Positions 1 to 64,000 of a stretch of 64,000 nucleotides of DNA are shown one piece after another. Below the pieces are notes generated by a model. That model worked only from the letters and a program-made list of their open reading frames with translations. It ran no database searches and was not told the origin of the DNA. The position numbers were made by a program, and so were the translations under genes. Origin of the DNA: Klebsiella phage KP13-16; sequence record OP617741.1; one strand, given 5' to 3'. The first letter of the stretch is position 1. The number at the start of each line of letters is the position of its first letter.

Positions 1-813
1 AAACACTAGAACTACAGCAACGGCTTTTTCCAGATGAACCAAGTATTTAACTGCTACACTCAGTACAAAGAACAGTGCACGGAGACCAAGAATTGCAAAT
101 AACATTGCAGAGTAAACCAGCAGAGGTTCTTGCGTCACACCAATTACAGCCGGGACAGAGTCAAAGGAGAAAATTACATCAGTAAACTCCACTACAAAGA
201 CACACAACAAAGCCGGAGTTGCATACTTGATCCCGTTCTTAATGGTGATAAATTTCTCGCCATCTAGAGCCGGATGAACAGGAAGAATCTTACCAACCAG
301 ACGAGTCGCCCAGTGTTTAGAGTAATCAACTTCATCTTCCTCATCATCACCGCCTTTGATAATAGCCAGTGCAGACCATGCTACAATCAGACCGAACAGC
401 ACTTGGAAAAACCAGTGTAAATTAAAGATTGCCGTACCTGCTGCCACAAAGATACCTCGAAATACAATGGCACCAGCAATACCCCAAAGAAGAATCTTAT
501 GCTGTAAGTGTGTTGATTTGATCCCGAAGCTAGCGAATATTGCCATGAACACCATCAAGTTATCCACAGACAATGATTTTTCTAGCACATACCCACTCAG
601 AAACAAAGAGGCAAATTCTTTGCCATACTCTACCCAAATAAAACCATAGTATGCAAATGCTAATGCGATCCAAAATGCAGACCAAGCCAATGCAGACTTA
701 ATACCGATCTCTTTATTTTCCTTGTGTCCAAAGAAATCTACAAGGATTGATAGTGCAAGAACTCCAACAAGAACTGCAATATCCAGAAGGGGGAACCCAA
801 AATGATGTGTCAC
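1..813 (-). CDS. TerC-family integral membrane protein (GTG start at 813; partial, continues beyond window start)
   Basis: Minus-strand translation gives multi-TM protein with TerC-like motifs (SVDNLMVF, TDVIFSFDSVPAV); RBS GAGGAGAG before GTG. Confidence 0.55.
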   Translation of the reverse strand, partial: MTHHFGFPLLDIAVLVGVLALSILVDFFGHKENKEIGIKSALAWSAFWIALAFAYYGFIWVEYGKEFASLFLSGYVLEKSLSVDNLMVFMAIFASFGIKSTHLQHKILLWGIAGAIVFRGIFVAAGTAIFNLHWFFQVLFGLIVAWSALAIIKGGDDEEDEVDYSKHWATRLVGKILPVHPALDGEKFITIKNGIKYATPALLCVFVVEFTDVIFSFDSVPAVIGVTQEPLLVYSAMLFAILGLRALFFVLSVAVKYLVHLEKAVAVVLVF

Positions 814-841
814 TATTTTACTCTCCTCAGTTTAAAATAAA

Positions 842-1048
842 TTATTTTTGCTTATCAAAACAGTACATTGCGTTACTACCTGCATCATTATACACAATAT
901 AACAGAATTTTCCATTAATATCATCATTCATGATGTAAATCTTGTTAACAGCAGAGTAGCCGTTGTACACTCGTTCAACTGTAACGCTATCTTCAGCCAT
1001 TGTCAAACTACAAAACAGGATCAGACAAAGAGCCATCATTATTTTCAT
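842..1048 (-). CDS. small secreted protein (signal peptide)
   Basis: 68 aa, N-terminal hydrophobic signal MKIMMALCLILFCSLTMA, RBS GAGGTG. Confidence 0.5.
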   Translation of the reverse strand: MKIMMALCLILFCSLTMAEDSVTVERVYNGYSAVNKIYIMNDDINGKFCYIVYNDAGSNAMYCFDKQK

Positions 1049-1199
1049 TTAACACCTCAATTATCGTTTGTTTACATTTACCACAACAAGTGGCGACTGG
1101 TATATATCTTTGCACATCCTCTAATGACTTGCAAGAAAAATCTTTTATAACTTTTTGTAGCATTTTGTCATTAATTTTATTACAAAGACATATAAACAT
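1008..1199 (-). CDS. Bfd-like [2Fe-2S] ferredoxin (bacterioferritin-associated ferredoxin family)
   Basis: 63 aa; CLCN ... CGKC spacing and overall similarity to E. coli Bfd (MYVCLCNG...IPVGNQCGKC). Confidence 0.55.
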   Translation of the reverse strand: MFICLCNKINDKMLQKVIKDFSCKSLEDVQRYIPVATCCGKCKQTIIEVLNENNDGSLSDPVL

Positions 1200-1218
1200 A
1201 AGACCGCCGTATATTTAA

Positions 1219-1461
1219 TTATGAAGAACCTAGAAATCCTTTCTTCCAAGGATCTGCTTCACTGGAGTTTGGAGTATATTCACTTTCTTCTTCAACATAA
1301 AGTATACCCATAAACTCAAATGATCGGGTATCGCCTTTGTATGCTGGCTCTTTTTGAGTAACAACCCAAGTTGTGACATTCTCACAAACTTTTTCCAACA
1401 GAAGGTGATAAGCCAATCGTGGAAGTTTAATAACACGTTTTTGATTTGTATAATGGATCAT
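1219..1461 (-). CDS. hypothetical protein
   Basis: ORF with internal start MIHYTN preceded by GAGG RBS. Confidence 0.45.
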   Translation of the reverse strand: MIHYTNQKRVIKLPRLAYHLLLEKVCENVTTWVVTQKEPAYKGDTRSFEFMGILYVEEESEYTPNSSEADPWKKGFLGSS

Positions 1462-1468
1462 ATTTACC

Positions 1469-1882
1469 TCATTCATAAGTATCAAAATTTTCTGTCTTTA
1501 AAGTTTTTTCTAAATTGTTTAACATCTCTTCAGAAATATTTTTACTTTCTTGCATTTTCAGAAAGACAATCATTGCTGCACGAAGAGAATTCTTATCATT
1601 AAAACTGATATCAGAATTATTAGTATCATAACATAACCAATAACTAGGCTCATCAGTAATCATCGGGGCTGATACTGTGATGTTATTGTTGTAGATAATA
1701 TCCCATGCATCTGCGGGATTATTACAAGGATTGAAAACAAGCAAAGATCCATCTTTCCAGTAGCATAGATTACTGTAATTTTCATCAAGATCCGCCCATT
1801 CAAGCTTAATGACGTCTCCAACTCTTTTATTAATCTCAAAATCACTCATTCTGCTGTAATCAGTATTGCTCATAAGCTTCAT
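1469..1882 (-). CDS. hypothetical protein
   Basis: 137 aa ORF in operon context. Confidence 0.5.
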   Translation of the reverse strand: MKLMSNTDYSRMSDFEINKRVGDVIKLEWADLDENYSNLCYWKDGSLLVFNPCNNPADAWDIIYNNNITVSAPMITDEPSYWLCYDTNNSDISFNDKNSLRAAMIVFLKMQESKNISEEMLNNLEKTLKTENFDTYE

Positions 1883-2048
1883 CTTCTCTGTAAGTTAAGA
1901 CTCTATCTTGTGAGATTAGAGCTTTTGTTTTAGCTTTTATTACCAATCTCTTACAACGAAAGAGTGTAGTGTGGTCTTCTGGCAACCACAAACTCATCGC
2001 AACATAAGCGCCATAGTAGTAAAAGAACTCTTGCCATACCTCTTTCAT
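1860..2048 (-). CDS. hypothetical protein
   Basis: 62 aa ORF overlapping neighbours by a few codons. Confidence 0.4.
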   Translation of the reverse strand: MKEVWQEFFYYYGAYVAMSLWLPEDHTTLFRCKRLVIKAKTKALISQDRVLTYREDEAYEQY

Positions 2049-2057
2049 TATATCACC

Positions 2058-2441
2058 TTAATTTATTGAATTTGATTGTGATTTTATTACTTCTGCATGT
2101 ATGCACCAACCATTTTCATATCTCTGAAGCAAATATTTCTTATTCCAAGGGTTAAAAGATAAAATCTCATTTTTGACTTTCTTAATAACCTTGTAAACTC
2201 CAAAAAGATTGGTGGTATCATGGAAATGGTTTAACATTTCATAGTGGCAAGATAACCATTCCACTTCACTCATCTTTTGCAACGGTTCATAAAATGAATG
2301 TGCACCATTATTTCCATTTACATGTTGGATAAGAAAATATGTATTCCCTCTCTTCAAATCTTCATAACCACCAAGAACAATGTTAAAATTGTAAATATTG
2401 TTCAGTACATGGATTTCTAAATCAGCTTTCCCACTTACCAT
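2058..2441 (-). CDS. hypothetical protein
   Basis: 127 aa ORF, start overlaps nrdG stop. Confidence 0.5.
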   Translation of the reverse strand: MVSGKADLEIHVLNNIYNFNIVLGGYEDLKRGNTYFLIQHVNGNNGAHSFYEPLQKMSEVEWLSCHYEMLNHFHDTTNLFGVYKVIKKVKNEILSFNPWNKKYLLQRYENGWCIHAEVIKSQSNSIN

Positions 2442-2901
2442 TAACTTTTCTCCATAAAACTTGGTTATCAGATCCCCTAAAAGGTTTCTTTGTAGGAAGG
2501 TTTTTCACAAACTTCCCATCTATGATGACATCCACTGTATCCAGTATTTGAGCATAAAGCAAGTTATTTTTTATCTCTTGCATTGTTTGCCCACACCACA
2601 GCCAAATACTCTTTTCTGGCATCTCTTGTTTAACAGAATAGCAAAGCTTTAACACTGTGTCAAAATTTTTTCTTTCTAAAGGGTTTCCTCCCAAGATGCT
2701 TAACCCATTAATAAAAGGTTTTTTCAAATCTTTCAACAAGTTGTCTTGAAAATCTTTAGTAAAAGGTTGCCCATAGTTATAGTTCCATGTCTCTTTGTTG
2801 AAGCATCCTTCACAACCTTGTGAACACCCAGAAACAAAAAGGGAGCACCTGGCTCCCTCTCCATTAACCAAGTCACCAAAAATGTAACCTGAATAATTCA
2901 T
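2422..2901 (-). CDS. nrdG: anaerobic ribonucleotide reductase activating protein (radical SAM)
   Basis: CSQGCEGC radical-SAM cluster motif near N-terminus, size and position next to nrdD. Confidence 0.9.
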   Translation of the reverse strand: MNYSGYIFGDLVNGEGARCSLFVSGCSQGCEGCFNKETWNYNYGQPFTKDFQDNLLKDLKKPFINGLSILGGNPLERKNFDTVLKLCYSVKQEMPEKSIWLWCGQTMQEIKNNLLYAQILDTVDVIIDGKFVKNLPTKKPFRGSDNQVLWRKVNGKWES

Positions 2902-3053
2902 TACTGCTCCCGATAGTCATCCAATGCATTTGCAATAGTTTCAATAGGATCATGTTCTTGATTAATGATCTCATAAATGCTTTCTGCACTCGCATAGTAA
3001 CCATCATCTCCAAAGTACCAAGCTAAGGCTGTCATAATTTCTTCATATGCACT
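2898..3053 (-). CDS. small hypothetical protein (51 aa)
   Basis: Unlisted ORF MSAYEEIMTALAWYFG..., RBS GGAGGTG, stop overlaps nrdG start (TAATG). Confidence 0.4.
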
Positions 3054-3065
3054 CATAAACACCTC

Positions 3066-3356
3066 CTAATAACAGAACCTTGCACCACAAGTAGTACATA
3101 CCGCACCACCTCTATGAGCACTACCCACGTTCAGATGAATGCAATCGGCAGCACCGTACCAAAGGTCATTATTCTTTTTATATGCTTCAATAATGGCAGA
3201 ATAGCCATCTATATAGTTTTCTTTGCCATCAGTAAGATCTATATACTGAAAGTAGTTTTCACCGATACCACGCATCCAGTTAATAGCTTCTAAGATAGTT
3301 TCAAACTCTCTATATCTCTCAAAAGTATCCATTAACTGGTAGTTAACAATCACCAT
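3066..3356 (-). CDS. hypothetical protein
   Basis: 96 aa ORF between nrdD and nrdG. Confidence 0.5.
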   Translation of the reverse strand: MVIVNYQLMDTFERYREFETILEAINWMRGIGENYFQYIDLTDGKENYIDGYSAIIEAYKKNNDLWYGAADCIHLNVGSAHRGGAVCTTCGARFCY

Positions 3357-3360
3357 AAAA

Positions 3361-5481
3361 TTAAACCCTTATATGTTTTACACGTTGAACAACTTCCTGC
3401 ATCTTCCCCTTGTTAAAAGGTCTACTGTTAGGTGCAGATAAGTAACCTGAGACTCTCCGAATGACGTTGATCGTTCCTTCCTCAGTATTGCCACAATCAG
3501 GGCATTCAAAGCCTTCTGCTGTTGCTTTAAACTCTCCATGAAAGCCACACTTCAGACATTTATCAACAGGTTGATTAATCCCAAAGTAATGAATATTTTC
3601 ATATCCATAGTCAATCAAAGCTTCCAAGCCTTTCATGTTATTTTTGAGATTTGGTGTCTCGACATAACCTATATTACCACCTGAACTGATAAAGTCAAAC
3701 CCTGATTCAACATCCCATTTAGTAAAAGGATCAACTTGTTGGTCTACAGGAACATGGAAAGAGTTAGTCAAGTATTCTCTCTTGATAGTTCCAGGAAATT
3801 TCGCATTGATTTTACTGGCAAATTTATAACACAAAGACTCCGCTGGAGTTCCGTAGATACCAAAACCAATACCTGTTTTCTTCTTATAAGCCTCTGCCAT
3901 TTCTGACATAAGACTTAAAATCTTTTTCCCGTAAGCTTTATATTCCTCTAAACTACAATTTGGATAGAGAATTTGAATTGCTTCATATAACCCTACATAA
4001 CCAAAACTTGCTGAAGCATAACCTTTGTAGAAAAGTTTGTCAATAGTTTCTTCAGGATCTAGTCTAGCTAATGCTCCTTCAACAAACATCACAGGATTTT
4101 GTTTTGCTTTAGTTCCCTTAAGGCGATTAATCCTCAACATATGTGCTTCATATGCTGTTTGCATATGCTTATAGAGTTCTTCCAGGAAAAGTTTACCACT
4201 ACTGACAGAATCTTTAGCTATCATTGGTAAATTCAAAGAAACTACACCAAGATTAAATCTACCATCATATTTCTCACCTTGTTCTGTAGCAAAATAAGAA
4301 AGGAAACTACGACATCCCATGCTAGTAACGTGACCTTTTGAAGATTTTGTAACCAGTTTATTTCTAGGGACTGAAATAAAATCTGGGTAAATTCTTTCTG
4401 CACAACACTCCATTGCTAATTGTTTAAGGTCATAATTAGGATCACCAGGATTCATGTTGACACCTTCTTCAAGGAAGAAAATTACTTTTGGGAACACAGG
4501 CGTTACTTTATCCTTACCTAAACCCTCTTTGTGGATTTTTAGATAGTTACGAGTAATCATTCTACCAAATTCTGAGGTATCTAAACCAAGACTAATGGTG
4601 ATAAATGGAGATTGTCCATTTACACTCATTAATGTGTTAACCTGGTAGATAAGAGTTTGCATTGCATCGTAGACATCTTGCTCTGTAAGTTGCATTGCAT
4701 TTATTTTGACTTCAGCACCAAATAAATTTCTAATAAGTTTTACATTTTTATTATAAGTCAGTTCTACATATTGCTTTAAACCTGTATCAATATGTGCGCA
4801 AGTTTGTCCACCATATTGGCTAGAGGCTACAGCCTGAATAATTTGTGTCAACACTGTAGTAGCAACACCAATTGATTTAGGTTTTTCAATGAAAGCATTT
4901 CCAATATGGAAACCATTTTCTAACATGTCTTGGTAATTAACGAGACAACAGTTGCTGAGAGGGCTGATTAGATAATCTAAGTCATGAATATGTCCAAAAC
5001 CGCTTGTATGCCATTCTGAGAGGTCTTTAGGTAGTATTTGAGTCAATGCTACATGCTTACTTAAAATCCCTGCTAAGAGGTCTCTATGAGTATTTACAAC
5101 GTTACTGGGTTTGTTAGCATTCTCACGAGTAAATTCTTCTGCTGTTTGTTCTAAGAAGCCAGATATGTCATTATAAAGTTTCCCATTACCTTCACGGATT
5201 TTATCTCTGTCGTGCCTATACTCAATATAAGTTCTGGCTATGTCATATGTCTTTGGATTAGACATAAGGAAATCTTCAATCATTTTTTGAACATTTGAGA
5301 CTGACTTATTCTCATTGAGATTTTTAACAATATATTCTGTAACCTCGTGAGCAACAAGTTCTGCTGTGATTGATAATGAAGAGTTAGCTAGTGCTGCTTG
5401 ATATATTGCATTGTAAACTTTACGTTCATCAAATTGTTCTGTGCGCCCGTCGCGTTTTATAATTTTATGTTGATACTGCAT
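3361..5481 (-). CDS. nrdD: anaerobic ribonucleoside-triphosphate reductase (class III RNR)
   Basis: Approx 706 aa; C-terminal glycyl-radical motif RRVSGYL and Zn-ribbon CxxC...CxxC; start at MQYQHK after GGAGGAATA RBS. Confidence 0.95.
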   Translation of the reverse strand: MQYQHKIIKRDGRTEQFDERKVYNAIYQAALANSSLSITAELVAHEVTEYIVKNLNENKSVSNVQKMIEDFLMSNPKTYDIARTYIEYRHDRDKIREGNGKLYNDISGFLEQTAEEFTRENANKPSNVVNTHRDLLAGILSKHVALTQILPKDLSEWHTSGFGHIHDLDYLISPLSNCCLVNYQDMLENGFHIGNAFIEKPKSIGVATTVLTQIIQAVASSQYGGQTCAHIDTGLKQYVELTYNKNVKLIRNLFGAEVKINAMQLTEQDVYDAMQTLIYQVNTLMSVNGQSPFITISLGLDTSEFGRMITRNYLKIHKEGLGKDKVTPVFPKVIFFLEEGVNMNPGDPNYDLKQLAMECCAERIYPDFISVPRNKLVTKSSKGHVTSMGCRSFLSYFATEQGEKYDGRFNLGVVSLNLPMIAKDSVSSGKLFLEELYKHMQTAYEAHMLRINRLKGTKAKQNPVMFVEGALARLDPEETIDKLFYKGYASASFGYVGLYEAIQILYPNCSLEEYKAYGKKILSLMSEMAEAYKKKTGIGFGIYGTPAESLCYKFASKINAKFPGTIKREYLTNSFHVPVDQQVDPFTKWDVESGFDFISSGGNIGYVETPNLKNNMKGLEALIDYGYENIHYFGINQPVDKCLKCGFHGEFKATAEGFECPDCGNTEEGTINVIRRVSGYLSAPNSRPFNKGKMQEVVQRVKHIRV

Positions 5482-5565
5482 TATTCCTCCAAAATAAGAA
5501 GCCAGCATTAACTGGCTTAAAAGTAGATCCTTATTTTAGCTTTTATTCTGGTTTCAAATCTTGAT

Positions 5566-5973
5566 TTAAATCAGATAAGTTTGAAGAATAGTCTTTGCTA
5601 ATTGATTATCTACTGTTTTGCCAGCAGCTTTAGCAACCATGTTAATTTTACCCATGAAACTCATAGTGATTTTATCACCATTCTGTACCGCAGTATCCAA
5701 GAAATCACGAATCTCTTCTTCACTCAACTGTGCAGGAAGATAACTTTCCATAAAAGCAATTTCTTCTTCATACTGTTTCAGTTGTGCTTCATGACCTTCA
5801 AGACTTGCACGAGTAGATTTTACAGTAGACTTAATCAAGGCAATAGCATCTTCATCAGTTGAATTTTTATCTTGTGACAATTTTCCTAAAAGAAAGGTTA
5901 GAGTAGCAACCTTTTCTTTATCACCGGATTTACGAAAAGCAAGTTGGTCTTGTTTCATTTTCTCAATAATCAT
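5566..5973 (-). CDS. GatB/YqeY-domain protein
   Basis: ESYLPAQLSEEEIRDFL closely matches YqeY EEYLPEQLSEEEIEAIV; start MIIEKMK after AGGAGA, TAATG overlap with upstream gene. Confidence 0.7.
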   Translation of the reverse strand: MIIEKMKQDQLAFRKSGDKEKVATLTFLLGKLSQDKNSTDEDAIALIKSTVKSTRASLEGHEAQLKQYEEEIAFMESYLPAQLSEEEIRDFLDTAVQNGDKITMSFMGKINMVAKAAGKTVDNQLAKTILQTYLI

Positions 5974-6605
5974 TAATATTCTCCTATTCCACAATAAAGA
6001 GTTTCTCTTGTATTATTTAAATCTTCAGAAACTCTATTAATTTCTTTTTGTAAGATATCCTTATACTGAGGATATTTTTCTATCAAAGTTAAACCTTGAT
6101 TTATATACAACATTTGCCAAGCTCTATGTGCTTCAACAGGATCTGTGAAACCATGTATGGCAATATCATGAAACCTAGCCCTATATCGAGGTACTTTCTG
6201 ATATTTATTTTTCTGTTCAGAAACTCCCAATGGTAAATTATTTTTAGAGTATCTTTTTATAATATAATTATTTAAATCTTTACCTACAAAACCACAGGTG
6301 CTTGGAGAGTATATTTTACTAACCCCAGATAAGAGATCCTTGTCCAGTTCCTTTCCTTCCCAATCTTGGGTTTCCATCCAGGCACGAAAATTACCAAATG
6401 TCAACCATTCTTCACAAACACTACAACCTTTATAAGTAGGAAATCTTCTTTGGTAATTTTCACTATAACAACGCCTTAGCATATTCGTCCAACGATCATA
6501 ATATGGATCTCGCCAAAATACAACTTCTTTACCATTCATACGTTTACTTTTTTGAGTTATATCTTCTAGATCATTGTATCCCTTACCAAAAAGTAATTTA
6601 TTCAT
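5973..6605 (-). CDS. putative homing-endonuclease-like / AP2-type DNA-binding protein (paralog A)
   Basis: Shares W..ML.RCY, C.V.EEW..F.NF..W, LPLGVS, AH..WQ, NRETL blocks with ORF 10999-11661. Confidence 0.5.
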   Translation of the reverse strand: MNKLLFGKGYNDLEDITQKSKRMNGKEVVFWRDPYYDRWTNMLRRCYSENYQRRFPTYKGCSVCEEWLTFGNFRAWMETQDWEGKELDKDLLSGVSKIYSPSTCGFVGKDLNNYIIKRYSKNNLPLGVSEQKNKYQKVPRYRARFHDIAIHGFTDPVEAHRAWQMLYINQGLTLIEKYPQYKDILQKEINRVSEDLNNTRETLYCGIGEY

Positions 6606-7894
6606 TACAATTCTATCTCAAGTAAGTAATCAAGTCTAACTTGACTCAGGTCAAAGACTACAATCTCATCATTTCTCACCCCAGAGTATCCAGCCTTAGC
6701 CCAATAAGATTGGTATCCTTTTGGAGGGCGTTGACTTGTTGGTCCTGTTGGGGTATAAGCATTTCCAACAGCCACTGAAACTAGAAACATGTAAACTTTT
6801 CCATTCCCCTGACCACCACCCGTATAATACATGTTATCACAATATTGGAGACTTTTTGAAGATTGATTTGCGAAATACAATCCTGTTGAGAACATGGCCC
6901 CTGCCTTAACACCAGGACTATCTTTAGGCATCATTAACCCTTTACAGAAAATAGATAACAAATTAGCTACACGTGTTCCGTGCCACAGTTCATGAACATT
7001 ACCATACTCTGTGATAGCTTTATCAAATGGTGCTTGCTGATTTCCAAGATTAATTTTATAGATATTCTTAACTTTAGAACCCATGATGCGACCGCCGTGT
7101 TGGGCATTTTTACTTTCATTGTAGTAATTAACAATACGATCAATTGTAGCAGAATCTTCAACATGAGAGATACCAAAATTAAAGATTTTTTCTACTTCAA
7201 CTTCTTCTTTAGGTTTATCTTCCTGATTCTTTTTAAGTTCTTCAATAAGGTCTAATGTTTCCAGAAGTGCTTTACAGATTTCACGTTGTTCGTCAATGTT
7301 TTTGTGACTAAACAGCAAGTGACGTTTATCACGTGTAGTTGCAACTTTATTAGGAATAAGAACAAAATAAGAATCATTTAAAGTTAAGATCTCATCTTCA
7401 CCTTTACCACTCTTTTCATATTCATCCAAAAGGGATTCAATATTACCAAGATGGATCATTGCTTCTTCCACAGCAGCTTTCTTTACAACTCCTAAAGGAG
7501 TCTTAAACAGACCATCTTTTTCATCATATTTAATGTTAGTAGAACTGGTGATATTATGGATGTTTGCTTTAGCAATTGCTTGAATAAGATTACGACTTGT
7601 GTCGTCTTTACAATCAATTTGCTTAAGTGCAATGTCTACTACGTTAACTTTTTGAGTCAACCCAGTTTCACCAGAGACAGCTTCTAGTTGTGCTTCTTTA
7701 TAACCTTTCTTGATTTTAGATGCAACAAGACTGTCAAACTTCTTTTTACCACCAGAGTAGGAGGTAGTTTGAACCCCGCCACCTACCCGACCAAAACGAA
7801 CTGCAATATTTCCAACGTCATCTAAGGTTGCTTCATAGAATTTATTGTTATTATTCTTTGAATCAAACATGATTAGCATTTTACTCTCAGACAT
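6605..7894 (-). CDS. WGR-domain poly/mono-ADP-ribose polymerase (PARP)-like protein
   Basis: N-terminal KFYEA...RFGRVGGGVQ...KKGYKE matches WGR consensus; LWHGTR...GAMFSTGLYFANQSSKSLQYC matches the PARP1 H-G-S / Y-Y block and a later NDEIVVFD glutamate; RBS GGGGGTGAA. Confidence 0.85.
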   Translation of the reverse strand: MSESKMLIMFDSKNNNNKFYEATLDDVGNIAVRFGRVGGGVQTTSYSGGKKKFDSLVASKIKKGYKEAQLEAVSGETGLTQKVNVVDIALKQIDCKDDTSRNLIQAIAKANIHNITSSTNIKYDEKDGLFKTPLGVVKKAAVEEAMIHLGNIESLLDEYEKSGKGEDEILTLNDSYFVLIPNKVATTRDKRHLLFSHKNIDEQREICKALLETLDLIEELKKNQEDKPKEEVEVEKIFNFGISHVEDSATIDRIVNYYNESKNAQHGGRIMGSKVKNIYKINLGNQQAPFDKAITEYGNVHELWHGTRVANLLSIFCKGLMMPKDSPGVKAGAMFSTGLYFANQSSKSLQYCDNMYYTGGGQGNGKVYMFLVSVAVGNAYTPTGPTSQRPPKGYQSYWAKAGYSGVRNDEIVVFDLSQVRLDYLLEIEL

Positions 7895-7931
7895 TTCACC
7901 CCCTGTTAAGTGAATAAAAGGGCTTTCGCCC

Positions 7932-8369
7932 TTAAAGTTTTTCGAGAAGTTTCAACACAGCTTCTTTATCAAGAACAGTTGAACCGAGGAGTGCTTCAAC
8001 CTCTTCAATTTGGAATACATCTCCAAGTTGGTGGGTATTGACTGGAGGACGGATCTTATCTTTGTGGTTCAGAAAAAGATCTTCTTCAAATCCATCTCGA
8101 ACATATTTCCCTTTCAAATCTGTAATTTCAACAAGCTTAATCAACTTATGAAGTTTTTCAACACGAAACTCAGGTGCTACTTTAGCTTCAACTTCTTCAC
8201 GGAGGTCATCCAAAGAGCTTCGAACAGTATCAAGTTTCTCATAAACTTCTTCAAAGAAGCTAGAATCTAAAATATATTCCATATCTTTAAGAAACTCTTT
8301 GGGAGAGTTTTCAGCATACTCTTTAAGATCTTCAAACCAATCATTAATTTTATCAAACAGTGGATTCAT
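7932..8369 (-). CDS. hypothetical acidic protein
   Basis: 145 aa ORF. Confidence 0.5.
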   Translation of the reverse strand: MNPLFDKINDWFEDLKEYAENSPKEFLKDMEYILDSSFFEEVYEKLDTVRSSLDDLREEVEAKVAPEFRVEKLHKLIKLVEITDLKGKYVRDGFEEDLFLNHKDKIRPPVNTHQLGDVFQIEEVEALLGSTVLDKEAVLKLLEKL

Positions 8370-8396
8370 AAATTACTCCTCTAATTAGTACTACAA

Positions 8397-8756
8397 TTAT
8401 ACCTTTTCAAAATCAATATCATCGCAATCGTTGACATCTTCATAAACGTCACCAAAGTCTTTAATTGCATCTTTAATAATCTCCATATAGATTTGGTGGT
8501 CTCCCCAGTGACCTATGCTAAAGATAATCTTCTCCCCATCATAAATCTCTTTATAATCTACAGAACATGAGTGTGTCATAAAGATGATCCTAGACTCTTT
8601 TGCAGTAACAAAACCTAACCAAAAATGGTTAAAATCTGAGGTAGAAATTTCTCCTTTAATTCGAGTGAAATCTCGTAGAGCAGAATACACTGCCCCATAA
8701 ACTTCTAAAGCTTTATCTTTTGAACAACAAACAAACACTTTATGATCAACACTCAC
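8397..8756 (-). CDS. hypothetical protein
   Basis: 119 aa ORF. Confidence 0.5.
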   Translation of the reverse strand: MSVDHKVFVCCSKDKALEVYGAVYSALRDFTRIKGEISTSDFNHFWLGFVTAKESRIIFMTHSCSVDYKEIYDGEKIIFSIGHWGDHQIYMEIIKDAIKDFGDVYEDVNDCDDIDFEKV

Positions 8757-8768
8757 AATATGCCTCCC

Positions 8769-9416
8769 TTAAAAGGTCTGATTTAGCTCCGTTAGAGTCA
8801 TAACAGAACCTTCTTGAGTCAGAATAAACTCATTGTCTCCAACAGAGTCAAGAGTATAACTTCCTTTTGGTGTTTTTACAAGGAAAGAATCCACATTTAC
8901 AGTAGTGAAACCAAAAGAATTTTCCTCAAAATATCCATTTTTAACCTCTGGAGTCAAACCAATGCAGATAGCATCACCTTTAACACATAAAGCTTTTACA
9001 TTTTTAATGGTATATTTTTCACCTGTTGAATAGTAAACGGTAATGTCAGTTTTCTTACGAACTGGGACTGGTTTACGCTTCTTGTGAAAACGTGGTTTTG
9101 CTACTTTAATTTCTTTATTCATTTCTTCTCCTAAAAGTGCATTAACAAATTCTTCTGGTTTAACATAATAGTATTCATTATTAGACATGGCATCTAAGTG
9201 CCATCCGGTGAGTGTAGTCCCGGCATTATGACTTACAAGACACCATATATCTTTTTCATCATAACTATTGAAATTATTGAAAAATCTAATAAAATCTTTA
9301 TAACTCCAGTCTTCTGAAACATCAAGAGAAAGAAATATTTTTCCTAAAATACTACGATAATTATCTTCACCATAAAATTTAACAAATTCATTTTTTAAAA
9401 CATAGCCTTTATACAT
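8769..9416 (-). CDS. hypothetical protein
   Basis: 215 aa ORF. Confidence 0.5.
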   Translation of the reverse strand: MYKGYVLKNEFVKFYGEDNYRSILGKIFLSLDVSEDWSYKDFIRFFNNFNSYDEKDIWCLVSHNAGTTLTGWHLDAMSNNEYYYVKPEEFVNALLGEEMNKEIKVAKPRFHKKRKPVPVRKKTDITVYYSTGEKYTIKNVKALCVKGDAICIGLTPEVKNGYFEENSFGFTTVNVDSFLVKTPKGSYTLDSVGDNEFILTQEGSVMTLTELNQTF

Positions 9417-9535
9417 ATTCTATTTACCTATACGATCAATTAAAGTTAAGTCCAATACCACCGGAAGGAATAACAACCATCCAGGATAATCTTCTTGAAA
9501 TAAGTGTCTTAAGACAATATAACTAATTACTGTAA

Positions 9536-10465
9536 TCACTTCTTATCTCCACTTTTACTTTTCATAATAGAGCTTAAAGATACAAGCGGGGTTTTGGGTA
9601 CAGGTTTCTTTCTAGGGACATAATTTTTGACAAATGGATTAAGATTTTTAGCAATCTCTGGGATGGACATTCCTAAGAGTTTGCTTGCTTCTACCATTTT
9701 TGATCCCACCTCTTTTCCTACAATTACCATGTTATCTTTAGTATAACCTTGGGTTTGGTCTAACAGGATAAAGACTTTTTGAGACAGTTCAATTGTCTCT
9801 CCTGTTAATTTGCACTTAGTTCCTGAAAACTTAGCTTTAAACTCTGCAAAACTAACTGTAAACTCTTTCTTTTCCGCAGAGGCATGTTTAGCCATATCAG
9901 AATAGTAAGAGGCAATGCGTACATCTGGGGCAATCTGTTTATCTGACATCTTCAGGACTCCTTGATCATTACGGGATAGTTCAATTTTTTGTGTTAAGAC
10001 ACCATTCAAGTTATCATAAAAATTTGTATAGTCAATATCTTTAAAATAATTTTTATAAACATTAGATTCAAATTTAATTAAATGGTTGTATTTATAAGAT
10101 AAAAACTTTTTATACCCTGGTGTAACTTTCTCTTGAACCACTCTCAAGATTGCTTCAGATGTTTCATTGATCCTTACTACTTGTACTTCGGTTTTGTCAA
10201 GAGCATAATCTTTTATTCTATTTACTGCTGCTGAAGTTAAACAAACATTCCCTCGTTCATAACCGAGTTTATCATCTAAACGTTCAATGGATATCTTATG
10301 TTTATCCTCATCAAAGGTAACACCAGTATAATCACACTTACCGTCATTCCGTAAGAAAAGTACTTTCATATCTTCAAGGGTTAATTTGAAATCAATACCA
10401 CGCTTCCTGGCATCTTTTTTCTTAGATTCAAAACGTTTTTTGAGTTCTTGTTCGTCTAACTTCAT
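9536..10465 (-). CDS. HNH-endonuclease-like protein with two tandem HNH-type repeats
   Basis: Two copies of C.YTG....S(I/L)(E/D)R(L/I)D...GY...N(V/M) pattern typical of phage HNH nucleases. Confidence 0.5.
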   Translation of the reverse strand: MKLDEQELKKRFESKKKDARKRGIDFKLTLEDMKVLFLRNDGKCDYTGVTFDEDKHKISIERLDDKLGYERGNVCLTSAAVNRIKDYALDKTEVQVVRINETSEAILRVVQEKVTPGYKKFLSYKYNHLIKFESNVYKNYFKDIDYTNFYDNLNGVLTQKIELSRNDQGVLKMSDKQIAPDVRIASYYSDMAKHASAEKKEFTVSFAEFKAKFSGTKCKLTGETIELSQKVFILLDQTQGYTKDNMVIVGKEVGSKMVEASKLLGMSIPEIAKNLNPFVKNYVPRKKPVPKTPLVSLSSIMKSKSGDKK

Positions 10466-10474
10466 ATAGACCTC

Positions 10475-10990
10475 TTATTTGATCACAGTGGCATTTTCAG
10501 GGATTTCAGCTTCATCAAGTACATAGATGGTAACATTGTACCCGGCTTCACACAATGTCTTTTTGATAATATCTTCAACAGAAGACCACTCTGCTCCTCC
10601 AAGACCTGCACCAAGTTTGGGAAGTCCAATTTTAAGATCCTGATTTTCAAAAAGCATTAGCTGTTTAGACATAGCTTTGAAAGAAGATTCAAGCTTATCT
10701 AAATCTGTATTTGGTTTTCCATCCTCACGTTTCCACCAACCCCACCGTCCGTATAAATTATAAATACTTAAATTATACAATGGAGAATGGGCATATGAGA
10801 AATCTCCAAATTTTTTAGGGTCTCCTTTAATAGTTGAATCATCTGCAATAGCGACTTCCGGGAAAGCTTTATCTAAAAGTGGGGCAATCCCACGTTTACG
10901 TGCATTAAAACAGTTACATTGTTGTGCAATAACATTTACTTCTCCACTTTTTGCAGCCAATAACAAATCCATCACTTTATATTTCAACAT
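10475..10990 (-). CDS. macro-domain protein (ADP-ribose binding / hydrolase)
   Basis: VNVIAQQCNCFNARKRGIAPLL and IGLPKLGAGLGG resemble the macro-domain N..N...GG.gv..ai and P.i..G.gG blocks. Confidence 0.6.
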   Translation of the reverse strand: MLKYKVMDLLLAAKSGEVNVIAQQCNCFNARKRGIAPLLDKAFPEVAIADDSTIKGDPKKFGDFSYAHSPLYNLSIYNLYGRWGWWKREDGKPNTDLDKLESSFKAMSKQLMLFENQDLKIGLPKLGAGLGGAEWSSVEDIIKKTLCEAGYNVTIYVLDEAEIPENATVIK

Positions 10991-10998
10991 ATTACCCC

Positions 10999-11661
10999 CT
11001 ATAATTTTAATGTCTCTCTATTTAAACTTATATCTTCTTTTATATCTTGGATCCTATCAAGTAAGGCAGTTTCAACAACCTTATTAAAGTGTGCAGATTC
11101 TTTATATTTTTGTAAGCTTTCCTTGATTGCAATAATTTTATAATCTTGCCACTGTTTATGAGCAAGGTCTGGTGAGTTATGATAACCTAGATAAACAATC
11201 TTACCAGATACATGACAATAAGCTTGGAACCTATCCCTATGATGAGGCTTTTTCTTCTTTTTAAGACTTACCCCTAGTGGGAGGTGTCCTCTTGCAGATC
11301 TACTATCTGTTAATAGGCAGTTAATATAGTTCGGAACCATAACGCAAGTCTCTTTACTATAAAGCTTATTACCTTTAATTAATATATCCTTATCAATGCA
11401 TAAATTATCAAAATCCTTAGATATGGCCCAAGCTTTAAAATTTGAAAAGTATTTCCACTCTTCACTTACAGTACAACCTTCATAGACAAAATAATATGGA
11501 TCTTTTTGTTTTAAATTATAACATCTTCTAAGAATGTCTTTCCATCGGCTATATATCGGACAGAGCCAAATTTGCTTCCATTTACCATCTTCAAATCTAT
11601 TTATAGAGACAGGGTCTACACTATCATTAATGCCATAGTTATGTACAAGTTTTTGTTTCAA
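10999..11661 (-). CDS. putative homing-endonuclease-like protein (paralog B of 5973-6605)
   Basis: Paralogous to 5973-6605 across whole length. Confidence 0.5.
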   Translation of the reverse strand: MKQKLVHNYGINDSVDPVSINRFEDGKWKQIWLCPIYSRWKDILRRCYNLKQKDPYYFVYEGCTVSEEWKYFSNFKAWAISKDFDNLCIDKDILIKGNKLYSKETCVMVPNYINCLLTDSRSARGHLPLGVSLKKKKKPHHRDRFQAYCHVSGKIVYLGYHNSPDLAHKQWQDYKIIAIKESLQKYKESAHFNKVVETALLDRIQDIKEDISLNRETLKL

Positions 11662-11675
11662 TCAAATCTCCAACT

Positions 11676-12059
11676 TTATAGACTAACTTGTTCTGCATCC
11701 TTCATCTCCATAAGTTTATCTAAATAATCTTTTGCCATCTTCTTATAATCTTCCGGGAAGTATTCACGATAGTAGTCTTCAAGAAGCATCATGATGCTTG
11801 GCTCTGGTCCACTTTCAATACTTGCACATTGCGGGCGCAAGTCGAAGAAATTCTTTTCTTTCTGTAACTTTGCTTCTTCGATTAACTTATCAACTTCTTT
11901 AATTTCAAGTTTAATCTTATGACAAGTTTTACTGAAATAACTTTGATCCATCTTTTTCCTGTTCACCGAACATTTTCGAAAGGAATGCAAATCTCTGATA
12001 AGTTCATTTCTAAAATTATTCAAAGCTATAACTAGTTTTTTGTTTTTATTCATTACCAA
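11676..12059 (-). CDS. hypothetical protein (paralog of 14443-14718)
   Basis: ALNNFRNELIRDLHSFRKCSVNRKK...EVDKLIEEAKL aligns with AVLRKQRNNVIEDFRHFKRDRVNRKW...EMDKLIAGVKL. Confidence 0.5.
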   Translation of the reverse strand: MVMNKNKKLVIALNNFRNELIRDLHSFRKCSVNRKKMDQSYFSKTCHKIKLEIKEVDKLIEEAKLQKEKNFFDLRPQCASIESGPEPSIMMLLEDYYREYFPEDYKKMAKDYLDKLMEMKDAEQVSL

Positions 12060-12292
12060 GGTGCCTCTTCTAATTGGGAATGGGAGATGCCCATCATATC
12101 TGCCAGATCGTCTTTTGTCAACAATTTTCTTTCAAACAAATTTGTAACCAGCAAAACAAACATCTCACCTACGTTATTATTAGATTGCTCTAATAGTAAC
12201 TGCTCAAGGTTAAAAGTTTTAGTATCACTATAATCCTCATTCGTAAGGAAGAAATGCTTTTGTTGTGGGTTTAGCATAGGTCTTTTCCTCAA
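12053..12292 (-). CDS. hypothetical protein
   Basis: 79 aa ORF. Confidence 0.4.
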   Translation of the reverse strand: MRKRPMLNPQQKHFFLTNEDYSDTKTFNLEQLLLEQSNNNVGEMFVLLVTNLFERKLLTKDDLADMMGISHSQLEEAPW

Positions 12293-12518
12293 ATCTCAGT
12301 TCGCCGTTAAGTTTTTCAATTCTATGTGGGAGAACATCCTGGCCCCACCAAGGCTTTTCATGAATACGATAACTCCAGACTGTCATGAAAGAGTCTTCTT
12401 CAGTGCCTTCTCCTTTGATTCTAACAGTCTTATTATAGATATCCCGGATAGTAGCTTCTATCCCATCTACTAAGACAATCTCATGAATTCTGTAAGGCAT
12501 CTGGTATTCATTAGTCAC
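12237..12518 (-). CDS. hypothetical protein (GTG start overlapping nadR-like stop)
   Basis: GTGA start/stop overlap, RBS GGAG. Confidence 0.4.
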   Translation of the reverse strand: MTNEYQMPYRIHEIVLVDGIEATIRDIYNKTVRIKGEGTEEDSFMTVWSYRIHEKPWWGQDVLPHRIEKLNGELRFEEKTYAKPTTKAFLPYE

Positions 12519-14116
12519 AAATATGCTCCAAGAATATGTTCTGAATAAACCTCTTCTAGAAAATCTTCCCAAAATTCCTTATCTACTGAAGAAGGATAAT
12601 GAGAGTTTTCTGCTAAAATTTCAACTTCCTGTACAACCTTCTCAAGTTCTTCCTGAACCTCATTGAAAGGCATGTTACCAGTCTTAACAGATAAAATCAA
12701 GGGATTTTGTTCCATAGGATAAACAAGATCACCATGCTTATAAATGTTAATAAGTTGATATCCACCACGAAGAGCGTGGCTCAGAGCTTTCCAATCCACA
12801 CCTTGATTAGCCTCAGCCAAACGTGCTCTATCGCCATATTCTTCCCACAGTTTAAATAAAGACGTCTTCATTTCTTTTACTGAGACTGTTTGTTGAAACT
12901 TTCTTCCAAGAACTTCATAAAAGATTTGATTTACACCATTTTTATCCGTAGCAAAGATCCAATATGCAAACTCATTGAGTGGAAAATATTCTTTGAAATC
13001 ACCAACCTTTTTAGAATCATCTATTGTTTTAATACATTCTACAACTTCACGTAATGCTGCAAGCCTGGAGCCTTTAATTCCATACTTAGATGCTTGTTTC
13101 CTTACATAACCAAAAAGCCCTGTCAGCTTTTTAGTATAAAAACGGTGACGATTGTCACGAATATATTGCCACGTTTCAGAATTGGTTACGAGCTTACTAT
13201 CTGTATCTTGCAAACGGAGAGGATCAGCCACCCACTCAACTTCTGGGGAAAGGTATAGCACCATGTCGTAGAAGTTATGAGCTTCTTCAACAGCCAACGA
13301 CATAAACATACCATCATTGTAGCTCACTTTACCAGCACAAATTGCAGAAAAATGTGTTATAAGATTGGTTGTATCTGAAATATGCACCACATGTGCCTGA
13401 TTTGAGTTACTAAATTCCTCAATACGGTGGATCATAGCAATCTTAAGATATGCTTCACGATCCATTAAAAATTCACTGCCATTGTACATCTGTTCGCAAA
13501 TATGCCGCCCTACTTCGGGTGTTGATGTTGTTCCATAGTGCTGTGCTAGAAGCTCAGTCATAGTGGATTTGCCAGTGCTCTCAACACCAATGATAGCTAC
13601 ACGTTTTACAAAACGAGGACGAGCTTGATCTGAAAGATACTCGAAGTTATCACGTAGATTAGTACGAATACGTGTTGCAGAGATATCCACTCCTGTACGC
13701 TCTGCATCCAACACAACATGCTCCACCTCTGGGAAATGCTCAGAGAAGTACTCAGTATACTCCGGCTCAGAAGAGAAAGCATGTGTCAACACTTCCCCTT
13801 CTGGGATTTTAGCACGAATCAACTCAGCATAAGCCTTACCACCTTCTGGATAACCAGGAATATCAGACTCATCCACATAATCTACAATCACTTTGTGTTG
13901 TAACCCTGAGTCTTGAATTAAAGATTTAAGATCCAATAAACGCTGGGTTAAACCTAGACGGTCTTGCATCCAAGGTGTTTGAGTGTCGTTAAACTTCTGG
14001 TCAAACGACAGAAACAGGTATAGCCGATCAATACCTGAATCTACAGCCATACGAATGAAGTTGACGTGTCCTGCTGTCAGGGGTGCAAATTTACCTAAAA
14101 TTAAGCCTACGTTCAT
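12515..14116 (-). CDS. nadR: NadR-like bifunctional NMN adenylyltransferase / ribosylnicotinamide kinase with extra C-terminal domain
   Basis: N-terminal GKFAPLTAGHVNFI (HxGH-type nucleotidyltransferase), central P-loop GVESTGKSTMTELLA as in NadR RNK domain, about 180 extra C-terminal residues of unknown family; no HTH. Confidence 0.8.
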   Translation of the reverse strand: MNVGLILGKFAPLTAGHVNFIRMAVDSGIDRLYLFLSFDQKFNDTQTPWMQDRLGLTQRLLDLKSLIQDSGLQHKVIVDYVDESDIPGYPEGGKAYAELIRAKIPEGEVLTHAFSSEPEYTEYFSEHFPEVEHVVLDAERTGVDISATRIRTNLRDNFEYLSDQARPRFVKRVAIIGVESTGKSTMTELLAQHYGTTSTPEVGRHICEQMYNGSEFLMDREAYLKIAMIHRIEEFSNSNQAHVVHISDTTNLITHFSAICAGKVSYNDGMFMSLAVEEAHNFYDMVLYLSPEVEWVADPLRLQDTDSKLVTNSETWQYIRDNRHRFYTKKLTGLFGYVRKQASKYGIKGSRLAALREVVECIKTIDDSKKVGDFKEYFPLNEFAYWIFATDKNGVNQIFYEVLGRKFQQTVSVKEMKTSLFKLWEEYGDRARLAEANQGVDWKALSHALRGGYQLINIYKHGDLVYPMEQNPLILSVKTGNMPFNEVQEELEKVVQEVEILAENSHYPSSVDKEFWEDFLEEVYSEHILGAYL

Positions 14117-14135
14117 GGGGTCTCCTTTGTCTAAT

Positions 14136-14172
14136 CAGTTTGTATCTTAGATTACTATTAAGTAATTGTCAA
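14136..14172 (-). promoter_or_regulatory. sigma70-like promoter upstream of nadR-like gene
   Basis: Minus strand TTGACA-17-TAAGAT followed by AAGGAGA RBS and ATG. Confidence 0.5.
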
Positions 14173-14442
14173 CTGTTAATTGGTTAATTAGGTATGTAGT
14201 TTGTTTTACACTTACAATGATACACCTCTAGGTAGGATAATCAAGGAAATAATAGTAAATCGTATAACTACTATGGACATAGTATCCATAATACCTCCTA
14301 TAAAAGAAAAGCTATCCGTCCCTTCCTATCTAACGATAGTCAGGAACGAATAGCTATAGAATCTCCCCTCGCTTCGCTCGGCACCTTGTAGGGTTAGGGT
14401 AGCATATTTTTCAGCGAAAGTCAATATCCCTGAGACATTTAT

Positions 14443-14718
14443 TTAAGGCAGTGGAAAGTAAATTGTGTTGGACTCGTAATCGTAGTAGTATTGTATTCCA
14501 GTTTCACGAGATACACGTAGCGCCAGCTTAACTCCTGCAATGAGTTTGTCCATTTCAGCAATCTCTTTACGGAAGCGTGTTACTGTGTGAGAGAATGCAC
14601 TATGTGGCACCCATTTACGGTTTACACGATCACGTTTGAAGTGACGGAAATCTTCAATGACGTTATTGCGCTGTTTACGCAGTACAGCCATCAGGTGGTA
14701 ATACGGATGTTTGTTCAT
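14443..14718 (-). CDS. hypothetical protein (paralog of 11676-12059)
   Basis: Paralog alignment, higher GC context. Confidence 0.5.
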   Translation of the reverse strand: MNKHPYYHLMAVLRKQRNNVIEDFRHFKRDRVNRKWVPHSAFSHTVTRFRKEIAEMDKLIAGVKLALRVSRETGIQYYYDYESNTIYFPLP

Positions 14719-14729
14719 TATTTTACTCC

Positions 14730-15008
14730 TTACTTAGGGAACACAGAACCGGGGGTAGCTTCTTCCATTTGCAGAAGCTGTTCACACATACCATACACCT
14801 CTCCGTATGTGATCTCGGTTATACCTGTGTCGTCACAAATCATTTCACACAGTTTATTAATGTCTATGCCACCGCAACGCTGCTCGGACTTACGCATCCC
14901 TTCACCTTCTTTCCAGTCAACTGGAGACTGGAGAAGAATCAGTTCTCCATTACCCAGTTCAACCAGGTAATCTGCAATATTTTCGCGTGGGGTATATTGT
15001 TCAGTCAT
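14730..15008 (-). CDS. hypothetical protein
   Basis: 92 aa ORF. Confidence 0.45.
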   Translation of the reverse strand: MTEQYTPRENIADYLVELGNGELILLQSPVDWKEGEGMRKSEQRCGGIDINKLCEMICDDTGITEITYGEVYGMCEQLLQMEEATPGSVFPK

Positions 15009-15430
15009 TTTATCTCCTTAACAAAATCAGATGCACGATCAAACCAGAATGTGCAATGTTTTTCAGTGGCTTCTATTAAAGCATCAAATGCTTCTTGTGT
15101 CAACTCCACAGGGGTATACCGATTTGGACGCTCATAGTATAAACCAGTATAAGTCCTTTCAAAGTCTTTCTGGCGTTCTTTCAGGCCTTCCACGGTTAAG
15201 CCTACCATATACCCATCCTGTTTACTACCCCAGCCTGCTTCAGATTCGATAACAGGGATACAGAAGCCATAAAAACGCTCTGTATCGCTCTCCACCGGGT
15301 TTTTAGCAGAAGCCGCACCGTTTTCCCATCCCTCTTTAAAAATCGTATACAGCTTCTCGTAGAGGCTTCTATTCGAGCCTTCTTTGTATGGGTGAAGTTC
15401 TTCAAACTTCGCACGAATAGTGTTTGTCAT
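15005..15430 (-). CDS. hypothetical protein
   Basis: 141 aa ORF. Confidence 0.5.
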   Translation of the reverse strand: MTNTIRAKFEELHPYKEGSNRSLYEKLYTIFKEGWENGAASAKNPVESDTERFYGFCIPVIESEAGWGSKQDGYMVGLTVEGLKERQKDFERTYTGLYYERPNRYTPVELTQEAFDALIEATEKHCTFWFDRASDFVKEIK

Positions 15431-15441
15431 AAAAGCTCCTT

Positions 15442-15573
15442 ACTCCATTAATGAAAAAATCAAACAAAGAATTTGTCCACCAATACAAATAAATCCTGCG
15501 GTAAGGTTATCAAAACCCCAAATGAAAACATTTGCTAAAATCATCAATAAAATATTAAGACCAAACCACATCA
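15442..15573 (-). CDS. small hydrophobic membrane protein (43 aa)
   Basis: Unlisted ORF MMWFGLNILLMILANVF..., strong RBS AGGAGGTGA. Confidence 0.4.
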
Positions 15574-15897
15574 TTCACCTCCTTTAGGGATGTATTGCGG
15601 CATAGGCATGTATGCCACTACAGGCTCCCAGTCAAAGTAGAAACGACCATTAATCACTGCAAACTTACCACTACCACCCTGTACAACTTGGCAAACACCG
15701 TATTCCCCATCAGCCATGATGACAACCCAGTTGCCGAATGGCATGTTGTGGATACCATCAACATCAATCCAAGGATGTTGTAAACTGTAAATCTTGTTTA
15801 CGACCTCTGTGAAGTCTGGATCATACAAACCGAGGTCATGCGCAATGTTCAACAACATTTCTTTGTACAGTTCTTCACGTGTCATAGATTCAGCCAT
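15571..15897 (-). CDS. hypothetical protein
   Basis: 108 aa ORF. Confidence 0.5.
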   Translation of the reverse strand: MAESMTREELYKEMLLNIAHDLGLYDPDFTEVVNKIYSLQHPWIDVDGIHNMPFGNWVVIMADGEYGVCQVVQGGSGKFAVINGRFYFDWEPVVAYMPMPQYIPKGGE

Positions 15898-16274
15898 TAG
15901 CGTACTTCCAAGCTTGGGATTAAGGTTTGTGGAGCAAAGATAACACGAGTGTGATCAACACTCACCTGAGCACCATCAATTTGCTCAATGAAATAGGTGG
16001 TATCCGTAGAGAGTCCCATATAATGTTTCTTCACAGAACCGTTAGCCTTATCACGACAAGTGATGATCAGTGTACGATCAGTGCTACTGTTATCTTTCGC
16101 ACAGTAACCTTCAATACGCATTAACTCTTTGTCTGTACGAGTGTTGATGAAGTGGGTGGAACGCAACACTTCGAAGTTATCGCCAGCGGTGGCGATGTTA
16201 CGACTTGCAACGTCAGCAGCTTGTTCACAACCAGCCAAACCCAAGCATAAAGCAATCAGCAGAATCTTTTTCAT
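15897..16274 (-). CDS. lipoprotein
   Basis: Signal peptide with lipobox LAGC (MKKILLIALCLGLAGC). Confidence 0.65.
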   Translation of the reverse strand: MKKILLIALCLGLAGCEQAADVASRNIATAGDNFEVLRSTHFINTRTDKELMRIEGYCAKDNSSTDRTLIITCRDKANGSVKKHYMGLSTDTTYFIEQIDGAQVSVDHTRVIFAPQTLIPSLEVR

Positions 16275-16440
16275 TTTACTCTCCTTCTTTATTCACAATT
16301 TTGTAGTATGGAAGTTTCTTAATCAACTCTTCCGGTATACCGCTTTCAGACCAAGTGGCTCCACCGTCTGTAGAGGCGTAGCCCTTGTTGCCAACGTACT
16401 TACGCATGATAGCACGAAACATGTTTTGATAGATAGTCAT
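16270..16440 (-). CDS. hypothetical protein (56 aa)
   Basis: Unlisted ORF MTIYQNMFRAIMRKYVGNKG..., ATGA overlap with upstream ORF. Confidence 0.4.
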
Positions 16441-16517
16441 TTACAAATACACCCACCAGAGAAAATACTACCATAACATTTCTCGCACATAACATCTTCA
16501 ATAAATAATATTTTCAT
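16440..16517 (-). CDS. tiny Cys-rich peptide (25 aa)
   Basis: MKILFIEDVMCEKCYGSIFSGGCICK with RBS GGAGGAAG; ATGA-coupled on both sides. Confidence 0.3.
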
Positions 16518-16975
16518 TTCTTCTTCCTCCTTTTAAGTTTGTTGTGACCACGACCTTTCGTGATACGGAAGTTGTAGTTCTCCTTCTCACGAGGCAGTGT
16601 AGGAGATCGTGGAGAGATACCTACCCAGTAGTCCATAGTATCAGCAGTGTAGCATCCTCCTGTGAACAAAGCAATAACCCTACCCTCTAGTGCAGAGTAA
16701 TTGTCACATAAAACTACCGCTTTAACTTTCTGACGGTCTTTCCCCGTAGATGCTCCAATAACACGCAACTCATCTTTTGTCTCACTTTCAAGAATCATCC
16801 ATCCTTCATGCTGCCAATCATAGCCTTTGTCCCAACCAGCCATAGGGTAGCCATGCTCATCGAAAATTTTACCATCTTCCATATAGAAGAACTCCTCGCT
16901 GGTAAAGTGACGGTTCTTAACACGTTTACCTTCACGCATTGCTTCTTGGGCTTGAGTCCAGGTTAATTCGTACAT
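16514..16975 (-). CDS. hypothetical protein, possible DUF2829 (Tad2-like) fold
   Basis: Start MYELTWTQAQEAMREGKRVKNRHF... resembles DUF2829 N-terminal alpha-helix/GKKV.R.gW pattern; basic C-terminus. Confidence 0.35.
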   Translation of the reverse strand: MYELTWTQAQEAMREGKRVKNRHFTSEEFFYMEDGKIFDEHGYPMAGWDKGYDWQHEGWMILESETKDELRVIGASTGKDRQKVKAVVLCDNYSALEGRVIALFTGGCYTADTMDYWVGISPRSPTLPREKENYNFRITKGRGHNKLKRRKKK

Positions 16976-16976
16976 T

Positions 16977-17216
16977 TTACCCTCTCTTTTCAATTTTAGT
17001 AACATTACGAGGCCAGATGATATCTCTGCTATTATAACTAATTGTATCACCTCCTCGGATGAAACGATAGTTATTTCCCCACCCTTGTTCCCAAGCGAGG
17101 GCAACTTTAAAACGTTCACCATCTTTTGTTTCTATAAAGAAAGTTTCTTCATAATCTGGGTTGTCATAAATATTATCACAAGCCTGCTCTGTACCACTAA
17201 AATTCTTAAAATCCAT
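16977..17216 (-). CDS. hypothetical protein
   Basis: 79 aa ORF, TAAAATG junction with downstream gene. Confidence 0.5.
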   Translation of the reverse strand: MDFKNFSGTEQACDNIYDNPDYEETFFIETKDGERFKVALAWEQGWGNNYRFIRGGDTISYNSRDIIWPRNVTKIEKRG

Positions 17217-17218
17217 TA

Positions 17219-17596
17219 CTATACTCCTTTACAGAAGTTAACCACATCTTCATACGAGAGTCCAGCACGCTGGACCGCGTTCCGAATAGTTTCCTTTGCT
17301 GATTGAATGGCTTGCTCTTTTTCTTTCAAAAGTTGAGCGTTAGTTTTAACTTTACCAACCCAACCACCATAAGATTGCTGTCTGATTTCTGCAAACAGAT
17401 GTTCTAATTCATTAGCTGGTTTAGCTATGAGTACTGGATTACCTACCTGAGTAATACTATACTCATAATATTCATTTTTACCAATACTTTTCAAGTACTT
17501 AATTGCATGTTCCGGGTTGTCTGCTTCAACATAGCCAAGATGCTTGATAGTACGGCCTTCGCAATCACCTTCAGTAGTTACTTTATAAATAGGCAT
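17219..17596 (-). CDS. hypothetical protein
   Basis: Start MPIYKVTT after AGAGGAGAGAAAAG. Confidence 0.5.
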   Translation of the reverse strand: MPIYKVTTEGDCEGRTIKHLGYVEADNPEHAIKYLKSIGKNEYYEYSITQVGNPVLIAKPANELEHLFAEIRQQSYGGWVGKVKTNAQLLKEKEQAIQSAKETIRNAVQRAGLSYEDVVNFCKGV

Positions 17597-17656
17597 CTTT
17601 TCTCTCCTCTTGTTTGTATGCAACAATCTTAGCAAACTGAAAATTAAAGTCAATAG

Positions 17657-17684
17657 TTGACATCAAATATTTTTAGAGTAAAAT
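17657..17684 (+). promoter_or_regulatory. sigma70-like promoter at strand-switch point (TTGACA-16/17-TAAAAT)
   Basis: Perfect -35 hexamer, AT-rich -10, located at divergence of minus and plus gene blocks. Confidence 0.5.
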
Positions 17685-17990
17685 GTGTGTATCTTAACCA
17701 AGAAAGCAGGTCAATCTCATAATGAGTACCTTTCAGGCATTTTGTATTCTTCTGATGCGTGTCGTGTGAAGCTGGCTGACCTTCGTCACAACATAGATAT
17801 TCGTCGTTTAAAAGGTTTGCGAGAAAAAGACTTTGCAAGAATGCAAAAGTATCTTAAGATGTACAAAACTATTGAGATGATGCTTGAATGGGATGTTTTG
17901 CATAGCCCAGCAGCTTACTTTTCTCTTGGGGATTATTATGAACATCGTGTTAGTCACATTGAGGAACTCTTGAATGATAAAGGCAACTAA
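17685..17990 (+). CDS. hypothetical protein (start uncertain; ORF begins inside promoter -10)
   Basis: Open frame only; listed GTG start overlaps the -10 so true start must be internal. Confidence 0.3.
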   Translation: MCILTKKAGQSHNEYLSGILYSSDACRVKLADLRHNIDIRRLKGLREKDFARMQKYLKMYKTIEMMLEWDVLHSPAAYFSLGDYYEHRVSHIEELLNDKGN

Positions 17991-18261
17991 AAACATTTCA
18001 GAAACTGTTGACGGTTATGGGATCATAATTGCTGTCCATGGTGACAATGAAAAGTGGTTAGCTTCTTTTGAGGAGGACGAAGACCGTAACATCCGTCTGG
18101 ATGCACCAATCAAGGTTTTGCATCAAGTTGGTGAACAGAAAACATGCTTGAGGTCTTACAAAGAGTATAGTGTGACGAATGATCTAATAAAAATGCTTGA
18201 CTTTGTAATTGAGTTGTTCGAAAATGCACCAAAAGACATCAAACGTGTACTTGCATTCTGA
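17974..18261 (+). CDS. hypothetical protein
   Basis: RBS GAGGAA. Confidence 0.45.
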   Translation: MIKATKNISETVDGYGIIIAVHGDNEKWLASFEEDEDRNIRLDAPIKVLHQVGEQKTCLRSYKEYSVTNDLIKMLDFVIELFENAPKDIKRVLAF

Positions 18262-18272
18262 GGAGAACTAAA

Positions 18273-18542
18273 ATGTCCATTGGAAAACTTGAGGTTGGAG
18301 ATTTACTTTTAACACAGACTTATAGTGGGAAAGAGATTGTTGAGATTTGCCAGTACCGTGGAGAGACAGGATCTTTAATGTATACGCTTTATCATCCAGA
18401 TTTACTGTTAAAATCAAATCTTGAACGTTTTGTAAAAGATACAGATTCAATGCCATACTGTATGAGTATTGTTCGTAAGAGTAACGCAGAAAAATATCAA
18501 TATATTATTGATATGATTTTAAAAAGTTCTCAGGAGGGATAA
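18273..18542 (+). CDS. hypothetical protein
   Basis: RBS GAGGAGAA. Confidence 0.5.
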   Translation: MSIGKLEVGDLLLTQTYSGKEIVEICQYRGETGSLMYTLYHPDLLLKSNLERFVKDTDSMPYCMSIVRKSNAEKYQYIIDMILKSSQEG

Positions 18543-19009
18543 TGGCTATTCCAGATTATGCAGATCAACGTTCCTACAACCGTTTTCGTAAAAGTTTTGT
18601 AGGTAGTTTTCATGGTGAAAATGGCAGTAGTTATAGGATGTATTGGAGTCCTGAATGTAACACACAACCAACTAAGATGGTCTTTAGCTCAGGTGCTCCA
18701 ATTTGTGCATACTGTGGTCATGAAGGTTTACCTTTACAACCTTATATTGAAGAAGGTGATTATCAGGTTTACGGTTATGCTTGTGTATGTAAAGGTGCCA
18801 TGGATGAAGAAGCTTGGCAACAAGAACAAGCTACATTGATAAGCAACCATCAAAAAGAAATGGAACTACTTTTAGAACGTAAACCCAAAACAAATCCTGC
18901 TGTGATTAAGGGTTTAATTAATACTCTGACTCGTCGTCTCCAAGAAGCTGAAACTTTAGATGACGTCAACACAATCTTAGATAAATTAAAATCTATTCAC
19001 GAAGATTGA
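18542..19009 (+). CDS. hypothetical protein with Cys-rich (Zn-ribbon-like) segment
   Basis: CAYCGHEG...CVCKG. Confidence 0.5.
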   Translation: MAIPDYADQRSYNRFRKSFVGSFHGENGSSYRMYWSPECNTQPTKMVFSSGAPICAYCGHEGLPLQPYIEEGDYQVYGYACVCKGAMDEEAWQQEQATLISNHQKEMELLLERKPKTNPAVIKGLINTLTRRLQEAETLDDVNTILDKLKSIHED

Positions 19010-19035
19010 TTTTTATTTAAATTCAGGAGTTTATT

Positions 19036-19404
19036 ATGAATGGTTACTATGTACCGATTAAAGTTCAGATTGTACAAGATAAAGATCTGATTAAACAAGA
19101 GTTTGATTCCATTAACCCAGATGGGCGTTATAGTTTAAATGAGTTATTCCCTGGTGTTACTTCTGGGAAATTTGTCAAAATTGATAGTTTCTTTATCAAT
19201 GAAGATGATGAACAAATCCTTACTGTTTCTTTCTTCAGGGATGGTGGTCAAGGTACACCTTACAAAGAAGTTTTATGCAAACAAGAAGCAAAACTTTGCA
19301 TGGACCACAGTAAACGTAAATTTTATATTGACACTCGTTTTGGTGTGTATTATCTTTCTAAAGGGGATTTAGACATCGTTCATAAGTTGAAGAGTAGAAA
19401 ATAA
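19036..19404 (+). CDS. hypothetical protein
   Basis: RBS AGGAG. Confidence 0.5.
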   Translation: MNGYYVPIKVQIVQDKDLIKQEFDSINPDGRYSLNELFPGVTSGKFVKIDSFFINEDDEQILTVSFFRDGGQGTPYKEVLCKQEAKLCMDHSKRKFYIDTRFGVYYLSKGDLDIVHKLKSRK

Positions 19405-19625
19405 TGAATCAAAATACTTTTGTTTGTCCGGGAATGATTGTAAAACTACCATATAAGCTAGGTGATTCCGTAGTGTATGCTCACTGTGTAGTTGTTCAAG
19501 TTTTTAGGTATACAGTTGATATGGAAAATCTTAAAACACGAAATATTTTCCCTGTTGACATTTCTTCACTTAGGCAACACGGTGAATTAATTGGCTATAG
19601 TTATAAGGAAAAATGGAATGATTAA
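19404..19625 (+). CDS. hypothetical protein
   Basis: ATGA-coupled to upstream ORF. Confidence 0.45.
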   Translation: MNQNTFVCPGMIVKLPYKLGDSVVYAHCVVVQVFRYTVDMENLKTRNIFPVDISSLRQHGELIGYSYKEKWND

Positions 19626-19712
19626 ACCTTTAGAGTATCATGGGACGAATAAACCTTACACAGCAATGGATTTAATCCTTGCTAAACAAAAACTTATGAA
19701 TGAGGTAAAATA

Positions 19713-19868
19713 ATGAAATTACTTATTACTGATATCCGTGCATTTGAAAATTACGGTGCTGCTTTATCCTGCTTAGGTGCATATTCTGTTGGTGATATTT
19801 TAGAATACAATGAACATATGCCAATCTTTGAAATCTTAATTGAAAGAGGCTGGGTGGCTAAAGTATGA
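19713..19868 (+). CDS. small hypothetical protein (51 aa)
   Basis: Unlisted ORF MKLLITDIRAFENYG..., RBS GAGGT. Confidence 0.35.
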   Translation: MKLLITDIRAFENYGAALSCLGAYSVGDILEYNEHMPIFEILIERGWVAKV

Positions 19869-20062
19869 TAACTTTATCTGGTTGGGTTGTAGTTGCTACT
19901 TTGAATGGTAAGCAAGAAATAGACCAAGCACAAATTTATAAAACTCCTGCAGAATGTTATGTAGCTTTGCATTGGCCTACTACTCAAGGAGATAAAGCTT
20001 CATATGATTGTTTTTATATTGAAGGTAAGCCCGTCAAATTAGAAGTTAAGGAGATAAAATGA
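19865..20062 (+). CDS. hypothetical protein
   Basis: ATGA-coupled. Confidence 0.45.
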   Translation: MITLSGWVVVATLNGKQEIDQAQIYKTPAECYVALHWPTTQGDKASYDCFYIEGKPVKLEVKEIK

Positions 20063-20253
20063 GTATTGTTAGCAAAGAGACACTTGATTATATTAAGAAA
20101 AAACGTTCAGATGCTTTAGCTAGAACCTATTATGAAAACAAATATCATAATGCAATGCGTGGTTTAGATTCAGCAATTGCTATCTTAGAGCAAATTGAGC
20201 ATACCACACAAGGTTTGTCTATTGAGACTAAAATTACATTGAGTAAGGATTAG
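20059..20253 (+). CDS. hypothetical protein
   Basis: ATGA-coupled. Confidence 0.45.
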   Translation: MSIVSKETLDYIKKKRSDALARTYYENKYHNAMRGLDSAIAILEQIEHTTQGLSIETKITLSKD

Positions 20254-20261
20254 GAGGAAAT

Positions 20262-20510
20262 TTGACTAAAGAAAATATTCAAGAGAACACTATTGACTTC
20301 TCTGCACACATCTATGATAGTCCACATTTTGATGCCTGGCGTTATTCAGTTAAAACTTCTCCAGATTTTCCTGATGTTGTCGTCCTTTCATATGAAGAAT
20401 TTAATGAAAACTTAAAAGACTATGTAAGTAATGGTGAGATCTCTTTTGATCTTGAAACATGGAATAAAATTCAACATGCTGTAGATGTTTTATTCAAAAA
20501 CAATAAGTGA
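20262..20510 (+). CDS. hypothetical protein (TTG start)
   Basis: AGGAGG before TTG. Confidence 0.4.
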   Translation: MTKENIQENTIDFSAHIYDSPHFDAWRYSVKTSPDFPDVVVLSYEEFNENLKDYVSNGEISFDLETWNKIQHAVDVLFKNNK

Positions 20511-20518
20511 GGAACTAA

Positions 20519-21871
20519 ATGAGTAAAGAATTTGTTATTGAGACTGTATTAAATACATTTAAATATGAAAAAGCTCTTTTCAAAGAGTGTAATATGATGA
20601 TTGCAGGCGGTGTTTTTACTTCCCTTTTTACCAAGAAAGAAGTAAATGATGTTGATTGCTATTTTCGATCTAAAGCTGATCTTGTTCGCTTTCTGAATTA
20701 TATTTCTGAGTACGGCGATAATCGTTTTTGTATCTCTATTACTGATAAATCTGTGACGTTGGTTGGTGGAAGTGTACCAATTCAATTGATCTATTTTAAG
20801 TATTTTGAAGATCTTCAAGATGTTTTCAACACTTTTGACTTCACAATCTCAATGTGTGGATATGATTTCAAAACTGAAAAACTAGAATATCATCCTGATT
20901 TCTTTAGTGATTTATCACAACGCCGTCTGAGTTTTAATAAAAATACAGCATATCCTTTGGTTAGTGCTTTACGTGTAAATAAATTTAAAGATCGTGGGTA
21001 TCAGATTTCTCGTAGTGAAATGATTAAGCTTCTTTTAACTGTTTCACAGCTTGAAATTAAAACACCCCGCCAGTTTATTGAGCAGATTGGTGGTTTCTAT
21101 GGCAACAGTGCTTTGGCTGCGCTTTCCAAACTGGATGATAAAGATTTTGATCTTGAAAAAGGTCTGAAGGTCTTGCATGAATCTTCTGAAGGAAGTAACC
21201 CAGAAATCAATAAAGTTATTTCTAAACCTAACGAATCTAAGCTTGCTGTTCATCAACTTGCTCGCTTGATTGATTCAGATAATCCATTAGAGGGTGGTTG
21301 GTATCGAGAAGATAATGTGGCCTATTATAAATCTAAATATGGTCGTCATAGTATTCCTTTGGATATTGCTTTGCTGTTTGCACCTCAAAATGAAGTCTTT
21401 GAAAATGTAAACCCAGAAGAGCCTACTAGTGGAATGTTTTATAAATGGGTGCATAAAACAGAGAATCCAAATATCTTTAAATCTATTCACCGAGATTCTT
21501 TCTTATACGAACTGGGTAAAGATGCCGTAGATGAGCAATCTGGCTTATTCTTCTGCAAGGATACAGATATTAAAGACCACTACTTTGCAAATCGTGAAGG
21601 CGTTGTTATGTTGATGTGTCTTGCAGAAATTAAAGATCGAACGGCTCACAGATCTAATGAACTTCGTTTCACTAAGGTTAAAGTTCTGAGTGTTGTTAAT
21701 GAGCCTTATGTCAAATCTCCTGACCTGTCTACTGTAGATATTAGTAGTAAATTTAATATCAAAGTCTCAGAGAATCATTGTCGAAATGAAGAACTGGATT
21801 TGGAAGATTTGCCTGAAGAAAATGAAGGGAGTACTGTTGAACCCCTCAGTGTAACCGGACCAGTGTTTTGA
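20519..21871 (+). CDS. Pol-beta-superfamily nucleotidyltransferase-like protein
   Basis: IAGGVFTSLFTKKEVNDVDCYF fits hG[GS]-x(9-13)-DhD; downstream FDFTISM provides third acidic residue. Confidence 0.45.
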   Translation: MSKEFVIETVLNTFKYEKALFKECNMMIAGGVFTSLFTKKEVNDVDCYFRSKADLVRFLNYISEYGDNRFCISITDKSVTLVGGSVPIQLIYFKYFEDLQDVFNTFDFTISMCGYDFKTEKLEYHPDFFSDLSQRRLSFNKNTAYPLVSALRVNKFKDRGYQISRSEMIKLLLTVSQLEIKTPRQFIEQIGGFYGNSALAALSKLDDKDFDLEKGLKVLHESSEGSNPEINKVISKPNESKLAVHQLARLIDSDNPLEGGWYREDNVAYYKSKYGRHSIPLDIALLFAPQNEVFENVNPEEPTSGMFYKWVHKTENPNIFKSIHRDSFLYELGKDAVDEQSGLFFCKDTDIKDHYFANREGVVMLMCLAEIKDRTAHRSNELRFTKVKVLSVVNEPYVKSPDLSTVDISSKFNIKVSENHCRNEELDLEDLPEENEGSTVEPLSVTGPVF

Positions 21872-21887
21872 TAATCAAAAATTAGCG

Positions 21888-21970
21888 GTCTAGAAAGCAA
21901 TATGAGAGGTTTTTAGAGAGAAGATATCCGTATGGGTTACTTTAAACTAAAACCTCTCAAAATCGTTTCT
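21888..21970 (+). terminator. nested inverted repeat (CTAGAAA/TTTCTAG outer, GAGAGGTTTT/AAAACCTCTC inner) downstream of NTase-like gene
   Basis: Seen directly; possible terminator or structured RNA. Confidence 0.35.
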
Positions 21971-22008
21971 AGGTGTCTTAAATTTGATCTGTAGTTTTAA
22001 AGGAAAAT

Positions 22009-22293
22009 ATGAGACGATTAACAGATAGAGAACAGATAGAATTCCTTATGGCTTACTTACCTTCTGTAGGACATACAAAAGGTACACCATTTGAAGAGGC
22101 AACTCTTACTCTGGATAGTGGAAGACCTTTTGACATCTACTCTATGAAAGAAATTTTAGAGCTTTTGCACCATATGAACATAGTTGCTGCAACAGGTGCT
22201 GTATCACCCACAGATAAATTTGTTTATATTTGGTTAAAGCATCATGGAATTATTGATGCGTTTTCTTACCTAAATGAACATATAAATAGTTAG
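22009..22293 (+). CDS. hypothetical protein
   Basis: 94 aa ORF. Confidence 0.45.
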   Translation: MRRLTDREQIEFLMAYLPSVGHTKGTPFEEATLTLDSGRPFDIYSMKEILELLHHMNIVAATGAVSPTDKFVYIWLKHHGIIDAFSYLNEHINS

Positions 22294-22480
22294 TAACCAC
22301 TATACCTATATGTTGTGTGTTTTGTCTTTTACAGACACTATAAAAGTCATGAACTTTGATCGGGCTGGAAGCCTTGGTATCTCTGGCCTGGAAGCAAAAC
22401 AGTATTAGGATGGAGTATAGTACCCTCCCAGAAATTATAATAATTATAATTAATCATATTAATATTAAGTAAGGAGTTAG

Positions 22481-23761
22481 ATGAGTAAGATAGAATATGA
22501 AACATCTTATGAAAGGATCCTAAGATTAGATAATAAAAGAATTGGTCAGATGTACCCTATAATCTTCAGAGGAAGAAAAGATGGGTGTCATGATATTGTA
22601 GAAAATATCTTAGGGTTAATTACAGATCATACTACTAAGCAGAAAGAGATTGAGTGTTACAGAACTTTACTTTATAATCTAGTTTATTCTTATTGTTACA
22701 AAGGTTATGAAGGTATAGTTTTTTCTTCTAATAAAAATAATTTTAAGAGTTATTATGTACTGAATGGAACTAAACATAAAACTAAAATTTATTATGATGG
22801 ATCCAGAAGATTCTTGGACAAGATGAAAAACCTAGGATACCTAACTTCAGCCCCAGGTGGGAGTTTAGGTGTACATGGATACAAACCAGGTTATATTCTT
22901 TTCACTGATAAGTTCAAAAGAGAAGTTGGAGAATATGATCTTGTAGAGATCGTTCCAGAAAAGAATTTAGTCCGTATGAGAAACAGAAAAACAGGAGAGT
23001 ATATGATCTTTAAGGAAACAGATGAAGTCATTGAAATGATAAAGTTGACTCGTGAGTATAACCAGATGATGGAACAATGGAATGTTGAACTCAATGGTGT
23101 CCCTATCAACAGTGACATTTATCGTCTCTTTCTGGACTCTATGGATTACTATGCAAGATGGCATGGTGAATTCCAGATTATTCCTTCTGAACAACGGCAG
23201 GATATAACGTTTGATTTAAATCCTACTAAAGAGATTGACTTTCAGGCTAGTCACATCACCATTATGTATGCTATGAAAGGTCTTCAGATCACTGATTCAG
23301 ATCCTTATGATCCTCAAAAGGTTATGGCAAATATTGACTTGGATGAGGTGGACTTCAATGGTTGTAGTCTCACTAGAAAAGATCTTAAAACCTTTGTCAT
23401 GATGATGATCAATTGTAAATCTCATACCTCTGCTGTCAAAGCACTTGCAAACGAGGAATCTTTGAGTTATAAGTATGGGAAAGGTCATACTTTCTATAGC
23501 AGTATCCTTCTTGCTCTCGAAATGATCCACCATGAGATCTCTGATTTATTCTATGTTCCTGGCTTCTCTATGACGTTGATGAAACAAGAATCCGAGGTTA
23601 TGGCAGAGATTTTAAGAAAATGTGTAGAAAATGAGTTGCCTGTTCTACCAATTCATGATAGTGTTGTCTGCATGGAAGAACATGTGAGAGAGGTCAATCA
23701 AATCATGCTTGACAGTTTCTTTGAAAAGTGGCATGTTCAATGTACAACTAAGATTAAGTGA
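22481..23761 (+). CDS. hypothetical protein (very AT-rich gene)
   Basis: 426 aa ORF, RBS AAGGAG. Confidence 0.5.
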   Translation: MSKIEYETSYERILRLDNKRIGQMYPIIFRGRKDGCHDIVENILGLITDHTTKQKEIECYRTLLYNLVYSYCYKGYEGIVFSSNKNNFKSYYVLNGTKHKTKIYYDGSRRFLDKMKNLGYLTSAPGGSLGVHGYKPGYILFTDKFKREVGEYDLVEIVPEKNLVRMRNRKTGEYMIFKETDEVIEMIKLTREYNQMMEQWNVELNGVPINSDIYRLFLDSMDYYARWHGEFQIIPSEQRQDITFDLNPTKEIDFQASHITIMYAMKGLQITDSDPYDPQKVMANIDLDEVDFNGCSLTRKDLKTFVMMMINCKSHTSAVKALANEESLSYKYGKGHTFYSSILLALEMIHHEISDLFYVPGFSMTLMKQESEVMAEILRKCVENELPVLPIHDSVVCMEEHVREVNQIMLDSFFEKWHVQCTTKIK

Positions 23762-23771
23762 GGTATTTACT

Positions 23772-24281
23772 ATGGTGAGTATTAAATTAGATACATATGC
23801 AGTTCGTCAGTTGTTCCCAGAAGGAACTCAAGCTTATGTAGATTTGCAACAATCAGTTATTTCAAATATTGCTAAAGACCTTATCATTAAGGATACTGGC
23901 AATAAAGTTCGTAAACTGATTCAAGACGAAATCAATGCTTATGGACTAGTTGTTCCTGATGTATCAGACATTGTCAAGAAAGAAGTCGATACTTGGTTCG
24001 AATCCCGTGGTTATGGCTCTGTTTATTATAATGTGTCAAATGTCTTTAAAGGACGTATGCAAGAAGCAGCAGATCGTGAAGCACGTGCAACTATTGACGC
24101 TGTTATCAGTGATGTAATTAAAACCGCTACTGATAGAGCAATGAAAGATATTGAATACAAAATCGAAGCTGCTACTCAACGTATTGAGAAAATCATTGTT
24201 GATCGTGTTAACCAGAGCTTTGCTTCAATCATCGATCAGGCTGTAGCAGAGAAAATCAAGAAAGCTATCCCAGGATTATAA
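23772..24281 (+). CDS. hypothetical protein
   Basis: Internal start MVSIKLD after GAGG. Confidence 0.45.
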   Translation: MVSIKLDTYAVRQLFPEGTQAYVDLQQSVISNIAKDLIIKDTGNKVRKLIQDEINAYGLVVPDVSDIVKKEVDTWFESRGYGSVYYNVSNVFKGRMQEAADREARATIDAVISDVIKTATDRAMKDIEYKIEAATQRIEKIIVDRVNQSFASIIDQAVAEKIKKAIPGL

Positions 24282-24415
24282 ACTAGAGTGCAAAATAACA
24301 CGTCTAGAATCAAATCTGAGGTGTTTAATATCTAAAAATGAGTTACCCTACAGCTTAAAATAATAACGTCTTATAATCGCTTATAGAAGCTTTAAAATAA
24401 TATAGGAGTTAATTA

Positions 24416-24598
24416 ATGAGTAAGACTAAAGTTTGTGTAAGTTCATTTGATAACCCAAAAATTGCTGCTTGTGGTGGCCCCTATAATGACTTTTACATTA
24501 CACCCTATTGTAGGGAAGTAATTACATGCAAAAAATGTCGTAAAACAAAAGAGTTTAAGAACTTACCAAATGCTCATGCAAAGGGGTTTAAGAAATGA
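24416..24598 (+). CDS. small Cys-rich protein
   Basis: RBS AGGAG. Confidence 0.4.
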   Translation: MSKTKVCVSSFDNPKIAACGGPYNDFYITPYCREVITCKKCRKTKEFKNLPNAHAKGFKK

Positions 24599-25005
24599 AT
24601 AAAACTATTGAAACTTGGATTAAAAATGTAAAAACATACCCTCCTGCTGAGATCTTCTTTGAAAAGTATGGAAAAGAGGCCAAATCAGAGAAAAGAATCC
24701 AGGATCTTTGTGAAGAAGTTTATCGGTTTTGCTTCCCTGAAGGAGAGAAGAATCCATTATCAGATCTTTCTCAATCATATCGAGAACTTGAAGTAGCTTA
24801 TATTCTTGGTTTTGAGGGAATGAAGAAAGAATATCTTCAAAAGGTTAAAGATAAATTTCTTGAAGATGCCAAGTATGCTATTAAAGCATTAGACAACCTC
24901 TTCAAAAAAGATCAATTACTTCAAAAATATTATGTAGACTGGAAACTTAAATATTCTGAATTGGAAACAGAAGTATATAAAATGACTAAGGGGTATTTGC
25001 AATGA
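24595..25005 (+). CDS. hypothetical protein
   Basis: ATGA-coupled. Confidence 0.5.
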   Translation: MNKTIETWIKNVKTYPPAEIFFEKYGKEAKSEKRIQDLCEEVYRFCFPEGEKNPLSDLSQSYRELEVAYILGFEGMKKEYLQKVKDKFLEDAKYAIKALDNLFKKDQLLQKYYVDWKLKYSELETEVYKMTKGYLQ

Positions 25006-25244
25006 AAGTTATTATTACAGCAGAGGCACGTGTTCATCTTTCTAAAATTGTAGAAATGAGTGAAGAAGATTATGAAAAATATAAAGAAATTGTTGTTGAT
25101 TCTACGGGTTTAACTTATAGAGAAATAGATCAAGAGATTGCAAAACTCGCAGATAAATATGATTTTGGTTATGGTGACGATATAGAGGACATGGAAGACC
25201 CGGAAGAGGTTACTTTTCAGGTTTTTAAAGAGGGTTCAAATTGA
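25002..25244 (+). CDS. hypothetical acidic protein
   Basis: ATGA-coupled. Confidence 0.45.
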   Translation: MKVIITAEARVHLSKIVEMSEEDYEKYKEIVVDSTGLTYREIDQEIAKLADKYDFGYGDDIEDMEDPEEVTFQVFKEGSN

Positions 25245-28200
25245 AAAAATTTTCACCTACAAAAGAGCAAAAAGAATCTTTAAATGTTTTTGAAATTGAA
25301 CAGATTCTAAAGATTTCAGCAAAGGCTGGTACAGGTAAGGCCCAACCACTCACAGCAGTAGTAAAAACCCCAAACGGGGATGTAGAATTAGGAAAAATTA
25401 ATATTGGAGATTCTGTATTTAGAAAAGATGGCAGTATTGGTAAAGTAACAGGAGTTTTTCCTCAAGATGGACTTCAACCAACATATAAAGTAACGTTTCG
25501 AGATGGATCTAGTACAGAATGTAATGGTGAGCACATTTGGAGTGTATATGGAGGGAAATATAAGGATAAAATTGTTAACAGAACTTTAAATGAAATGCTT
25601 GAAAAAGGCTTATATAATTCTCTGGGAGATATGAAGTATAAGATTCCTATGGCAGAACCAGTCCAATATCAAACAAAAGCCTTTGATATTGATCCATATG
25701 TTTTAGGAGTTTTAATTGGTGATGGCTATCTTTGTGGAACAACACCAGCGTTTAGTGTAGGAGAAAAAGATAAAGAAATCTTAGAGTTGGTTCAAAAAAT
25801 TTATCCAAATTGGATTTATGGGAAACATATTACAGGTAAAAATTGTATCCAGTATAGTATCTCAGAGCCAACGAAAGGTAGAGTAAATAATATTAAAAAT
25901 AAAATAGAAAATCTTGGTTTAAATGTAAAATCAAGCTTTAAATTTATACCTAATGAGTATTTATATGGAGATGTCCGCCAAAGAATCCAATTACTTAGAG
26001 GGTTAATGGATACAGATGGAAGTTGCGTTAAAAATAGAACAAGTTTTACATCAACATCAAAAAACTTAATATTAGACTTAAAGACTCTTGTTCAAAGTCT
26101 TGGTGGAACAGCCATTGAAACTTATGTAGATGTGAGGAGTGAAAATTCATGTTATACATTGAATATTAAAACTCCAATGTGTCCTTTTAAGGTTAAAAGT
26201 AAAGCTTCACTTTGGACTAAAAGCAGTAAAAATCCTCCATCAAGATATATCAAGAGTGTTGAGTATGTAGGTGAAAAAGAACAAGTCTGTATCTCCGTTG
26301 ACAGCGATGACCAATTATATTTAACAGATGAGTTTATTGTTACACATAATACATCAACACTTAAATTTATTGCTGAATCTCATCCTGAGTTGACTTTCTT
26401 ATATGTAGCTTTTAATAAGAGTATGGCAAACGATGCAGCCAAGAAGTTCCCAGATAACGTGCATGTTATGACCATTCATTCACTGGCATATCGTAACATT
26501 GGTAAGCACTATGCTCATAAATTGACTCGCCCAACTGGTCGTTATATTAATATGGCTGGGACAGGATCTGAGATTGCACAACATTACGGTATTTTTGATA
26601 TGAAAGACCATAATGGGGCGGTCTTGACTAAAAATTATCTTGGATTAATTGTAAAAGATACAGTTAATACTTTTGAAAGGTCTGATAAAGATAAAATTAC
26701 AGAATTTCATATTCCTAAGTTCCATATGGATGATGTCAAACGTCGATTTGCTCTTAAAGAATCTAAAGTTAAAAAGGAAATTTTGAGTGTTGCTAAAAAA
26801 CTTTGGGAAGATCGTTGTGACAAAGAGGAACGAATCCTTTGCACACATGATACTTATCTAAAACTGTATCAGATGAGTAAACCTAAGTTTGAAACTTATG
26901 ACTGTGTTCTGATTGACGAAGCACAGGATACTAGTGATGTAATGATTTCACTTTTCTCTAATATTAAACCTAAAATCGTCTATGTTGGTGATAAACACCA
27001 ATGTGTTTCTGGAGAAACTGTACTTGAGACACCTTGTGGTAATAAGCTTATGCAAGATCTTTCCATAGGAGATGAAGTAAAATCTTACAGAAACGGTCAA
27101 CAAGTCTATCGTAGAGTGTTGAATAAAACTTTATCAAATCGTACAGAAGGATTAAGTGTTGCTACTCGGAATGGTAATATCCTAGATATGACACTAAATC
27201 ATAAAATTTGGGCTACCAGTTTTAATTTACAAGAAAAACAGATGATTGTATATCTTATGTGGAGAAAAGACCTTGGATTCCGTGTTGGTATTACCAATAA
27301 GATAAAAGATAGTTATGGTAATATTAGTTTTGGTCAGAGAACTTTACATGAACGTGCACAAAAATTTTGGATTCTAGATGTTGTAGCTAATCGTGAGGAA
27401 GCTCTTGAAAAAGAACTTACATATAGCTTACAGTATGGTATCCCAATGTGCGTATATGAAGCAAAATCACGAGGTCTGAATCAAGATCGTATTAATAACA
27501 TTTTTAAAATTTTTGGCAAAAATGGTTTCATTTTATTATCAGAAAAAGATTACTCTTTTGAATACCCGCATTGGCACAATATCAATTCACGCTCAGTTAA
27601 CCGTAAAATGTTAACAGTACATTTGACAGCACATTGTGTCAAAGGTAGCCAAGTTTCTTTTGAGTGGACAGAGGAAGACATGCCAATTACTTCTACTTTA
27701 GAAGATGCTGGAATTAAAGTTACATATGCTAAAAAGAGTGGAAGATTTCGTGTACGTAAATGGTTTAGTAGCTACATTGAAGCATTAGAGTTTTCTAATG
27801 ATATTTGTGATTTAGTACCTTATGCATCAATTACAGAGCGAATGGCCTACACATCTGAGCACAAGTTAAATTTATTACCTGCGGCTTGTCTGTTTGAAGG
27901 GATGTCTGTACTAATAGATGATGGATGTGGAAATACTGTAATAGATGAGATTATCTCTATTACCCCACATAAAGGTGAGTATTTTGATATTGAAGTAGAA
28001 GATACTGCTAATTTCTTTGGTAATGGAATTCTTAGCCATAACTGCATTTACGGTTGGCGTGGATCAGTTAACGCTATGGAGAAAATCAGTGCACCAGAAG
28101 TTAAATTAACTCAATCATTCCGATTTGGTAAAGATATTGCAGATGTAGCAAAATTGATTATTGATGAAGAGGTAACAGGACTGGAATCTATTAAGTCAAT

Positions 28201-28837
28201 TGTTGGTGAGATTGATCCTAATAAGCCTTATACTGTCCTTTATCGTAAGAATGTGACCTTAATTTTTGAAGCACTTGAGATGATTGCAAGAGGTGAGAAA
28301 ATCTTCCTGAATATTGATGTAAGGGACTTTGTCTCTATGCTCGAATCTGCTCTATATCTTCACAATAAACAAATTAAGAAGGTTAAACATGAGCTTATTG
28401 TACCATACGCAACATGGGGAGATTTAGTCAATGAAGCACAATCTGATCCAAGTATGGGTAAACTCGTTAAAATTGTCCAGGAAGGTCGTGCTCAAGAAGT
28501 TATCAACAATTTAAACTTTAGTGAAAAGAGTGAAGCGACTGCTGATGTTATTTTGACAACTAGCCATAAAGCGAAGGGTCTTGAATGGGATCAGGTTGTC
28601 CTTGCAGATGATTTTAAGTCTTGTTATGACAGTAAAGGTAAACTTCAGAAAGTTGACCAAGAAGAAGATAACCTACTTTATGTAGCTTGTACTCGTGCAC
28701 GTAAAGTCCTGAAACCAAACAGTGTTGTTGAAGAAAAATTTCTGTTAAAAGGAATCCCTATCCCTTATAAAATTGCACATTTTGGTGTAGGCGATAGTGA
28801 AAGTATTGACCAATTTTTTGTTACTGAGGAGCAATAA
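25241..28837 (+). CDS. UvrD/Rep-like SF1 DNA helicase precursor containing two inteins
   Basis: Extein motifs: I AGTGK|T(STL), Ia TIHSLA, II VLIDEAQDT, III VGDKHQ|CIYGWRGS, IV LTQSFRF, V TSHKAKGLEWD, VI YVACTRARKVL; the two | positions are interrupted by intein-like inserts. Confidence 0.85.
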   Translation: MKKFSPTKEQKESLNVFEIEQILKISAKAGTGKAQPLTAVVKTPNGDVELGKINIGDSVFRKDGSIGKVTGVFPQDGLQPTYKVTFRDGSSTECNGEHIWSVYGGKYKDKIVNRTLNEMLEKGLYNSLGDMKYKIPMAEPVQYQTKAFDIDPYVLGVLIGDGYLCGTTPAFSVGEKDKEILELVQKIYPNWIYGKHITGKNCIQYSISEPTKGRVNNIKNKIENLGLNVKSSFKFIPNEYLYGDVRQRIQLLRGLMDTDGSCVKNRTSFTSTSKNLILDLKTLVQSLGGTAIETYVDVRSENSCYTLNIKTPMCPFKVKSKASLWTKSSKNPPSRYIKSVEYVGEKEQVCISVDSDDQLYLTDEFIVTHNTSTLKFIAESHPELTFLYVAFNKSMANDAAKKFPDNVHVMTIHSLAYRNIGKHYAHKLTRPTGRYINMAGTGSEIAQHYGIFDMKDHNGAVLTKNYLGLIVKDTVNTFERSDKDKITEFHIPKFHMDDVKRRFALKESKVKKEILSVAKKLWEDRCDKEERILCTHDTYLKLYQMSKPKFETYDCVLIDEAQDTSDVMISLFSNIKPKIVYVGDKHQCVSGETVLETPCGNKLMQDLSIGDEVKSYRNGQQVYRRVLNKTLSNRTEGLSVATRNGNILDMTLNHKIWATSFNLQEKQMIVYLMWRKDLGFRVGITNKIKDSYGNISFGQRTLHERAQKFWILDVVANREEALEKELTYSLQYGIPMCVYEAKSRGLNQDRINNIFKIFGKNGFILLSEKDYSFEYPHWHNINSRSVNRKMLTVHLTAHCVKGSQVSFEWTEEDMPITSTLEDAGIKVTYAKKSGRFRVRKWFSSYIEALEFSNDICDLVPYASITERMAYTSEHKLNLLPAACLFEGMSVLIDDGCGNTVIDEIISITPHKGEYFDIEVEDTANFFGNGILSHNCIYGWRGSVNAMEKISAPEVKLTQSFRFGKDIADVAKLIIDEEVTGLESIKSIVGEIDPNKPYTVLYRKNVTLIFEALEMIARGEKIFLNIDVRDFVSMLESALYLHNKQIKKVKHELIVPYATWGDLVNEAQSDPSMGKLVKIVQEGRAQEVINNLNFSEKSEATADVILTTSHKAKGLEWDQVVLADDFKSCYDSKGKLQKVDQEEDNLLYVACTRARKVLKPNSVVEEKFLLKGIPIPYKIAHFGVGDSESIDQFFVTEEQ
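25340..26350 (+). mobile_element. intein 1 (337 aa) with LAGLIDADG homing endonuclease domain, inserted in helicase P-loop
   Basis: Hint block A-like start AQPLTAVVKTPNG, LGVLIGDGYL and LLRGLMDTDGSC LAGLIDADG motifs, terminal IVTHN followed by Thr+1; begins with Ala not Cys/Ser. Confidence 0.7.
27002..28042 (+). mobile_element. intein 2 (347 aa) inserted in helicase motif III
   Basis: Starts CVSGETVLE (Cys1), block B TLNH, ends FFGNGILSHN followed by Cys+1; removal restores VGDKHQCIYGWRGS. Confidence 0.7.
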
Positions 28838-28839
28838 AA

Positions 28840-29085
28840 ATGCGATTAATTTCCCCATACCCAAGGCCACAAAAGCCAGGTAGAGCCTACTATGAATCTG
28901 TGTATAAAGATTGTGTTATGGTTTATGCAGAAGATTTGGCAATTGGTGATACCCTCCGCTATGGAGGGATTGTTGAAAGTGTAGTCGTTTATAGACAGAC
29001 AGGAAAGGTTCAATTTTCTATAGCAGGAAAATCTAATAATATTGAAATTTCTGTTGGGTCAATGATAAATCTTAAGGTGAATTAA
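28840..29085 (+). CDS. hypothetical protein
   Basis: 81 aa. Confidence 0.45.
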   Translation: MRLISPYPRPQKPGRAYYESVYKDCVMVYAEDLAIGDTLRYGGIVESVVVYRQTGKVQFSIAGKSNNIEISVGSMINLKVN

Positions 29086-29565
29086 ATGAGTAATGAAATA
29101 TTAATTGAAGTGAATAATGAGTTAGTAGCAACTATCGATAAGTGTCGTGAAATTGTCAACTGTCCGAAGGGTATAGATTTGCAGGACCATCTGCGACAGT
29201 TGGCTGCGGAGAATATGGCGCTATCGAAGGATGCTCAGCGTTATCGCTTTATCAGAGAAAGGGACATGTTCGGTTCAGACAATGAATCTGGATTGTTGAG
29301 TTGGGAGGAACTCACCGAGCTTGAGTGCAAAGAATTCGATGATGCACTTGATGCAAGAATTAACCATCCAAATACTGGTTTTATAGAGTTTGACGCCAAG
29401 CTGCAAGCTCGCGAAACCCTCGCCACCGATCGGATCCTAGCCGGGATTAAGGCTGATGGGGTAGAGGAGTTTGCAAAGTACATCTCACTCTATAATAGCG
29501 GTGCTAAACATCATACGATTAATTTTGCAAAACATCTGCGTGAGGGTCTGACAAATGAATTTTAA
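29086..29565 (+). CDS. hypothetical protein (locally GC-rich gene)
   Basis: 159 aa ORF, higher GC than neighbours. Confidence 0.5.
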   Translation: MSNEILIEVNNELVATIDKCREIVNCPKGIDLQDHLRQLAAENMALSKDAQRYRFIRERDMFGSDNESGLLSWEELTELECKEFDDALDARINHPNTGFIEFDAKLQARETLATDRILAGIKADGVEEFAKYISLYNSGAKHHTINFAKHLREGLTNEF

Positions 29566-29902
29566 TTTTAAGTCAGGTACTGGTAAGATTACTATCAATG
29601 GACAGGATTATATTGGTGGTAATATGTATATTAATGGTGATAAAGTTGTGATAGATGGAAAAGTTATCATGGATAGTCTTGTTGGAGACCTAAATATCAC
29701 TATTCATGGAGACGTCGATAAGCTTGAGACGGGTTCAGGAGATGCTACTATTTACGGAAATGTTGAGAGTGCTTCGACCATGAGCGGAGATCTTTTTTGT
29801 GAAACAGTTAAAGGAGATGCAAGCACTATGTCAGGGGATATCAATGCTAAGACAATTCATGGTAAAGCTAAATCAATGTCTGGAGATATTAACTATAAAT
29901 GA
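29555..29902 (+). CDS. repeat protein with reiterated MSGD(I/L) motifs
   Basis: Three TMSGD/SMSGD repeats, Gly/Asp-rich. Confidence 0.45.
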   Translation: MNFNFKSGTGKITINGQDYIGGNMYINGDKVVIDGKVIMDSLVGDLNITIHGDVDKLETGSGDATIYGNVESASTMSGDLFCETVKGDASTMSGDINAKTIHGKAKSMSGDINYK

Positions 29903-30576
29903 ATAAAGTCATCTATTGTATGTATGACGGATCTGGAATAGCAGGATTGCCATGGGCAGAAGCAGGATTTAACGTCTATTGCTTTAATGCCGATGAAGGT
30001 GATCATGGTGAATACTTCATTAAAATGCAACACCCTAATCTTCATTATATTAATATCTGGATTGATAAAGATTTTAGACTAAAAGTAAAAGATATGGGAA
30101 TACCTGATCCTAATTTTATTTTTGCTTTCCCAGACTGTACTAATGTTGCTGTAAGCGGTGCTCAACATGAAAAGACATCTGAACAAAAGAATGATGTAGT
30201 CCGTTCAGCTAAGTATGTAGAGTGGCTAGGTAATTATTATAATTGTCCTTGGATTGTCGAGAATCCTGTTTCTCAATTAGCAACTAAGTGGAGAAAACCA
30301 AATTCATATTTTGACCCGTATGAGTACGGCGGCTATCTCACAGGTGAAGAAGAACAGTTTCATCCAAAAATGCCAAAGTTTGATGCTTATACTAAGAAAA
30401 CATCTCTTTGGTATGGAAATGGCTTTAAAGTTCCACCTAAGAAGCCAGTGCAACACATTGGCTATTGTTGGTCTTGGAGACATCTAGGCGGGAAGGGCAA
30501 GAAAACTAAAATTTTACGTTCTTTAACTCCACGTGGATGGGCGAAGGCTGTTTTTGAAAGTAACTCAGGATTGTGA
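29899..30576 (+). CDS. C5-methyltransferase-fold protein (atypical)
   Basis: Motif I-like YDGSGIAG, motif IV-like FPDCTNVAVSG (PDC not PCQ), motif VI WIVENPV. Confidence 0.35.
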   Translation: MNKVIYCMYDGSGIAGLPWAEAGFNVYCFNADEGDHGEYFIKMQHPNLHYINIWIDKDFRLKVKDMGIPDPNFIFAFPDCTNVAVSGAQHEKTSEQKNDVVRSAKYVEWLGNYYNCPWIVENPVSQLATKWRKPNSYFDPYEYGGYLTGEEEQFHPKMPKFDAYTKKTSLWYGNGFKVPPKKPVQHIGYCWSWRHLGGKGKKTKILRSLTPRGWAKAVFESNSGL

Positions 30577-30736
30577 TATTTTATTGATCAGAGCTTTTAT
30601 ATTTTGACTTAAAAATCTGCACAAGAGAAGGCTTCACCTAAAATCTATGAGAAATTACGGTCTAGCTTTCTTTATATTAGGTGTATATTTAGTTTAAATA
30701 AAGTTTCATGTTAAAAGCATGTTCGATCTAGCATTT

Positions 30737-30765
30737 TTGACATTTCGGATTTTAAAATCCATAAT
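30737..30765 (+). promoter_or_regulatory. strong sigma70-type promoter P1 (TTGACA-17-CATAAT)
   Basis: Seen directly. Confidence 0.5.
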
Positions 30766-30922
30766 TTTTTAGTGAAAAGTCAATTCCATGTTTTTAAAAG
30801 TGACATTTACAATGCAATGCAGTATAGCAAATACAGATTTTTATTCAAAATGTTTAATATTCAAACCGTTTTAAATTTTATGAAAATTTTTTGTGGCAAA
30901 TCGGGAAAAATTTGTAGCATTT

Positions 30923-30951
30923 TGGACATCCCTATTTTCAAAATCCATAAT
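30923..30951 (+). promoter_or_regulatory. strong sigma70-type promoter P2 (TGGACA-17-CATAAT), shares 15-bp AAAATCCATAATTTT with P1
   Basis: Seen directly. Confidence 0.45.
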
Positions 30952-31035
30952 TTTCTGGTTCACATCATACCCATGTTTTTATCCAGGCAGTTTCTTGGGA
31001 ATATCTCTAAGTGAGAATGGTTCTCATTTGAGAAG

Positions 31036-31057
31036 TTGAATGATAATCATTCTCATT
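31036..31057. promoter_or_regulatory. Fur-box-like operator TTGAATGATAATCATTCTCATT
   Basis: Contains AATGATAATCATT, the central 13-mer of the Fur consensus GATAATGATAATCATTATC; 17-mer identical to 38855-38871. Confidence 0.45.
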
Positions 31058-31080
31058 TATAAAACGAAATAAGACTCATT

Positions 31081-31343
31081 CGCATTTGCGGAATGACGGG
31101 CAGGTTCGGTGTTTGTCTCGCGATTCCCGTTACCCCTCGCCATGTAGAAATAATAACATAACCAACACTAGGATCAAGCGTCTTTACATTTCTTTACAAA
31201 ACTATTCAAGGCGAGCTACCGGCGATTCACCTTCCGACCTGGCCCCCGCGCCTGGTACGTTAGCCCCGCCTTTTCGCCGTGGGGTGGCGTGTCCTCTTCT
31301 TTATGGATACATTATGCCCCATTCCCTGGGGCGTGTCAACACA
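31081..31343 (+). ncRNA. candidate structured non-coding RNA (GC-rich, no credible ORF)
   Basis: About 60 percent GC segment downstream of two tandem promoters; only a compositionally implausible ORF. Confidence 0.25.
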
Positions 31344-31553
31344 TTAAACACCATATTTGATAAAATCCCTGGCGGCTTGTGTAGGCTGATATTCTACGCC
31401 GTAAGCGTCATCCACCTGCACAAGAAAACCTTTCTTAATCAAGCCCGTTATTGCCCGGCGAGCTGCTGTATAACTGGTGAAATGTGAATCATTGCTAAAA
31501 GTGAAACCGTGTTTAATAGCTATTTCAAGAGTGAGTTTTTCTGTTTTGGTCAT
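31344..31553 (-). CDS. small putative winged-helix DNA-binding protein
   Basis: 69 aa, RBS GAGGA; flanked by 11-bp direct repeats TGGCGGCTTGT. Confidence 0.45.
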   Translation of the reverse strand: MTKTEKLTLEIAIKHGFTFSNDSHFTSYTAARRAITGLIKKGFLVQVDDAYGVEYQPTQAARDFIKYGV

Positions 31554-31655
31554 TGTCCGATCCTCGTTATGCCTCCACCGTGGCGGCTTGTTAATTACTA
31601 TATACTAATGAAGGGAAAACGCAAGCGAAAAATTTAGAAAAATATTTGCATCCAA

Positions 31656-31685
31656 GTATTGACGGGAAGATCAAGAGGGACTATT
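31656..31685 (+). promoter_or_regulatory. sigma70 promoter TTGACG-17-TATTAT
   Basis: Seen directly, upstream of 31751 ORF. Confidence 0.45.
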
Positions 31686-31750
31686 ATTCACTACACAAGG
31701 CGAGGCGATAGGCGCACCGTGAGAGCAACGATAACCAGGAAGAAAAGAAA

Positions 31751-31972
31751 ATGGCAACATTACACGTAGTAGTTTATAAGCACGCGGTAACGGGCGATGA
31801 TATGATCCAGGTGCTTGTTAATGGCTTTTGTGAAATGGAACGAGAAGGCGATTTCAACGGTTATTGCATTGTGTGTGCTTTCCTTGATTCCCTGGTTGAA
31901 ATGTGTGTTATCACTCATGAGCAGCGCGAAGCGAAGATCAACCGCCTGAAAAAACTTTTAGATATCGAATAA
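31751..31972 (+). CDS. hypothetical protein
   Basis: 73 aa, E. coli-like codon usage. Confidence 0.5.
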   Translation: MATLHVVVYKHAVTGDDMIQVLVNGFCEMEREGDFNGYCIVCAFLDSLVEMCVITHEQREAKINRLKKLLDIE

Positions 31973-31979
31973 AAACCGC

Positions 31980-32038
31980 TTGACAGATTCGCACAGTAAC
32001 GTATAATTCACTTCATAGGCAGCGGGAATGGTTCCCGC
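31980..32038 (+). promoter_or_regulatory. promoter TTGACA-16-TATAAT followed by 5' UTR hairpin GCGGGAATGGTTCCCGC
   Basis: Seen directly. Confidence 0.55.
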
Positions 32039-32061
32039 GCCGATATAAAGAGATTTGAAAA

Positions 32062-32352
32062 ATGAAAATTTCAGAGAACAAAGATTTAATTTTCACCGTT
32101 AAAAATTATATCCGCCACCCGTATGAATTTGGCGGATATCCGAAAATTTTAATTATGCGTGATGGTAGTTGCCTTTGTTCAAAGTGTACGCATGAAAATT
32201 TTCCCCGCCTATTGGAAGAATTAAGAGATGAGAGTGATCTAGCATGGATGCCCGCGGACGTGGATGTTTTCTGGGAAGGTGCGGATTTCCCGTGTGGTAA
32301 TTGCCAGACTCCGATCCATAGTGCATATGGAGATCCCGAAGAAGAAGAATAA
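32062..32352 (+). CDS. hypothetical Zn-ribbon protein
   Basis: CLCSKC ... CGNC. Confidence 0.55.
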   Translation: MKISENKDLIFTVKNYIRHPYEFGGYPKILIMRDGSCLCSKCTHENFPRLLEELRDESDLAWMPADVDVFWEGADFPCGNCQTPIHSAYGDPEEEE

Positions 32353-32354
32353 AT

Positions 32355-32411
32355 ATTGACAAGCATCTAAAAGATAGTAAACTGTTAATCAAAGGGCGGG
32401 AATGGTTCCCG
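32355..32411 (+). promoter_or_regulatory. promoter TTGACA-16-TAAACT followed by identical hairpin GCGGGAATGGTTCCCGC
   Basis: Seen directly. Confidence 0.5.
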
Positions 32412-32431
32412 CCAAAACAAAGAGAGAAAAT

Positions 32432-32593
32432 TATGATTGCTATGAATACCCGCGAAGCCGCTCGCAACGTAGCCCGTAAAGTTAATGCCGTTGCACCTGC
32501 TAAATTGAAAGCACCAGTGAAAGGCGAAAACGGCTGGATCTTCCCTGGCTTGTCTCATGCCGACAACAAAGGCACTTTGAGCCTGAAAAAATA
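32432..32593 (+). CDS. small hypothetical protein (53 aa)
   Basis: Unlisted ORF MIAMNTREAARNV... Confidence 0.4.
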
Positions 32594-32595
32594 AG

Positions 32596-32633
32596 TTGAC
32601 TTTTCGTTATAGCGCCTTATAATGGGCGCTATA
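32596..32633 (+). promoter_or_regulatory. promoter TTGACT-16-TATAAT with -10 embedded in perfect 9-bp inverted repeat TATAGCGCC/GGCGCTATA
   Basis: Seen directly. Confidence 0.55.
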
Positions 32634-32658
32634 GAGAAGAGAAACCAGGAGTAGAAAA

Positions 32659-32802
32659 ATGAAAATGTATAACGTGGTAGTAGTGAACAATAAAACAGGC
32701 GTCAAAGTGATCATGAATGCTTCACCGTTAACCCATTTAGAAGGTTGCACTATGTTAGCTAAACTAACCAAATACACCTGGCGAACAGAAAAATTAGAAG
32801 AA
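32659..32802 (+). CDS. small hypothetical protein (47 aa)
   Basis: RBS AGGAG. Confidence 0.4.
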
Positions 32803-32807
32803 ATTTG

Positions 32808-32846
32808 TTGACTTTCTGTGATGCCTCTTTATAATAAGGGGCATTG
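32808..32846 (+). promoter_or_regulatory. promoter TTGACT-17-TATAAT with -10 inside inverted repeat GATGCCTCTT/AAGGGGCATT
   Basis: Seen directly. Confidence 0.5.
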
Positions 32847-32880
32847 AAGAGAGAAGCCAAACAATCTAACGAGGTGTAAA

Positions 32881-33102
32881 ATGGTTACATTCGCAATTAT
32901 TTCTCTGGTAGCTGGTAACGTGTTTATTAATGACACTTTCCCGGCGGATGATAGCAAACCTGGCGAGATCAGCACAGTTTATGCAGATTGTAAAGCCGCC
33001 GAACGTATGTTATCACCTTGCTTGCTGATGAGTGAACGCGACGACGGGAAGATCGTATTCACGAACGTGGAAACATGGTATCAATTGGTAGTAGAAAAAT
33101 GA
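32881..33102 (+). CDS. hypothetical protein
   Basis: RBS GAGGTG. Confidence 0.5.
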   Translation: MVTFAIISLVAGNVFINDTFPADDSKPGEISTVYADCKAAERMLSPCLLMSERDDGKIVFTNVETWYQLVVEK

Positions 33103-33248
33103 ATCCTAAGCATAAAATGATGATGGAAGCAAGCCGTTTCATCAATAAAACAGAAAAAAGAAAATGTTTTGTTTTATGTCTTACAACGCTTGCAATTGGT
33201 TTAGTGTGTGTTATTATTACTTACACGAACATTGAAGCAGGAAATTAA
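33099..33248 (+). CDS. small membrane protein (49 aa)
   Basis: ATGA-coupled, hydrophobic core. Confidence 0.4.
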   Translation: MNPKHKMMMEASRFINKTEKRKCFVLCLTTLAIGLVCVIITYTNIEAGN

Positions 33249-33250
33249 AA

Positions 33251-33595
33251 ATGGCTAAAAATATTAATAAAGCAGAAAAAAGTTTTGTTAAATTGTCGGA
33301 TGTTGAATGCGTACATATTAATGCACGCCGATGGTTTCAACGTTCATATGGTAATACATACTTTTCTTTAAAAGTAGACGTAGAAGTTAACGGACAGATT
33401 ATTAATATTGTTAATGTGCCTTTTGAGTATGGTTATGGGGATCATTATGATTCTGTAGCTTTAAAAGAATTTAAAGAAGCTGTTATATTAGATGAAAAAT
33501 TGGAGGACTACTGCTATTTATCACGTGCCCTTAAAGAATCTGGTATTTTAGTTTATAATCATTGCTCTGATGTAGACCGTAAAAAAGATTTATAA
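33251..33595 (+). CDS. hypothetical protein
   Basis: 114 aa. Confidence 0.5.
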   Translation: MAKNINKAEKSFVKLSDVECVHINARRWFQRSYGNTYFSLKVDVEVNGQIINIVNVPFEYGYGDHYDSVALKEFKEAVILDEKLEDYCYLSRALKESGILVYNHCSDVDRKKDL

Positions 33596-33600
33596 TTTAT

Positions 33601-33640
33601 TTGACTTTTCGTTATGCCCTGTTAGAATATAGGGCATAGA
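33601..33640 (+). promoter_or_regulatory. promoter TTGACT-16-TAGAAT with -10 inside inverted repeat TTATGCCCTGT/ATAGGGCATAG
   Basis: Seen directly. Confidence 0.5.
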
Positions 33641-33673
33641 GAAAAGAAATAACACTAACCAGGAATATCTAAA

Positions 33674-33874
33674 ATGACTAAATCTACTTTTGACTTTTCA
33701 AAAATGGTTGTTGAATCTACCGAATCCTTGAAAGGATTCAGAAAAGAAAGCGGCTATTATAAATCATTGTCACTTGTTGGTTTACATGATAATCAAATTA
33801 AATCATTTGCCGAGATCCGCCATTATGCAACAAAAGCAACTACGTTTGTTTTTGGATTCATTCCCCTATCTTAG
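33674..33874 (+). CDS. hypothetical protein; downstream -1 frame stays open to 34073 (possible frameshift extension)
   Basis: Frame -1 has no start codon yet is open from 33802 to 34073. Confidence 0.4.
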   Translation: MTKSTFDFSKMVVESTESLKGFRKESGYYKSLSLVGLHDNQIKSFAEIRHYATKATTFVFGFIPLS

Positions 33875-34079
33875 GTTTATATGGTCAAGTAGGCGCAAAG
33901 GCTGGCGGTTATGGTTATAATAGATCTGAAGCAGCTATTTCTCAGGCAGCAAGAAAATTTAATATTGATGTCCCTAGCTGGTGCGATCAGCAAACATTAT
34001 TAGAAGAACTTGCAAAATATTTAGGTTTAGAGGTATATTCTGTAATTGAAACAAATGCTTAAAACTTAAAGGTAGCATT

Positions 34080-34370
34080 ATGTTAAAACAGGCGAAAACT
34101 TATGTATTGAGTAAGTTTATTAAACGGGTATTAAATGACCCAGTTTATAAAACTTACTACTGTTACAAAATACTTGATAACAAAGGTGATTATTTAATTT
34201 CTTCTGTGATGTGCCATGAGCAAGCGATGATCTTTGAAATAGGTTTAAGACAAAAGAAAGTTTTAAACGAAATAATTTCATTTGAAATTATTGCTCAAGG
34301 CGGCGAAGATGAAGTAACAGAAGAAAAATATCATGAAGAAAATTATATTAAACAAACATTGGAAGATTAA
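34080..34370 (+). CDS. hypothetical protein
   Basis: 96 aa. Confidence 0.5.
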   Translation: MLKQAKTYVLSKFIKRVLNDPVYKTYYCYKILDNKGDYLISSVMCHEQAMIFEIGLRQKKVLNEIISFEIIAQGGEDEVTEEKYHEENYIKQTLED

Positions 34371-34372
34371 AG

Positions 34373-34504
34373 ATGCAAAGCAAAAATTTTGAAAAGATTA
34401 AGAGCAGTAAGCAACGTTTAGAATGTAATGAGACAGATGAACGCCGGGAGCGTAGTAATAAACGCAATAAGCCGCAGCGTAAGCGTTTTAATTGGGAAGA
34501 ATAG
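34373..34504 (+). CDS. small basic protein (43 aa)
   Basis: Unlisted ORF. Confidence 0.3.
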   Translation: MQSKNFEKIKSSKQRLECNETDERRERSNKRNKPQRKRFNWEE

Positions 34505-34637
34505 GGAAACCTATTAATAAAGATTAAAGCCTCTTAGAATGGATTTTAGGGGCTTTAAATTTGATTTAAATTTTTCTTGCTTTTTCCATTTTGTTGATCT
34601 ATTCTCTTAATCAGGCAAACAAAGAGAGATTTACAAA

Positions 34638-34898
34638 ATGGAAACATTAAACATTTTAAATGATAGATTCTGTTTTGATTTAATAGGTCTGTTAATTATT
34701 TCACCTGTAACTATTATTTACGCTATCCTAACTTTTAAAGGTCTAACTATGAAACAAAATGTAATGAAGATCCACACTAACACCGGATCTACAATTGTTA
34801 CCCCGTTTCATTTTGCAATGAAAAGCCGTTGCAAACGTCTTAAAAGTGAGTTAAAATCTAACACAAATACAGGTTTTAAACGTTGGGGTAAAATCTAA
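34638..34898 (+). CDS. hypothetical membrane protein
   Basis: RBS AGAGAG. Confidence 0.45.
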   Translation: METLNILNDRFCFDLIGLLIISPVTIIYAILTFKGLTMKQNVMKIHTNTGSTIVTPFHFAMKSRCKRLKSELKSNTNTGFKRWGKI

Positions 34899-35200
34899 TG
34901 AAAGCGAATGATTCTTTTTTCTTCTCAGAATGTAAAGATCATGTTTTAGTTGACATTCAGTCATTTTCTAATACTATGAATTTTAGATTCACTAGTGAAA
35001 GAATAGTTGACAAAGGTCTATTGTTGACTATTACAACAAAGAAAGAAAAAGGTTGTTTTGAATTAAATTATAAGCTTTCACAAGACAATCAATTATTAGC
35101 CCAGGATGGCGGGAAAAATATTCCACCGAAAGATCTATTCTATGTCATTAGTGACATTGTTAATGATGCTTTTTCTTGCGAGATAAGATTAACAGCTTAA
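34898..35200 (+). CDS. hypothetical protein
   Basis: ATGA-coupled. Confidence 0.5.
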   Translation: MKANDSFFFSECKDHVLVDIQSFSNTMNFRFTSERIVDKGLLLTITTKKEKGCFELNYKLSQDNQLLAQDGGKNIPPKDLFYVISDIVNDAFSCEIRLTA

Positions 35201-35555
35201 AAAGAAAGTCAATAGCTTTTCCAATTATTTTTCATTTTTGCGTTATGCAAAAAAGTGAATTTAAAGACTTCTCACACAAGATGATTAAGGGTATGGCAAA
35301 CGGCTAGAACCTCTTAGAATGCGTTTTAGAGCGTTTTACGGGGTATTGACTTTTACCGAAAGGCTCAAAACGTCATATAGTTAGTTTCATCGTGCGATTG
35401 TTGCGGTACGAAATTACATGGCGACCGCTACAAATGGGACAATGCTGGATTAAAATAATGTGCATTATTTACGCCCTGGGGCTTGATCTCCCTGGGGCGT
35501 TTTGCTATCCTTATTTTGTGGCGGCAATGATGCCAACCACTAACGAGGATTTAAC

Positions 35556-35855
35556 ATGGAACCTTTACAACTTCTTTCCACTTTACGCGCTATTGCCAAC
35601 AACACTTTGATCGCTTGCCAGCGCCAGGAGTTTAAACCGGAATTCATCTATAAGAATCATAACCAGCAGTTAGCCACCATTGAACAGGCGATCAGCGGTT
35701 ACAATATGGGGGCAAAGGTTAACGCGAAATATAAAGCGGAGATCAAGAAAATAATGCTTGCACCAATGAAAGATAAGAATTATTATCTTATCTCAGAACA
35801 AGTAAAGCAAGGCGTAAATAAATTATCAAGCGCTATTGACTTTATGAAACGATAA
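35556..35855 (+). CDS. hypothetical protein
   Basis: RBS GAGGA. Confidence 0.5.
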   Translation: MEPLQLLSTLRAIANNTLIACQRQEFKPEFIYKNHNQQLATIEQAISGYNMGAKVNAKYKAEIKKIMLAPMKDKNYYLISEQVKQGVNKLSSAIDFMKR

Positions 35856-35900
35856 ACTACAAAGGCGGCAGCAATGCCACCAATGTTAGACAGGTGAAAA

Positions 35901-36194
35901 ATGTTACAATCTAACAAAAATTTAAAATTACGTCAATCCCTCGTAAACATGGCGATCAATGTCGAGCCGTACAAACGAAAGGAACCTAAGCAAGATATGC
36001 GAGGGAGAAAAATCACTTGGACAGATCAACAGGTATTAGAGATCCGCGCCCTACATAAATTTACAGCAATGAAACCAGCGGAGATCGCAGAAAAATATAA
36101 TACAACAAAAGGCGCGATCACCTATTTACTAACATATAATACTCGTGTACTCTTAGAGCCAGAAAGAAAACATTTACCAATTGAGGCGAAATAA
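35901..36194 (+). CDS. putative HTH DNA-binding protein
   Basis: MKPAEIAEKYNTTKGAITYLL helix-turn-helix-like. Confidence 0.45.
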   Translation: MLQSNKNLKLRQSLVNMAINVEPYKRKEPKQDMRGRKITWTDQQVLEIRALHKFTAMKPAEIAEKYNTTKGAITYLLTYNTRVLLEPERKHLPIEAK

Positions 36195-36195
36195 A

Positions 36196-36501
36196 ATGGC
36201 TAAAGTATTGAATAGTAAACAATTGTCTGATACAATCTCAATTACTGAATGCACAGATGGATTCTGGCTATATGACGAAACGCGCGGGATGAATCTGTCA
36301 ATGCGGGCAAAGAGCAGCGAGGCGGCATTATTTGAGGCGCTGGAATATTACCAGGAGCGTTTCCAGGAAGTGCAAAACAATTACAACAGCCTTAAAGCGA
36401 AAGTAGATCATTTTGTCGGGCAGGTGGTAGATCATGATTGCGGTGATTATTATTGCAATCGTTGCGGATCATCCAGTGAGATAGAATATCACGGCAATTA
36501 A
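36196..36501 (+). CDS. hypothetical protein with C-terminal Cys cluster
   Basis: Start MAKVLNSK after GAGG. Confidence 0.5.
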   Translation: MAKVLNSKQLSDTISITECTDGFWLYDETRGMNLSMRAKSSEAALFEALEYYQERFQEVQNNYNSLKAKVDHFVGQVVDHDCGDYYCNRCGSSSEIEYHGN

Positions 36502-36577
36502 CAGCACTTTTTGCTAAAACAGAATATCTCTTTGTGTTATTATCTTTATAGAAAGAAAATTAACCGGAGAGAAGAAA

Positions 36578-36715
36578 ATGGGACTTGTAACAGCTTTTAT
36601 TATCTTTGTTGTTTTAAGCGCTGTATTTGGTGGCGGAAAAGGCAAGAAAGGCAAACGTAAGAGCCGCGCTGGATCTGGTCAGAATGGCTATGTTTACTCT
36701 CATAAAAATCATTAA
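36578..36715 (+). CDS. small membrane protein (45 aa)
   Basis: RBS GGAGAG. Confidence 0.4.
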   Translation: MGLVTAFIIFVVLSAVFGGGKGKKGKRKSRAGSGQNGYVYSHKNH

Positions 36716-36729
36716 TAGGAATAATTATC

Positions 36730-36972
36730 ATGAATGCTGTAGATATCTTTTTAGCGGCTTATGTTAAAGCAATGTTGTGGAGTAGTAGCGGCACAGACCA
36801 GGACGGCGAAGATCTGGAAAGTCTGGAAGGGTTCGAACTTTCCACCGAATCGCTGAAAAAAGCTAAAGAAGATTGCGAATCATTCTTATTTGCATCAAAA
36901 GCGCTTTTCGCTGATTTGCCTACCTGGTACGGGAAAGGCGACGGCGGGATCTATGCTTATCTCAGAGCATGA
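36730..36972 (+). CDS. hypothetical protein
   Basis: 80 aa. Confidence 0.5.
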   Translation: MNAVDIFLAAYVKAMLWSSSGTDQDGEDLESLEGFELSTESLKKAKEDCESFLFASKALFADLPTWYGKGDGGIYAYLRA

Positions 36973-37139
36973 TTAATGAGATTGATTCTCGTTATTCAAT
37001 GGCGCTTGAATATCAAGCACAAGCACAATACTTACAGCTTGATATTGAAGAGCAACAAGATCAAGACGCTTTTTGGGAACACCAGGACGCTCAAGCGGAT
37101 TTTGATGCAAAACTCAATATGTATTATAACGAATATTAA
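36969..37139 (+). CDS. small acidic protein (56 aa)
   Basis: ATGA-coupled; preferred over listed 36976-37242 frame. Confidence 0.4.
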   Translation: MINEIDSRYSMALEYQAQAQYLQLDIEEQQDQDAFWEHQDAQADFDAKLNMYYNEY

Positions 37140-37146
37140 TACAACA

Positions 37147-37215
37147 GGGGGCCGCTATGGTTCCCCGCTTTTTATCCAAATAAAAACCATTTCAAATAGG
37201 GCGCACAAAGCGCCC
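37147..37215 (+). terminator. tandem rho-independent terminators ending the GC-rich island operon (GGGCGC acaaa GCGCCC + T-run)
   Basis: Stem-loops followed by T tracts. Confidence 0.6.
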
Positions 37216-37687
37216 TTTCTTTTTGCCTGTTATTCTCAATAACCCTTAATAGCGTGAATCATAGATTCTGCCTATTGAAATCATTCACAGCAAAAAAGTG
37301 AATAAATCGCGTTATAAGGTTTTCTAAGCTAGATTGACTAACTACCAGGGGTAAGCGGTAAACCTCTTAGGATGGCTTACAGGAGCTTTAAGGGCCATAT
37401 GACTATACAAAACAGAGCTTATTTTACAATTTTTGATTGAAATTAATTAAATAATAACTATTATCATCTAAGTATGTATAATTATTCACTTTATTGCATA
37501 AGTAAGATCAATTCTCATTAACTCTAACCTTCCTAACCTTATTCAATTCTATGTAATAAACTTTATATTAATTAGAAAACTAATCATTTATTATTTATAA
37601 ATTGCGAAGCAATAAATAACGGTTCCCGATTGCAACATTTATTTAAATTATGTTATTATAAACAATTAAAACTAATAGGAAGTATTT

Positions 37688-38170
37688 ATGGCACTATTGA
37701 AAACAGATCACATTATTAAAACTTTTGAGAATTGGTATATTTGCAAATGTGAACTTTGTAATGATTTATTTGCTATAACTATTGATGGAAGAAGAAAAAG
37801 TTATTGCTCTTGTAGTCTAAGTATAAGTAAGTTAAATAATAAACAAAATATTGTTTATATATTAGAAAACGGACAATCTTTTTATAAAATAGGCTTATCC
37901 TCTAAATCAAGTTTAGATTATAGAATAAAGGTTATAAACGAGGGATTTATTAAGTTAAATTTAAAACCATTTTATTGTATTAAAACCTTAAATATTAAAT
38001 CAAGATCTATTGCATATTCTATAGAGAGAATGCTTTTATATTCATTTAAAGATTTAAAAGCCTTTCCTATTAAACCTTATATTTTTGAAGGTCAAAGAGA
38101 AATAATTAAAGATTTAAATATATTTGCTTTAAATAATAGAATAAAAACTTTAATTTCTCTTTTCAAATAA
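37688..38170 (+). CDS. GIY-YIG-like / T5orf172-family putative nuclease (extremely AT-rich)
   Basis: NIVYILENGQSFYKIGLSS resembles GIY..YIG core; about 25 percent GC. Confidence 0.45.
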   Translation: MALLKTDHIIKTFENWYICKCELCNDLFAITIDGRRKSYCSCSLSISKLNNKQNIVYILENGQSFYKIGLSSKSSLDYRIKVINEGFIKLNLKPFYCIKTLNIKSRSIAYSIERMLLYSFKDLKAFPIKPYIFEGQREIIKDLNIFALNNRIKTLISLFK

Positions 38171-38180
38171 AAATGTTCGC

Positions 38181-38410
38181 GACGAAGTTTTAACGAGGAG
38201 CGAACATATATAGAGTAAAGTAACACCCTCCCTTTGGTCGTGAGTTCCTCTCTATATTGTTCGCTTGAGAACATTATGAGAGAATATCTCACCTTATAAA
38301 TTATCGAACAATATAGAGAGTGATCCTAAAAGCTTTCAGTTGAAAGCTTTAAGTCTCCCTTTACTCTATATATGTTCGTTTTCTGAATGATTGCAAGTGC
38401 AATCAATTGC
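38181..38410. repeat. nested imperfect palindrome with TGTTCG motif in both orientations
   Basis: CGAACATATATAGAGTAAAG (38201-38220) pairs with 38359-38378; CTCTATATTGTTCG (38250-38263) pairs with 38305-38318; local hairpins AAAGCTTTCA/TGAAAGCTTT and GATTGCA/TGCAATC. Confidence 0.6.
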
Positions 38411-38854
38411 TACGCAATCAAATATGTTCGATAATGCTTTGTCAAGAATATAATGGATAATGTTATAAATAAATATCTTTACTTTTAATAAAATTTGCCT
38501 GTTTACAGGTGGGCATAGCCCATCCCGGAAGGGACAAAATTTATGTGTGCAAATCCATTAAAATACTAAACAAGATTTTGATTGACTTTGTCAATTTGAT
38601 GCGGGCATCAACTTAGCGAATAGCTAAGCATTGTTTTCTCTTTTCACTTGACAAGGCACCTTTTCAAAAATTTTTTCTTATGCGTAAACGCAAATGAGAT
38701 TTATTCTCACTTGACCATGAATGAGAATTATTCTAAATCTGATAATAATTCGTATTTGTTATTGATTGCGCGATGTCGCAGAGCCGACAGAAAGCGCGAG
38801 GATCCTACGTGTAACAGTTATCAAACAGGCGGTTGACCTGTTATAAAGCTTGAT

Positions 38855-38871
38855 TGATAATCATTCTCATT
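38855..38871. promoter_or_regulatory. Fur-box-like 17-mer TGATAATCATTCTCATT (identical to 31041-31057)
   Basis: 13/14 match to TGATAATCATTATC half of Fur consensus. Confidence 0.45.
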
Positions 38872-38913
38872 CAAGATTTGTTTTAGAGCAGAACTTGCAG
38901 AAAATGTCAAGAA

Positions 38914-39204
38914 TCTGGGAGGAAATATATTTTTTATTTTGCTTGATATTTTAAAATTATCAGGGTTCAAAATCTGGCACAACTTCGGCTATTAAGCACT
39001 GAGGACATAGAGCTTGAGCACTGTGGATGTAAATCCTAGAAGTAGATATATTCTGGGAGGGTTATGCCTTTTGTTAATTGAATCAATACTTTATAGATAT
39101 TAAGGTTGCGTAAAGCAACTCAGACGTGAACGTCCATTATATTTTCTGGGAGGATATTTTAAAGATGGTGCCCCTGTTTTTAATTCTGAAATTTGGGGGA
39201 GGGG
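38914..39204. repeat. four direct repeats of (T)TCTGGGAGG / TTGGGGGAGGGG
   Basis: Copies at 38914, 39052, 39145, 39195. Confidence 0.5.
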
Positions 39205-39233
39205 TGTAAAATTGAGTGGAAAACAGAGGTTAG

Positions 39234-39273
39234 TCAAATTGACTATTAATTAGTGGTTAAATTGACTATTAAT
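39234..39273. repeat. tandem direct repeat AAATTGACTATTAAT x2
   Basis: Seen directly. Confidence 0.5.
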
Positions 39274-39394
39274 GAATAATTATTCAGGGGTGTTTGATGG
39301 TAAGCAGGTTAGATGTTTATGCTATCGACACATTAGAGGAATATGTTTAAGAAATGTCATTTTATCGACATATTGATGAGAATAGTAACTAATC

Positions 39395-39775
39395 TTATTT
39401 GGTATATGACGGGCAGATCTGGTGGTTGTTTCGTGTAGCATCAGCAACATATAAAATCTCATTAAAAGATGAGAAGATGTTTTCATCTCGGAATGTAAAA
39501 TCTACACCTTTATACGTGGTATCTAAGGGATAGAATTTATGATGTGATACACCCTCAGAATAATGGATTATATCACCTTTAATAAGATAAGGTTGCAAGC
39601 GCTCTAAGAATTCTTCATGAAATTCTTCACTAAGATTGGTAACATAGGTATTGGGCAAAGGTAACTTTTTAATAACCATTGGCCTAGATACCTTCTCAAA
39701 TGGGATCGTGTACCAATTACGCTCGCCATTACGTTGACGTGGTTCTACTGCAAAAATTTTAAAATCAGACATTTT
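39395..39775 (-). CDS. hypothetical protein
   Basis: Start MSDFKIF after AGGAGAACAAA. Confidence 0.5.
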   Translation of the reverse strand, partial: KMSDFKIFAVEPRQRNGERNWYTIPFEKVSRPMVIKKLPLPNTYVTNLSEEFHEEFLERLQPYLIKGDIIHYSEGVSHHKFYPLDTTYKGVDFTFRDENIFSSFNEILYVADATRNNHQICPSYTK

Positions 39776-39995
39776 GTTCTCCTGTTTTATTTTCAAGGTA
39801 AGCATCAATCACTCCGTACACACTAGAGTAATCCATGTCAGGGTACACATTTAAAATATTGTTGTAACAGTCTGAGGTTGTTTTATTTTTAGACTTTTTA
39901 GTCCCAAAAACAGTAAAATAGCTCTTACATGTCATTCGTGCTTGTTTAACCTGTTTACGATCCCCGGTATCTTCAAAATTTAATTCTTTAATCAT
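39765..39995 (-). CDS. hypothetical protein
   Basis: 76 aa. Confidence 0.4.
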   Translation of the reverse strand: MIKELNFEDTGDRKQVKQARMTCKSYFTVFGTKKSKNKTTSDCYNNILNVYPDMDYSSVYGVIDAYLENKTGEQNV

Positions 39996-40000
39996 GGTTG

Positions 40001-40342
40001 TCATCTCCACTTTCTCATGGATTGCATACTGTTTTCCATCTCATCAATAAGAGTCTGTTCGTCAGGTGCAATACAATCCCAGATTGGTTGAAGCATTTCA
40101 AACCAACTGTCGATAGAGGTGTTTACCACAACAATTACATAGTTACCTTTAGGATCAACATAGTGAACCAATCCAGTTGTACCATGACAATACTTACCAT
40201 GATCATTTTTGCAATATGCAATCACTTTCCCTTGTTGAGCAAAAGACAGGACATCTTTCCAACCAGGATGCTGAAGACAAAGTGGTGAATAGTTTGGCAC
40301 CTTAAAACAACTCTTATCTTTTGTATGATATTCTAATTTCAT
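40001..40342 (-). CDS. hypothetical protein
   Basis: 113 aa. Confidence 0.5.
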   Translation of the reverse strand: MKLEYHTKDKSCFKVPNYSPLCLQHPGWKDVLSFAQQGKVIAYCKNDHGKYCHGTTGLVHYVDPKGNYVIVVVNTSIDSWFEMLQPIWDCIAPDEQTLIDEMENSMQSMRKWR

Positions 40343-40566
40343 TCTTTATCCTTATACCAAACAAGAACTACAAAAGGAACCCAAGAACTAGCCCAACCCA
40401 TAATTGCAGCTAATACCAGTGCAGCAGACCAATTCCATACCAGATCAAATCCCAGAATGTATTTAAGTCCAAGATAAGTCACTCCCCAAGAGATAAATGA
40501 GGAAACCATCATCAAAATTAGACTATTAATAGCAAAAACAACACCTTTCATCTTATAACTCCTCAT
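40339..40566 (-). CDS. small two-TM membrane protein
   Basis: Hydrophobic segments. Confidence 0.5.
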   Translation of the reverse strand: MRSYKMKGVVFAINSLILMMVSSFISWGVTYLGLKYILGFDLVWNWSAALVLAAIMGWASSWVPFVVLVWYKDKE

Positions 40567-40578
40567 TATGTTTTAAAC

Positions 40579-41001
40579 TCATTTATCAAGCCTCTCCAAA
40601 AGAATCTTAATTTCTTCAAGATCTACATCTTGCCAACTTTGTTGTATGAAGTCAAGTGTTCCACGAGAATTTTTACGTGTAGTGGTACATTTTCCACCTG
40701 ATGCTAATCTATCTGAAATATTCTTAATGAGTTCATCTTTTGAACTCTTAGTCAAACAGCTATCGAAGCTCCCATGAAGGACGCCTTTAATTAATCCCAT
40801 ATTGTCACCAAACATTATGATGTTATGGTAAACTATAGAACCTCTAAGACCTTCTTCAGTATTGAAGATTGAGTCTTTGTCAAACTTAACTAAAGGAGTT
40901 CCATCAATAGCTCTTTTATAGACTTGAGTAGATCTGCACTCCTCAATGTCAAATAGCCATTTAAACAGATTGTTTACAACACTTTTACCTAAGCTTCTCA
41001 T
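40579..41001 (-). CDS. hypothetical protein
   Basis: 140 aa. Confidence 0.5.
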   Translation of the reverse strand: MRSLGKSVVNNLFKWLFDIEECRSTQVYKRAIDGTPLVKFDKDSIFNTEEGLRGSIVYHNIIMFGDNMGLIKGVLHGSFDSCLTKSSKDELIKNISDRLASGGKCTTTRKNSRGTLDFIQQSWQDVDLEEIKILLERLDK

Positions 41002-41200
41002 GTAGATTTTCTCTTACTTTACGTATAATGTGATTGGGTATAAACAATAAAACAAGAATAAAAGGCCATATAATTATGCAAATTGTACTATAGAGAGCTT
41101 TTAATAATAAAGACCCTCCATCCTTGATCATCATAACAGAAATAAATTCAATAACACCTAAAACTAAACCTGTAAAAAGATAGATCTGTAATATCTGCAC
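40985..41200 (-). CDS. membrane protein
   Basis: 71 aa hydrophobic. Confidence 0.45.
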   Translation of the reverse strand: MQILQIYLFTGLVLGVIEFISVMMIKDGGSLLLKALYSTICIIIWPFILVLLFIPNHIIRKVRENLHEKLR

Positions 41201-42351
41201 TATTCTTTACCTTCTGCAATACGAAGGAGTTTAACAACACCTTCAATTTCTCGTCTTGGTTTAGAGTATAGACGACGCTTATGCTTTGTCAAGAATGATT
41301 CCAGAAAATCTAGTGGTTTAAATGACAAAATCTGTTCTACTTGGTGATCAACATCATAGGAATTCTGAACCATACGATAAACAGCTTGTTTTACAGTCAC
41401 TGGAGTCCAACCTTTCGCAATGGCAGTCTCGGTCACAACACGCCTCTTACCTTCAGACCAACCTTCATTAATTGGGTAAGCATTTTCACCGTATTTCTTT
41501 TCAAACAACTCTACGGCTTTGTCTGCTAACTGGTCTTCTTCGTCTTCTGTGCGGGAATAGCTATAAAATGAACTGTTTTTCTTCCTACGACCACTAAACA
41601 GAGCAAGATCATCATAGTTTTCTAGGGCAAGTTGTGCCAGCAGTTCAATGTCATCACTTTCTGACAGAAGGTTGTTAGCATTGTACTTGAGTTCATATTC
41701 ATTAACAGAATCACGATCCCGGTCTAACACAAAAGTCTCTGGTTTGAAGTCATAATCGAACTTATATTTACCATTTCTTAACGTGGTTACATACAAACCA
41801 TTTACAAACAGTGTACACTCTTGGTTGTTTGAGTCTTTTGCATAAGCTTTCCCACGAGAATTCTCAATAATGATATCTCGTGATGTTGTAGGGGCATAGT
41901 TATCTTTAATTTCATCCATAGCCCAAGAAGGGATGTTGTAGATATTGACCTCAACGTAGTCTTCTCCACCTTCAAGGCACCCTTCGTCAATCTCAATAGC
42001 TAAAACCTTTGATTCAAACATATCATCGTAAACAAATTTTGGTTTCCATCGGTCTACTCCGTTCAGCACCTCAATTTCTGCACCTTCACGAAGTAAAACA
42101 AGAAAGCCCAACTTCATACCTTCACCAAACTTTCCAATTGTAGTTGGATCCTCTTTTTTAGAGGATTTTCCCATCAAAAGTGCGTTAACAGGGATCTTAC
42201 CACCATGAGAGATAATATGCAAACTATCGTGTTTAAAGTTAACATCAAACTTACCTGTGTCGATAGCATTTTGCAGTAATTCACGAGCACCCTGCCACCA
42301 GGACCAGTGTGAGACATAATCTTCTGTAAGACTAAGTTTAACTAATTTCAT
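41200..42351 (-). CDS. GHKL (Bergerat-fold) ATPase-domain protein
   Basis: N-box ELLQNAIDTG, G2-box GKFGEGMKLGF. Confidence 0.5.
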   Translation of the reverse strand: MKLVKLSLTEDYVSHWSWWQGARELLQNAIDTGKFDVNFKHDSLHIISHGGKIPVNALLMGKSSKKEDPTTIGKFGEGMKLGFLVLLREGAEIEVLNGVDRWKPKFVYDDMFESKVLAIEIDEGCLEGGEDYVEVNIYNIPSWAMDEIKDNYAPTTSRDIIIENSRGKAYAKDSNNQECTLFVNGLYVTTLRNGKYKFDYDFKPETFVLDRDRDSVNEYELKYNANNLLSESDDIELLAQLALENYDDLALFSGRRKKNSSFYSYSRTEDEEDQLADKAVELFEKKYGENAYPINEGWSEGKRRVVTETAIAKGWTPVTVKQAVYRMVQNSYDVDHQVEQILSFKPLDFLESFLTKHKRRLYSKPRREIEGVVKLLRIAEGKE

Positions 42352-42364
42352 ATCTTTCCTTATC

Positions 42365-42985
42365 TTATCCTAACATTGGGAGGAATAACCTGTTGTTACT
42401 CAGAATTAACTCTTTTTGAATAAGTCCATAAATGACAAAGGCATGACCACACTTCTTATCTTCTGCATGGATCACATCGAAGTAAGTCATACCCAGTTCC
42501 TGATAGTAGTACCCATCAAAATCAAGTAATGCGATCTTATCACCACTGGCTACACGAGTCCATAAATCTTTAAATGTTTCTGTCTTGACGACTGCACGTG
42601 CGTACATAGGGAAGTAGAGATTCCTTCGTGCTGAGATGTAGTCTAATTTTTTGCCATCCCAAATACTATACAAAGGTTTTCTGCCTTTTCCCATAGGATA
42701 TCTTTCCGCTCTCCAGTTAGCCCAACCTGTTTTAGCCCACTTATAATACTCTTCAGTAGGGTTTCCATTTTCATCTACGTGTTCTTCATAGACTTTACTG
42801 AATTGCCAAGCGTTTTCCATGTTCTTTGCTACAATACCATTATACATGGGAATGTCACGAAGATAGAAAGGGCTAAGTTGCTGTCCATAACCTTCTTTAT
42901 CACGGCTTGTAGTGTTGACTACTTTAAATCCCTCTGGAACTTTATCACGCATACCAACTACAATGAGATTATCAAACTTCATCAT
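42365..42985 (-). CDS. hypothetical protein, weak NADAR(YbiA)-like features
   Basis: SPFY ... NMENAWQFSK loosely like NADAR SNF...EHYFQA.K. Confidence 0.45.
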   Translation of the reverse strand: MMKFDNLIVVGMRDKVPEGFKVVNTTSRDKEGYGQQLSPFYLRDIPMYNGIVAKNMENAWQFSKVYEEHVDENGNPTEEYYKWAKTGWANWRAERYPMGKGRKPLYSIWDGKKLDYISARRNLYFPMYARAVVKTETFKDLWTRVASGDKIALLDFDGYYYQELGMTYFDVIHAEDKKCGHAFVIYGLIQKELILSNNRLFLPMLG

Positions 42986-43217
42986 TATCTCCGTAGTTAT
43001 TATGATAGTATTGGATAGCCTCCTCTAGGTCCATTCCACACATACCTGTTTCATTGATACTCACAGTATATTTATTCTGATATCGCTCGACAACATTACC
43101 TTCCTCGTCATGTCGTGTCCACCAACCTCCTCCTGGGATAACAGTAACCACATTATTCAGTATGAAATCAAACATCTGTTCTTTAGTTAGTTTCATCAGT
43201 TTTCTCCGTAATCTCAT
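42972..43217 (-). CDS. hypothetical protein
   Basis: 81 aa. Confidence 0.45.
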   Translation of the reverse strand: MRLRRKLMKLTKEQMFDFILNNVVTVIPGGGWWTRHDEEGNVVERYQNKYTVSINETGMCGMDLEEAIQYYHNNYGDNDEV

Positions 43218-43419
43218 CCAAGAAGCCTAGAAGTGCCTTACCTGTTTCATCACAATTCTTCATTGATCGTTCAAGATTCATCGTTATGAGTTCTCTGACA
43301 CTCGGATCCTCACTATTGTCAAACTTCCACATGTGACTAAACACTTCATATTGTGCCTCGCTGACTAAGACGTTCTCAATTAATCTCATTAAAGTATTAC
43401 GCTGCCGTTTTGTGATCAT
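43183..43419 (-). CDS. hypothetical protein
   Basis: Start MITKRQR after GGTGG. Confidence 0.45.
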   Translation of the reverse strand: MITKRQRNTLMRLIENVLVSEAQYEVFSHMWKFDNSEDPSVRELITMNLERSMKNCDETGKALLGFLDEITEKTDETN

Positions 43420-43420
43420 A

Positions 43421-43891
43421 TTACCACCATAAACACTGATAATACTTACCAAATAAAACTAAACCTTCTTCAACTTTAGTTCTATATAGGGCTTCATCAA
43501 CCTTGTAACGAGAGTATTCATTCTCGTTTGTTGCTTTTATGTTGACTGAAACATTACCATCTTCTCTCTGTTGGGTTACATGATTGAATTTAAACGCATA
43601 ATCTTTTAGATTAGGTTCATTCTTAGTATTAAAAGCATAGATCATTTTATCAATAATTTCAATCCAAAGTTTCGAACCTTCCTCTAGTTGTTCATCTGAA
43701 TAATTTCCTTGATGTTCTGGATAGAGATCACCTAAAACAAGACTTGGTACACCTACCCAATCTTTACGAGAAGGGTGTGTGATAACTTCTTTAAATTTTT
43801 TCAGTGCAGAGAGTATAATTGGATTAAGGGTGCTATCTAAGCTCCAAGTGTCTTTTACACCAAACTGAATACCTTTACGATTCATATACAT
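43421..43891 (-). CDS. hypothetical protein
   Basis: 156 aa. Confidence 0.5.
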   Translation of the reverse strand: MYMNRKGIQFGVKDTWSLDSTLNPIILSALKKFKEVITHPSRKDWVGVPSLVLGDLYPEHQGNYSDEQLEEGSKLWIEIIDKMIYAFNTKNEPNLKDYAFKFNHVTQQREDGNVSVNIKATNENEYSRYKVDEALYRTKVEEGLVLFGKYYQCLWW

Positions 43892-43991
43892 TATTCTTTC
43901 TCCTTCTCTTTTTCTTCATTTTGTTTCTGCATTCTTTCACGTAAGATTTTAGCTTGTTCTTCTGTTAAAGGTCCATAACTCATAAATTACC

Positions 43992-44240
43992 TCACAGGAT
44001 TAAATATAGAATAAAGACTATAGCAAGAAAAATCCAAATAGTCTTACCAGAAACTTTAGATCGTTTAGTTTCATAACTAAGACCAGTTCCATGTGCACCG
44101 ATTGTATTCTTTACTCCATCTTTGTTGATATTTGAAGTAAACCATCCTGCCCGAACACTGGTTGAATTAATACCTTTCTTCCCAAGATTGATGTAAACTC
44201 CAGGTAGTATTTTAATACGTTGTCTAAATCTGAATCCCAT
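43992..44240 (-). CDS. hypothetical protein with C-terminal TM
   Basis: 82 aa. Confidence 0.45.
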   Translation of the reverse strand: MGFRFRQRIKILPGVYINLGKKGINSTSVRAGWFTSNINKDGVKNTIGAHGTGLSYETKRSKVSGKTIWIFLAIVFILYLIL

Positions 44241-44248
44241 AATTTTCC

Positions 44249-44527
44249 TTAAGATTTATTCCACTTTTTAAGTAATTTAGATGCAAGTTGATAATTACCA
44301 TTTGCATGACCATCTGTCTTTGCGGCTTCCCGAAGATAGGGTAGAGATTGTTCAAGAACATCTGCAAGTTCAGGAGAAATAGCGATAACTTTGGCAAGCT
44401 CTTTCGTTTCTGCCTCACAAATAGGTTGGCATGAAGTAAAACCAGGACCAAGGCGCTCAAAACTTCCTTTTCGAATAACACGATGTTCATCACCAAACTG
44501 TTTATATTCCCACTTTTCTTTAGTCAT
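44249..44527 (-). CDS. hypothetical protein
   Basis: Start MTKEKWEY after AAGGTG. Confidence 0.45.
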   Translation of the reverse strand: MTKEKWEYKQFGDEHRVIRKGSFERLGPGFTSCQPICEAETKELAKVIAISPELADVLEQSLPYLREAAKTDGHANGNYQLASKLLKKWNKS

Positions 44528-44537
44528 TTTATACACC

Positions 44538-44864
44538 TTAGAATTCGTTATTGTAACCTTTGTACATCCCAGTATTGGCAATTGCATCTTTGATTAATCC
44601 ATCAAAGAGTTTTACAAACTGAGTGGCTGTTGAATTATAATCCCAATAATAGTCAGCAGTATCATTATAAGCACCGACACACAAAGAAGATCCGTTTCCG
44701 AAGTTTTCATGTTCAATAAATAGATAATCATTAAAGAATTGTTTTAGTTTCTGGTTATCAGTCTCAATGAAACGCCCCCAACCACAATAAGGACCTTCAT
44801 CATCACCTAAACCACGAATTTCATTAACAAACTCATTTTTCTTAATTTTGTACTTTATTTTCAT
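44538..44864 (-). CDS. hypothetical protein
   Basis: 108 aa. Confidence 0.5.
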   Translation of the reverse strand: MKIKYKIKKNEFVNEIRGLGDDEGPYCGWGRFIETDNQKLKQFFNDYLFIEHENFGNGSSLCVGAYNDTADYYWDYNSTATQFVKLFDGLIKDAIANTGMYKGYNNEF

Positions 44865-45189
44865 ATTTTATTTTTGCCCATTCGATTGCCGCAAGTATCA
44901 CATCACAATGACATGCCACTTCTTTGTTCGGCTGTTTACAGAAGCATACAAGGTCTTTACCATCTAAGTCAAGCAGATCTTGAATAGTAATTTTACCTGT
45001 ACGGATTTGTTGCCACAACCACACTCGGTATTGTTCAATAACCTCAGCACGATTTGAACCGTCTTTATTCAATCTAAATTTATTAGCAAACTTAGATCCC
45101 TTCAAACCAAGATGGGGCATAGCTCGCCCCATATATTCAGCATTCTCAGGGATCACTTTACCGATGTGGTAAAAGTTTAATACTCTCAT
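44842..45189 (-). CDS. DUF4326-like protein
   Basis: GKDLVCFCKQPNKEVACHCDVIL pattern. Confidence 0.45.
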   Translation of the reverse strand: MRVLNFYHIGKVIPENAEYMGRAMPHLGLKGSKFANKFRLNKDGSNRAEVIEQYRVWLWQQIRTGKITIQDLLDLDGKDLVCFCKQPNKEVACHCDVILAAIEWAKIKYENKVQN

Positions 45190-45250
45190 TTCTTCCTCTT
45201 AAAGATAACGTCTGTTGCCCAGATAATCAACAGAAAGATAAATACACTTA

Positions 45251-45496
45251 CTATGATATTAACTGTCTCCCAGTCCATACGTCACCTCCAGGATCTGTTG
45301 AGATTAAATTATACTCAATACCCTCTATGATTGCTACATCTTTTTCATAGATAACCAACCATTTATCATCGACACAAGAGGGTTTACAGATAGGTGTGTA
45401 ACCTAATAATGCCGTCATAGTGTCTACTGCAAGTCTTCTGGTATTGAACTCTTTTACAACTATGTCTTTCTCAGATTTAATAGTGCATGTTAACAT
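45251..45496 (-). CDS. hypothetical protein (tandem paralog of 45564-45785)
   Basis: VKEFNTRRLAVDTMTALL...DKWLVIYEK vs KIFNTRSKAVSTMSALL...DKWLVSYEK. Confidence 0.45.
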   Translation of the reverse strand: MLTCTIKSEKDIVVKEFNTRRLAVDTMTALLGYTPICKPSCVDDKWLVIYEKDVAIIEGIEYNLISTDPGGDVWTGRQLIS

Positions 45497-45563
45497 AAAA
45501 CCTCCTAAAGTGTTATACTACTATTTTACCGTAGTATTGACCTTAAGAGGTTAAGAATCATCC

Positions 45564-45785
45564 CTATTGTGAATTATCTGTTAATTTTTCAGCATCGTCT
45601 GCTTCAGCCCTAGTAAACTCCCCATCCATAATGATAGAGGTCTCTTTTTCGTAAGAGACTAACCATTTATCCTGCATCTTGTTTATCTGAAATTTATCTT
45701 CCAGCAACGCAGACATTGTTGAAACTGCTTTGCTCCTGGTATTGAAGATTTTTCCTACAACTTCTCTCTGATTAATTATTTCCAT
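45564..45785 (-). CDS. hypothetical protein (tandem paralog)
   Basis: See above. Confidence 0.45.
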   Translation of the reverse strand: MEIINQREVVGKIFNTRSKAVSTMSALLEDKFQINKMQDKWLVSYEKETSIIMDGEFTRAEADDAEKLTDNSQ

Positions 45786-45791
45786 TAGATC

Positions 45792-46460
45792 TCACTCAAT
45801 ATTTAAACGTTTACACATACGTTGAACTTGAATAGGTGAATATTCACCACCATTACGTGCTTTGATCCCTTTCTTGTTAAAGTTATCTGCAATCTGTGCA
45901 TAGGTTAAACCAATGGAGCGCATGGTGTCAAGCTTTTCTTTGTACTGCTCTGCAAAATTTGTAGCAGATTTGGCAAGACGTTGACCGAACACTTTACTAC
46001 TTTTGTTTCTGTGTACCGCAGCACCAATAAGAACACCTTTTGATTTAGCAACACTCAGGGCTGCTTTGGTTCGGGATGAGATAGCTCGTGCCTCTTCCTC
46101 TGCCATTACAGACATAATCTGAATAACCATGTTAGTGGCACTTGGCATTGTAGCAATTCGTACATTGATTCGGTTTAACAGGTGGCTGACAGACTCTACC
46201 TGACGACCAAGACGGTCAACTTTAGAAACCAGAAGAGTTGAGCCAGTCTCCTCGCAGAGTTTAACTGCCTTTACTAGCTCTTTACGCTCAGTCCAGATAG
46301 ACTTACCGGAATATGTCTCTGAAAACTCTGCAATTACTTCTGCCCCTGGAATCTGTTTAAGGAAACATTGGATATCATGGTCCTGTGAACCAAAACCATA
46401 CTGATTACCTTCAACTTTTTCTTTAGAAAGACGTTTGTAAACTACAAATTTCTCTGACAT
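45792..46460 (-). CDS. serine recombinase (resolvase/invertase family)
   Basis: N-terminal YKRLSKEK with catalytic Ser, SKVDRLGR block, C-terminal HTH GLTYAQIADNF. Confidence 0.75.
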   Translation of the reverse strand: MSEKFVVYKRLSKEKVEGNQYGFGSQDHDIQCFLKQIPGAEVIAEFSETYSGKSIWTERKELVKAVKLCEETGSTLLVSKVDRLGRQVESVSHLLNRINVRIATMPSATNMVIQIMSVMAEEEARAISSRTKAALSVAKSKGVLIGAAVHRNKSSKVFGQRLAKSATNFAEQYKEKLDTMRSIGLTYAQIADNFNKKGIKARNGGEYSPIQVQRMCKRLNIE

Positions 46461-46530
46461 TTTAAAACTCCGATTTGTTCTGTTCTTGTTATGTAGTTTG
46501 GCCTAGTCTCAGACTTTTGTCAAGTCTAAA

Positions 46531-46556
46531 AATGAAAAAAGCACCCGAAGGTGCTT
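46531..46556 (-). terminator. rho-independent terminator (AAGCACC cgaa GGTGCTT + U-run on minus strand)
   Basis: Seen directly. Confidence 0.6.
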
Positions 46557-46566
46557 GTATAAAGTT

Positions 46567-46761
46567 TTAGGTTGTCGTTGGTGTCTCAGATTCCAGTGTG
46601 GTTTCTACTACAGTCAGTGTGTTAGGATCAATCGTTACACCGAAAGCCCTTTGAAGAAGAACTGCTGCAACTTGTTTAGCTTGGTCTTCTGTTGCTGCAT
46701 AGACACCTACACCACGTCTGGTATTTGAACCAGAATCAATATAACAAACTTCAAAATACAT
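46567..46761 (-). CDS. hypothetical protein
   Basis: Start MYFEVCY after AAAAGGAAAA. Confidence 0.4.
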   Translation of the reverse strand: MYFEVCYIDSGSNTRRGVGVYAATEDQAKQVAAVLLQRAFGVTIDPNTLTVVETTLESETPTTT

Positions 46762-46804
46762 GATATTTTCCTTTTTAGTGATCACTATAGTATTTTAACA
46801 TATT

Positions 46805-47311
46805 TCACACAAAATAGAAAGTATCTTCTAGTCCTAATCTGTTCTTTCTGTCCCAGATGTAGTAACAGTATTCTGTCATATCATTTCTGCTACCTTTAAA
46901 TTTTGGTCTTTTTGTTAAAGTAATTAGTGCATCTGGTTTATTAGCATTCCAGAATTCTTTACGTTTCTTAGAACCAAGAAAATTAGCTCTTTGAAGGTAG
47001 ATTATCACATCTGCTTCAGTAAAGCTCTTTTCAAGAAAAGGTACAGATAAGCTGAATGGCGGATTTGTTATAATGCAATCAACGTGTTCAAATTTTGTAG
47101 TTAAATAATCTACACCTTCACTCAACTCTGCCCATTGCGATCCTTCTGGCATATACTTATAAAAAGATTTAGCTTCACCACGACAAGGTTCAAGATAAGT
47201 CCAATCCTGTCTCATAGGGATTACTTCAAAAAGATCTAGGACAGTATATTCTGGAGTGGGGTAATATTCGTTACTAGGTTTGTCATAATTATTTGCCAAC
47301 ATCACCTCCAT
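46805..47311 (-). CDS. DNA amino-methyltransferase (N6-adenine or N4-cytosine)
   Basis: DCIITNPPF motif IV and YYPTPE motif. Confidence 0.7.
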   Translation of the reverse strand: MEVMLANNYDKPSNEYYPTPEYTVLDLFEVIPMRQDWTYLEPCRGEAKSFYKYMPEGSQWAELSEGVDYLTTKFEHVDCIITNPPFSLSVPFLEKSFTEADVIIYLQRANFLGSKKRKEFWNANKPDALITLTKRPKFKGSRNDMTEYCYYIWDRKNRLGLEDTFYFV

Positions 47312-47867
47312 AAATCTTTCTAAACTCTGTCAAAACCTCTTCCCTACTTCTATCTCTAATATTGATACATGGTATATGAAGACTCTTTGCAAGATTCCAG
47401 GCAGTAGCCGTGCCACCTTCCACACGTTCGATATTATACTGGTCAAAATTAAAATCAGCACAAGCAATAAGGATTTCAGATGGTGTGTTTAAGTCTAAAC
47501 CTAAAACTTGATGGATATTCCTCTGGTGGAGTTTAAGAGCACCTTGAGTCAATCTATTAAAAGCTGGATGGATCTTTTTCACATATTCCAATGTCTCATC
47601 TGGCATAGGTAAGACAATTTCATCACCAATTAAAGCACTTCCACCTTTAAAGTTCTCCCAAGGAATATAAATTTCAGGTTTTAAGTATGTACCTTCTCTA
47701 AATCCAAGTTCTCCTGCCGTATCAGCACCATTTGCTTTACCAGAACGAATAATATATCCATGTTGAGCAAAATATTTAGCAATTCCAAATAGAGTTAAAT
47801 ATTCTTTCTCTGAAATATTCCTACTCCCCACTAAAGTAAAATATTTATTCATATTAATCAAATCCAA
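47289..47867 (-). CDS. DprA/Smf-like (SLOG-domain) protein
   Basis: TLVGSRNISEKEY ... GYIIRSGKANGADTAG resembles DprA Rossmann core. Confidence 0.5.
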   Translation of the reverse strand: MDLINMNKYFTLVGSRNISEKEYLTLFGIAKYFAQHGYIIRSGKANGADTAGELGFREGTYLKPEIYIPWENFKGGSALIGDEIVLPMPDETLEYVKKIHPAFNRLTQGALKLHQRNIHQVLGLDLNTPSEILIACADFNFDQYNIERVEGGTATAWNLAKSLHIPCINIRDRSREEVLTEFRKIYGGDVGK

Positions 47868-48132
47868 TCACCTGAGATTTAGGTTGATTTAACCAATACT
47901 CAATTCCACCAAAAGACCCAGGTTTCCACTCGGTAGGTTTATATATGGGATTTTCCCTTTTCCGTAACTCTTTAATTATTTCTTCAAGTTCTACTTTGGA
48001 TTCAACCTCGACTTTATCCTCTTCTCTATCTTTTGCTATAAAAGATTCTACAAAACTCTTATCTTCTGTCTCTATTTCATATGTGACTGAAATATCACCA
48101 ATAAGCCGAGTAATTTTTACTTTATATATCAT
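47854..48132 (-). CDS. hypothetical acidic protein
   Basis: 92 aa. Confidence 0.45.
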   Translation of the reverse strand: MIYKVKITRLIGDISVTYEIETEDKSFVESFIAKDREEDKVEVESKVELEEIIKELRKRENPIYKPTEWKPGSFGGIEYWLNQPKSQVIGFD

Positions 48133-48905
48133 TCTTCATCTTCTCCTGTGATATAATGATTAATATTATCGCCATCTAACCATGTGAAACACAATTTACC
48201 ATTAAATACTGAGCCTGTATCTGTATAAATCCTATTTTCAATGTGCAATGGTTTTTCTACATAGGAGTGTCCATGGAAAACATAATCAATACCCAAGACA
48301 GGTTTAACTTTACCAGAACCTTTTGGATTTTCTTTATGGTAAAAGAAAGCTTCTAAGGTATTACGATCCCACATTAAAGACTCTCTGCCTTTGTCAGTTT
48401 TTAGCATTGATAAAACTTGATCCCAAGTAGTGTCAAGATACTCAAACCCTACAGACTCATATTTACAAGGAATTCCACCATGAATGAATCCTAGTTTTTT
48501 ACCTCTGTGGTGGACTTCAAGTACAATAGGTTTCTGATTAAGCCATTTACACAAAACTTCCATTCCAGACTCACCCACTTCATCTAAGACACTATGTCCA
48601 CCATTCTGATACCAACAATGATACCAGTTTCGGTCTGATAAAGCATCCATCATCATCTTCTCATGGTTTCCTAAAACCATGTATCGATTTTCTTTCTGAG
48701 TAAACTCTACAAACATCTTTAGATTTTCTTTTCCGCGATCACCTAAATCACCGAGAGAAATAACTACATCAGAATCTTTGATGCCGAGTCTTTTACAGCC
48801 CTCCTTATAGAGGGCATGCATACCATGAACATCAGAGATGATGTAAAGATCTTTCTCATCAGGAATTATCAGTTTCTGATAGAACGGTTGGTAATTTTGA
48901 AGCAT
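48129..48905 (-). CDS. Ser/Thr protein phosphatase (calcineurin-like metallophosphoesterase)
   Basis: DVHGM, GDLGDRG, GNHE motifs; start MLQNYQ after AGGAGA. Confidence 0.85.
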   Translation of the reverse strand: MLQNYQPFYQKLIIPDEKDLYIISDVHGMHALYKEGCKRLGIKDSDVVISLGDLGDRGKENLKMFVEFTQKENRYMVLGNHEKMMMDALSDRNWYHCWYQNGGHSVLDEVGESGMEVLCKWLNQKPIVLEVHHRGKKLGFIHGGIPCKYESVGFEYLDTTWDQVLSMLKTDKGRESLMWDRNTLEAFFYHKENPKGSGKVKPVLGIDYVFHGHSYVEKPLHIENRIYTDTGSVFNGKLCFTWLDGDNINHYITGEDEE

Positions 48906-49773
48906 CTGAATGTTTCTCCTGAATCTCAACAAGTTTACTGTGAAGTTTAATTTTAAGATCTGACTTAAGTGATTTTTCTTTTGCAATAACACCAAACGCT
49001 TGTAGGTTATCCAAAATGTCTTTCTTGCTTAAGATTTCTAAGCATCGTTTCGCATCACCTTGAATTTTTATATTCAAGCACTCACCTTTTAAAGTTTCTC
49101 CATCACTAGAGAATACTTGAAGGAAGCCATCTTTAAAGAGTGCTAATGTAGCTGTTTCTGCAATAATCTGATCATCGTCATCTTCCTTATCTAGAATTTC
49201 AGATTTAACATCTTCATTAACAGGTTCCTCACCAAAGATATACTTAACCAACTCCTCTTTGGTCATCTCTTCAGCTTTTTCTTTCGTCAGTTCTTCTGGT
49301 TCTTCATCCAAATGTTCAATGAAAAGCTCTCCACCAGTAAAAACATCACGTTTAATTGCTACTTTAACTGCATCTTCAGCAGATGCCCCAGCATCCATAG
49401 CAGATAAGGCAAAATCTGCACCAGAACCAATAGCATAATACTCAGCCCCAACAATTTCATAGCAACGTTTACCACCTTCGTACATGAAGATAACTCCATC
49501 AGTAAAGACAACAATACCAGTGAAATCTTCATCGTCGATATTTTCAGGAATAAAAACTTGTACATGTGGTGACTCACCCTGGACAACTTGTGCATCACTC
49601 CATTCTTCAAACCACTTAAAGAATTGAAGTACACTGGAGAGTCTACCTGCACCACCAACTAAACAACCATTAATCTTTCTTACTTTTTTTAGATTTGTTT
49701 GATCAATACGATCACCCCAACTAACTTGACCGTCTGAAACCATCACCCCATTACGTGTTGCAATTGTAGTCAT
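48859..49773 (-). CDS. HslV-like Ntn peptidase (proteasome beta-type) with acidic C-terminal extension
   Basis: MTTIATRNGVMVSDGQVSWG ... matches HslV N-terminus with Thr2 nucleophile. Confidence 0.8.
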   Translation of the reverse strand: MTTIATRNGVMVSDGQVSWGDRIDQTNLKKVRKINGCLVGGAGRLSSVLQFFKWFEEWSDAQVVQGESPHVQVFIPENIDDEDFTGIVVFTDGVIFMYEGGKRCYEIVGAEYYAIGSGADFALSAMDAGASAEDAVKVAIKRDVFTGGELFIEHLDEEPEELTKEKAEEMTKEELVKYIFGEEPVNEDVKSEILDKEDDDDQIIAETATLALFKDGFLQVFSSDGETLKGECLNIKIQGDAKRCLEILSKKDILDNLQAFGVIAKEKSLKSDLKIKLHSKLVEIQEKHSDASKLPTVLSETDNS

Positions 49774-49812
49774 TGTACTCTCCTCTTTATGGGAGTCCTT
49801 TCCCTTGTTAAT

Positions 49813-50274
49813 TTATTCCTCTTCAATATAACTTAAGAGTTCCCACATACCTTTTTTATACTTCAAGAGATACTCTAAAGCACGTACTGTATCTTTGTCT
49901 GCCACGATACTGCCTGTAACAAGATTAGACTTATTTAAATCACCTAAATCTCTAACTAAAGATGCTTTTTTAAATGCTACGTCAGAAAGAACAAGTAACC
50001 TGACATCATCAATATCTATAAGTAAGCTTTCATCTTCTTTATAAGCTAAATCAAGGATAGCTTCAGATAAATTCTGGTGTTGATTATCTTTCAAGTAGTA
50101 TTGTGAAACAATATCCTTACCGAATACAAATTTATGCAGTAAATCCTCTGTTCTCAAGAAAATTTCACGCATAATTATATTATCCCTGATATAAGCATAT
50201 TCATTAGGTTTTACTAGGCCAAATCTATAAGCCTCGTCAATTTTCTCCTTATCTATAGTTGCATATGTTGCCAT
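49813..50274 (-). CDS. hypothetical protein
   Basis: 153 aa. Confidence 0.5.
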   Translation of the reverse strand: MATYATIDKEKIDEAYRFGLVKPNEYAYIRDNIIMREIFLRTEDLLHKFVFGKDIVSQYYLKDNQHQNLSEAILDLAYKEDESLLIDIDDVRLLVLSDVAFKKASLVRDLGDLNKSNLVTGSIVADKDTVRALEYLLKYKKGMWELLSYIEEE

Positions 50275-50281
50275 CTATACC

Positions 50282-51028
50282 TCATGCATAAAGTTCTGTG
50301 ATGAGTTTAGAGAGTTCACTACGTTGGTTTTCATCGGTTGTTAATTTAACATAGTGGATAAGTTCTTGAGTACTTTCTACAAACCCATCTTCGGCTTGTT
50401 CTGTTACTTTAGAAATCAAATCTGAGAAACCATCATCGCGTTTCTTGACAGAATATCGCTGCCGTGAATCTCCACAAACAACCACTCGACTACCCTCACC
50501 TGCACGTTCGAGCACAAGTTTCATTGTATTAGGTGAGAATGTTTGTCCTTCATCCACAATAATAATACAGTTATCAAAAGTTGTACCAAGCAGATAGTTT
50601 GGGATTGTAAATTCAAGTTTTGTACCTTCATCACTTTCTAACTTACCTTTAGATACAAAATTCAGGAAAATTCTTTTCATTTCAGAGAAATGGACAGCTA
50701 ACTTATCCTGGACTTCTCCTTTAAGATAGCCGATCATATCATCGCCAGCTTCTGTAGGGTTTTTAATAAACACAATTTTGCGGTAATGTCCCTGTTTAAG
50801 ATCCATCAAAGCTTTCCATACAGCAGTTGAAGTCTTACCAGTCCCAGAAGGACCATCAACAATGGTTAAGTCATGATTATTCATACCGTAGACAATCTCA
50901 CTCTGTGCTTCACTAGGAACGAACCAATCTAGCTTCCAGTCATTGTTTACTACAGCCTTTTCCTGGTATGCACTATGAACTTTCACTGCTTTACGATCAA
51001 TACGATCACGACGATTTTGCTTAGGCAT
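50282..51028 (-). CDS. phoH: PhoH-like ATPase
   Basis: P-loop DGPSGTGKT and PhoH-family blocks. Confidence 0.9.
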   Translation of the reverse strand: MPKQNRRDRIDRKAVKVHSAYQEKAVVNNDWKLDWFVPSEAQSEIVYGMNNHDLTIVDGPSGTGKTSTAVWKALMDLKQGHYRKIVFIKNPTEAGDDMIGYLKGEVQDKLAVHFSEMKRIFLNFVSKGKLESDEGTKLEFTIPNYLLGTTFDNCIIIVDEGQTFSPNTMKLVLERAGEGSRVVVCGDSRQRYSVKKRDDGFSDLISKVTEQAEDGFVESTQELIHYVKLTTDENQRSELSKLITELYA

Positions 51029-51047
51029 ACTACTCTCCTTTTGTTAT

Positions 51048-51066
51048 GCCCACCAAACTAGTGGGC
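51048..51066 (-). other. intergenic RNA hairpin GCCCAC..GTGGGC immediately upstream of phoH RBS
   Basis: Same stem sequence recurs at 53548-53563. Confidence 0.4.
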
Positions 51067-51105
51067 TAATTAACTTATATCAAATCTTCAATCAGAAGTC
51101 AAGCT

Positions 51106-51600
51106 TTACCATCTAGAATAGATGCCTTTTGTGTAAACATTCCACTCTGCATTTCTTCTGTTCAGTACACCTTGATTAAATTTACCTTGAGATTTATTCC
51201 AAGCTTTCCATGCAGCCTCTAAAGTTCTGTATGAGGTTGGCAAACCATTAACCATCTTAACAACAGATGAATTCTTAAACCCACTTATCCCAATGTTATA
51301 GCAAAGCATGACTAAAGCATCAAACTGAGACTGAGAAATTTTAACCTTAATACTTGAATTAACTGCATCCACATAAGGTTTGATTTTAACATCATATAGT
51401 GCATTAGCTTGTTCTACTGTGATCCCATTCTTATATTTATCCCATTCAGCCTGTGAAATCAAATAACCATACCCAATAGTAGCACCCTTAACCCAGGATT
51501 TAATAGGTGCGGATTTAATTCCTTTCTGATCATCATAAGGTTGTGTTGACAACACTTCTATACTTTTTAGGAGGTTTTCACCTTTCTCACTTAAGTTCAT
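51106..51600 (-). CDS. endolysin, T4-type lysozyme (GH24)
   Basis: E/D/T catalytic block ...GYGYLISQAEWDKY..., overall GH24 pattern. Confidence 0.85.
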   Translation of the reverse strand: MNLSEKGENLLKSIEVLSTQPYDDQKGIKSAPIKSWVKGATIGYGYLISQAEWDKYKNGITVEQANALYDVKIKPYVDAVNSSIKVKISQSQFDALVMLCYNIGISGFKNSSVVKMVNGLPTSYRTLEAAWKAWNKSQGKFNQGVLNRRNAEWNVYTKGIYSRW

Positions 51601-51608
51601 GTATTACC

Positions 51609-52010
51609 TCAATGTACCAGTTTCTTTTCTTGATTATGAATTAGATGTTTAGCAAGCTCAATAAAATGTTCATGAGTTGAGTCTTCTAATTTATAAGAGA
51701 TCTCCATACCTCTTTTCATGATTTCATAATCCTCTTCTGTAATCGTAGCCTTAATAAGCTTAATACCTTCAGTTAAGAACCACTCGCGAAGTTTAGGATT
51801 TTTTGCTTTTTCAATACCCTGTTTGATATTTTCAATGGTAACTTCAACTTCAGCTAGGTAATCTCTTGCTTCTTCCACTGTAAAATCTGAAGCATCTTTA
51901 TATGCCCTTTGGAGTTCTAGGTAATCCTCTAGTGATCGTTCTAACTCTGCTCTTACTGCCTCATAAGAGATAGTAAGTTGGTCTTCTAAAATTTTATCAA
52001 AGTCTGACAT
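51609..52010 (-). CDS. hypothetical protein
   Basis: 133 aa. Confidence 0.5.
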   Translation of the reverse strand: MSDFDKILEDQLTISYEAVRAELERSLEDYLELQRAYKDASDFTVEEARDYLAEVEVTIENIKQGIEKAKNPKLREWFLTEGIKLIKATITEEDYEIMKRGMEISYKLEDSTHEHFIELAKHLIHNQEKKLVH

Positions 52011-52012
52011 TA

Positions 52013-52150
52013 TTCTTCACCTTTATCCAACTGCTCAAACAGTTTATGTTCTACGCTACCAGCTTTTTTAGGTTTAGTTTTGTTAACTTTGGAACGCAGT
52101 TCTTTAGACATTTCAATTGCCATCATTTTACGACGAGTTTTACCTTTCAT
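52013..52150 (-). CDS. small basic protein (45 aa)
   Basis: Unlisted ORF MKGKTRRKMMAIEMSKE..., RBS AAGGGGAAAG, TAATG overlap downstream. Confidence 0.45.
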
Positions 52151-52160
52151 ATCTTTCCCC

Positions 52161-52415
52161 TTAAATATCAAACTTAATTGCTTTTTCTAACTCTTCAAAT
52201 CCACCGATGTAATCCATTTCACCAAAACTATCACAGAAAATTTGTGGTACTGTTCTTGGAATTACTCCAAACTCTTGACAGAATTCAAGGAGTTCTTCTT
52301 TTGTGGTGTCAACTCCAATTTGTTTGTAAGTGTATTTCTTTCCTTTTGCATCCAGTAGATTCTTCGCTGCCGTACAGAACTTACAGTTTTCTTTGCCATA
52401 AACTAAATAACTCAT
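52161..52415 (-). CDS. nrdC: glutaredoxin (NrdC-like)
   Basis: CKFC redox motif, glutaredoxin fold pattern, adjacent to nrdAB. Confidence 0.8.
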   Translation of the reverse strand: MSYLVYGKENCKFCTAAKNLLDAKGKKYTYKQIGVDTTKEELLEFCQEFGVIPRTVPQIFCDSFGEMDYIGGFEELEKAIKFDI

Positions 52416-52428
52416 CAAGTCTCCTATG

Positions 52429-53529
52429 TTAATCAAATTTCAATTTAGATAAAAAGTCTTCTGTGACATTAGTATCTAAACTACCAGTTAAATATGAATC
52501 TAATTCCCTTTCTTGTGGTGTAACCTGCACCATATTTGAATTAAGATAACTACTAATCCAGCTTATTGGGTTTCTTGTAGTTTGGAATGGTAATTCTAAC
52601 CCTACTGCTCGTGCTCTTTGTTCTGCGATATATTCAACATAATTTTTAAGGATCTGCGAGTTTAAACCAATCAGAGAACCATCCTTAAATAAATAATCTG
52701 CCCAATCTTTTTCTTGATTAACACATTCTAAGAATAGTGCTTCACATTCTTCTTTATGATCTTCAGCAACACGTGCCATTAAATCACCTTCATTACCATT
52801 CTGGAATTGTTTGATGATATACTGAGTTCCAGATAGATGCAGTGCTTCATCACGAGCAATAAGTTTGATGATACTCGCATTACCTGTCATTAAACGTAGC
52901 TGATCAAATGCAAAAGAGCAAGCAAAGCTGACGTAGAATCGAATAGCCTCAAGTGCGTTAACAGAGTGCATACAAAGATACAGTGCTCTAGCATGTGTAT
53001 ATGGATCTACTTTATCACCATACTCTTTTTTAATGTTAAGCTTGTACAGAGTATCATATGCTTCAGATACAGATTTTGCCCTAGCCATAATCTCTTTAGA
53101 TGTCAAAATATTATCAAGGATTTCTGTTGGATTTGGGAAAGCATTTCTCAGAATATGAGTGTAACTTCTTGCATGAATTGTTTCACTAAATGTCCAAGTT
53201 TCAATCCAGTTTTCAAGGGCTGGGTCAGAGACAATTGGTAGGAATACCGCATTTGGTCCACGTCCTTGAATACTATCTAAGAGTGTTTGATATTGCAAGT
53301 TCGATGTGAAGATGTGCTTTTCATGTGCTTCAAGACTTTTAAAATCTGATGCATCCTTTGAAACGTTAATCTCCTCCGGTCGCCAGAAAAAACCTAGTTG
53401 CTTGGTTGTAAGCTTTTCAAATTTTGGGTGGCGTTGCTGGTCAAATCTGGCAACGTTTACTGATTCACCAAAGAACATTGGTTGTTTCATAAAATCAAAG
53501 GTATTTTTATTAAATGCTGTGAAACTCAA
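52429..53529 (-). CDS. nrdB: ribonucleotide reductase small subunit (class Ia beta)
   Basis: KQPMFFGESVNVARFDQQ matches E. coli NrdB N-terminus; probable TTG start after GGGAG. Confidence 0.9.
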   Translation of the reverse strand: MSFTAFNKNTFDFMKQPMFFGESVNVARFDQQRHPKFEKLTTKQLGFFWRPEEINVSKDASDFKSLEAHEKHIFTSNLQYQTLLDSIQGRGPNAVFLPIVSDPALENWIETWTFSETIHARSYTHILRNAFPNPTEILDNILTSKEIMARAKSVSEAYDTLYKLNIKKEYGDKVDPYTHARALYLCMHSVNALEAIRFYVSFACSFAFDQLRLMTGNASIIKLIARDEALHLSGTQYIIKQFQNGNEGDLMARVAEDHKEECEALFLECVNQEKDWADYLFKDGSLIGLNSQILKNYVEYIAEQRARAVGLELPFQTTRNPISWISSYLNSNMVQVTPQERELDSYLTGSLDTNVTEDFLSKLKFD

Positions 53530-53547
53530 TTTTATCTCCCATAATAT

Positions 53548-53563
53548 GCCCACCGAAGTGGGC
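53548..53563 (-). other. UUCG-tetraloop hairpin GCCCAC uucg GUGGGC in nrdA-nrdB intergenic region
   Basis: Seen directly. Confidence 0.4.
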
Positions 53564-53573
53564 TTTTAAAAAT

Positions 53574-55871
53574 TTAAATCGCACAAGAATCACAATGTTC
53601 AGGTTCTTGAGGTTTAGTCTCTTCTGAAGGTTTGCTTACCTCTTGTTTTTCTTCTTGGATATTCCCGTCCTCAGTTTCATGATAATAGAGTGTCTTAATA
53701 CCATGAGCTTTAGCAAAAACAATATCCTTAATAATCACAGCAAGTGGAAGTTTACTATCTTTAAAAGTATGTGGTTTGTAAGGAGTATTTGTTGAGATTG
53801 ATTGGTCAACAAATTTTTGCATAATTGCTGCTAGTTCAAGATATGATCTACAGCTATGCATATCCCATTTGTACTCATACACATCTTTCAGTTTAGAGAC
53901 TTCTGGAACAAGCTGTTTAACCGTCCCACTCTTACTGGATTTAAACGACAGTGCAGATCTTGGTGGTTCGATACCATTTGTTGCATTGCTTACTTGTGAG
54001 CTTGATTCTGATGGCATTAATGCACTAAGTGTACAGTTCCTTAAACCATGAACCTTAATCTCCTCTCGTAATGCATCCCAATCTAACTGTAATTCAGCAT
54101 CATGTAAGTTGTCAACCTTTTTCACATAACGATCTACAGGCATCACACCATCAAAGTAAGTTGTCTTATCAAATTCTTTAGCTGCACCACGCTCTTTAGC
54201 TAGTTCCAATGACGCAGTAAGTAATGCATATTGAATCTTTTCAAATAATTCATGGGTTACTGTTTTAGCTTTTCTGTCAGAGTAACGCAAACCTTTTTTA
54301 GCTAAGAAGTATGCGTAGTTGATAACACCAACGCCAAGATTTCGCCAGTCTTTTCCTTTTTCAGCAGCTTTAACAGGATAATTCTGGTAGTCTAGGAGGT
54401 TATCCAATGCTCTGACAATAATCTTAGCCAAGCGAAGAATTTCTTCATATTTATCTACTTCACCAAGGTTAAATGCTGCTAATGTACATGTTGAAACTAA
54501 TCCATCACCTTCATAAATATTATTCATTGGTGAGGTAGGCAATGTGATTTCTACACACAAATTAGACTGTTTAATCGGAGCTTTATATTTATTGAAAGGA
54601 CCAGTGTCATTAACTGTGTCAACATTCATAATATAAATTCTTCCTGTTTGAGATCGTTCCAGTAAGAGATTTTTCCAAGCTTCAAATGCTGGCATGGTTT
54701 TCTTCTTCACATTAGGATCATTTTCAAGTTGAACATAAAGTTGTTCAAATTTATCCTGATCTTCAAAGAACAGTTTGTAAAGTTCACCATTTGCCACATT
54801 AGGATGGAAGAAACTGATATTACCATTTTCTTGTAAGCGTTTATACATTAAACGGTTTACTTGAACAGTATAATCTACATGTCTTGCACGTGTCTCCTCT
54901 GTACCTCTGTTATTTTTAAGTACTACCAGACTTTCATAATCCCAGTGCCACATTGGATAGAAATAGTTGGCACTACCTTTACGCAGACCTCCCTGACTAA
55001 CCCAACCAAGTGATTCTTGGAACATCCTGATGATAGGTACCAATCCAGAGTGTACAGTGCTGCCACCTCGTACAGGAGCACCATCCCCACGAATCATTCC
55101 TACATTAAGACCAATACCTGCACGTTGTGCTGAGTAGAAACCTTGCGCAGTGTTAGCATTGAAGATTTGGTCAATTGTATCACCAGCTTCAATAAGAACA
55201 CAACTACTAAACTGTCTTGTTGGTGTACGAACACCTGCGATAATTGGTGTTGGCAATGAAATAAGATTCTGAGAGGTCGCTTGGTAGAAATCTACAATAT
55301 GTTTTAAACGTTCCTCTTTAGAACAGGTCTCTTTAGAGTGGAGACACATACCTACTAACATAAAAGCCATCTGAGGTGTCTCAAAGACTGTACCTGTGAT
55401 CTTATCTTGAACCAAATATTTATCTTGGAAAGCACGAGAAGCAGCATATGCATACTCAAAATCTTGTTCATGATTAATTTTTGAATCTAGATAATTAAAC
55501 TCTTCCTCTGTAAAATCTAAGATAATTTCTTGATCATATTTACCAAGATTAATCATTTCAGTTACATGGTCAAAAAGACTTGGTGGTGTAAATGTTCCAT
55601 AAGCTTCTTTTCGTAATTTAAACATTAAAAGTCGTGCAGCTACATACTGATAATCAGGTTGTTCTACAGAGATCAGGTCTGCTGCACTTTTAATAATTGT
55701 TTCATGAATATTTTTGGTGGAGATACCATCGTAAATAGATAATTTGGCATTCATTGCGATGTCAGAGGCACATACATCTAAATCTTCACATGCCCACTCA
55801 ATTACTTGATTTATCTTTTCAGCAGAGAAAAGTTCTGTACTTCCATTTGATTTTACTACAGAGTTAATCAA
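53574..55871 (-). CDS. nrdA: ribonucleotide reductase large subunit (class Ia alpha)
   Basis: 765 aa, ATP-cone N-terminus, NrdA-like catalytic Cys blocks. Confidence 0.95.
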   Translation of the reverse strand: MINSVVKSNGSTELFSAEKINQVIEWACEDLDVCASDIAMNAKLSIYDGISTKNIHETIIKSAADLISVEQPDYQYVAARLLMFKLRKEAYGTFTPPSLFDHVTEMINLGKYDQEIILDFTEEEFNYLDSKINHEQDFEYAYAASRAFQDKYLVQDKITGTVFETPQMAFMLVGMCLHSKETCSKEERLKHIVDFYQATSQNLISLPTPIIAGVRTPTRQFSSCVLIEAGDTIDQIFNANTAQGFYSAQRAGIGLNVGMIRGDGAPVRGGSTVHSGLVPIIRMFQESLGWVSQGGLRKGSANYFYPMWHWDYESLVVLKNNRGTEETRARHVDYTVQVNRLMYKRLQENGNISFFHPNVANGELYKLFFEDQDKFEQLYVQLENDPNVKKKTMPAFEAWKNLLLERSQTGRIYIMNVDTVNDTGPFNKYKAPIKQSNLCVEITLPTSPMNNIYEGDGLVSTCTLAAFNLGEVDKYEEILRLAKIIVRALDNLLDYQNYPVKAAEKGKDWRNLGVGVINYAYFLAKKGLRYSDRKAKTVTHELFEKIQYALLTASLELAKERGAAKEFDKTTYFDGVMPVDRYVKKVDNLHDAELQLDWDALREEIKVHGLRNCTLSALMPSESSSQVSNATNGIEPPRSALSFKSSKSGTVKQLVPEVSKLKDVYEYKWDMHSCRSYLELAAIMQKFVDQSISTNTPYKPHTFKDSKLPLAVIIKDIVFAKAHGIKTLYYHETEDGNIQEEKQEVSKPSEETKPQEPEHCDSCAI

Positions 55872-55894
55872 CGTGTTCTCCTTTATTATTTTTA

Positions 55895-56173
55895 TTAATT
55901 TTCGAAACCTTCTCCAGAGGATGTCATATGAAGAACATCAACATCAAAACCATTATATTGAGAGTTACTAACTGAATTAAACCACAACCAACCAGCTAAA
56001 TGATATTCATCTTCAAACCCACGTTCACGTGCTTTTTCTCTTGCTAACTTTCTTTTAGGTGAGTTGTATGATTCAGAATCGATCTCAGTAATAATTTCAT
56101 CTGGAGAGGTTATTTTACCACAAGTTTTATTTTCTTTCAAAACCATAAAGTCTCCAGATTTACTCAATATCAT
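55895..56173 (-). CDS. hypothetical protein
   Basis: 92 aa. Confidence 0.45.
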   Translation of the reverse strand: MILSKSGDFMVLKENKTCGKITSPDEIITEIDSESYNSPKRKLAREKARERGFEDEYHLAGWLWFNSVSNSQYNGFDVDVLHMTSSGEGFEN

Positions 56174-56630
56174 TCTTATAAGAGTTTGAATTACTTAAAA
56201 TTTCATCCAAGAATTGTTCACGTGTACGTTTTTTCTTAGATTTATTTTTTGTTGTTTGGTAATATTCAAGACCAAATTCTGACAATTTAATTTTTTTAGT
56301 ATTTTGACCTAGATCATAGTTTAGAAGGGGAATGTTTTTAAAACTATGTTCTAGTTTATGACCACGTTTAACAGGGAATGTAAAAATACTTGTTTCAATG
56401 CCGAGAGTATTATCAGCAGAAGATCGTACAGTTACGAATCTTTGCTCTTTATATTTAAACTCACTATCAATATCATAGCCAAGTGTATAAAGACAAGCTG
56501 AAATAAGGTTCTGTCGCTTAACTGTAGGATTACCATTGTGGTCTACATATGCTTTCCAAGTTTCAGTGTTTTTAATAGTTTCTTCAGTAACTGCACCCCA
56601 GGTTGTTTCTTTAAAATCTTTTCGACTCAT
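56160..56630 (-). CDS. hypothetical protein
   Basis: 156 aa. Confidence 0.5.
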   Translation of the reverse strand: MSRKDFKETTWGAVTEETIKNTETWKAYVDHNGNPTVKRQNLISACLYTLGYDIDSEFKYKEQRFVTVRSSADNTLGIETSIFTFPVKRGHKLEHSFKNIPLLNYDLGQNTKKIKLSEFGLEYYQTTKNKSKKKRTREQFLDEILSNSNSYKNDIE

Positions 56631-56701
56631 TTTCTCTCCTTTATAGGGACTTCTTCAGTCCCTGATATTATTATAACTCACTACCTAAAGTCAACACTTA
56701 T

Positions 56702-57691
56702 TTACCATTTAGTATGATTATCTAGTAATTGACGATGTTGAATCCACCCTTTAAAATTACCAGACCATAAATTTTTCTGCCTATCCATGTGGGTAATTCC
56801 TTTCTCCCATGTGTCAGGATCAGTGGGCTTGTTAATATGTCCTATAGTTAGATAATCTGAATTTTCAATTTCCTTGTAAGGTTGCATAGGAGTAGATTGG
56901 TGCTCAAACGGAGAAGCATGAACTTTATCTCCACTAAGAAGACGAGAATAGATATCTAATGCTTTATCCTTAGTTGAGATAAGACGTCGATAACTTACTT
57001 GAGCACAACATGAGGCTGAGATAGACAGTGCCTCTTCTTCAGTTAAAATAACAGGTTTATTATTTTCGTCTAGAATACAATATTCAAAATTATCTTCACT
57101 TGCATATTCTGTAATAGTCACAAGGTGATCAACATATGGCGTATGCCATTGACCCGGACTTAATGGCTCTGGGTCTGATTCTGTGTATACTTGGTACATA
57201 GCTTTACCAAGCGCTTCTATTGTTGGATCAGCATCTTTATCTAAACGTAACCACCAAAAGTTCTCATACTCTGTTGCTGTTAGTACCGTTTTCATGCGCT
57301 GGAAAGGCTCTAGCAGACGATTAGCGATCTGTTTATGATAACCAGCCTCTGCAAAAGCATCTGCCCAAAATGCTGCATCCTCAGCAGCAATGGCCCATGC
57401 TTTACGTGGAGAAAAATGATTGAGTACGAGTGCTGTATGTTCTTCGCCTTTATCTTGCATACCTGGTTGATTAGCACCAAATCTAACAGGCATTGCTGGT
57501 TCATTCCTTACCATCTCAATTAGTGTTTTCACTGGGATGGCTCGACTTGATGCTGCATTACGACTGAATAGACGATGGGTCATTAATTCACTATGGATGA
57601 TACGAGGATATTCCAGTTCGAAGGTTGTGATTCGCTGACCATCTTTTGAGATACTATCTGCAATAATCTTAGCACTTACTTGATCTAACAT
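56702..57691 (-). CDS. thyX: FAD-dependent thymidylate synthase
   Basis: ThyX signature THRLFSRNAASSRAIP (RHR..S...S.R). Confidence 0.85.
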   Translation of the reverse strand: MLDQVSAKIIADSISKDGQRITTFELEYPRIIHSELMTHRLFSRNAASSRAIPVKTLIEMVRNEPAMPVRFGANQPGMQDKGEEHTALVLNHFSPRKAWAIAAEDAAFWADAFAEAGYHKQIANRLLEPFQRMKTVLTATEYENFWWLRLDKDADPTIEALGKAMYQVYTESDPEPLSPGQWHTPYVDHLVTITEYASEDNFEYCILDENNKPVILTEEEALSISASCCAQVSYRRLISTKDKALDIYSRLLSGDKVHASPFEHQSTPMQPYKEIENSDYLTIGHINKPTDPDTWEKGITHMDRQKNLWSGNFKGWIQHRQLLDNHTKW

Positions 57692-58015
57692 TTACTCTCC
57701 TTGAAATTTAACCAGCATTGTCTCAATTACATCTTGATTATCTGTGAAGTATTTATTGATAAATTCTTCAGATCTTAAAGCCGCTGCATCCACTTTATCT
57801 TTATATTTTAAATTAAAAGCAATAATTTCATCTACATCTTGTTCAGTAAAACCCTCTCCATACATACTTTTAATCATACCAACAATTAACTCTTCAGGAT
57901 TTGGAAGTATATCAGCAACGCAAGTTACTCCAATCTCTCCAAATATTGCAGATAAAATTTTATTTACAATGCCTTCACAAATTGGTTTAAATGCTTCTAT
58001 TTGATCGTCTCTCAT
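57692..58015 (-). CDS. hypothetical protein
   Basis: 107 aa. Confidence 0.5.
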   Translation of the reverse strand: MRDDQIEAFKPICEGIVNKILSAIFGEIGVTCVADILPNPEELIVGMIKSMYGEGFTEQDVDEIIAFNLKYKDKVDAAALRSEEFINKYFTDNQDVIETMLVKFQGE

Positions 58016-58602
58016 TTAGTCTCCTCGTTAATTTTATTTACATATTTAACTATTTCACTCCAGTTAGAGGTTTGTAAGTCATAAACCTTTGGAGTTTCAT
58101 CTTGTGTATATCTTGTTTCAAATAAAACAGTTTTAACATCGTAGAACTGATTTAAAAATTTATTTCTATCATCAATCATGATGTTAAGTGCTGGACTTAA
58201 TACACCTTTCTCCTTAGTAGCAATAAATCCATCTTTAGATCCTGATTCAAATTCTAAGAATGGCAATTTACTTAACAATCTAAATTTAGAACTAAAATGC
58301 CCTGATCTTGTATGACTGATAAAGAGTAAATTATGACCAGACTCTTTTAATGCCTTAAGTGCATTATAGCAACCAGGGAGAAGTTCCATTTCATCATAAA
58401 GATGAGGGTTATCCCAGAAATCCATATGTTTTAATCCATTCTTAGATTCTTTAAAATATTTACCTAAGTTATAATCTGCATTCTCTTTAGGAATTTCAGA
58501 TATTTGTTCAAAATGTCTTTTTAACCATGCCTCCCAGTATACATCAGAAGGAACTATTGTCAAATCTATATCTACACCTATTGTTAACATTGTTTCCTCC
58601 AA
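58012..58602 (-). CDS. HAD-family 5'(3')-deoxyribonucleotidase
   Basis: N-terminal IGVDIDLT (DxDxT) and NT5C-like layout. Confidence 0.6.
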   Translation of the reverse strand: MEETMLTIGVDIDLTIVPSDVYWEAWLKRHFEQISEIPKENADYNLGKYFKESKNGLKHMDFWDNPHLYDEMELLPGCYNALKALKESGHNLLFISHTRSGHFSSKFRLLSKLPFLEFESGSKDGFIATKEKGVLSPALNIMIDDRNKFLNQFYDVKTVLFETRYTQDETPKVYDLQTSNWSEIVKYVNKINEETK

Positions 58603-58750
58603 CTAAACTGTGATGGTAACAGGTTAAACTTAAAGAATACTAACCTATTAAACATCTTAGGGCAAGTTTTTTCTTTTATTTTAATTTGCCCTAGAAGAGA
58701 GGAAGTACCTTTAGAATAAATATTAATCAGATCTCCCTCTGAGAAACACA

Positions 58751-59128
58751 TTAACCTTGCTCCAGAATCAGACCTTGTAACATATTTTTAGCTTTATCAT
58801 ATTCGCCAAAATACATATCTTTTAATACCATCTGATAAGTGATAACATCTGTATACTTTTCAATCATACTGACAACAAAATCTTCATCAATAGAAACAGC
58901 AAAATACTGCAATCCAATACCTTTGTTAGTTAACTCTTCCTCAATTTGAACACATGTTAGGGCTTTTTGCAAGTCTTGTTTATGTGTACCTTTCTTCCTA
59001 ACTAAATATTTAGCAACTTTTGTAAAACATGGCGTTCCATTGACCAAGTAAGCTAGTTCAAGAGGTTGCATTCCGAGTTCTGTATAGTGAGTACCGCCCA
59101 CTTGAAAATTTAATGCTGATTTGCTCAT
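58751..59128 (-). CDS. DUF3310-like protein
   Basis: GGTHY...QP.E......PC pattern. Confidence 0.45.
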   Translation of the reverse strand: MSKSALNFQVGGTHYTELGMQPLELAYLVNGTPCFTKVAKYLVRKKGTHKQDLQKALTCVQIEEELTNKGIGLQYFAVSIDEDFVVSMIEKYTDVITYQMVLKDMYFGEYDKAKNMLQGLILEQG

Positions 59129-59143
59129 TATTTCTCCCTATAA

Positions 59144-59157
59144 GGGGCTTTCGCCCC
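59144..59157 (-). other. GNRA-type hairpin GGGGC gaaa GCCCC upstream of RBS
   Basis: Seen directly; same type at 7918-7933. Confidence 0.4.
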
Positions 59158-59164
59158 ACTTAAG

Positions 59165-60103
59165 TTAGATGATATTAGATAAGATACTTTGACGCTTTTC
59201 TTTACTCAGAAGATTAGTACGACCACGGCGTTGCTGCCCAGTCTTCTTATTACGGTAACGCTGATATTTACCTAGCTGAGTATAATGATAACCATTCTTC
59301 TCCCAATCAGACATATCAAGAGGGTCATCGATATACAAATCAAAGTTAGGGAGTTTATTATCCCAAGGCATAAAGACTTCATAAAGTTCCTGATTTGAGA
59401 GAACATCAAAAATATTATATTCTTTCATTTCAATCCATGCCTCTGGATTTTTATTAAGACATGCTTGCCACAATTCATGCCCTGGGAACTTCTTATGTTT
59501 ACTTTTCTTATATTTTGTACAGAGTTTACTGGTCAGATATTCTAATTTATTAGAAGTAAAGCCAAAAATACGTTTTGCAATGTCTAAAGTGTCGATCATT
59601 CGATAAGTACTTGGTGGCTGAAAACCATTGAGAATAAACCTAGCATTGATTTTCTTAAGATCAAATTTCTTAATATTATGACCTATAACAAAATCTGCCT
59701 CATCAAGAAGTTCCCAAAGCTCTGAAAGAAGCCCTCGATCATTTTCAATATTATCTTCTCTGCTTTGGTCAAAGTAAATGATTTCATCTTTATCTGCCCA
59801 TTTTGCTGTGAAGGACAGGATATACCAATCACTAACCACCTGATTCAAACCAATACCATTCTGCCAAAGACTCCAAAGATGCCCAAGAATCGGTGCTGTT
59901 TCAATATCAATAAAGAGAACTTTAGATTTACAGTAATCAGAAGAACCTTCTGTAACTGGTGCATTCCGATTAATAAAATCATTTACAGTACTTTTTGCCG
60001 ATTCACGACCGATAACGAGTTTAGCTACTTGACGACTACTATGACCATTCTCAATTAATTCAATAATACTCTGTTTCTGTTCTTCTGTTAAGCGATTACT
60101 CAT
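59165..60103 (-). CDS. DEDDh 3'-5' exonuclease with N-terminal HTH
   Basis: FIDIETAP (Exo I), GHNIKKFD (Exo II). Confidence 0.7.
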   Translation of the reverse strand: MSNRLTEEQKQSIIELIENGHSSRQVAKLVIGRESAKSTVNDFINRNAPVTEGSSDYCKSKVLFIDIETAPILGHLWSLWQNGIGLNQVVSDWYILSFTAKWADKDEIIYFDQSREDNIENDRGLLSELWELLDEADFVIGHNIKKFDLKKINARFILNGFQPPSTYRMIDTLDIAKRIFGFTSNKLEYLTSKLCTKYKKSKHKKFPGHELWQACLNKNPEAWIEMKEYNIFDVLSNQELYEVFMPWDNKLPNFDLYIDDPLDMSDWEKNGYHYTQLGKYQRYRNKKTGQQRRGRTNLLSKEKRQSILSNII

Positions 60104-60303
60104 TTACTCTCCTCTTGGATGAATGTTAGGATATCTTTTACTGCAAAGTCTCTGAAGTCTTGTTTTTGTAAATCATATGCTCTGATAAGCCACTGTTTAC
60201 CTTTATGGTACTGTGTTTCACCGAACCAGAATTTAGGATCTTGTACAGTTCTTAAACTTTTCTCTCCTTTCCAATTAATATAATAGAACTTAAGTTTTTC
60301 CAT
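60100..60303 (-). CDS. hypothetical protein
   Basis: 67 aa. Confidence 0.45.
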   Translation of the reverse strand: MEKLKFYYINWKGEKSLRTVQDPKFWFGETQYHKGKQWLIRAYDLQKQDFRDFAVKDILTFIQEESK

Positions 60304-60874
60304 TCATTTCCTCATAAGCTTTTACAAATTCCACAAGATAAGCATAGATCATTTCTTCTTTACTCATTATATTTTCATCCAATATTAATTGGAATGAGTC
60401 TTTAGCTTTAATAGCTATAGTTGCTTTAGTGCATCTATTAAGATATTTTCTCTGATCTTCTACAAATCTGTGATGTAACATATTTTCAAAATGTTCAGCC
60501 CTTTCTAAATAATCTGCAAGATTCCTCATCACTTCTGAGAAAGAAAGATCAGTATGATTTGCTAAATATTTTTCATATACTCTGTTGAATCTTCCTTCTG
60601 CAAGATTACCTAGACTAGAGATAACCCCTCTCACTTCACCTGTTGCATGGTCATGATCCAGAGTCCAAATTCTAGGTTTTATTTTAAGGATAGGACATAG
60701 ACCAGATTCAGGTTTATGTTCTTCCCTCCATTTACGAACTTCTTCTGTATTTCTTAACCAAAAAGAAGGATTGAGTTCTACTGCTATTTTCTTTGTTTTA
60801 GATTTTGTAGAACTCTTCCTTTTAAATGTTTTCCTTGCTATACAACCTCCTTTAAGAAAGTTCTTGCTAACCAA
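60290..60874 (-). CDS. recombination endonuclease VII-like (HNH superfamily) protein
   Basis: LDHDHATGEVRGVISSLGNLAEG matches Endo VII HxDHxxxxGxxRGxLxxxCNxxEG. Confidence 0.6.
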   Translation of the reverse strand: MVSKNFLKGGCIARKTFKRKSSTKSKTKKIAVELNPSFWLRNTEEVRKWREEHKPESGLCPILKIKPRIWTLDHDHATGEVRGVISSLGNLAEGRFNRVYEKYLANHTDLSFSEVMRNLADYLERAEHFENMLHHRFVEDQRKYLNRCTKATIAIKAKDSFQLILDENIMSKEEMIYAYLVEFVKAYEEMNGKT

Positions 60875-61470
60875 TATGCATCTGGAAGGTCTTTAATACC
60901 TGTTTGAATTTTAACTGAACTTGCTGAATATCCATCAACAATCCACTTGTCATCTGTATTATTAAGAGCCTTAAGCATATCTGGTTTATCCATTTTCTTC
61001 AATTTAGGTTTTTTGTTCTTAGCTATTACAACATTACCTGACTTATCTTTCTCGTATTGATCATCTTCACTTAGGTGATCTCTCGCAAGTTTTTTAGCAG
61101 ATGTAGGCGTCACGGTATGTATATCTTTAATGTTAACAAGACCTTCCATTACTAGTGAAGTTGTAATGAAATAAAATAGCCCGCCAAGATCAAAAACTCT
61201 ATTACCGATAGAACCGAAGGATAAGCCCTCAAATACCAACTGACAAGGGGAATATTTAGATACCACTGGCTTGAATTCTGAGTAGAGGTATTGGAGTTGT
61301 TCTTGGGTTGAATTATAATACTTCCCGAACTGTTTTTTGGAATTAGATTCATTATTATCTCCTGTGTGCAAAACTCCTCTGTCTATTACTTGCTGATTAT
61401 TGTCAAAAATAACATAAGCAAAGTTGGAGTATGATTGGTCGATGCCTATTGTGTATATGCTACCTCCTAT
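60838..61470 (-). CDS. RuvC-like Holliday junction resolvase (no canonical start codon upstream of RuvC motif)
   Basis: In-frame upstream extension IYTIGIDQSYSNFAYVIFD is the RuvC beta1-beta2 motif; frame opens at 61470 right after the upstream stop with no ATG/GTG/TTG before 61371. Confidence 0.5.
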   Translation of the reverse strand: MGGSIYTIGIDQSYSNFAYVIFDNNQQVIDRGVLHTGDNNESNSKKQFGKYYNSTQEQLQYLYSEFKPVVSKYSPCQLVFEGLSFGSIGNRVFDLGGLFYFITTSLVMEGLVNIKDIHTVTPTSAKKLARDHLSEDDQYEKDKSGNVVIAKNKKPKLKKMDKPDMLKALNNTDDKWIVDGYSASSVKIQTGIKDLPDAYWLARTFLKEVV

Positions 61471-62504
61471 TTAAGAACTCCGTAGTGTTGAAGAAGTTTT
61501 GTGAAAGTTGTTGGATCATCTTTAATCCTGTGCATGTAGACAAGTTTAAACATCATATTAGCCCACTCTAAAGAGTTAAGTTTCATATGTTGACCATTCC
61601 ATGCATCATACTCTACACCATCAGGAAACCATTCTACGAATCTATTAAGAACTCTTGTAAATAGATCTTTAGCAGATTTTGCATCATGAAAATCGTGATA
61701 ACAAGATGTATCACCATAAACTATTCCAAAATCTTGATATGGCCTCACATGGTCAGATTCATCACCTTTACACATTTGAACTGCTAGCCATTTTGCACCA
61801 TAACCCTTAACTTCTCCTTTTTGCAGCCAGATTTCACCGAGTCCATCATCAATGAGAATTGGATCTGGATCTCTAAACTTCCCTTTTTGAGCAAAAATGT
61901 CAAAGTATAAGCAAGGTGTTCCACGTTGGTCTTTATCCATGGTGCCTACAAGGTAGGAAAATTTCCCCGTCTTTTTATAATCAAGCCAACCTCTGTAGCC
62001 ATAACGAGTTAACATATCATCGGCCTCAATACCAGTTACAATCTTACCTTCGTGGTATTCTACCAAATAATCTTTAGCTTCTGTTAACAGTAATGGTCTA
62101 AGAGCAGTATCTCGATTAGATTTATATTTTTGTGGGAGGGGTAACTCATGGCGGAATGTTTCACCTTTTCCGATTACTCCAAAATAATCTTCAATACCTA
62201 AATGCTTACAATAGTTTTCTATTCTACGTTTACATTCATAAAGGGTATGGGAGACTTCTGAGGCAATTTGAACATCTTCAATGTCAAATTCATCTTTGGA
62301 GAAAGGTCTTTGTCCTTTTGCTTCTCGCATAGTGTTTTGATCACCAAGCCAACTACCTTCCAATGAGTTTTTCTTTTTACCATAGAACTCAGTTCTATTT
62401 TTAAATGTCATACTACGACCAGATGCTTTATGAATAGCTTTGATTTCACGTTTTTCAAGAGCCGCAGCAGATTGAAATGCTGCCTGATCGTAGTCTATTA
62501 CCAA
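61467..62504 (-). CDS. 5'-3' exonuclease / flap endonuclease (T4 RNase H / T5 D15-like)
   Basis: GIEADDML acidic motif and H3TH-like GVKGYGAKWLA. Confidence 0.65.
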   Translation of the reverse strand: MVIDYDQAAFQSAAALEKREIKAIHKASGRSMTFKNRTEFYGKKKNSLEGSWLGDQNTMREAKGQRPFSKDEFDIEDVQIASEVSHTLYECKRRIENYCKHLGIEDYFGVIGKGETFRHELPLPQKYKSNRDTALRPLLLTEAKDYLVEYHEGKIVTGIEADDMLTRYGYRGWLDYKKTGKFSYLVGTMDKDQRGTPCLYFDIFAQKGKFRDPDPILIDDGLGEIWLQKGEVKGYGAKWLAVQMCKGDESDHVRPYQDFGIVYGDTSCYHDFHDAKSAKDLFTRVLNRFVEWFPDGVEYDAWNGQHMKLNSLEWANMMFKLVYMHRIKDDPTTFTKLLQHYGVLK

Positions 62505-62578
62505 TTTAGTATTTTCATCAATATACTTTGGTAAGTCTTCTATTTTTATTGTATTAAAACTAATAACACCTCCTAATT

Positions 62579-62806
62579 TTACTCATCTTCTACTGTAAAG
62601 GTTTTTGCATAAGGACATTTAGAATGTTCACCTACATAGATTACCTTAGTTACTTGTGAGTTTTCATAAACACACATCTTACCGTCTGAAGTGATTTGCT
62701 CATCTGGATCAGTTAGAGTGATTTGTGTTGCTCTTGAACTTTGAGAAAACAACAAAACAAGAGTAGCCACTAAAATGATAAAGATTGCCACAAATAGATT
62801 TTTCAT
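62579..62806 (-). CDS. small exported protein
   Basis: Signal-peptide-like N-terminus. Confidence 0.45.
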   Translation of the reverse strand: MKNLFVAIFIILVATLVLLFSQSSRATQITLTDPDEQITSDGKMCVYENSQVTKVIYVGEHSKCPYAKTFTVEDE

Positions 62807-62863
62807 ATTATCTCCTTTTTTGAACAGGCAAAGAGTATCACATCTCTGCCTGCCAAGTCAATA

Positions 62864-63799
62864 TTATTTTTTAAGCTCTTTAATCAATTCTAGTGTTGAA
62901 TCTTTAACCTCATTTGCTGCAAGCAAGAAAGTAGATTTGAAATCATTTCCAGATACAGTAAGATAGCTTTCAAACTTGAGATTAGAGAACACAAGGTCAT
63001 TAGAAACTACGAAAGATAATGTACCATCATAGTTTAGGCCAATCTTGCTTACAAAAGCATCTGATGATTGCTCCAGCACTTCTCCTGCAATCTCTGCACT
63101 ATATAAAGATTCTTTTTTGAATGTTACAATTCCAGAATCATTTTCAATCTCTGCAAAATCTTCCAGAGTAATTTTATCATTTAGTGGGACAGTAATAAAA
63201 TCAGAGAACTTCTTGCCAATGTCAACATTTTCTACACTAAGAGGAACAACAGGGAGTGACCCAATTACAGAACGGATAAGCCCATTAATTTGTTCTGCCT
63301 TCTTGAAAGAATTACTAAATACAAAAAACAGACCATTAGTTTTATCATGGAATGCAAATGTCTGGTATTCATCTACGAAGCATTTTGGCATAAGTTCTTT
63401 GATAGCTTCTTCTTTAAAGATTTCTTTGGTATCTTTATCAACCTTAACTTCTTCCTCGCCATTGTCTTTAGCTTGTTTAATAAAATCTTTAATTTTCTGG
63501 TTTACCAGTTTTTTAACTTCATTGCCAGGTACTTTACGCTTAGATGATCCAATAGATACTACCTGAAGACCGGAAAACTCTGACACAAACTCCTCTTCCC
63601 GAACAATTTCGCCATCGTCATTACACTCAAGCTCAACTGTAGGTAAAAAACCAATAGTAGACAGTTCATCTTCTTGCGCAATTTTATACTTGCGGTATTC
63701 AAAATTATCTGCTTTAAGAATTTCACTTAGATCAACTTCACCTTTAACTTCATATACCACAAAGCCTTTCATTGCTTTTACAATCTCTTTATTAGTCAT
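62864..63799 (-). CDS. rdgC: recombination-associated protein RdgC
   Basis: GSLPVVPLS block identical to E. coli RdgC, similar length. Confidence 0.8.
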   Translation of the reverse strand: MTNKEIVKAMKGFVVYEVKGEVDLSEILKADNFEYRKYKIAQEDELSTIGFLPTVELECNDDGEIVREEEFVSEFSGLQVVSIGSSKRKVPGNEVKKLVNQKIKDFIKQAKDNGEEEVKVDKDTKEIFKEEAIKELMPKCFVDEYQTFAFHDKTNGLFFVFSNSFKKAEQINGLIRSVIGSLPVVPLSVENVDIGKKFSDFITVPLNDKITLEDFAEIENDSGIVTFKKESLYSAEIAGEVLEQSSDAFVSKIGLNYDGTLSFVVSNDLVFSNLKFESYLTVSGNDFKSTFLLAANEVKDSTLELIKELKK

Positions 63800-63804
63800 T
63801 AAAA

Positions 63805-64000
63805 TCTCCCATTAACTTTTAACAATTTCTACCAAGTAAATAACACCATCCACACATACTGTGTAATCTGGTAATTTATCGAACCCTATATTTTTCAAAG
63901 TTCGTTGTGCAATCGTCTTACTTGTTTTCTTTTCCCATTGGTCTTCTGTGTACAATTGGATAACTAGAAGTTTTCCACCAACTGTAGCTTTAATAATTTC
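63805..64000 (-). CDS. hypothetical protein (partial, start beyond window end)
   Basis: Open minus-strand frame ending TAA at 63805-63807 before rdgC RBS. Confidence 0.35.

Follow-up and report, generated by a model that had tools for sequence, protein, structure and literature searches.

An open reading frame of Klebsiella phage KP13-16 (OP617741.1), located at 25241..28837 (+) in the window, the analyzed stretch of 64,000 nt, very probably encodes a UvrD/Rep-like SF1 helicase of a Stephanstirmvirinae-like Klebsiella/Escherichia myophage which was invaded by two unrelated mobile inteins. The original prediction of a helicase split by inteins in motif I (P-loop) and motif III was upheld for both sites and both identities. 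The single ORF starts with TTG, overlapping the stop codon of the gene upstream, and codes for a precursor of 1198 aa (136.0 kDa, calculated). In this precursor the Pfam families UvrD-helicase, UvrD_C, Hint, Intein_splicing and LAGLIDADG_3 were detected. Exactly the same protein is encoded on a 137,268-nt Logan contig from SRR21837335; two assembled contigs carry it. Inteins targeting ATPase motifs in phage replication and repair proteins are known, and the helicase is a well-behaved case of this biology. Its novelty is a new pairing of intein types that were already known.

The removal of nt 25340-26350 and 27002-28042 (aa 34-370 and 588-934) in silico resulted in a gene of 1545 nt, from which a ligated helicase of 514 aa (58.6 kDa, calculated) is predicted. 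This excised gene was aligned with the helicase gene of Klebsiella phage vB_KpM_FBKp34 (MW394390, gp073, 1545 nt). With 0 gaps and 36 mismatches (97.7% identity) both inteins are precisely absent from FBKp34 gp073, and the boundaries proposed before are exact. The N-extein (25241..25339, +; aa 1-33), colinear with FBKp34 gp073, ends with AGTGK (precursor residues 29-33), the first half of Walker A. In the middle extein (26351..27001, +; aa 371-587) the remainder of the P-loop, TSTL (371-374), is followed by TIHSLA (411-416), DEAQD (559-563) and the first half of motif III, VGDKHQ (582-587). The C-extein (28043..28837, +; aa 935-1198 and stop), which is matched by Pfam UvrD_C, comprises the second half of motif III, CIYGWRGS (935-942), as well as LTQSFRF (956-962), TSHKAKGLEWD (1107-1117) and YVACTRARKVL (1147-1157). 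All SF1 motifs named in the prediction were found in the precursor where it had placed them; in the extein the motifs I, Ia, II, III, IV, V and VI are in order, and the N- and C-terminal UvrD profiles are matched. Splicing in silico raised the score of UvrD-helicase (PF00580) from 37.7 to 68.9 bits, the profile being covered continuously from position 3 to 259 of 271. For the spliced sequence, 47.8 bits were obtained with PF13361 and an E value of 4.9e-124 with phrog_1967 ('DNA helicase'). The nearest solved structure by sequence is F-box DNA helicase 1 (E 1.4e-33).

Intein 1 (25340..26350, +; 337 aa, 37.7 kDa) is inserted in the P-loop at GK/T (the slash marks a junction) and is absent from FBKp34 and from the relative P0001. 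Its sequence places it in class 3, with an intact predicted LAGLIDADG homing endonuclease. Class 3 inteins are defined by the lack of a nucleophile at position 1 and by the WCT triplet (PMC5050341). Intein 1 starts with Ala1, unlike the canonical inteins initiated by Cys or Ser, which qualifies the earlier reading. Among 112 aligned relatives position 1 is occupied by Ala (62), Glu (34), Gln (8), Ser (6) or Pro (2). The triplet consists of Trp67, Cys317 and Thr335, each invariant in 112 of 112 relatives. Its Trp belongs to block B with His65-Ile-Trp67 (25532..25540, +), where the His is likewise invariant (112/112); a second Cys of the intein, position 61 in the same block, is conserved in 95 of 112. 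Cys317 (protein residue 350), the predicted branch-forming nucleophile, is part of block F, QVCIS (26282..26296, +). Block G and the C-terminal junction, IVTHN/T (26336..26353, +), contain Thr335, His336, Asn337 and Thr+1, with THN invariant in 111 of 111 relatives. The invariant residues of the family alignment are His B10, Trp B12, Cys F4, Thr G5, His G6 and Asn G7. At the +1 site 97 members have Thr and 14 have Ser, and Gly-Lys precedes the intein in 97 of 111. Two LAGLIDADG motifs, each with an acidic residue, were identified: LGVLIGDGY (25703..25729, +), with the motif Asp in 99 of 112 relatives, and LRGLMDTDGS (25994..26023, +), in which the second Asp of MDTDG is present in 107 of 112. 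Pfam LAGLIDADG_3 matched residues 216-260 of the intein, including the second motif, with E 1.1e-7 and 32.5 bits at a cut-off of 22.5 bits. The N-terminal part matched the sequence of the gp41-1 intein structure (E 2.9e-8), and matches with E values from 1e-43 to 1e-16 were obtained for PHROG terminase and helicase-loader families containing P-loop inteins.

Intein 2 (27002..28042, +; 347 aa, 39.7 kDa) is a class 1 intein with Hint fold, inserted in motif III (GDKHQ/CIYGWRGS). It contains Cys1, the block B TxxH as TLNH (27191..27202, +), block F with its Asp as YFDIEV (27980..27997, +) and block G with the C-terminal junction NGILSHN/C (28022..28045, +), which was located by the alignment with FBKp34. 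Block F is included in the C-terminal part of the intein, for which the AF2 model gave matches to solved Hint domains; in the inteins the Hint fold goes together with the blocks A, B, F and G of splicing. Both inteins, with THN/T and SHN/C, end in the His-Asn typical of inteins, and a Cys, Ser or Thr at +1 comes next as required. For 114 listed members of the intein 2 family, Cys1 was found in nearly all and Ser or Cys at +1. In the window Cys+1 stands where the intein-less allele has Ala.

All four states of occupancy exist among the relatives. FBKp34 carries no intein and the window carries both. Intein 2 alone was found in P0001 (97% identity) and in the phi92/PaulScherrer group, which is labelled 'intein-containing UvrD/Rep family helicase precursor' in GenBank. 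P0002, P0003 and Vibrio phage 424E50-1 have solely an allelic intein at the GK/T site of intein 1. Thus, the comparison with homologues proposed along with the prediction confirmed it, as FBKp34, the closest homologue, lacks both insertions and others lack one or the other. The statement that two inteins in one phage helicase are unusual holds in part. In 50,697 phage genomes there is no record with a coverage of 80% or more of the precursor. However, helicases with several inteins are not rare: two or more were counted in 48 of the 240 relatives retrieved, of which P0161 and P0183 share the pair of P-loop and motif III.

The prediction had further regarded the inteins as active homing elements, for which evidence from the sequence was obtained for intein 2. 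Compared with the intein-bearing phage of ERR11473079, the DNA of intein 2 differs at 25 of 1041 positions (97.6% identity) and that of the exteins at 133 of 1440 (about 91% identity; Fisher p 4e-13). At third codon positions the divergence is 4.0% for intein 2 and 24.0% for the exteins. The exteins of the window match the intein-less FBKp34 at 96-98%. At the junction, CAA before and TGC after the intein are all that is shared with the intein-bearing relative, and the tract of low divergence stops at most one codon from each junction. Since the intein is far less diverged than the exteins, a recent horizontal transfer of intein 2 is indicated. The low divergence could partly represent local recombination of a larger segment instead of nuclease-driven homing, which the ends of the tract oppose. 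For intein 1, with about 52% identity to its best relative (best local alignment, intein and extein) or 47.5% (intein alone, against phage genomes), no close relative exists from which recent mobility could be read; the intact endonuclease motifs are what suggests homing of this intein.

The central part of intein 2 (27206..27940, +; intein residues 69-313, about 240 aa) is a putative homing nuclease of an unclassified family with 545 clusters at 50% identity. In the model, an N-terminal sub-domain with the order beta-beta-alpha-beta-alpha is joined through a helical linker to a second alpha/beta sub-domain. Tyr84, Arg94, Gly96, Arg113, Glu117 and Glu138 are nearly invariant in the family; Tyr84, Arg113 and Glu138 (97-98% conserved) are on matching elements of the model, which is a correspondence of elements and no residue-level superposition. 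The insert gave no match to Pfam, PHROGs or PDB sequences, for Pfam even at E values up to 10. Among 25 relatives one matched PF01541 (E 0.034) and one T5orf172 (E 0.059). Sequence profiles did not assign the insert to the GIY-YIG enzymes, and hhalign against a 15-sequence alignment of the I-TevI family resulted in P 0.064 and a probability below 1%. GIY-YIG proteins recur among the weak structural matches of the insert, with three independent structures and about ten phage endonucleases, and these entries have the highest sequence identities in the lists. The modelled fold weakly resembles GIY-YIG nucleases. Relatives of the insert also occur free-standing and splicing-incompetent, directly 3' of intact UvrD-like helicase genes on two divergent contigs; these copies lost the splicing residues and kept the insert domain. 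We tentatively suggest, at somewhat less than even confidence, that the insert represents a widespread, undescribed family of intein-associated homing nucleases, maybe very divergent GIY-YIG enzymes, which specialises on the SF1 motifs II and III and spawned free-standing, splicing-dead derivatives.

Alternatively, the insert may be no nuclease at all, e.g. a DNA-binding or structural remnant, and the intein may move by general recombination or by other phage nucleases. We regard this as unlikely, because the domain is kept across 545 clusters with an invariant Tyr, Arg and Glu in the beta-beta-alpha-beta-alpha unit, the highest identities among the weak structural matches fall on GIY-YIG proteins, the splicing-dead copies next to intact helicase genes retain it, and the borders of the exchanged tract coincide with the splice junctions. 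The missing family match of the middle of intein 2 could also suggest that the insertions are lineage-specific accessory domains which stay in the mature helicase, as SF1 helicases accept large insertions (1B and 2B sub-domains). The exact, ungapped absence in FBKp34 and the Hint-domain match of the intein 2 model effectively refute this explanation, and an alignment of the insertions to ordinary helicase subdomains of homologues, which had been named as a refutation of the inteins, was looked for and did not occur. Chance is no viable explanation of the insertion pattern.

It is very improbable that one or both inteins are decayed and do not splice, which would leave the phage with a helicase pseudogene or an inactive product. 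Purifying selection is not measurable for intein 1, as a close relative is lacking, and the Ala at +1 of the empty allele means that the site is not always compatible with splicing. However, the frame is open over 3.6 kb in a genome of 35% GC, all residues invariant in 112 (intein 1) and about 125 (intein 2 insert) relatives are kept, Cys+1 is present where splicing needs it, and two assembled contigs carry the identical protein. Somewhat less improbable, though still doubtful, is a role as conditional switches besides or instead of selfish homing, e.g. by redox-sensitive splicing which times the activation of the helicase. The catalytic Cys of the class 3 P-loop intein in the DnaB of M. smegmatis forms a disulfide under oxidative stress, and this protein also has a second intein of class 1 (PMC6195587); intein 1 has the widely conserved Cys61 as a second Cys, and intein 2 uses Cys1 and Cys+1. 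In contrast, neither intein is required, because near-identical phages do without both (FBKp34) or with one (P0001). Furthermore, both inteins keep nuclease domains of full size, typical of mobile and not of domesticated inteins, and the divergence pattern of intein 2 indicates a recent transfer.

For the preferred reading, two mobile inteins in a functional helicase gene, the following course is proposed. As the inteins split Walker A (GK/T) and motif III, the 136-kDa precursor should be unable to bind or hydrolyze ATP normally, and both inteins would need to excise to yield the 514-aa helicase. In intein 1, Cys317 of block F would attack the Lys33-Ala34 bond and form a branched thioester, from which the N-extein would be handed to Thr+1; after cyclisation of Asn337 an O-to-N shift would restore the P-loop. 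Intein 2 would follow the canonical class 1 route with an N-S shift at Cys1, transfer of the N-extein to Cys+1 by trans-thioesterification, cyclisation of the terminal Asn and an S-N shift restoring the peptide bond. Each intein would spread by homing during co-infection: its nuclease, LAGLIDADG for intein 1 and the unclassified, possibly GIY-YIG-like domain for intein 2, is predicted to cut the empty allele of a related phage, into which recombinational repair would then copy the intein. In homing of intein 2 the Ala-to-Cys codon at +1 has to travel with the intein by co-conversion.

In phage lineages of Klebsiella/Escherichia that can be cultured, natural alleles without an intein, with one and with two are available, 89-98% identical in nucleotides. 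Therefore, homing, co-conversion and the fitness cost of inteins are directly measurable in mixed infections. A polypeptide in which inteins of class 3 and class 1 are combined is useful for studying the order of splicing and for orthogonal tools of protein engineering. In addition, the helicase points to a large family of intein nucleases without Pfam, PHROGs or PDB coverage; if the insert is indeed a nuclease of an undescribed type, the window would represent a phage system which can be isolated and has natural alleles of the empty, single and double type, for testing this nuclease and the splicing of both classes within one protein. A paper of 2024 stated that inteins had so far not been reported from coliphages (PMC11162368). 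Thus, inteins are still under-recognised in the annotation of enterobacterial phages.

The GIY-YIG enzymes, a nuclease type stated in the literature as not known inside inteins, are represented among the best non-Hint structural matches of intein 2 by the catalytic domain of I-TevI (1LN0) and the N-terminal domain of UvrC (1YCZ). The first sub-domain of the insert, as modelled, appears to follow their beta-beta-alpha-beta-alpha order, and its conserved residues lie on elements comparable to theirs, with a Tyr on strand 1, a Gly closing strand 2, an Arg on helix 1 and a Glu on helix 2. The free-standing, splicing-dead derivatives adjoining intact helicase genes would be analogous to yeast HO. 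For intein 1, comparable elements are the class 3 'classic P-loop' inteins of mycobacteriophage TerL1-a and the Bethlehem DnaB family, with PhoH, Snf2, RecD-like and terminase hosts (PMC5050341). They also lack the nucleophile at position 1, possess the WCT triplet and a LAGLIDADG nuclease and are inserted after the invariant Lys of Walker A, in front of its Thr/Ser. The host described here, however, is a UvrD-like helicase of an enterobacterial myophage; the nearest alleles (Vibrio phage 424E50-1, P0002 and P0003) are 47-52% identical, and class 3 splicing is deduced from the sequence.

The combination of both intein types is known from the DnaB of M. smegmatis with DnaBi1 (class 3, P-loop) and DnaBi2 (class 1, with endonuclease) (PMC6195587). 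As in the phage helicase, a class 3 intein is located in Walker A with the hydroxyl residue of the P-loop as +1, and the second intein, of class 1 and endonuclease-bearing, occupies another functional motif, H4 in the case of DnaBi2. The class 3 landmarks His65 and Trp67 have the same intein positions in DnaBi1 and intein 1. In contrast to the SF1 phage helicase, DnaB is a bacterial RecA-fold hexameric replicative helicase, and DnaBi1 is a mini-intein without nuclease; the likeness is drawn from descriptions of the inteins. Also among the closest known systems are the helicases of Justusliebigvirus, phi92 gp198 (labelled as helicase only) and bas60_0082 of Escherichia phage PaulScherrer (labelled as intein-containing precursor). 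They share the Stephanstirmvirinae context and the insertion point in motif III (GDEFQ/C...SHN/CIYQFRGS). Their P-loop is intact and they carry one intein, with exteins about 48% identical to those of the window. This intein has the same 347-aa architecture and the same unclassified central domain as intein 2, to which it is 60% identical.

The helicase gene with the two insertions lies at 25241-28837 on the + strand and forms a single ORF of 1198 aa; its start codon, TTG, overlaps the upstream gene's stop codon. All helicase motifs quoted in the original prediction were found at the given residues of this protein. As proposed there, the gene was compared with an intein-less homologue. In Klebsiella phage vB_KpM_FBKp34 (MW394390, Stephanstirmvirinae; hereafter FBKp34), a 'putative DNA helicase' matched in three pieces with about 98% identity. 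Excision of nt 25340-26350 and 27002-28042 left 1545 nt, colinear with the FBKp34 gene of 1545 nt with 36 mismatches and no gap. Because this alignment is gap-free, the predicted boundaries, aa 34-370 for intein 1 in the P-loop and aa 588-934 for intein 2 in motif III, are exact. In-silico splicing increased the Pfam UvrD-helicase score from 37.7 to 68.9 bits, and the match was then continuous.

Hence both insertions are precise, in frame and located in catalytic motifs, and both possess complete splicing signatures; their reading as accessory domains of the helicase was rejected. Introns were discarded as well, since the insertions are in frame, translated and contain Hint folds. An assembly artefact was rejected because independent alleles of each intein exist elsewhere and an exact look-up placed the identical protein on two contigs, including a Logan contig of 137,268 nt from run SRR21837335. 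Both insertions are very probably splicing-competent inteins.

Intein 1 (337 aa) starts with Ala and ends with Thr-His-Asn, followed by the Thr of the P-loop. Within 112 aligned family members, Ala, Glu, Gln, Ser or Pro was found at position 1 and Thr or Ser at +1; His65, Trp67, Cys317, Thr335, His336 and Asn337 were invariant. In 97 of 111 members the residues directly before the intein are Gly-Lys. Class 3 inteins are defined by the lack of a nucleophile at position 1 and by a WCT triplet at B12, F4 and G5, the 'classic' P-loop insertion being located between the invariant Lys and Thr (PMC5050341; PMC6195587). Judged by its sequence, intein 1 is a class 3 intein at this 'classic' site and fits the published definition. 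Its insert is a LAGLIDADG endonuclease domain with a Pfam score above the cut-off and acidic residues kept in both motifs. The intein 1 family also occurs in PhoH, RecD-like, Snf2, FtsH, ClpB-like, cobaltochelatase-like and terminase ATPases. Cys61 in block B (25520-25522, residue 94 of the protein), four residues ahead of the invariant His65, is kept in 95 of the 112 class 3 P-loop inteins of this family. For M. smegmatis DnaBi1 a redox-sensitive disulfide between a second Cys and the catalytic Cys was described (PMC6195587).

Intein 2 has 347 aa and a Hint fold. For its central 245 residues no match was detected among the Pfam, PHROG and NCBIfam models, and a PDB sequence search with a 25-relative profile yielded nothing beyond a chance match to a nicotinamidase (E 0.48). 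A word-indexed protein search with intein 2 found six proteins and missed known relatives; an exhaustive representative search was used instead and yielded 545 clusters at 50% identity. Nearly all of these relatives are embedded at GDxxQ/[CS]IYxFRGA (the slash marks the insertion site) of UvrD/PcrA/AddA-like helicases, some at motif II. A scan of genome contigs was without match for a single-protein query, whereas an alignment of six sequences revealed 15 bacterial MAG loci and placed the domain in Nitrospira, Patescibacteria, Chloroflexota, Armatimonadota, Actinomycetes and Gammaproteobacteria.

The domain-only model of the intein 2 insert was confident (pLDDT 90.3). It is composed of a beta-beta-alpha-beta-alpha unit with the nearly invariant residues Tyr84, Arg94, Gly96, Arg113, Glu117 and Glu138, a helical linker and a second alpha/beta sub-domain. 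With Foldseek about ten GIY-YIG or NUMOD homing endonucleases were detected among viral models (probability up to 0.98, E about 0.03). Alignment with hhalign to a shallow alignment of I-TevI relatives was not significant; the same applied to an I-TevI-family alignment of 15 sequences built from 12 phage loci (P 0.064), in which 'FRVG' was placed on 'YIG' and Glu138 on the catalytic Glu. The evidence for a GIY-YIG fold of the first unit is mixed, and 'GIY-YIG-like' is therefore taken as a lead, not as membership. A domain of the intein 2 type is also present in an 'adenine specific DNA methyltransferase' in BFVD. GIY-YIG enzymes were reported as not known in inteins (PMC1564403; PMC2677866); a 2025 preprint makes only passing mention of them among intein-associated nucleases. 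No description of the intein 2 nuclease domain was found in the open-access literature, which does not prove that none exists. Tentatively, the insert may represent a family of intein nucleases that has not been described.

Four relatives of intein 2 (P0122, P0123, P0125 and P0126) are stand-alone proteins. They begin inside the N-terminal Hint region; Cys1 and the terminal His-Asn are missing from them, whereas the central domain is retained. P0123 is encoded on the divergent contig L022 at 1943-2929, 48 nt downstream of a gene for a 489-aa UvrD-like helicase (425-1894). This helicase is uninterrupted, with the motif III VGDCNQ/AIYSFRGAD and Ala at the would-be +1 position. P0126 (contig L021, 194-1270) follows, after 12 nt, another uninterrupted UvrD-like helicase gene, of which the 3' end is at 2-181. 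Both look like intein-derived stand-alone homing nucleases, comparable to yeast HO. A splicing-dead copy beside the gene targeted by the intein form would be expected of a homing nuclease, and such copies would be hard to explain if the insert were purely structural.

The mobility of intein 2 was examined by comparison with L005, a phage with intein 2 only (ERR11473079). Between intein 2 of the window (27002-28042) and of L005 (6751-7791) 25 of 1041 positions differ (2.4%; third-codon divergence 4.0%), in contrast to 133 of 1440 for the exteins (9.2%; 24.0%; Fisher p 4e-13 for total mismatches). The closest relative of the window exteins is the intein-less FBKp34 (96-98%). At the second junction only CAA/.../TGC is common to the window and L005, and with the next codon outward the window follows FBKp34, the empty site of which is CAG/GCA with Ala at +1. 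The shared tract stops at most one codon from each splice junction. This pattern is what a recent arrival of intein 2 in an FBKp34-like allele would produce, with co-conversion extending about one codon to either side; the Cys+1 codon, required for splicing, would have come in with the intein. For intein 1 no comparably close copy was found (best 47-52%), and the evidence for recent mobility is confined to intein 2. The C-terminus of the L005 helicase (8200-8742; window 28500-28837) is different and 52 aa longer, with identity dropping to about 80% across the final 150 nucleotides compared. Therefore, the 3' end of the helicase gene is also mosaic.

Every occupancy state is present among the relatives and the window. 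FBKp34 carries neither intein (AGTGKTSTL and DKHQ/AIYGWRGS). Intein 2 only was found in P0001 on a 143-kb Logan contig (protein 97% identical, P-loop intact) and, at the same site with 60% identity, in the phi92/PaulScherrer group, annotated in GenBank as 'intein-containing UvrD / Rep family helicase precursor'. P0002, P0003 and Vibrio phage 424E50-1 have intein 1 only (GK/AQP...THN/T) and an intact motif III. Both inteins are present in the window. That two inteins in one phage helicase are unusual, as originally stated, holds only in part. None of 50,697 phage genome records covered at least 80% of the double-intein precursor; nor was a near-identical protein with both inteins among the matches listed from 5.8 billion proteins. 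In contrast, 48 of 240 retrieved relatives contain at least two intein N-terminal domains, and P0161 and P0183 have the site pair of the window (GK/AQP... and GDDRQ/CV...). In metagenomes a helicase with two inteins is not exceptional. The UvrD-like helicase P0057 (1189 aa) combines a P-loop intein starting with Glu and a LAGLIDADG intein in motif II (DE/C...HN/CQD). P0128-P0133 (1841-2536 aa) are giant UvrD-like helicases with at least two inteins, including at motifs II and III. UvrD inteins have been catalogued before, with 16 bacterial cases (PMC4760082). The motif III intein (GenBank, related phages) and class 3 P-loop inteins are already known; what is new is their combination in the double-intein allele.

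Ribonucleotide reductase genes are classic hosts of inteins and introns. The window encodes an anaerobic one (NrdD, 3361-5508) and, at 52429-53553 and 53574-55871, both subunits (large and small) of class I, all on the - strand; their domain matches were uninterrupted, without Hint or endonuclease match. No inteins were found in the ten next-largest ORFs, which include these three genes, and neither an Rfam family (e.g. group I introns) nor a tRNA was detected in the whole window. In FBKp34 (locus L001) an HNH endonuclease gene at 9222-9728 directly follows a cytosine methyltransferase gene and precedes a 114-nt 'putative DNA methylase' fragment. The window, in the matching region from 30577, has no ORF of at least 100 aa before 31086, which points to a further homing-type gene that is present in one of the two phages and absent from the other. 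Furthermore, 6605-7894 (-) encodes a 429-aa phage protein with WGR, PARP regulatory and PARP catalytic domains (PF05406, PF02877, PF00644 with E 3.6e-23). The 450-aa ORF at 20519-21871 (+) is syntenic with a 450-aa ORF of L005 (1327-2679); the latter has a precomputed Pfam match to PF26128 (Gad2), the former none at E ≤0.001. A local GC peak at 31000-31750 (about 45% vs 35.5% window-wide) contains no long ORF on the + strand; a 69-aa ORF inside it (31344-31553, -) was also called on the Logan contig.

The helicase precursor would be inactive until excision of both inteins. In intein 1, Cys317 is predicted to form the block F branched thioester, which would then be passed to Thr+1; intein 2 would splice with Cys1 and Cys+1. 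During co-infection, the nuclease of each intein may cut the intein-less allele of a related phage, into which the intein would then be copied by repair. Among studied systems, DnaB of M. smegmatis is the most similar in design: its class 3 P-loop intein is accompanied by a class 1 intein that carries an endonuclease and lies in another motif.

Follow-up and report, generated by a model that had tools for sequence, protein, structure and literature searches.

The UvrD-like helicase gene of Klebsiella phage KP13-16 very probably carries, within its Walker A motif, a full-length class 3 intein whose HINT domain is split by a LAGLIDADG endonuclease with two motifs. This element, termed intein 1, comprises 337 aa from Ala1 to Asn337 (aa 34-370 of the precursor; 25340..26350, + strand) and was located in a 64,000-nt stretch of record OP617741.1, hereafter the window. 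The assignment draws on the boundaries and the empty allele that defines them, on the catalytic residues and their family-wide conservation, and on the fold. An intein at this position had been proposed by a first-pass annotation, and every item listed there for it was found where it had been placed. The result is a cleanly delimited class 3 intein from a phage whose host is of clinical relevance.

Host gene and boundaries of intein 1

The window consists of phage DNA, for which the closest record is that of Klebsiella phage vB_KpM_FBKp34 (Stephanstirmvirinae), with 97.8% identity across the alignable parts (24-30 kb). The host gene of intein 1 (25241..28837, +), delineated by the ORF list, by Pfam and by colinearity with FBKp34 gp073, encodes a UvrD/Rep-like SF1 helicase precursor of 1198 aa with two inteins. 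The Pfam domains UvrD-helicase, UvrD_C and AAA_19 are all recognised above their cut-offs, and the predicted spliced product comprises 514 aa. An identical 1198-aa helicase is also encoded on a 137-kb contig from run SRR21837335. The second insert, intein 2, is a class 1 intein of 347 aa (aa 588-934; 27002..28042, +), which starts with Cys1, terminates in SHN followed by Cys+1 and interrupts the sequence GDKHQ/CIYGWRG, where a slash marks the insertion site here and below. It is absent from the FBKp34 allele, and a homologue at the same site is annotated in E. coli phage PaulScherrer.

The N-extein of intein 1 (aa 1-33; 25241..25339, +) ends in the Walker A sequence AGTGK, as seen in the alignment with AGTGKTSTLKF of the FBKp34 allele, and the precursor reads KISAKAGTGK/AQPLTAVV...DEFIVTHN/TSTLKF. 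The FBKp34 orthologue gp073 (MW394390, 514 aa) is devoid of both inserts and reads ...KISAKAGTGKTSTLKF... in protein and DNA alignments; the stretch GCAGGTACAGGTAAGACCTCAACACTT is likewise taken from this intein-free allele. Removal of aa 34-370 and aa 588-934 from the window gene leaves 1545 nt, which is also the exact length of the gene in FBKp34, and a base-by-base comparison of the exteins with the latter revealed 36 mismatches in 1545 nt (97.7% identity), most of them synonymous. Intein 1 is inserted between the Lys and the Thr of Walker A (GTGK/TSTLKF), a position that Kelley et al. described as 'classic' for P-loop inteins (PMC5050341). The lysine of the P-loop, which is invariant, is Lys-1. 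In a family alignment of 81 full-length inteins, comprising those of the window and of phage Bethlehem plus 79 relatives from a search of 5.8 billion proteins, 60 members have Lys at position -1. Both this alignment and that with FBKp34 identify Thr+1 (ACA; 26351..26353, +), the first C-extein residue, as the Walker A Thr (GK-T).

The intein-free allele also bears on a concern raised in the first-pass annotation, namely that the boundary might lie one residue off and conceal a canonical Ser1 or Cys1. A misplaced boundary of this kind, by which intein 1 would belong to class 1 and begin with Cys, Ser or Thr, has nothing in its favour beyond the general risk of by-eye calls and is next to impossible. 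Shifting the boundary by one residue in either direction yields GTG-NTSTL or GTGKA-STLKF, neither of which is the empty allele, and no other excision frame of intein 1 regenerates GTGKTSTLKF. Since the FBKp34 allele fixes the insert as AQPL...THN, position 1 of intein 1 is Ala and there is no hidden Cys1 or Ser1, exactly as the N-terminal junction had initially been read. Moreover, the junction K/A-Q-P is followed by no Cys, Ser or Thr within four residues downstream.

Within 13 nt of the site, FBKp34 and the window differ at two positions only, both synonymous (GCA vs GCT at -13, ACC vs ACA at +2), and about 290 nt around the site are otherwise identical. The two differences may stem from co-conversion or from drift of the target site. 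The base composition of intein 1 relative to the exteins gave no clear sign of a foreign origin, intein 1 being only slightly AT-richer (GC 0.321 and GC3 0.187, as compared to 0.349 and 0.249 in the exteins). The natural pair of intein-plus and intein-minus phages thus delimited, with about 98% nucleotide identity between them, constitutes the main practical value of this locus, as it is convenient for studying class 3 chemistry, LAGLIDADG homing in co-infection and the order of splicing of two inteins.

Splicing residues and class assignment

As defined by Tori et al., class 3 inteins combine a residue other than Ser, Thr or Cys at position 1 with the WCT triplet (PMC2807308), which denotes Trp at B:12, Cys at F:4 and Thr at G:5 (PMC2807308; restated in PMC5050341). 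Intein 1 exhibits this set of features completely, with Ala1, Trp67 (B:12), Cys317 (F:4) and Thr335 (G:5), and in addition features Thr+1 as the nucleophilic +1 residue that is associated with class 3 and is usually Thr or Ser. The class 3 reading of the first-pass annotation is thereby sustained at the level of the definition given in PMC2807308, and the WCT triplet that it had noticed is present; its T, however, is Thr335 at G:5 and not Thr+1, to which it had been attributed. Because both residues are Thr, the class 3 conclusion is unchanged.

The block A region AQPLTAVVKTPNG (25340..25378, +) begins with AQPL, the family consensus. Ala1 (GCC; A:1; 25340-25342, +) corresponds to Pro1 of the Bethlehem intein, and this position is occupied by a non-nucleophilic residue in 68 of the 81 family members, of which 53 feature Ala and 15 feature Glu, Gly, Pro or Gln, while the remaining 13 possess Ser or Cys. 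Hence, intein 1 is devoid of an N-terminal nucleophile. On the other hand, approximately 16% of the family pair Ser1 or Cys1 with WCT, which indicates that the triplet and the absence of an N-terminal nucleophile need not go together. Block B FRDGSSTECNGEHIWSV (25496..25546, +) aligns with SHGW of the Bethlehem intein and with the HxW motif of 6rix and 6bs8. It harbours His65 (B:10; 25532-25534, +), equivalent to Bethlehem His65 and found in 81/81 sequences, as well as Trp67 (TGG; B:12; 25538-25540, +), equivalent to Bethlehem Trp67 and found in 80/81; His65-Ile66-Trp67 is aligned to His65-Gly66-Trp67 of the Bethlehem intein.

Blocks F and G QVCISVDSDDQLYLTDEFIVTHN (26282..26350, +), which include Tyr327, align with VKCIGID...ILTHN of the Bethlehem intein. 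Cys317 (TGT; F:4; 26288-26290, +), the counterpart of Bethlehem Cys320, is conserved in 81/81 sequences and is also invariant in a second alignment of 74 sequences. The C-terminal Thr335-His336-Asn337 (G:5-7; 26342-26350, +) aligns with Thr339-His340-Asn341 of the Bethlehem intein, residue by residue: Thr335 (G:5; 26342-26344, +) and Asn337 (G:7; 26348-26350, +) each occur in 80/81 members, and His336 (G:6; within 26342-26350, +) in 81/81. Finally, Thr+1 (G:8; 26351-26353, +) matches Thr+1 of the Bethlehem precursor, and this position is Thr in 68/81 and Ser in 13/81 members but never Cys, the +1 residue used by KlbA inteins.

With Ala1, intein 1 departs from class 1, in which Cys or Ser occupies position 1 and initiates the N-S or N-O acyl shift. 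Class 2 (KlbA-type) splicing, in which the +1 residue attacks directly, would suit Ala1 equally well, since an Ala at this position is also a hallmark of KlbA inteins (PMC2807308), and the first attacking atom cannot be told from sequence alone. Nevertheless, a class 2 mechanism is very unlikely for intein 1: inteins of this class lack the WCT triplet (PMC2807308), which intein 1 possesses; its F:4 residue is the invariant Cys and not Asp, which standard inteins usually carry there and which is represented by Asp147 in the Mja KlbA intein (PMC2807308); and at +1 it has Thr, which is poorly suited to direct nucleophilic attack. The residues of intein 1 support its interpretation as a class 3 intein, for which the WCT motif constitutes strong evidence though not proof. 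Grafting WCT onto the class 1 intein gp41-1 was insufficient for splicing (PMC7664689), so that the motif alone is no proof of activity.

Endonuclease domain and predicted fold

A homing-endonuclease and DNA-recognition region (approximately 25586..26239, +) separates the two halves of the splicing domain, as outlined by the AlphaFold2 (AF2) secondary-structure map, Foldseek and Pfam. It comprises LAGLIDADG motif 1, LGVLIGDGYL with the acidic Asp128 (25703..25732, +), and motif 2, LLRGLMDTDGSC with Asp224 and Asp226 (25991..26026, +). In the 74-sequence alignment, G-D-G of motif 1 and Asp226 of motif 2 are at least 90% conserved, and Asp224 and Gly227 are invariant; the acidic residues are intact in both motifs (LGVLIGD128G, GLMD224TD226G). 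Pfam LAGLIDADG_3 (PF14528) matches residues 216-260 with an E-value of 1.1e-7 and 32.5 bits, compared to a cut-off of 22.5.

An AF2 model of intein 1, built on the 74-sequence alignment, reached a pLDDT of 94.9 and a pTM of 0.93. The top Foldseek matches of the whole intein were PI-SceI (E 1.9e-16), the TliVMA intein and PI-PfuI. The splicing domain on its own matched MchDnaB-1 with a target-normalised TM of 0.82-0.84, MchDnaB-1 and MsmDnaB-1 both being found at E values of about 1e-5, and the central domain matched I-DmoI (E about 1e-5, target-normalised TM 0.55-0.59) as well as the endonuclease domains of PI-SceI and PI-PfuI. The model and its matches place intein 1 in the HINT fold and reveal an endonuclease core fold around the two motifs. 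The two-motif LAGLIDADG endonuclease recognised in the first-pass annotation was thus recovered independently by family conservation, Pfam and Foldseek. The endonuclease is putative, and its activity may have decayed despite the intact motifs.

A more far-reaching decay is conceivable as well, by which intein 1 would be a non-splicing remnant that permanently inactivates the helicase. Precedents exist, as Arthrobacter Arth_1007 is reportedly a class 3-like pseudogene intein, and the helicase could be dispensable for the phage. Several observations on intein 1 speak against such a fate and render it very unlikely: the catalytic residues and both LAGLIDADG motifs are all intact, the ORF runs uninterrupted over 1198 codons, the exteins retain their full length and match the intein-free allele at 97.7% identity, most of the differences being synonymous, and the AF2 model folds with a pLDDT of 94.9.

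Relationship to known inteins

The prototype MP-Be intein, described as a 'DnaB' intein, was sought near the annotated DnaB-like gene of phage Bethlehem (AY500153). A local tblastn search of 30-45 kb of AY500153 gave no match for it, and no gene for a helicase or large ATPase is annotated at 45-52 kb. Literature and translation agree that it resides in the terminase large subunit (TerL; GenBank gp11), where the sequence VSQDQ/PLALNT...ILTHN/TKNTF matches the published junction (PMC2807308). Like intein 1, the Bethlehem intein comprises about 340 aa, contains a LAGLIDADG endonuclease, is devoid of the N-terminal nucleophile and interrupts a phage ATPase; both also share the His65/Trp67 numbering, Cys at F:4 and a terminal THN followed by Thr+1. 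In contrast, it starts with Pro1 instead of Ala1, and its TerL site VSQDQ/TKNTF is no P-loop, unlike the GK/T site of the UvrD-like helicase. The TerL inteins of cluster A1 mycobacteriophages (StrongArm, Big3) are about 27% identical to intein 1 according to tblastn, and the Bethlehem intein is very distant overall.

Regarding the insertion site, the DnaBi1 inteins of M. smegmatis and M. chimaera (6BS8, 6RIX/6RIY) resemble intein 1 in that they occupy a helicase P-loop and feature Ala1 together with WCT. M. smegmatis DnaB combines the class 3 DnaBi1 in its P-loop with the class 1 DnaBi2 (PMC6195587), and the window helicase, with a class 3 intein in the P-loop plus a second intein of class 1, formally parallels this arrangement. 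However, the DnaBi1 inteins are mini-inteins without an endonuclease, their host is a bacterial DnaB (SF4) and not a phage SF1 helicase, and their redox partner Cys48 has no demonstrated equivalent in intein 1.

The best sequence match in the PDB was gp41-1 (6QAZ; WCT-grafted variant 6RIZ), which covers the N-terminal splicing half of intein 1 with an E-value of 1.5e-9 for the WCT variant and was followed by the class 3 DnaB-1 inteins of M. chimaera and M. smegmatis. Whereas gp41-1 shares the THN C-terminus with intein 1, it belongs to class 1 and is naturally split, starts with Cys1, has Phe at B:12 as well as Asp at F:4, and is devoid of an endonuclease; its WCT variant required the substitutions F65W and D107C (PMC7664689).

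A correspondence in both site and residues was observed for Vibrio phages 424E50-1, 501E54-1 and K412, whose orthologous UvrD-like helicases harbour unannotated inteins at the same site (GSGK/AQPI...VTHN/TTT). These inteins likewise feature Ala1, WCT and LAGLIDADG motifs, are 47% identical to intein 1 over the whole intein and, as the term is commonly used, count as the same intein allele. They differ in belonging to another phage lineage and in that the helicase contains no second intein.

Proposed splicing mechanism and its implications

Homology with the Bethlehem, Deinococcus Snf2 and mycobacterial DnaBi1 inteins leads us to infer for intein 1 the mechanism outlined in the following, and by the same analogy it is presumed to be competent for splicing and to possess endonuclease activity. 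Since Ala1 is incapable of an N-S or N-O acyl shift, Cys317 of block F would attack instead, its target being the peptide bond between Lys-1 and Ala1, to give a thioester-linked branched intermediate. His65, Trp67 and Thr335 would serve to position and activate Cys317. In a second transesterification, the N-extein would be transferred to the hydroxyl group of Thr+1, yielding the standard branched intermediate of block G, from which cyclisation of Asn337 would release the intein. The final O-N shift would then rebuild the P-loop GTGK-TSTLKF. A branch pathway via a Cys equivalent to Cys317 is that proposed for the Bethlehem (MP-Be) intein (PMC2807308), and crystal structures of MchDnaB-1 provide structural support for it in the form of a Cys-His-Thr/Trp arrangement (PMC7664689). 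Intein 1 leaves the known class 3 mechanism unchanged.

As splicing would restore the P-loop, the helicase would be competent for ATP only afterwards. By analogy with the RadA and DnaB inteins of the P-loop, the unspliced helicase would be unable to bind ATP normally (PMC6195587). In addition, the LAGLIDADG domain is expected to cleave alleles devoid of the intein, for example that of FBKp34, when both phages infect the same cell, upon which repair would copy the intein in.

Intein 1 provides a single catalytic thiol, Cys317, in the P-loop of a helicase that also bears a fast class 1 intein. A role of intein 1 as a conditional switch, beyond that of a parasite, in which the redox or metal state of the infected cell would gate splicing and thereby activation of the helicase, is modelled on M. 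smegmatis DnaBi1, for which such gating of splicing was shown. This role is unlikely. If it did apply, it would constitute the first post-translational control of this kind in a lytic phage, and the FBKp34 allele would render the switch directly testable and furnish a natural system for measuring homing.

Occurrence in other phages

Class 3 inteins had been regarded in the first-pass annotation as rare and mostly known from mycobacteriophages and Deinococcus, a view that is out of date. A tblastn search with intein 1 retrieved related inteins in 861 phage records, 804 of which span 80% or more of its length. Sorted by organism name, 300 of the records retrieved are of Mycobacterium, 185 of Salmonella, 72 of Vibrio, 49 of Stx2a-converting, 40 of Klebsiella and 29 of Escherichia phages, with others besides, and Klebsiella jumbo phages are among them. 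Eight related phage inteins were inspected, with junctions taken from translations, and seven of them contain WCT. The seven are those in TerL of Bethlehem (Pro1), Klebsiella phage N1M2 (Ala1) and Klebsiella phage K64-1 (Leu1), in the helicase of Vibrio phage 424E50-1 (Ala1), in a DnaB-like helicase of an Stx2a phage (Ala1), in Bacteroides phage BS-TP3 (Ala1) and in a helicase of E. coli phage EC001 (Cys1). The eighth, in a helicase of Salmonella phage Ent1, has Cys1 without WCT and belongs to class 1.

Metagenomic relatives occupy the GK/T or GK/S site of PhoH, SNF2, DnaB, UvrD/RecD-like and other AAA ATPases, and RGR/TF in PhoH emerged as a second recurrent insertion site. Furthermore, intein 1 is matched by PHROG families for terminase, a DnaC-like loader and primase, from which it follows that such inteins are embedded in member proteins of these families. 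The nearest relatives of intein 1 are 47.5% identical among phages and 61% identical for the best match in the databases.

Class 3 inteins are common in phages, and intein 1 is not unusual as a kind; only this allele is new here, along with the presence beside it of a class 1 intein in one SF1 helicase. P-loop inteins of class 3 are widely distributed, though for the most part without annotation, among phages of Enterobacteriaceae, Vibrio and others. This matters for annotation, since several of these inteins bear labels such as 'terminase', 'DarB-like antirestriction' or 'HNH endonuclease'.

A second intein and the empty helicase allele

The UvrD-like helicase gene (25241..28837, + strand) harbours, in addition to intein 1, a second intein at 27002..28042 on the + strand. 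Intein 2 belongs to class 1, featuring Cys1, an Asp at position F:4 (in YFDIEV), a terminal SHN and Cys+1. Sequence searches of Pfam, PHROG, NCBIfam and PDB gave no match to its central domain (about 200 aa), and a homologous, annotated intein occupies the identical site in bas60_0082 of E. coli phage PaulScherrer.

The orthologous gene of Klebsiella phage vB_KpM_FBKp34 lacks both inteins. At the intein 2 site, Cys+1 (TGC, 28043..28045), the residue which intein 2 requires, is opposed in FBKp34 by Ala (GCA, codon 251), so that all three bases differ, while the preceding codon carries a synonymous difference. Given these differences, either the empty allele of FBKp34 did not arise by simple and exact loss of intein 2, or the +1 codon was co-converted at invasion.

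The intein 1 site (intein at 25340..26350, + strand) is likewise flanked by differences from FBKp34, at 25327 (GCT/GCA) and 26353 (ACA/ACC), that is, at positions -13 and +2 from the insertion site. Both are synonymous and lie close to the site, and no other difference from FBKp34 occurs within about 85 nt on its upstream side or 290 nt on its downstream side. They may constitute the trace of a co-conversion tract or of a polymorphism of the homing site.

WCT relatives with a position-1 nucleophile

Within the family of intein 1, about 16% of the members have Cys1 or Ser1 together with a complete WCT triplet, among them the intein in the helicase of E. coli phage vB_EcoM_EC001 and the relative P0013. 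Such inteins may be transitional forms linking class 1 to class 3, a point made earlier about three inteins (PMC2807308).

Annotation of the host genes

Among the phage records matched by intein 1 (e.g. NC_048709, NC_070936, OR613482 and MG592609), the annotation of many genes with relatives of this intein reflects the intein and not the host protein, giving rise to labels such as 'DarB-like antirestriction', 'HNH endonuclease', 'homing endonuclease', 'RNA ligase' and 'exonuclease', while other such genes are helicases labelled 'terminase'. P-loop inteins thus appear to cause systematic mis-annotation of phage genes.

Composition and gene modules of the window

The window comprises three gene modules, transcribed divergently and convergently. 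In GC skew, 1..64000 shows a positive stretch at 18-40 kb between two negative ones, at 1-18 kb and 40-64 kb, and the strand of the large ORFs agrees with this pattern. A block of higher GC content (0.41-0.42) lies at 13-17 kb.

Follow-up and report, generated by a model that had tools for sequence, protein, structure and literature searches.

Candidate host-Fur operator arrays at the borders of the early-gene block of Klebsiella phage KP13-16

Fur-type sites in the window

The question raised by this locus is why the same 17-mer (TGATAATCATTCTCATT), resembling a Fur box, should stand at two places 7.8 kb apart with a run of small genes between them. The stretch analyzed (hereafter, the window) comprised 64,000 nucleotides of Klebsiella phage KP13-16 (OP617741.1), and a sequence-only reading had proposed either an iron-responsive moron island or direct repeats left by recombination. 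Both exact copies were confirmed (31041-31057 and 38855-38871), as was the resemblance to the Fur consensus GATAATGATAATCATTATC, matched in the best registers at 15/19 (31036-31054) and 14/19 positions (38850-38868); related palindromes were also present nearby (31010-31028, 31068-31086, 38693-38711, 38720-38738 and 38738-38756). As an exact repeat the 17-mer was not significant by itself, with three such repeats in the window and at least one in 33% of Markov-1 simulations. Moreover, the words at the two places differ from each other in FBKp34, the closest relative, which makes their exact identity a peculiarity of the KP13-16 genome. The 17-mers matter through their family, a 19-bp inverted repeat of 9-1-9 structure (AATGAnAATnATTnTCATT). 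With up to three mismatches allowed, 11 matches to the 17-mer were found in the window, versus 0.9 expected.

The Fur matrix used for scoring drew on eight Fur-regulated promoters of E. coli K-12. Its training sites (n = 8) were the best consensus match within known Fur-regulated intergenic regions, and the matrix consequently leans to the consensus. In the whole 64 kb, ten sites reached 14.7 bits or more, every one of them within 31010-38871, and hits of at least 10 bits numbered 23 in the window versus 4.75 in shuffles. On these scores, the two 17-mers would represent the best two of about ten near-perfect candidate Fur sites: the boxes that include them reached 23.9 and 22.0 bits, compared with 15.6-23.1 bits for the training sites (11.4-21.8 after leave-one-out).

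The E. coli K-12 ryhB, gpmA and fhuA boxes (Fur M9 or 9-1-9 model) share the same 19-bp 9-1-9 inverted repeat. The site at 31039-31057 is identical to the gpmA box (AATGATAATAATTCTCATT) at 18/18 non-central positions, with only the central base differing, and differs from the ryhB box (AATAATAATCATTCTCATT) at one non-central position; under one matrix the phage scores were equal or higher. Relative to the gene starts, the gpmA and ryhB sites used here coincide in position with the Fur sites reported, and confirmed by gel shift, by Chen et al. 2007 (PMC2189734). Against AATGATAATnATTATCATT, the two best phage sites matched at 17/18 and 16/18 non-central positions. A matrix made from the phage sites correlated with that of E. 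coli (r = 0.93), and the two differed only at position +/-4, where G makes up 70% in the phage and T 60% in E. coli; the phage consensus accordingly favors GAGAAT over the GATAAT preferred in E. coli, which counts against the Fur reading. Unlike the E. coli chromosomal boxes, the phage sites lie in a virulent phage, are arrayed with a 29-bp period, stand mostly off -35/-10 pairs and adjoin no iron genes. Taken as a proposal about sequence, the Fur-box reading is strongly supported by full 9-1-9 sites, top-range scores and positions conserved across phages.

Arrangement of the sites and their occurrence in other phages

The sites form two arrays, located in the long stretches of non-coding DNA on either side of the early-gene block (Table 1). 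On the left, the distances from box A1 to A2 and from A2 to A3 are both exactly 29 bp, a phasing also found in the FBKp34, tuntematon, CR3-like and phiTE-like loci. Overlapping Fur sites are typically offset by 3 or 6 bp, unlike these spacings of 29 bp, or of 35 bp in the T5-like phage Sealy, and this too speaks against Fur. Box A2 falls in the spacer of a weak rightward promoter (TTGAAT-16-TATAAA, 31036-31063), and the FBKp34 annotation places a predicted promoter across its equivalent of that box. Each copy of the 68-bp repeat bears a rightward promoter (TTGACA-17-CATAAT and TGGACA-17-CATAAT) pointing at the box array.

Table 1. Positions of Fur-type sites, promoters and associated features in the window.
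Feature	Position	Strand	Score or remark
68-bp repeat, two copies	30729-30796; 30915-30981	+	seen as a cross-match in alignment
Box A1 AGTGAGAATGGTTCTCATT	31010-31028		17.6 bits; offset -247 from the conserved element, matching relatives
Box A2 AATGATAATCATTCTCATT	31039-31057		23.9 bits, window maximum; includes first 17-mer
Box A3, degenerate AATAAGACTCATTCGCATT	31068-31086		16.3 bits
Conserved GC-rich non-coding element	31087-31310	-	fixed distance from boxes
Hairpin C of the element	31143-31093	-	
Promoter P2, TTGATC-16-TATTAT	31150-31177	-	leftward
GTAAA-N5-GTAAA repeat	31183-31197	-	within conserved element
Hairpin B of the element	31270-31221	-	
Hairpin A of the element	31289-31275	-	
Promoter P1, TTGACA-17-CATAAT	31311-31339	-	11/12 matches; leftward into conserved element
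Early-gene block	31659-37139	+	18 small ORFs of 43-114 aa; several sigma-70 promoters with stem-loops
Fur-type site	36872-36890		16.8 bits; inside coding ORF 36730-36972
Fur-type site	36975-36993		18.8 bits; inside coding ORF 36969-37139
Tandem intrinsic terminators	37147-37165; 37198-37216	+	close plus-strand block
Fur-type site AATAATAACTATTATCATC	37450-37468		15.3 bits; AT-rich non-coding DNA
Cluster B, first part	38693-38711; 38720-38738; 38738-38756		15.2, 14.8 and 12.1 bits
Promoter TTGACC-17-GATAAT	38833-38861	+	10/12 matches
Fur-type box ATTGATAATCATTCTCATT	38853-38871		22.0 bits; covers -10 and start of the preceding promoter; includes second 17-mer

The conserved element beside the left array matched 279 phage records, with 88% identity to PVP-SE1 over that part. 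A few compensatory and G-U pairs were compatible with the minus strand only; the fold of the whole element was no better than that of shuffles (z +0.47). An equivalent of P1 was present in 17/17 related myovirus loci, with a variable GC-rich spacer, and at the place of P2 relatives carry TTGCAA-17-TATATT; a P2 transcript would reach the boxes at about +57 to +133. The GTAAA-N5-GTAAA repeat within the element lies directly upstream of the P2 -35 and is an exact match to what we take to be the consensus for CpxR control, a direct repeat upstream of a promoter. It was kept in 13/14 aligned relatives. The match may be incidental, since the element is conserved as a whole and 30% of shuffles would be expected to contain one such match per 64 kb.

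On the right, equivalents were found in FBKp34 both for the site at 37450-37468 (position 14689 of the FBKp34 locus, L001) and for cluster B boxes (15500 and 15527 of the same locus). The FBKp34 counterpart of the strong distal box (TGAGAAGCATTATCA, 20.0 bits) is its near reverse complement, and the -10 of the overlapping promoter is weakened there as a result. Overlap with a promoter was clear for this box, loose for A2 and absent for the other eight sites; that most boxes lack an overlapping convincing -35/-10 pair counts against their being Fur operators.

Across the 17 related loci, one to four boxes occur at fixed 29-bp phasing beside the conserved non-coding promoter element, with recurring offsets from it of -188, -217, -246 and -283. 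Box number, phasing and distance to the element are maintained across divergent phages, and strong distal boxes were also found in the FBKp34 and Mydovirus loci.

Judged by BLAST, the window array is homologous to the array in the injection-stop region of T5-like phages. Searches were reciprocal: the window array retrieved Demerecviridae, and the T5 array matched 634 records, including phi92 and phAPEC8, as well as tuntematon and KP2025. Homology with the T5 iss region (DRC, palE-palJ) includes the spacer TTTGAGAAGTTGAATG; AATGAGAATCATTATCATT, at T5 position 9656, scored 24.0 bits, and three more sites of at least 17 bits lie within 9552-9716, in non-coding sequence beyond the annotated terminator of a pre-early operon. 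Candidate Fur-site arrays would be shared by hundreds of related phages, among them T5, where they fall in the unexplained "injection stop" region. The settings differ: T5-like phages carry the array in the terminal repeat, adjoining DnaA boxes and DRD repeats, whereas the surroundings of the window array showed no T5-like DRD repeats, and the KP13-16 array adjoins the conserved promoter element that T5 lacks. The iss palindromes were given no function by Davison (bioRxiv 10.1101/866236), who suggested them as A1 cleavage sites and never mentioned Fur. Inter-box spacers are partly conserved between T5-like phages and relatives of KP13-16, and part of the conservation is therefore explained by shared ancestry or horizontal cassette transfer.

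Possible control by host Fur and competing explanations

The explanation that we prefer, with moderate confidence, is that KP13-16, a virulent enterobacterial myovirus of Stephanstirmvirinae type, may carry conserved arrays of host-Fur operators on either side of its early-gene block. Host Fur dimers loaded with Fe2+ would sit on the arrays of incoming and replicating phage DNA, and would repress or block transcription across the borders of the block. Three routes would be involved: Fur would cover the -10 and start of the rightward promoter at 38833-38861, would cover the spacer of the weak rightward promoter at 31036-31063, and would act where the leftward P2 transcript converges, within the array, with rightward transcripts starting from the promoters at 30.7-30.95 kb. 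Under iron scarcity, Fur would leave and the border-crossing transcripts would read through. A phage-borne Fur-type site has a precedent in the Shiga toxin 1 promoter of lambdoid prophages, which is regulated by iron and host Fur. There, one operator serves a toxin gene, a true moron, in a temperate phage, whereas KP13-16 is virulent, its arrays lie in non-coding border regions and no cargo gene was identified.

Binding by another protein, encoded by the phage or by an enterobacterial host, to palindromes that merely resemble Fur boxes is unlikely, although several features favor it. The G at +/-4, a position mostly occupied by T in E. coli Fur sites, points that way, as does the regular period of 29 or 35 bp with partly conserved spacers, reminiscent of iterons or dedicated operators. 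The array is also missing from the 20 kb examined of a Vibrio T5-like phage, and Vibrio Fur recognizes the same box. On the other hand, identity with validated Fur boxes spans the full 19 bp, and the phage copies vary among themselves where Fur sites vary. No shared candidate binder emerged either, in a search that covered 44% of one genome and may have missed a distant gene: the 69-aa ORF adjoining the array is absent from FBKp34, a 97-aa HTH-like ORF occurs in 6 records only, the T5 protein A2 is restricted to T5-like genomes, and tblastx around the arrays gave no similarity. Neither T5 A1/A2 nor the genes flanking T5-like arrays have a counterpart in the window, A1/A2 homologues were likewise absent from the related loci, and no Fur homologue is encoded within the window.

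That the arrays bind Fur to serve as a decoy, and not to control phage promoters in cis, is distinctly improbable. In such a decoy, hundreds of replicating genomes with 7-10 strong sites each would soak up Fur and induce the host iron-starvation regulon. Many strong sites do lie off promoters, and the arrays stand in non-coding DNA, in T5 within the terminal repeat, which gives that genome two copies. The Fur titration assay (cited in PMC2189734) moreover relies on multicopy Fur boxes derepressing Fur-controlled genes. A decoy, however, needs neither the fixed 29-bp phasing and fixed distance to the promoter element nor placement on both borders of the early block. Under the operator reading, titration by many genome copies could be a by-product or an alternative purpose.

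It is more doubtful still that the palindromes act in RNA, as hairpins of the leftward P2 transcript serving as terminators, processing sites or stabilizers. Both conserved leftward promoters, P1 and P2, have the boxes downstream, TTT follows each palindrome in the plus-strand orientation, and the pipeline of one depositor annotated the palindromes as tRNAs; ARAGORN found no tRNA, however, and Rfam no family. The stems are AU-rich with a one-base center, and no GC-rich stem with a U-run was detected. Complementarity between the two arms is incomplete in the best sites (GATAAT vs GAGAAT); one pair is mismatched in each of A1, A2 and the box at 38853, and sequence rather than pairing is conserved. 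A protein site fits this incomplete complementarity better than an RNA hairpin, and box orientation is not the same in the two clusters, which also disfavors RNA.

Composition and mosaicism of the early-gene block

The tiny genes reported between the 17-mers were found (19 ORFs of 43-160 aa), and those of the block are unannotated small early-type genes. The idea that each has its own promoter held only for about 6-7 ORFs with a strong sigma-70 promoter (10-12/12 matches, nearly all within 31.6-33.7 kb). The tandem terminators exist, but they lie 1.6 kb before the second 17-mer, and one more ORF and non-coding DNA of about 1.2 kb intervene. The early block is likewise flanked by strong boxes on both sides in FBKp34 and Mydovirus genomes, so this part of the sequence-only reading appears genuine, yet the boxes are not the ends of a mobile island. 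The sequence-only reading had further described higher GC and E. coli-like codon usage, neither of which was borne out. GC was 0.360 in 31011-38875 versus 0.355 and 0.354 on the flanks, and was patchy within the block (0.427, 0.31, 0.406 and 0.288 in successive segments), the first high-GC patch being partly the non-coding element (GC 0.53). Mean GC3 of the ORFs was 0.33, versus 0.27 elsewhere in the window; GC3 in E. coli is far higher, and the codon usage therefore does not resemble that of E. coli.

The nearest relatives are Stephanstirmvirinae and Vequintavirinae myoviruses, which we take to be virulent. A moron island was rejected: the locus is the ordinary mosaic early region of a virulent Stephanstirmvirinae-type myovirus with no overall compositional shift, rather than autonomous cargo genes of a temperate phage. 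The idea of an inserted or shuffled module of 7.8 kb, whose junctions the 17-mers would mark as direct repeats, can hardly be entertained and is refuted for the available relatives; the block is indeed highly mosaic (FBKp34 shares 73% of 30500-39500 in 14 pieces, other relatives 19-37%), but FBKp34 homology runs unbroken through both box clusters (30487-31304 and 38106-39273) and hence across both 17-mers, its words at the two places are non-identical, breakpoints are internal, no overall GC shift accompanies the block, and chance gives an exact 17-mer repeat in a third of same-composition sequences.

The mosaic breakpoints relative to FBKp34 lie inside the block, at intergenic promoter/stem-loop cassettes, and coincide with the promoter/stem-loops at 32596, 32808, 33601, 31980 and 32356. 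These sigma-70 promoters with embedded or trailing stem-loops resemble the PeSL cassettes of T4-type phages, which reportedly mediate modular shuffling. The likeness, one of architecture between different phage lineages, is limited to the promoters inside the block and does not extend to the Fur-type boxes.

Fur-type boxes at the borders of the early-gene block

The 17-mer TGATAATCATTCTCATT, reported at two places by the sequence-only reading, was found to be exact at both, and the agreement with the classical Fur consensus (15/19 and 14/19 positions) was in line with the earlier estimate. An exact 17-mer repeat alone proves little, since 33% of Markov-1 simulations showed at least one and the window has three, one of them plainly fortuitous. 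When up to three mismatches were allowed, TGATAATCATTCTCATT had 11 matches in the window against 0.9 expected; the signal is a family of boxes, rather than the exact 17-mer repeat. Nor was the identity of the two 17-mers conserved in the closest relative of the region 30500-39500, the Stephanstirmvirinae myovirus Klebsiella phage vB_KpM_FBKp34 (hereafter FBKp34; 92.7% identity over 73% of the query, in 14 pieces). At the corresponding places FBKp34 reads TGATAATTATTCTCATC and TGAGAAGCATTATCATT, the latter close to the reverse complement of the second site of the window within a surrounding 200 bp otherwise almost identical.

Across copies and relatives, the repeat unit was a 19-bp 9-1-9 inverted repeat, AATGAGAATnATTCTCATT. 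In size and shape it agrees with the information-theory model of the Fur site in E. coli, in which conserved bases extend out to +/-8 and +/-9 (Chen et al. 2007, PMC2189734). Under a symmetrised matrix built from the eight best sites of seven Fur-regulated intergenic regions of E. coli K-12, a small set picked by consensus match, the two 17-mer-bearing sites scored 23.9 and 22.0 bits (training sites, 15.6-23.1 bits). The reference boxes included those of ryhB (AATAATAATCATTCTCATT), gpmA (AATGATAATAATTCTCATT) and fhuA (TATAATAATCATTCTCGTT); the ryhB and gpmA sites share their gene-start offsets with sites confirmed by gel shift (Chen et al. 2007, PMC2189734), and the second box of cluster A, the array at the first 17-mer, equals the gpmA box save for the unspecific central base. 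Ten sites in the 64 kb scored 14.7 bits or more, all of them within 31010-38871, and 23 sites of at least 10 bits were present in the window vs. 4.75 in shuffles. The correlation between the E. coli matrix and one made from phage sites, selected by position and not by score, was r = 0.93, the sole difference being position +/-4 (G in 70% of phage sites vs. T in 60% in E. coli). The 29-bp period of the boxes differs from the offset of 3 or 6 bp of overlapping Fur sites (PMC2189734). Most boxes were not on promoters; the best box of cluster B, the array at the second 17-mer, covers the -10 and start of TTGACC-17-GATAAT. No known RNA family was detected with Rfam at gathering thresholds, and the only relevant match of a lax search was to the PrrF model, at its promoter end, which bears a Fur box (E = 4.8). 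Two further Fur-type sites were located within coding sequence, in the final two small ORFs of the block, immediately ahead of the tandem terminators.

Coordinates of features in the window
Feature	Position	Strand	Detail
Cluster A boxes A1, A2, A3	31010, 31039-31057, 31068		exactly 29 bp apart; A2 is AATGATAATCATTCTCATT, first 17-mer at 31041-31057
Cluster B boxes	38693, 38720, 38738 (38693-38756)		
Cluster B box	38853-38871		second 17-mer at 38855-38871
Fur-type sites in last two small ORFs	36872-36890, 36975-36993		16.8 and 18.8 bits
68-bp direct repeat	30729-30796, 30915-30981		
Conserved element	31087-31310	minus	
P1	31339-31311	minus	TTGACA-17-CATAAT
P2	31177-31150	minus	within conserved element
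Unbroken FBKp34 homology	30487-31304, 38106-39273		over clusters A and B
Breaks against FBKp34	31304/31561, 32055/32356, 32647/32797, 36118/36430, 36732/37174		
Promoter/stem-loop cassettes	31980-32045, 32356-32415, 32596-32640, 32808-32850, 33601-33645		
Cassette 17-mer GCGGGAATGGTTCCCGC	32022, 32396		
96-aa ORF	32062-32352		two Cys pairs
Split ORF	33674-34063		4-bp deletion at ~33841
Tandem terminators	37147-37165, 37198-37216		
160-aa ORF region	37688-38390		ORF GC 0.215; 37726-37977 without FBKp34 counterpart
Nested perfect inverted repeats	38201-38220/38359-38378, 38248-38263/38305-38320		
(ATAT)TCTGGGAGG	38914, 39046, 39139		
Tandem 23-bp repeat GTYAAATTGACTATTAAT..	39233-39278		

Occurrence of the arrays in myoviruses and T5-like phages

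The region 31009-31320 matched 279 phage records, nearly always without annotation. Seventeen loci were oriented by means of an invariant 29-mer, namely those of FBKp34, tuntematon, a Mydovirus, a PVP-SE1-like phage and IMG/VR contigs; a short-pattern scan of IMG/VR for more diverse copies returned mostly chance matches and three new true loci only. Each of the 17 loci had one to four boxes, at offsets of -188, -217, -246 and -283 from a GC-rich conserved element, with phasing fixed at 29 bp and a fixed distance to the element. In the FBKp34 and Mydovirus loci, further strong boxes were found 7-12 kb downstream, in non-coding DNA at the far end of the small-ORF block (for example AATAATAATGATTCTCATT, 21.2 bits, identical to the ryhB box except at the centre), and Fur-type boxes flanking the early block are therefore a conserved arrangement. 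In the Mydovirus record vB_Kpn_K45PH128C2 (OY978796; L003 1508-1661), tRNA-Met and tRNA-Ile are annotated exactly where the palindromes and the first part of the conserved element lie. These calls are probably a pipeline artefact, since ARAGORN found no tRNA there, in the window or in five loci.

The box array also matched T5-like Demerecviridae. Klebsiella phage Sealy has three boxes at 35-bp spacing between GTCGGATTTGCACAT repeats and DnaA boxes, and the spacer TTTGAGAAGTTGAATG is common to this array and the window; as spacers are shared, common descent or cassette transfer explains part of the conservation. In T5, four sites of 17-24 bits, including AATGAGAATCATTATCATT (24.0 bits), and two half-sites were detected in 9552-9716, within the annotated injection stop signal and near the estimated end of first-step transfer and the major nick at 9748. 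The T5 array matched 634 records, with reciprocal matches to phi92, phAPEC8, tuntematon and KP2025. In a comparative study by Davison, which treats the T5 injection-stop region in the greatest detail, features of this array were named DRC and palE-palJ; their function was called impossible to guess, A1 cleavage sites were suggested and Fur is nowhere mentioned (bioRxiv 10.1101/866236). Our literature search found no paper tying T5 or these myoviruses to Fur. The array was discarded as a core part of the A1/A2 system, and a core role in T5-type two-step injection is disfavoured, given that a Vibrio T5-like phage with A1/A2 had no array in the 20 kb examined.

On the directly observed sequence class, confinement to 31010-38871, conservation and phasing, and homology with the T5 array, we read the boxes as putative host-Fur-type operator arrays, conserved at the borders of the early-gene block of a virulent phage. 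The Fur box itself is textbook material, but conserved arrays of near-perfect boxes in the non-coding control DNA of virulent phages seem to be without earlier description. The main interest lies in the presence of the same arrays in the unexplained injection-stop region of T5, and in a reading that is open to simple experiments. A far-reaching version, which we regard as quite improbable, would be that the Fur arrays are a horizontally exchanged cis-module of T5-like siphoviruses and phi92/rV5-like myoviruses, unrelated virulent enterobacterial lineages, marking the limit of the DNA that is expressed first (in T5, that enters first). Bound Fur would physically block RNA polymerase, or even the entering DNA; it would be the host factor long sought for the injection-stop signal of T5, and the iron state of the cell would be coupled to early phage development.

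Adjacent promoters and candidate binding partners

The conserved element beside cluster A is a GC-rich, non-coding stretch of ~220 bp that reads leftward. At every locus it was served by a minus-strand sigma-70 promoter (P1 in the window), accompanied by AT-rich DNA upstream and by a GC-rich spacer that varies; P2, a second leftward sigma-70 promoter, lies within the element. Local hairpins follow each promoter, with a few compensatory changes and G-U pairs, for which only the minus strand fits: one pair of hairpin B alternates between G-C and A-U (8 vs. 6 sequences), and in hairpin C the outer stems are ATGGCG/CGTCAT, ATGGCG/CGCTAT or ATAGCGGG/CCCGCTAT and the inner stems TCG/CGA, GCG/CGC or CCGG/CCGG. 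Only local hairpins are claimed, because as a single large structured RNA the element folded no better than shuffles (z +0.47); RNAalifold gave only 20 pairs, one of them compensated. No Rfam family was found for the element, and a host origin was rejected, as E. coli genomes contained no match. The element may be a phage small-RNA locus not yet described, or a region where host regulators dock. Immediately upstream of the P2 -35 box, GTAAAGAAATGTAAA matches the GTAAA-N5-GTAAA CpxR consensus and is kept in relatives, a candidate CpxR-type repeat that we offer as a lead only. FBKp34 has a second, inverted partial copy of the element with two more boxes (L001 13240-13380).

A 430-bp non-coding stretch upstream of the box array contains a 68-bp direct repeat, each copy with a rightward promoter (TTGACA-17-CATAAT; TGGACA-17-CATAAT). 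Given these and the leftward P2, the array lies between converging promoters; its position is about +52 to +128 relative to the rightward one and +57 to +133 relative to P2. As suggested by the sequences, Fur-Fe2+ of the host would occupy the arrays, bound Fur would hinder transcription across the borders of the early block, and read-through would then depend on iron. In addition, the many copies of the genome may titrate Fur.

A phage-encoded protein could bind the boxes instead of Fur, but no consistent candidate was obtained from the window and related loci. A 69-aa minus-strand ORF beside the array is missing from FBKp34 and had no Pfam or PHROG family; a 97-aa HTH-like (weakly MarR-like) ORF occurs in six records only; no Fur homologue was found in the window with an approximate E. 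coli Fur query. Likewise, T5 pre-early A1, A2 and their neighbours had no match in the window or related loci, A2 homologues were confined to T5-like genomes, and tblastx of the flanks of T5-like arrays showed no similarity to KP13-16. That the palindromes act as RNA hairpins is disfavoured, as complementarity between the box arms is not maintained and the search for terminator-like features gave none.

If Fur binds, lytic phages used for therapy against Klebsiella, E. coli and Salmonella would read the iron status of the host, and this is very different in broth from that in infected tissue; the old T5 injection-stop problem would gain a cheap, concrete experimental handle, and the arrays and adjacent promoter element would represent host global regulators wired into the phage early programme. 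If it does not, the arrays are still a widely conserved operator family, with some partner other than Fur.

Mosaic structure of the early-gene block

The boxes sit in the final quarter of a plus-strand gene run (~17.5-40 kb) with minus-strand genes on both sides, and smaller parts of 30500-39500 are common to other Klebsiella, Escherichia, Salmonella, Cronobacter and Pectobacterium myoviruses. When 29000-40500 was compared with the FBKp34 locus by BLAST, homology was continuous through both clusters, with the breaks internal to the block, at intergenic promoter/stem-loop cassettes. The block at 31-39 kb is the usual mosaic early region of such phages, and neither a 7.8-kb moron island nor 17-mers left as direct-repeat recombination scars, the two readings proposed previously, is supported. 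The proposed higher-GC island was also not recovered (GC 0.360 vs. 0.355 and 0.354 outside); GC within 31011-38875 is patchy (0.43, 0.31, 0.41 and 0.29), the first patch being partly the non-coding element (GC 0.53). The observation of the 17-mers is real but was mis-framed, as they are not the ends of a GC island. Tandem terminators are present, but 1.6 kb before the second 17-mer, and a promoter for each gene holds for ~6-7 of the 19 ORFs, which have a strong one, and not for the remainder. A Pfam search found no family for the block ORFs; only a few were assigned to PHROGs, with function there unknown.

In each cassette, a stem-loop surrounds or closely follows the -10 of a consensus sigma-70 promoter (for example TTGACT..TATAGCGCC-TTATAAT-GGGCGCTATA). 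One 17-mer was found in two of the cassettes, which resemble the PeSL shuffling cassettes of T4-type phages. The 96-aa ORF belongs to PHROG 18452, labelled 'DNA ligase' (E = 4e-46), as are several relatives' copies; the name looks like a propagated misannotation, given the small size and lack of a Pfam ligase domain. Relative to FBKp34 gene 057, deletion of TAAT converts a 130-aa ORF into a 66-aa ORF and a shifted remainder, either a frameshifted gene or a sequencing error. The very AT-rich 160-aa ORF matched the T5orf172 domain weakly (E = 0.011, short of the Pfam cut-off) and is followed by nested inverted repeats that fold jointly (-74 kcal/mol, z = -9.6); as the middle of the ORF has no FBKp34 counterpart, this region may be a mobile or homing-type insertion. 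Finally, the convergent intergenic region 38914-39278 carries (ATAT)TCTGGGAGG three times, as well as a tandem 23-bp repeat, all kept in FBKp34, which may be phage-specific promoter or terminator signals.
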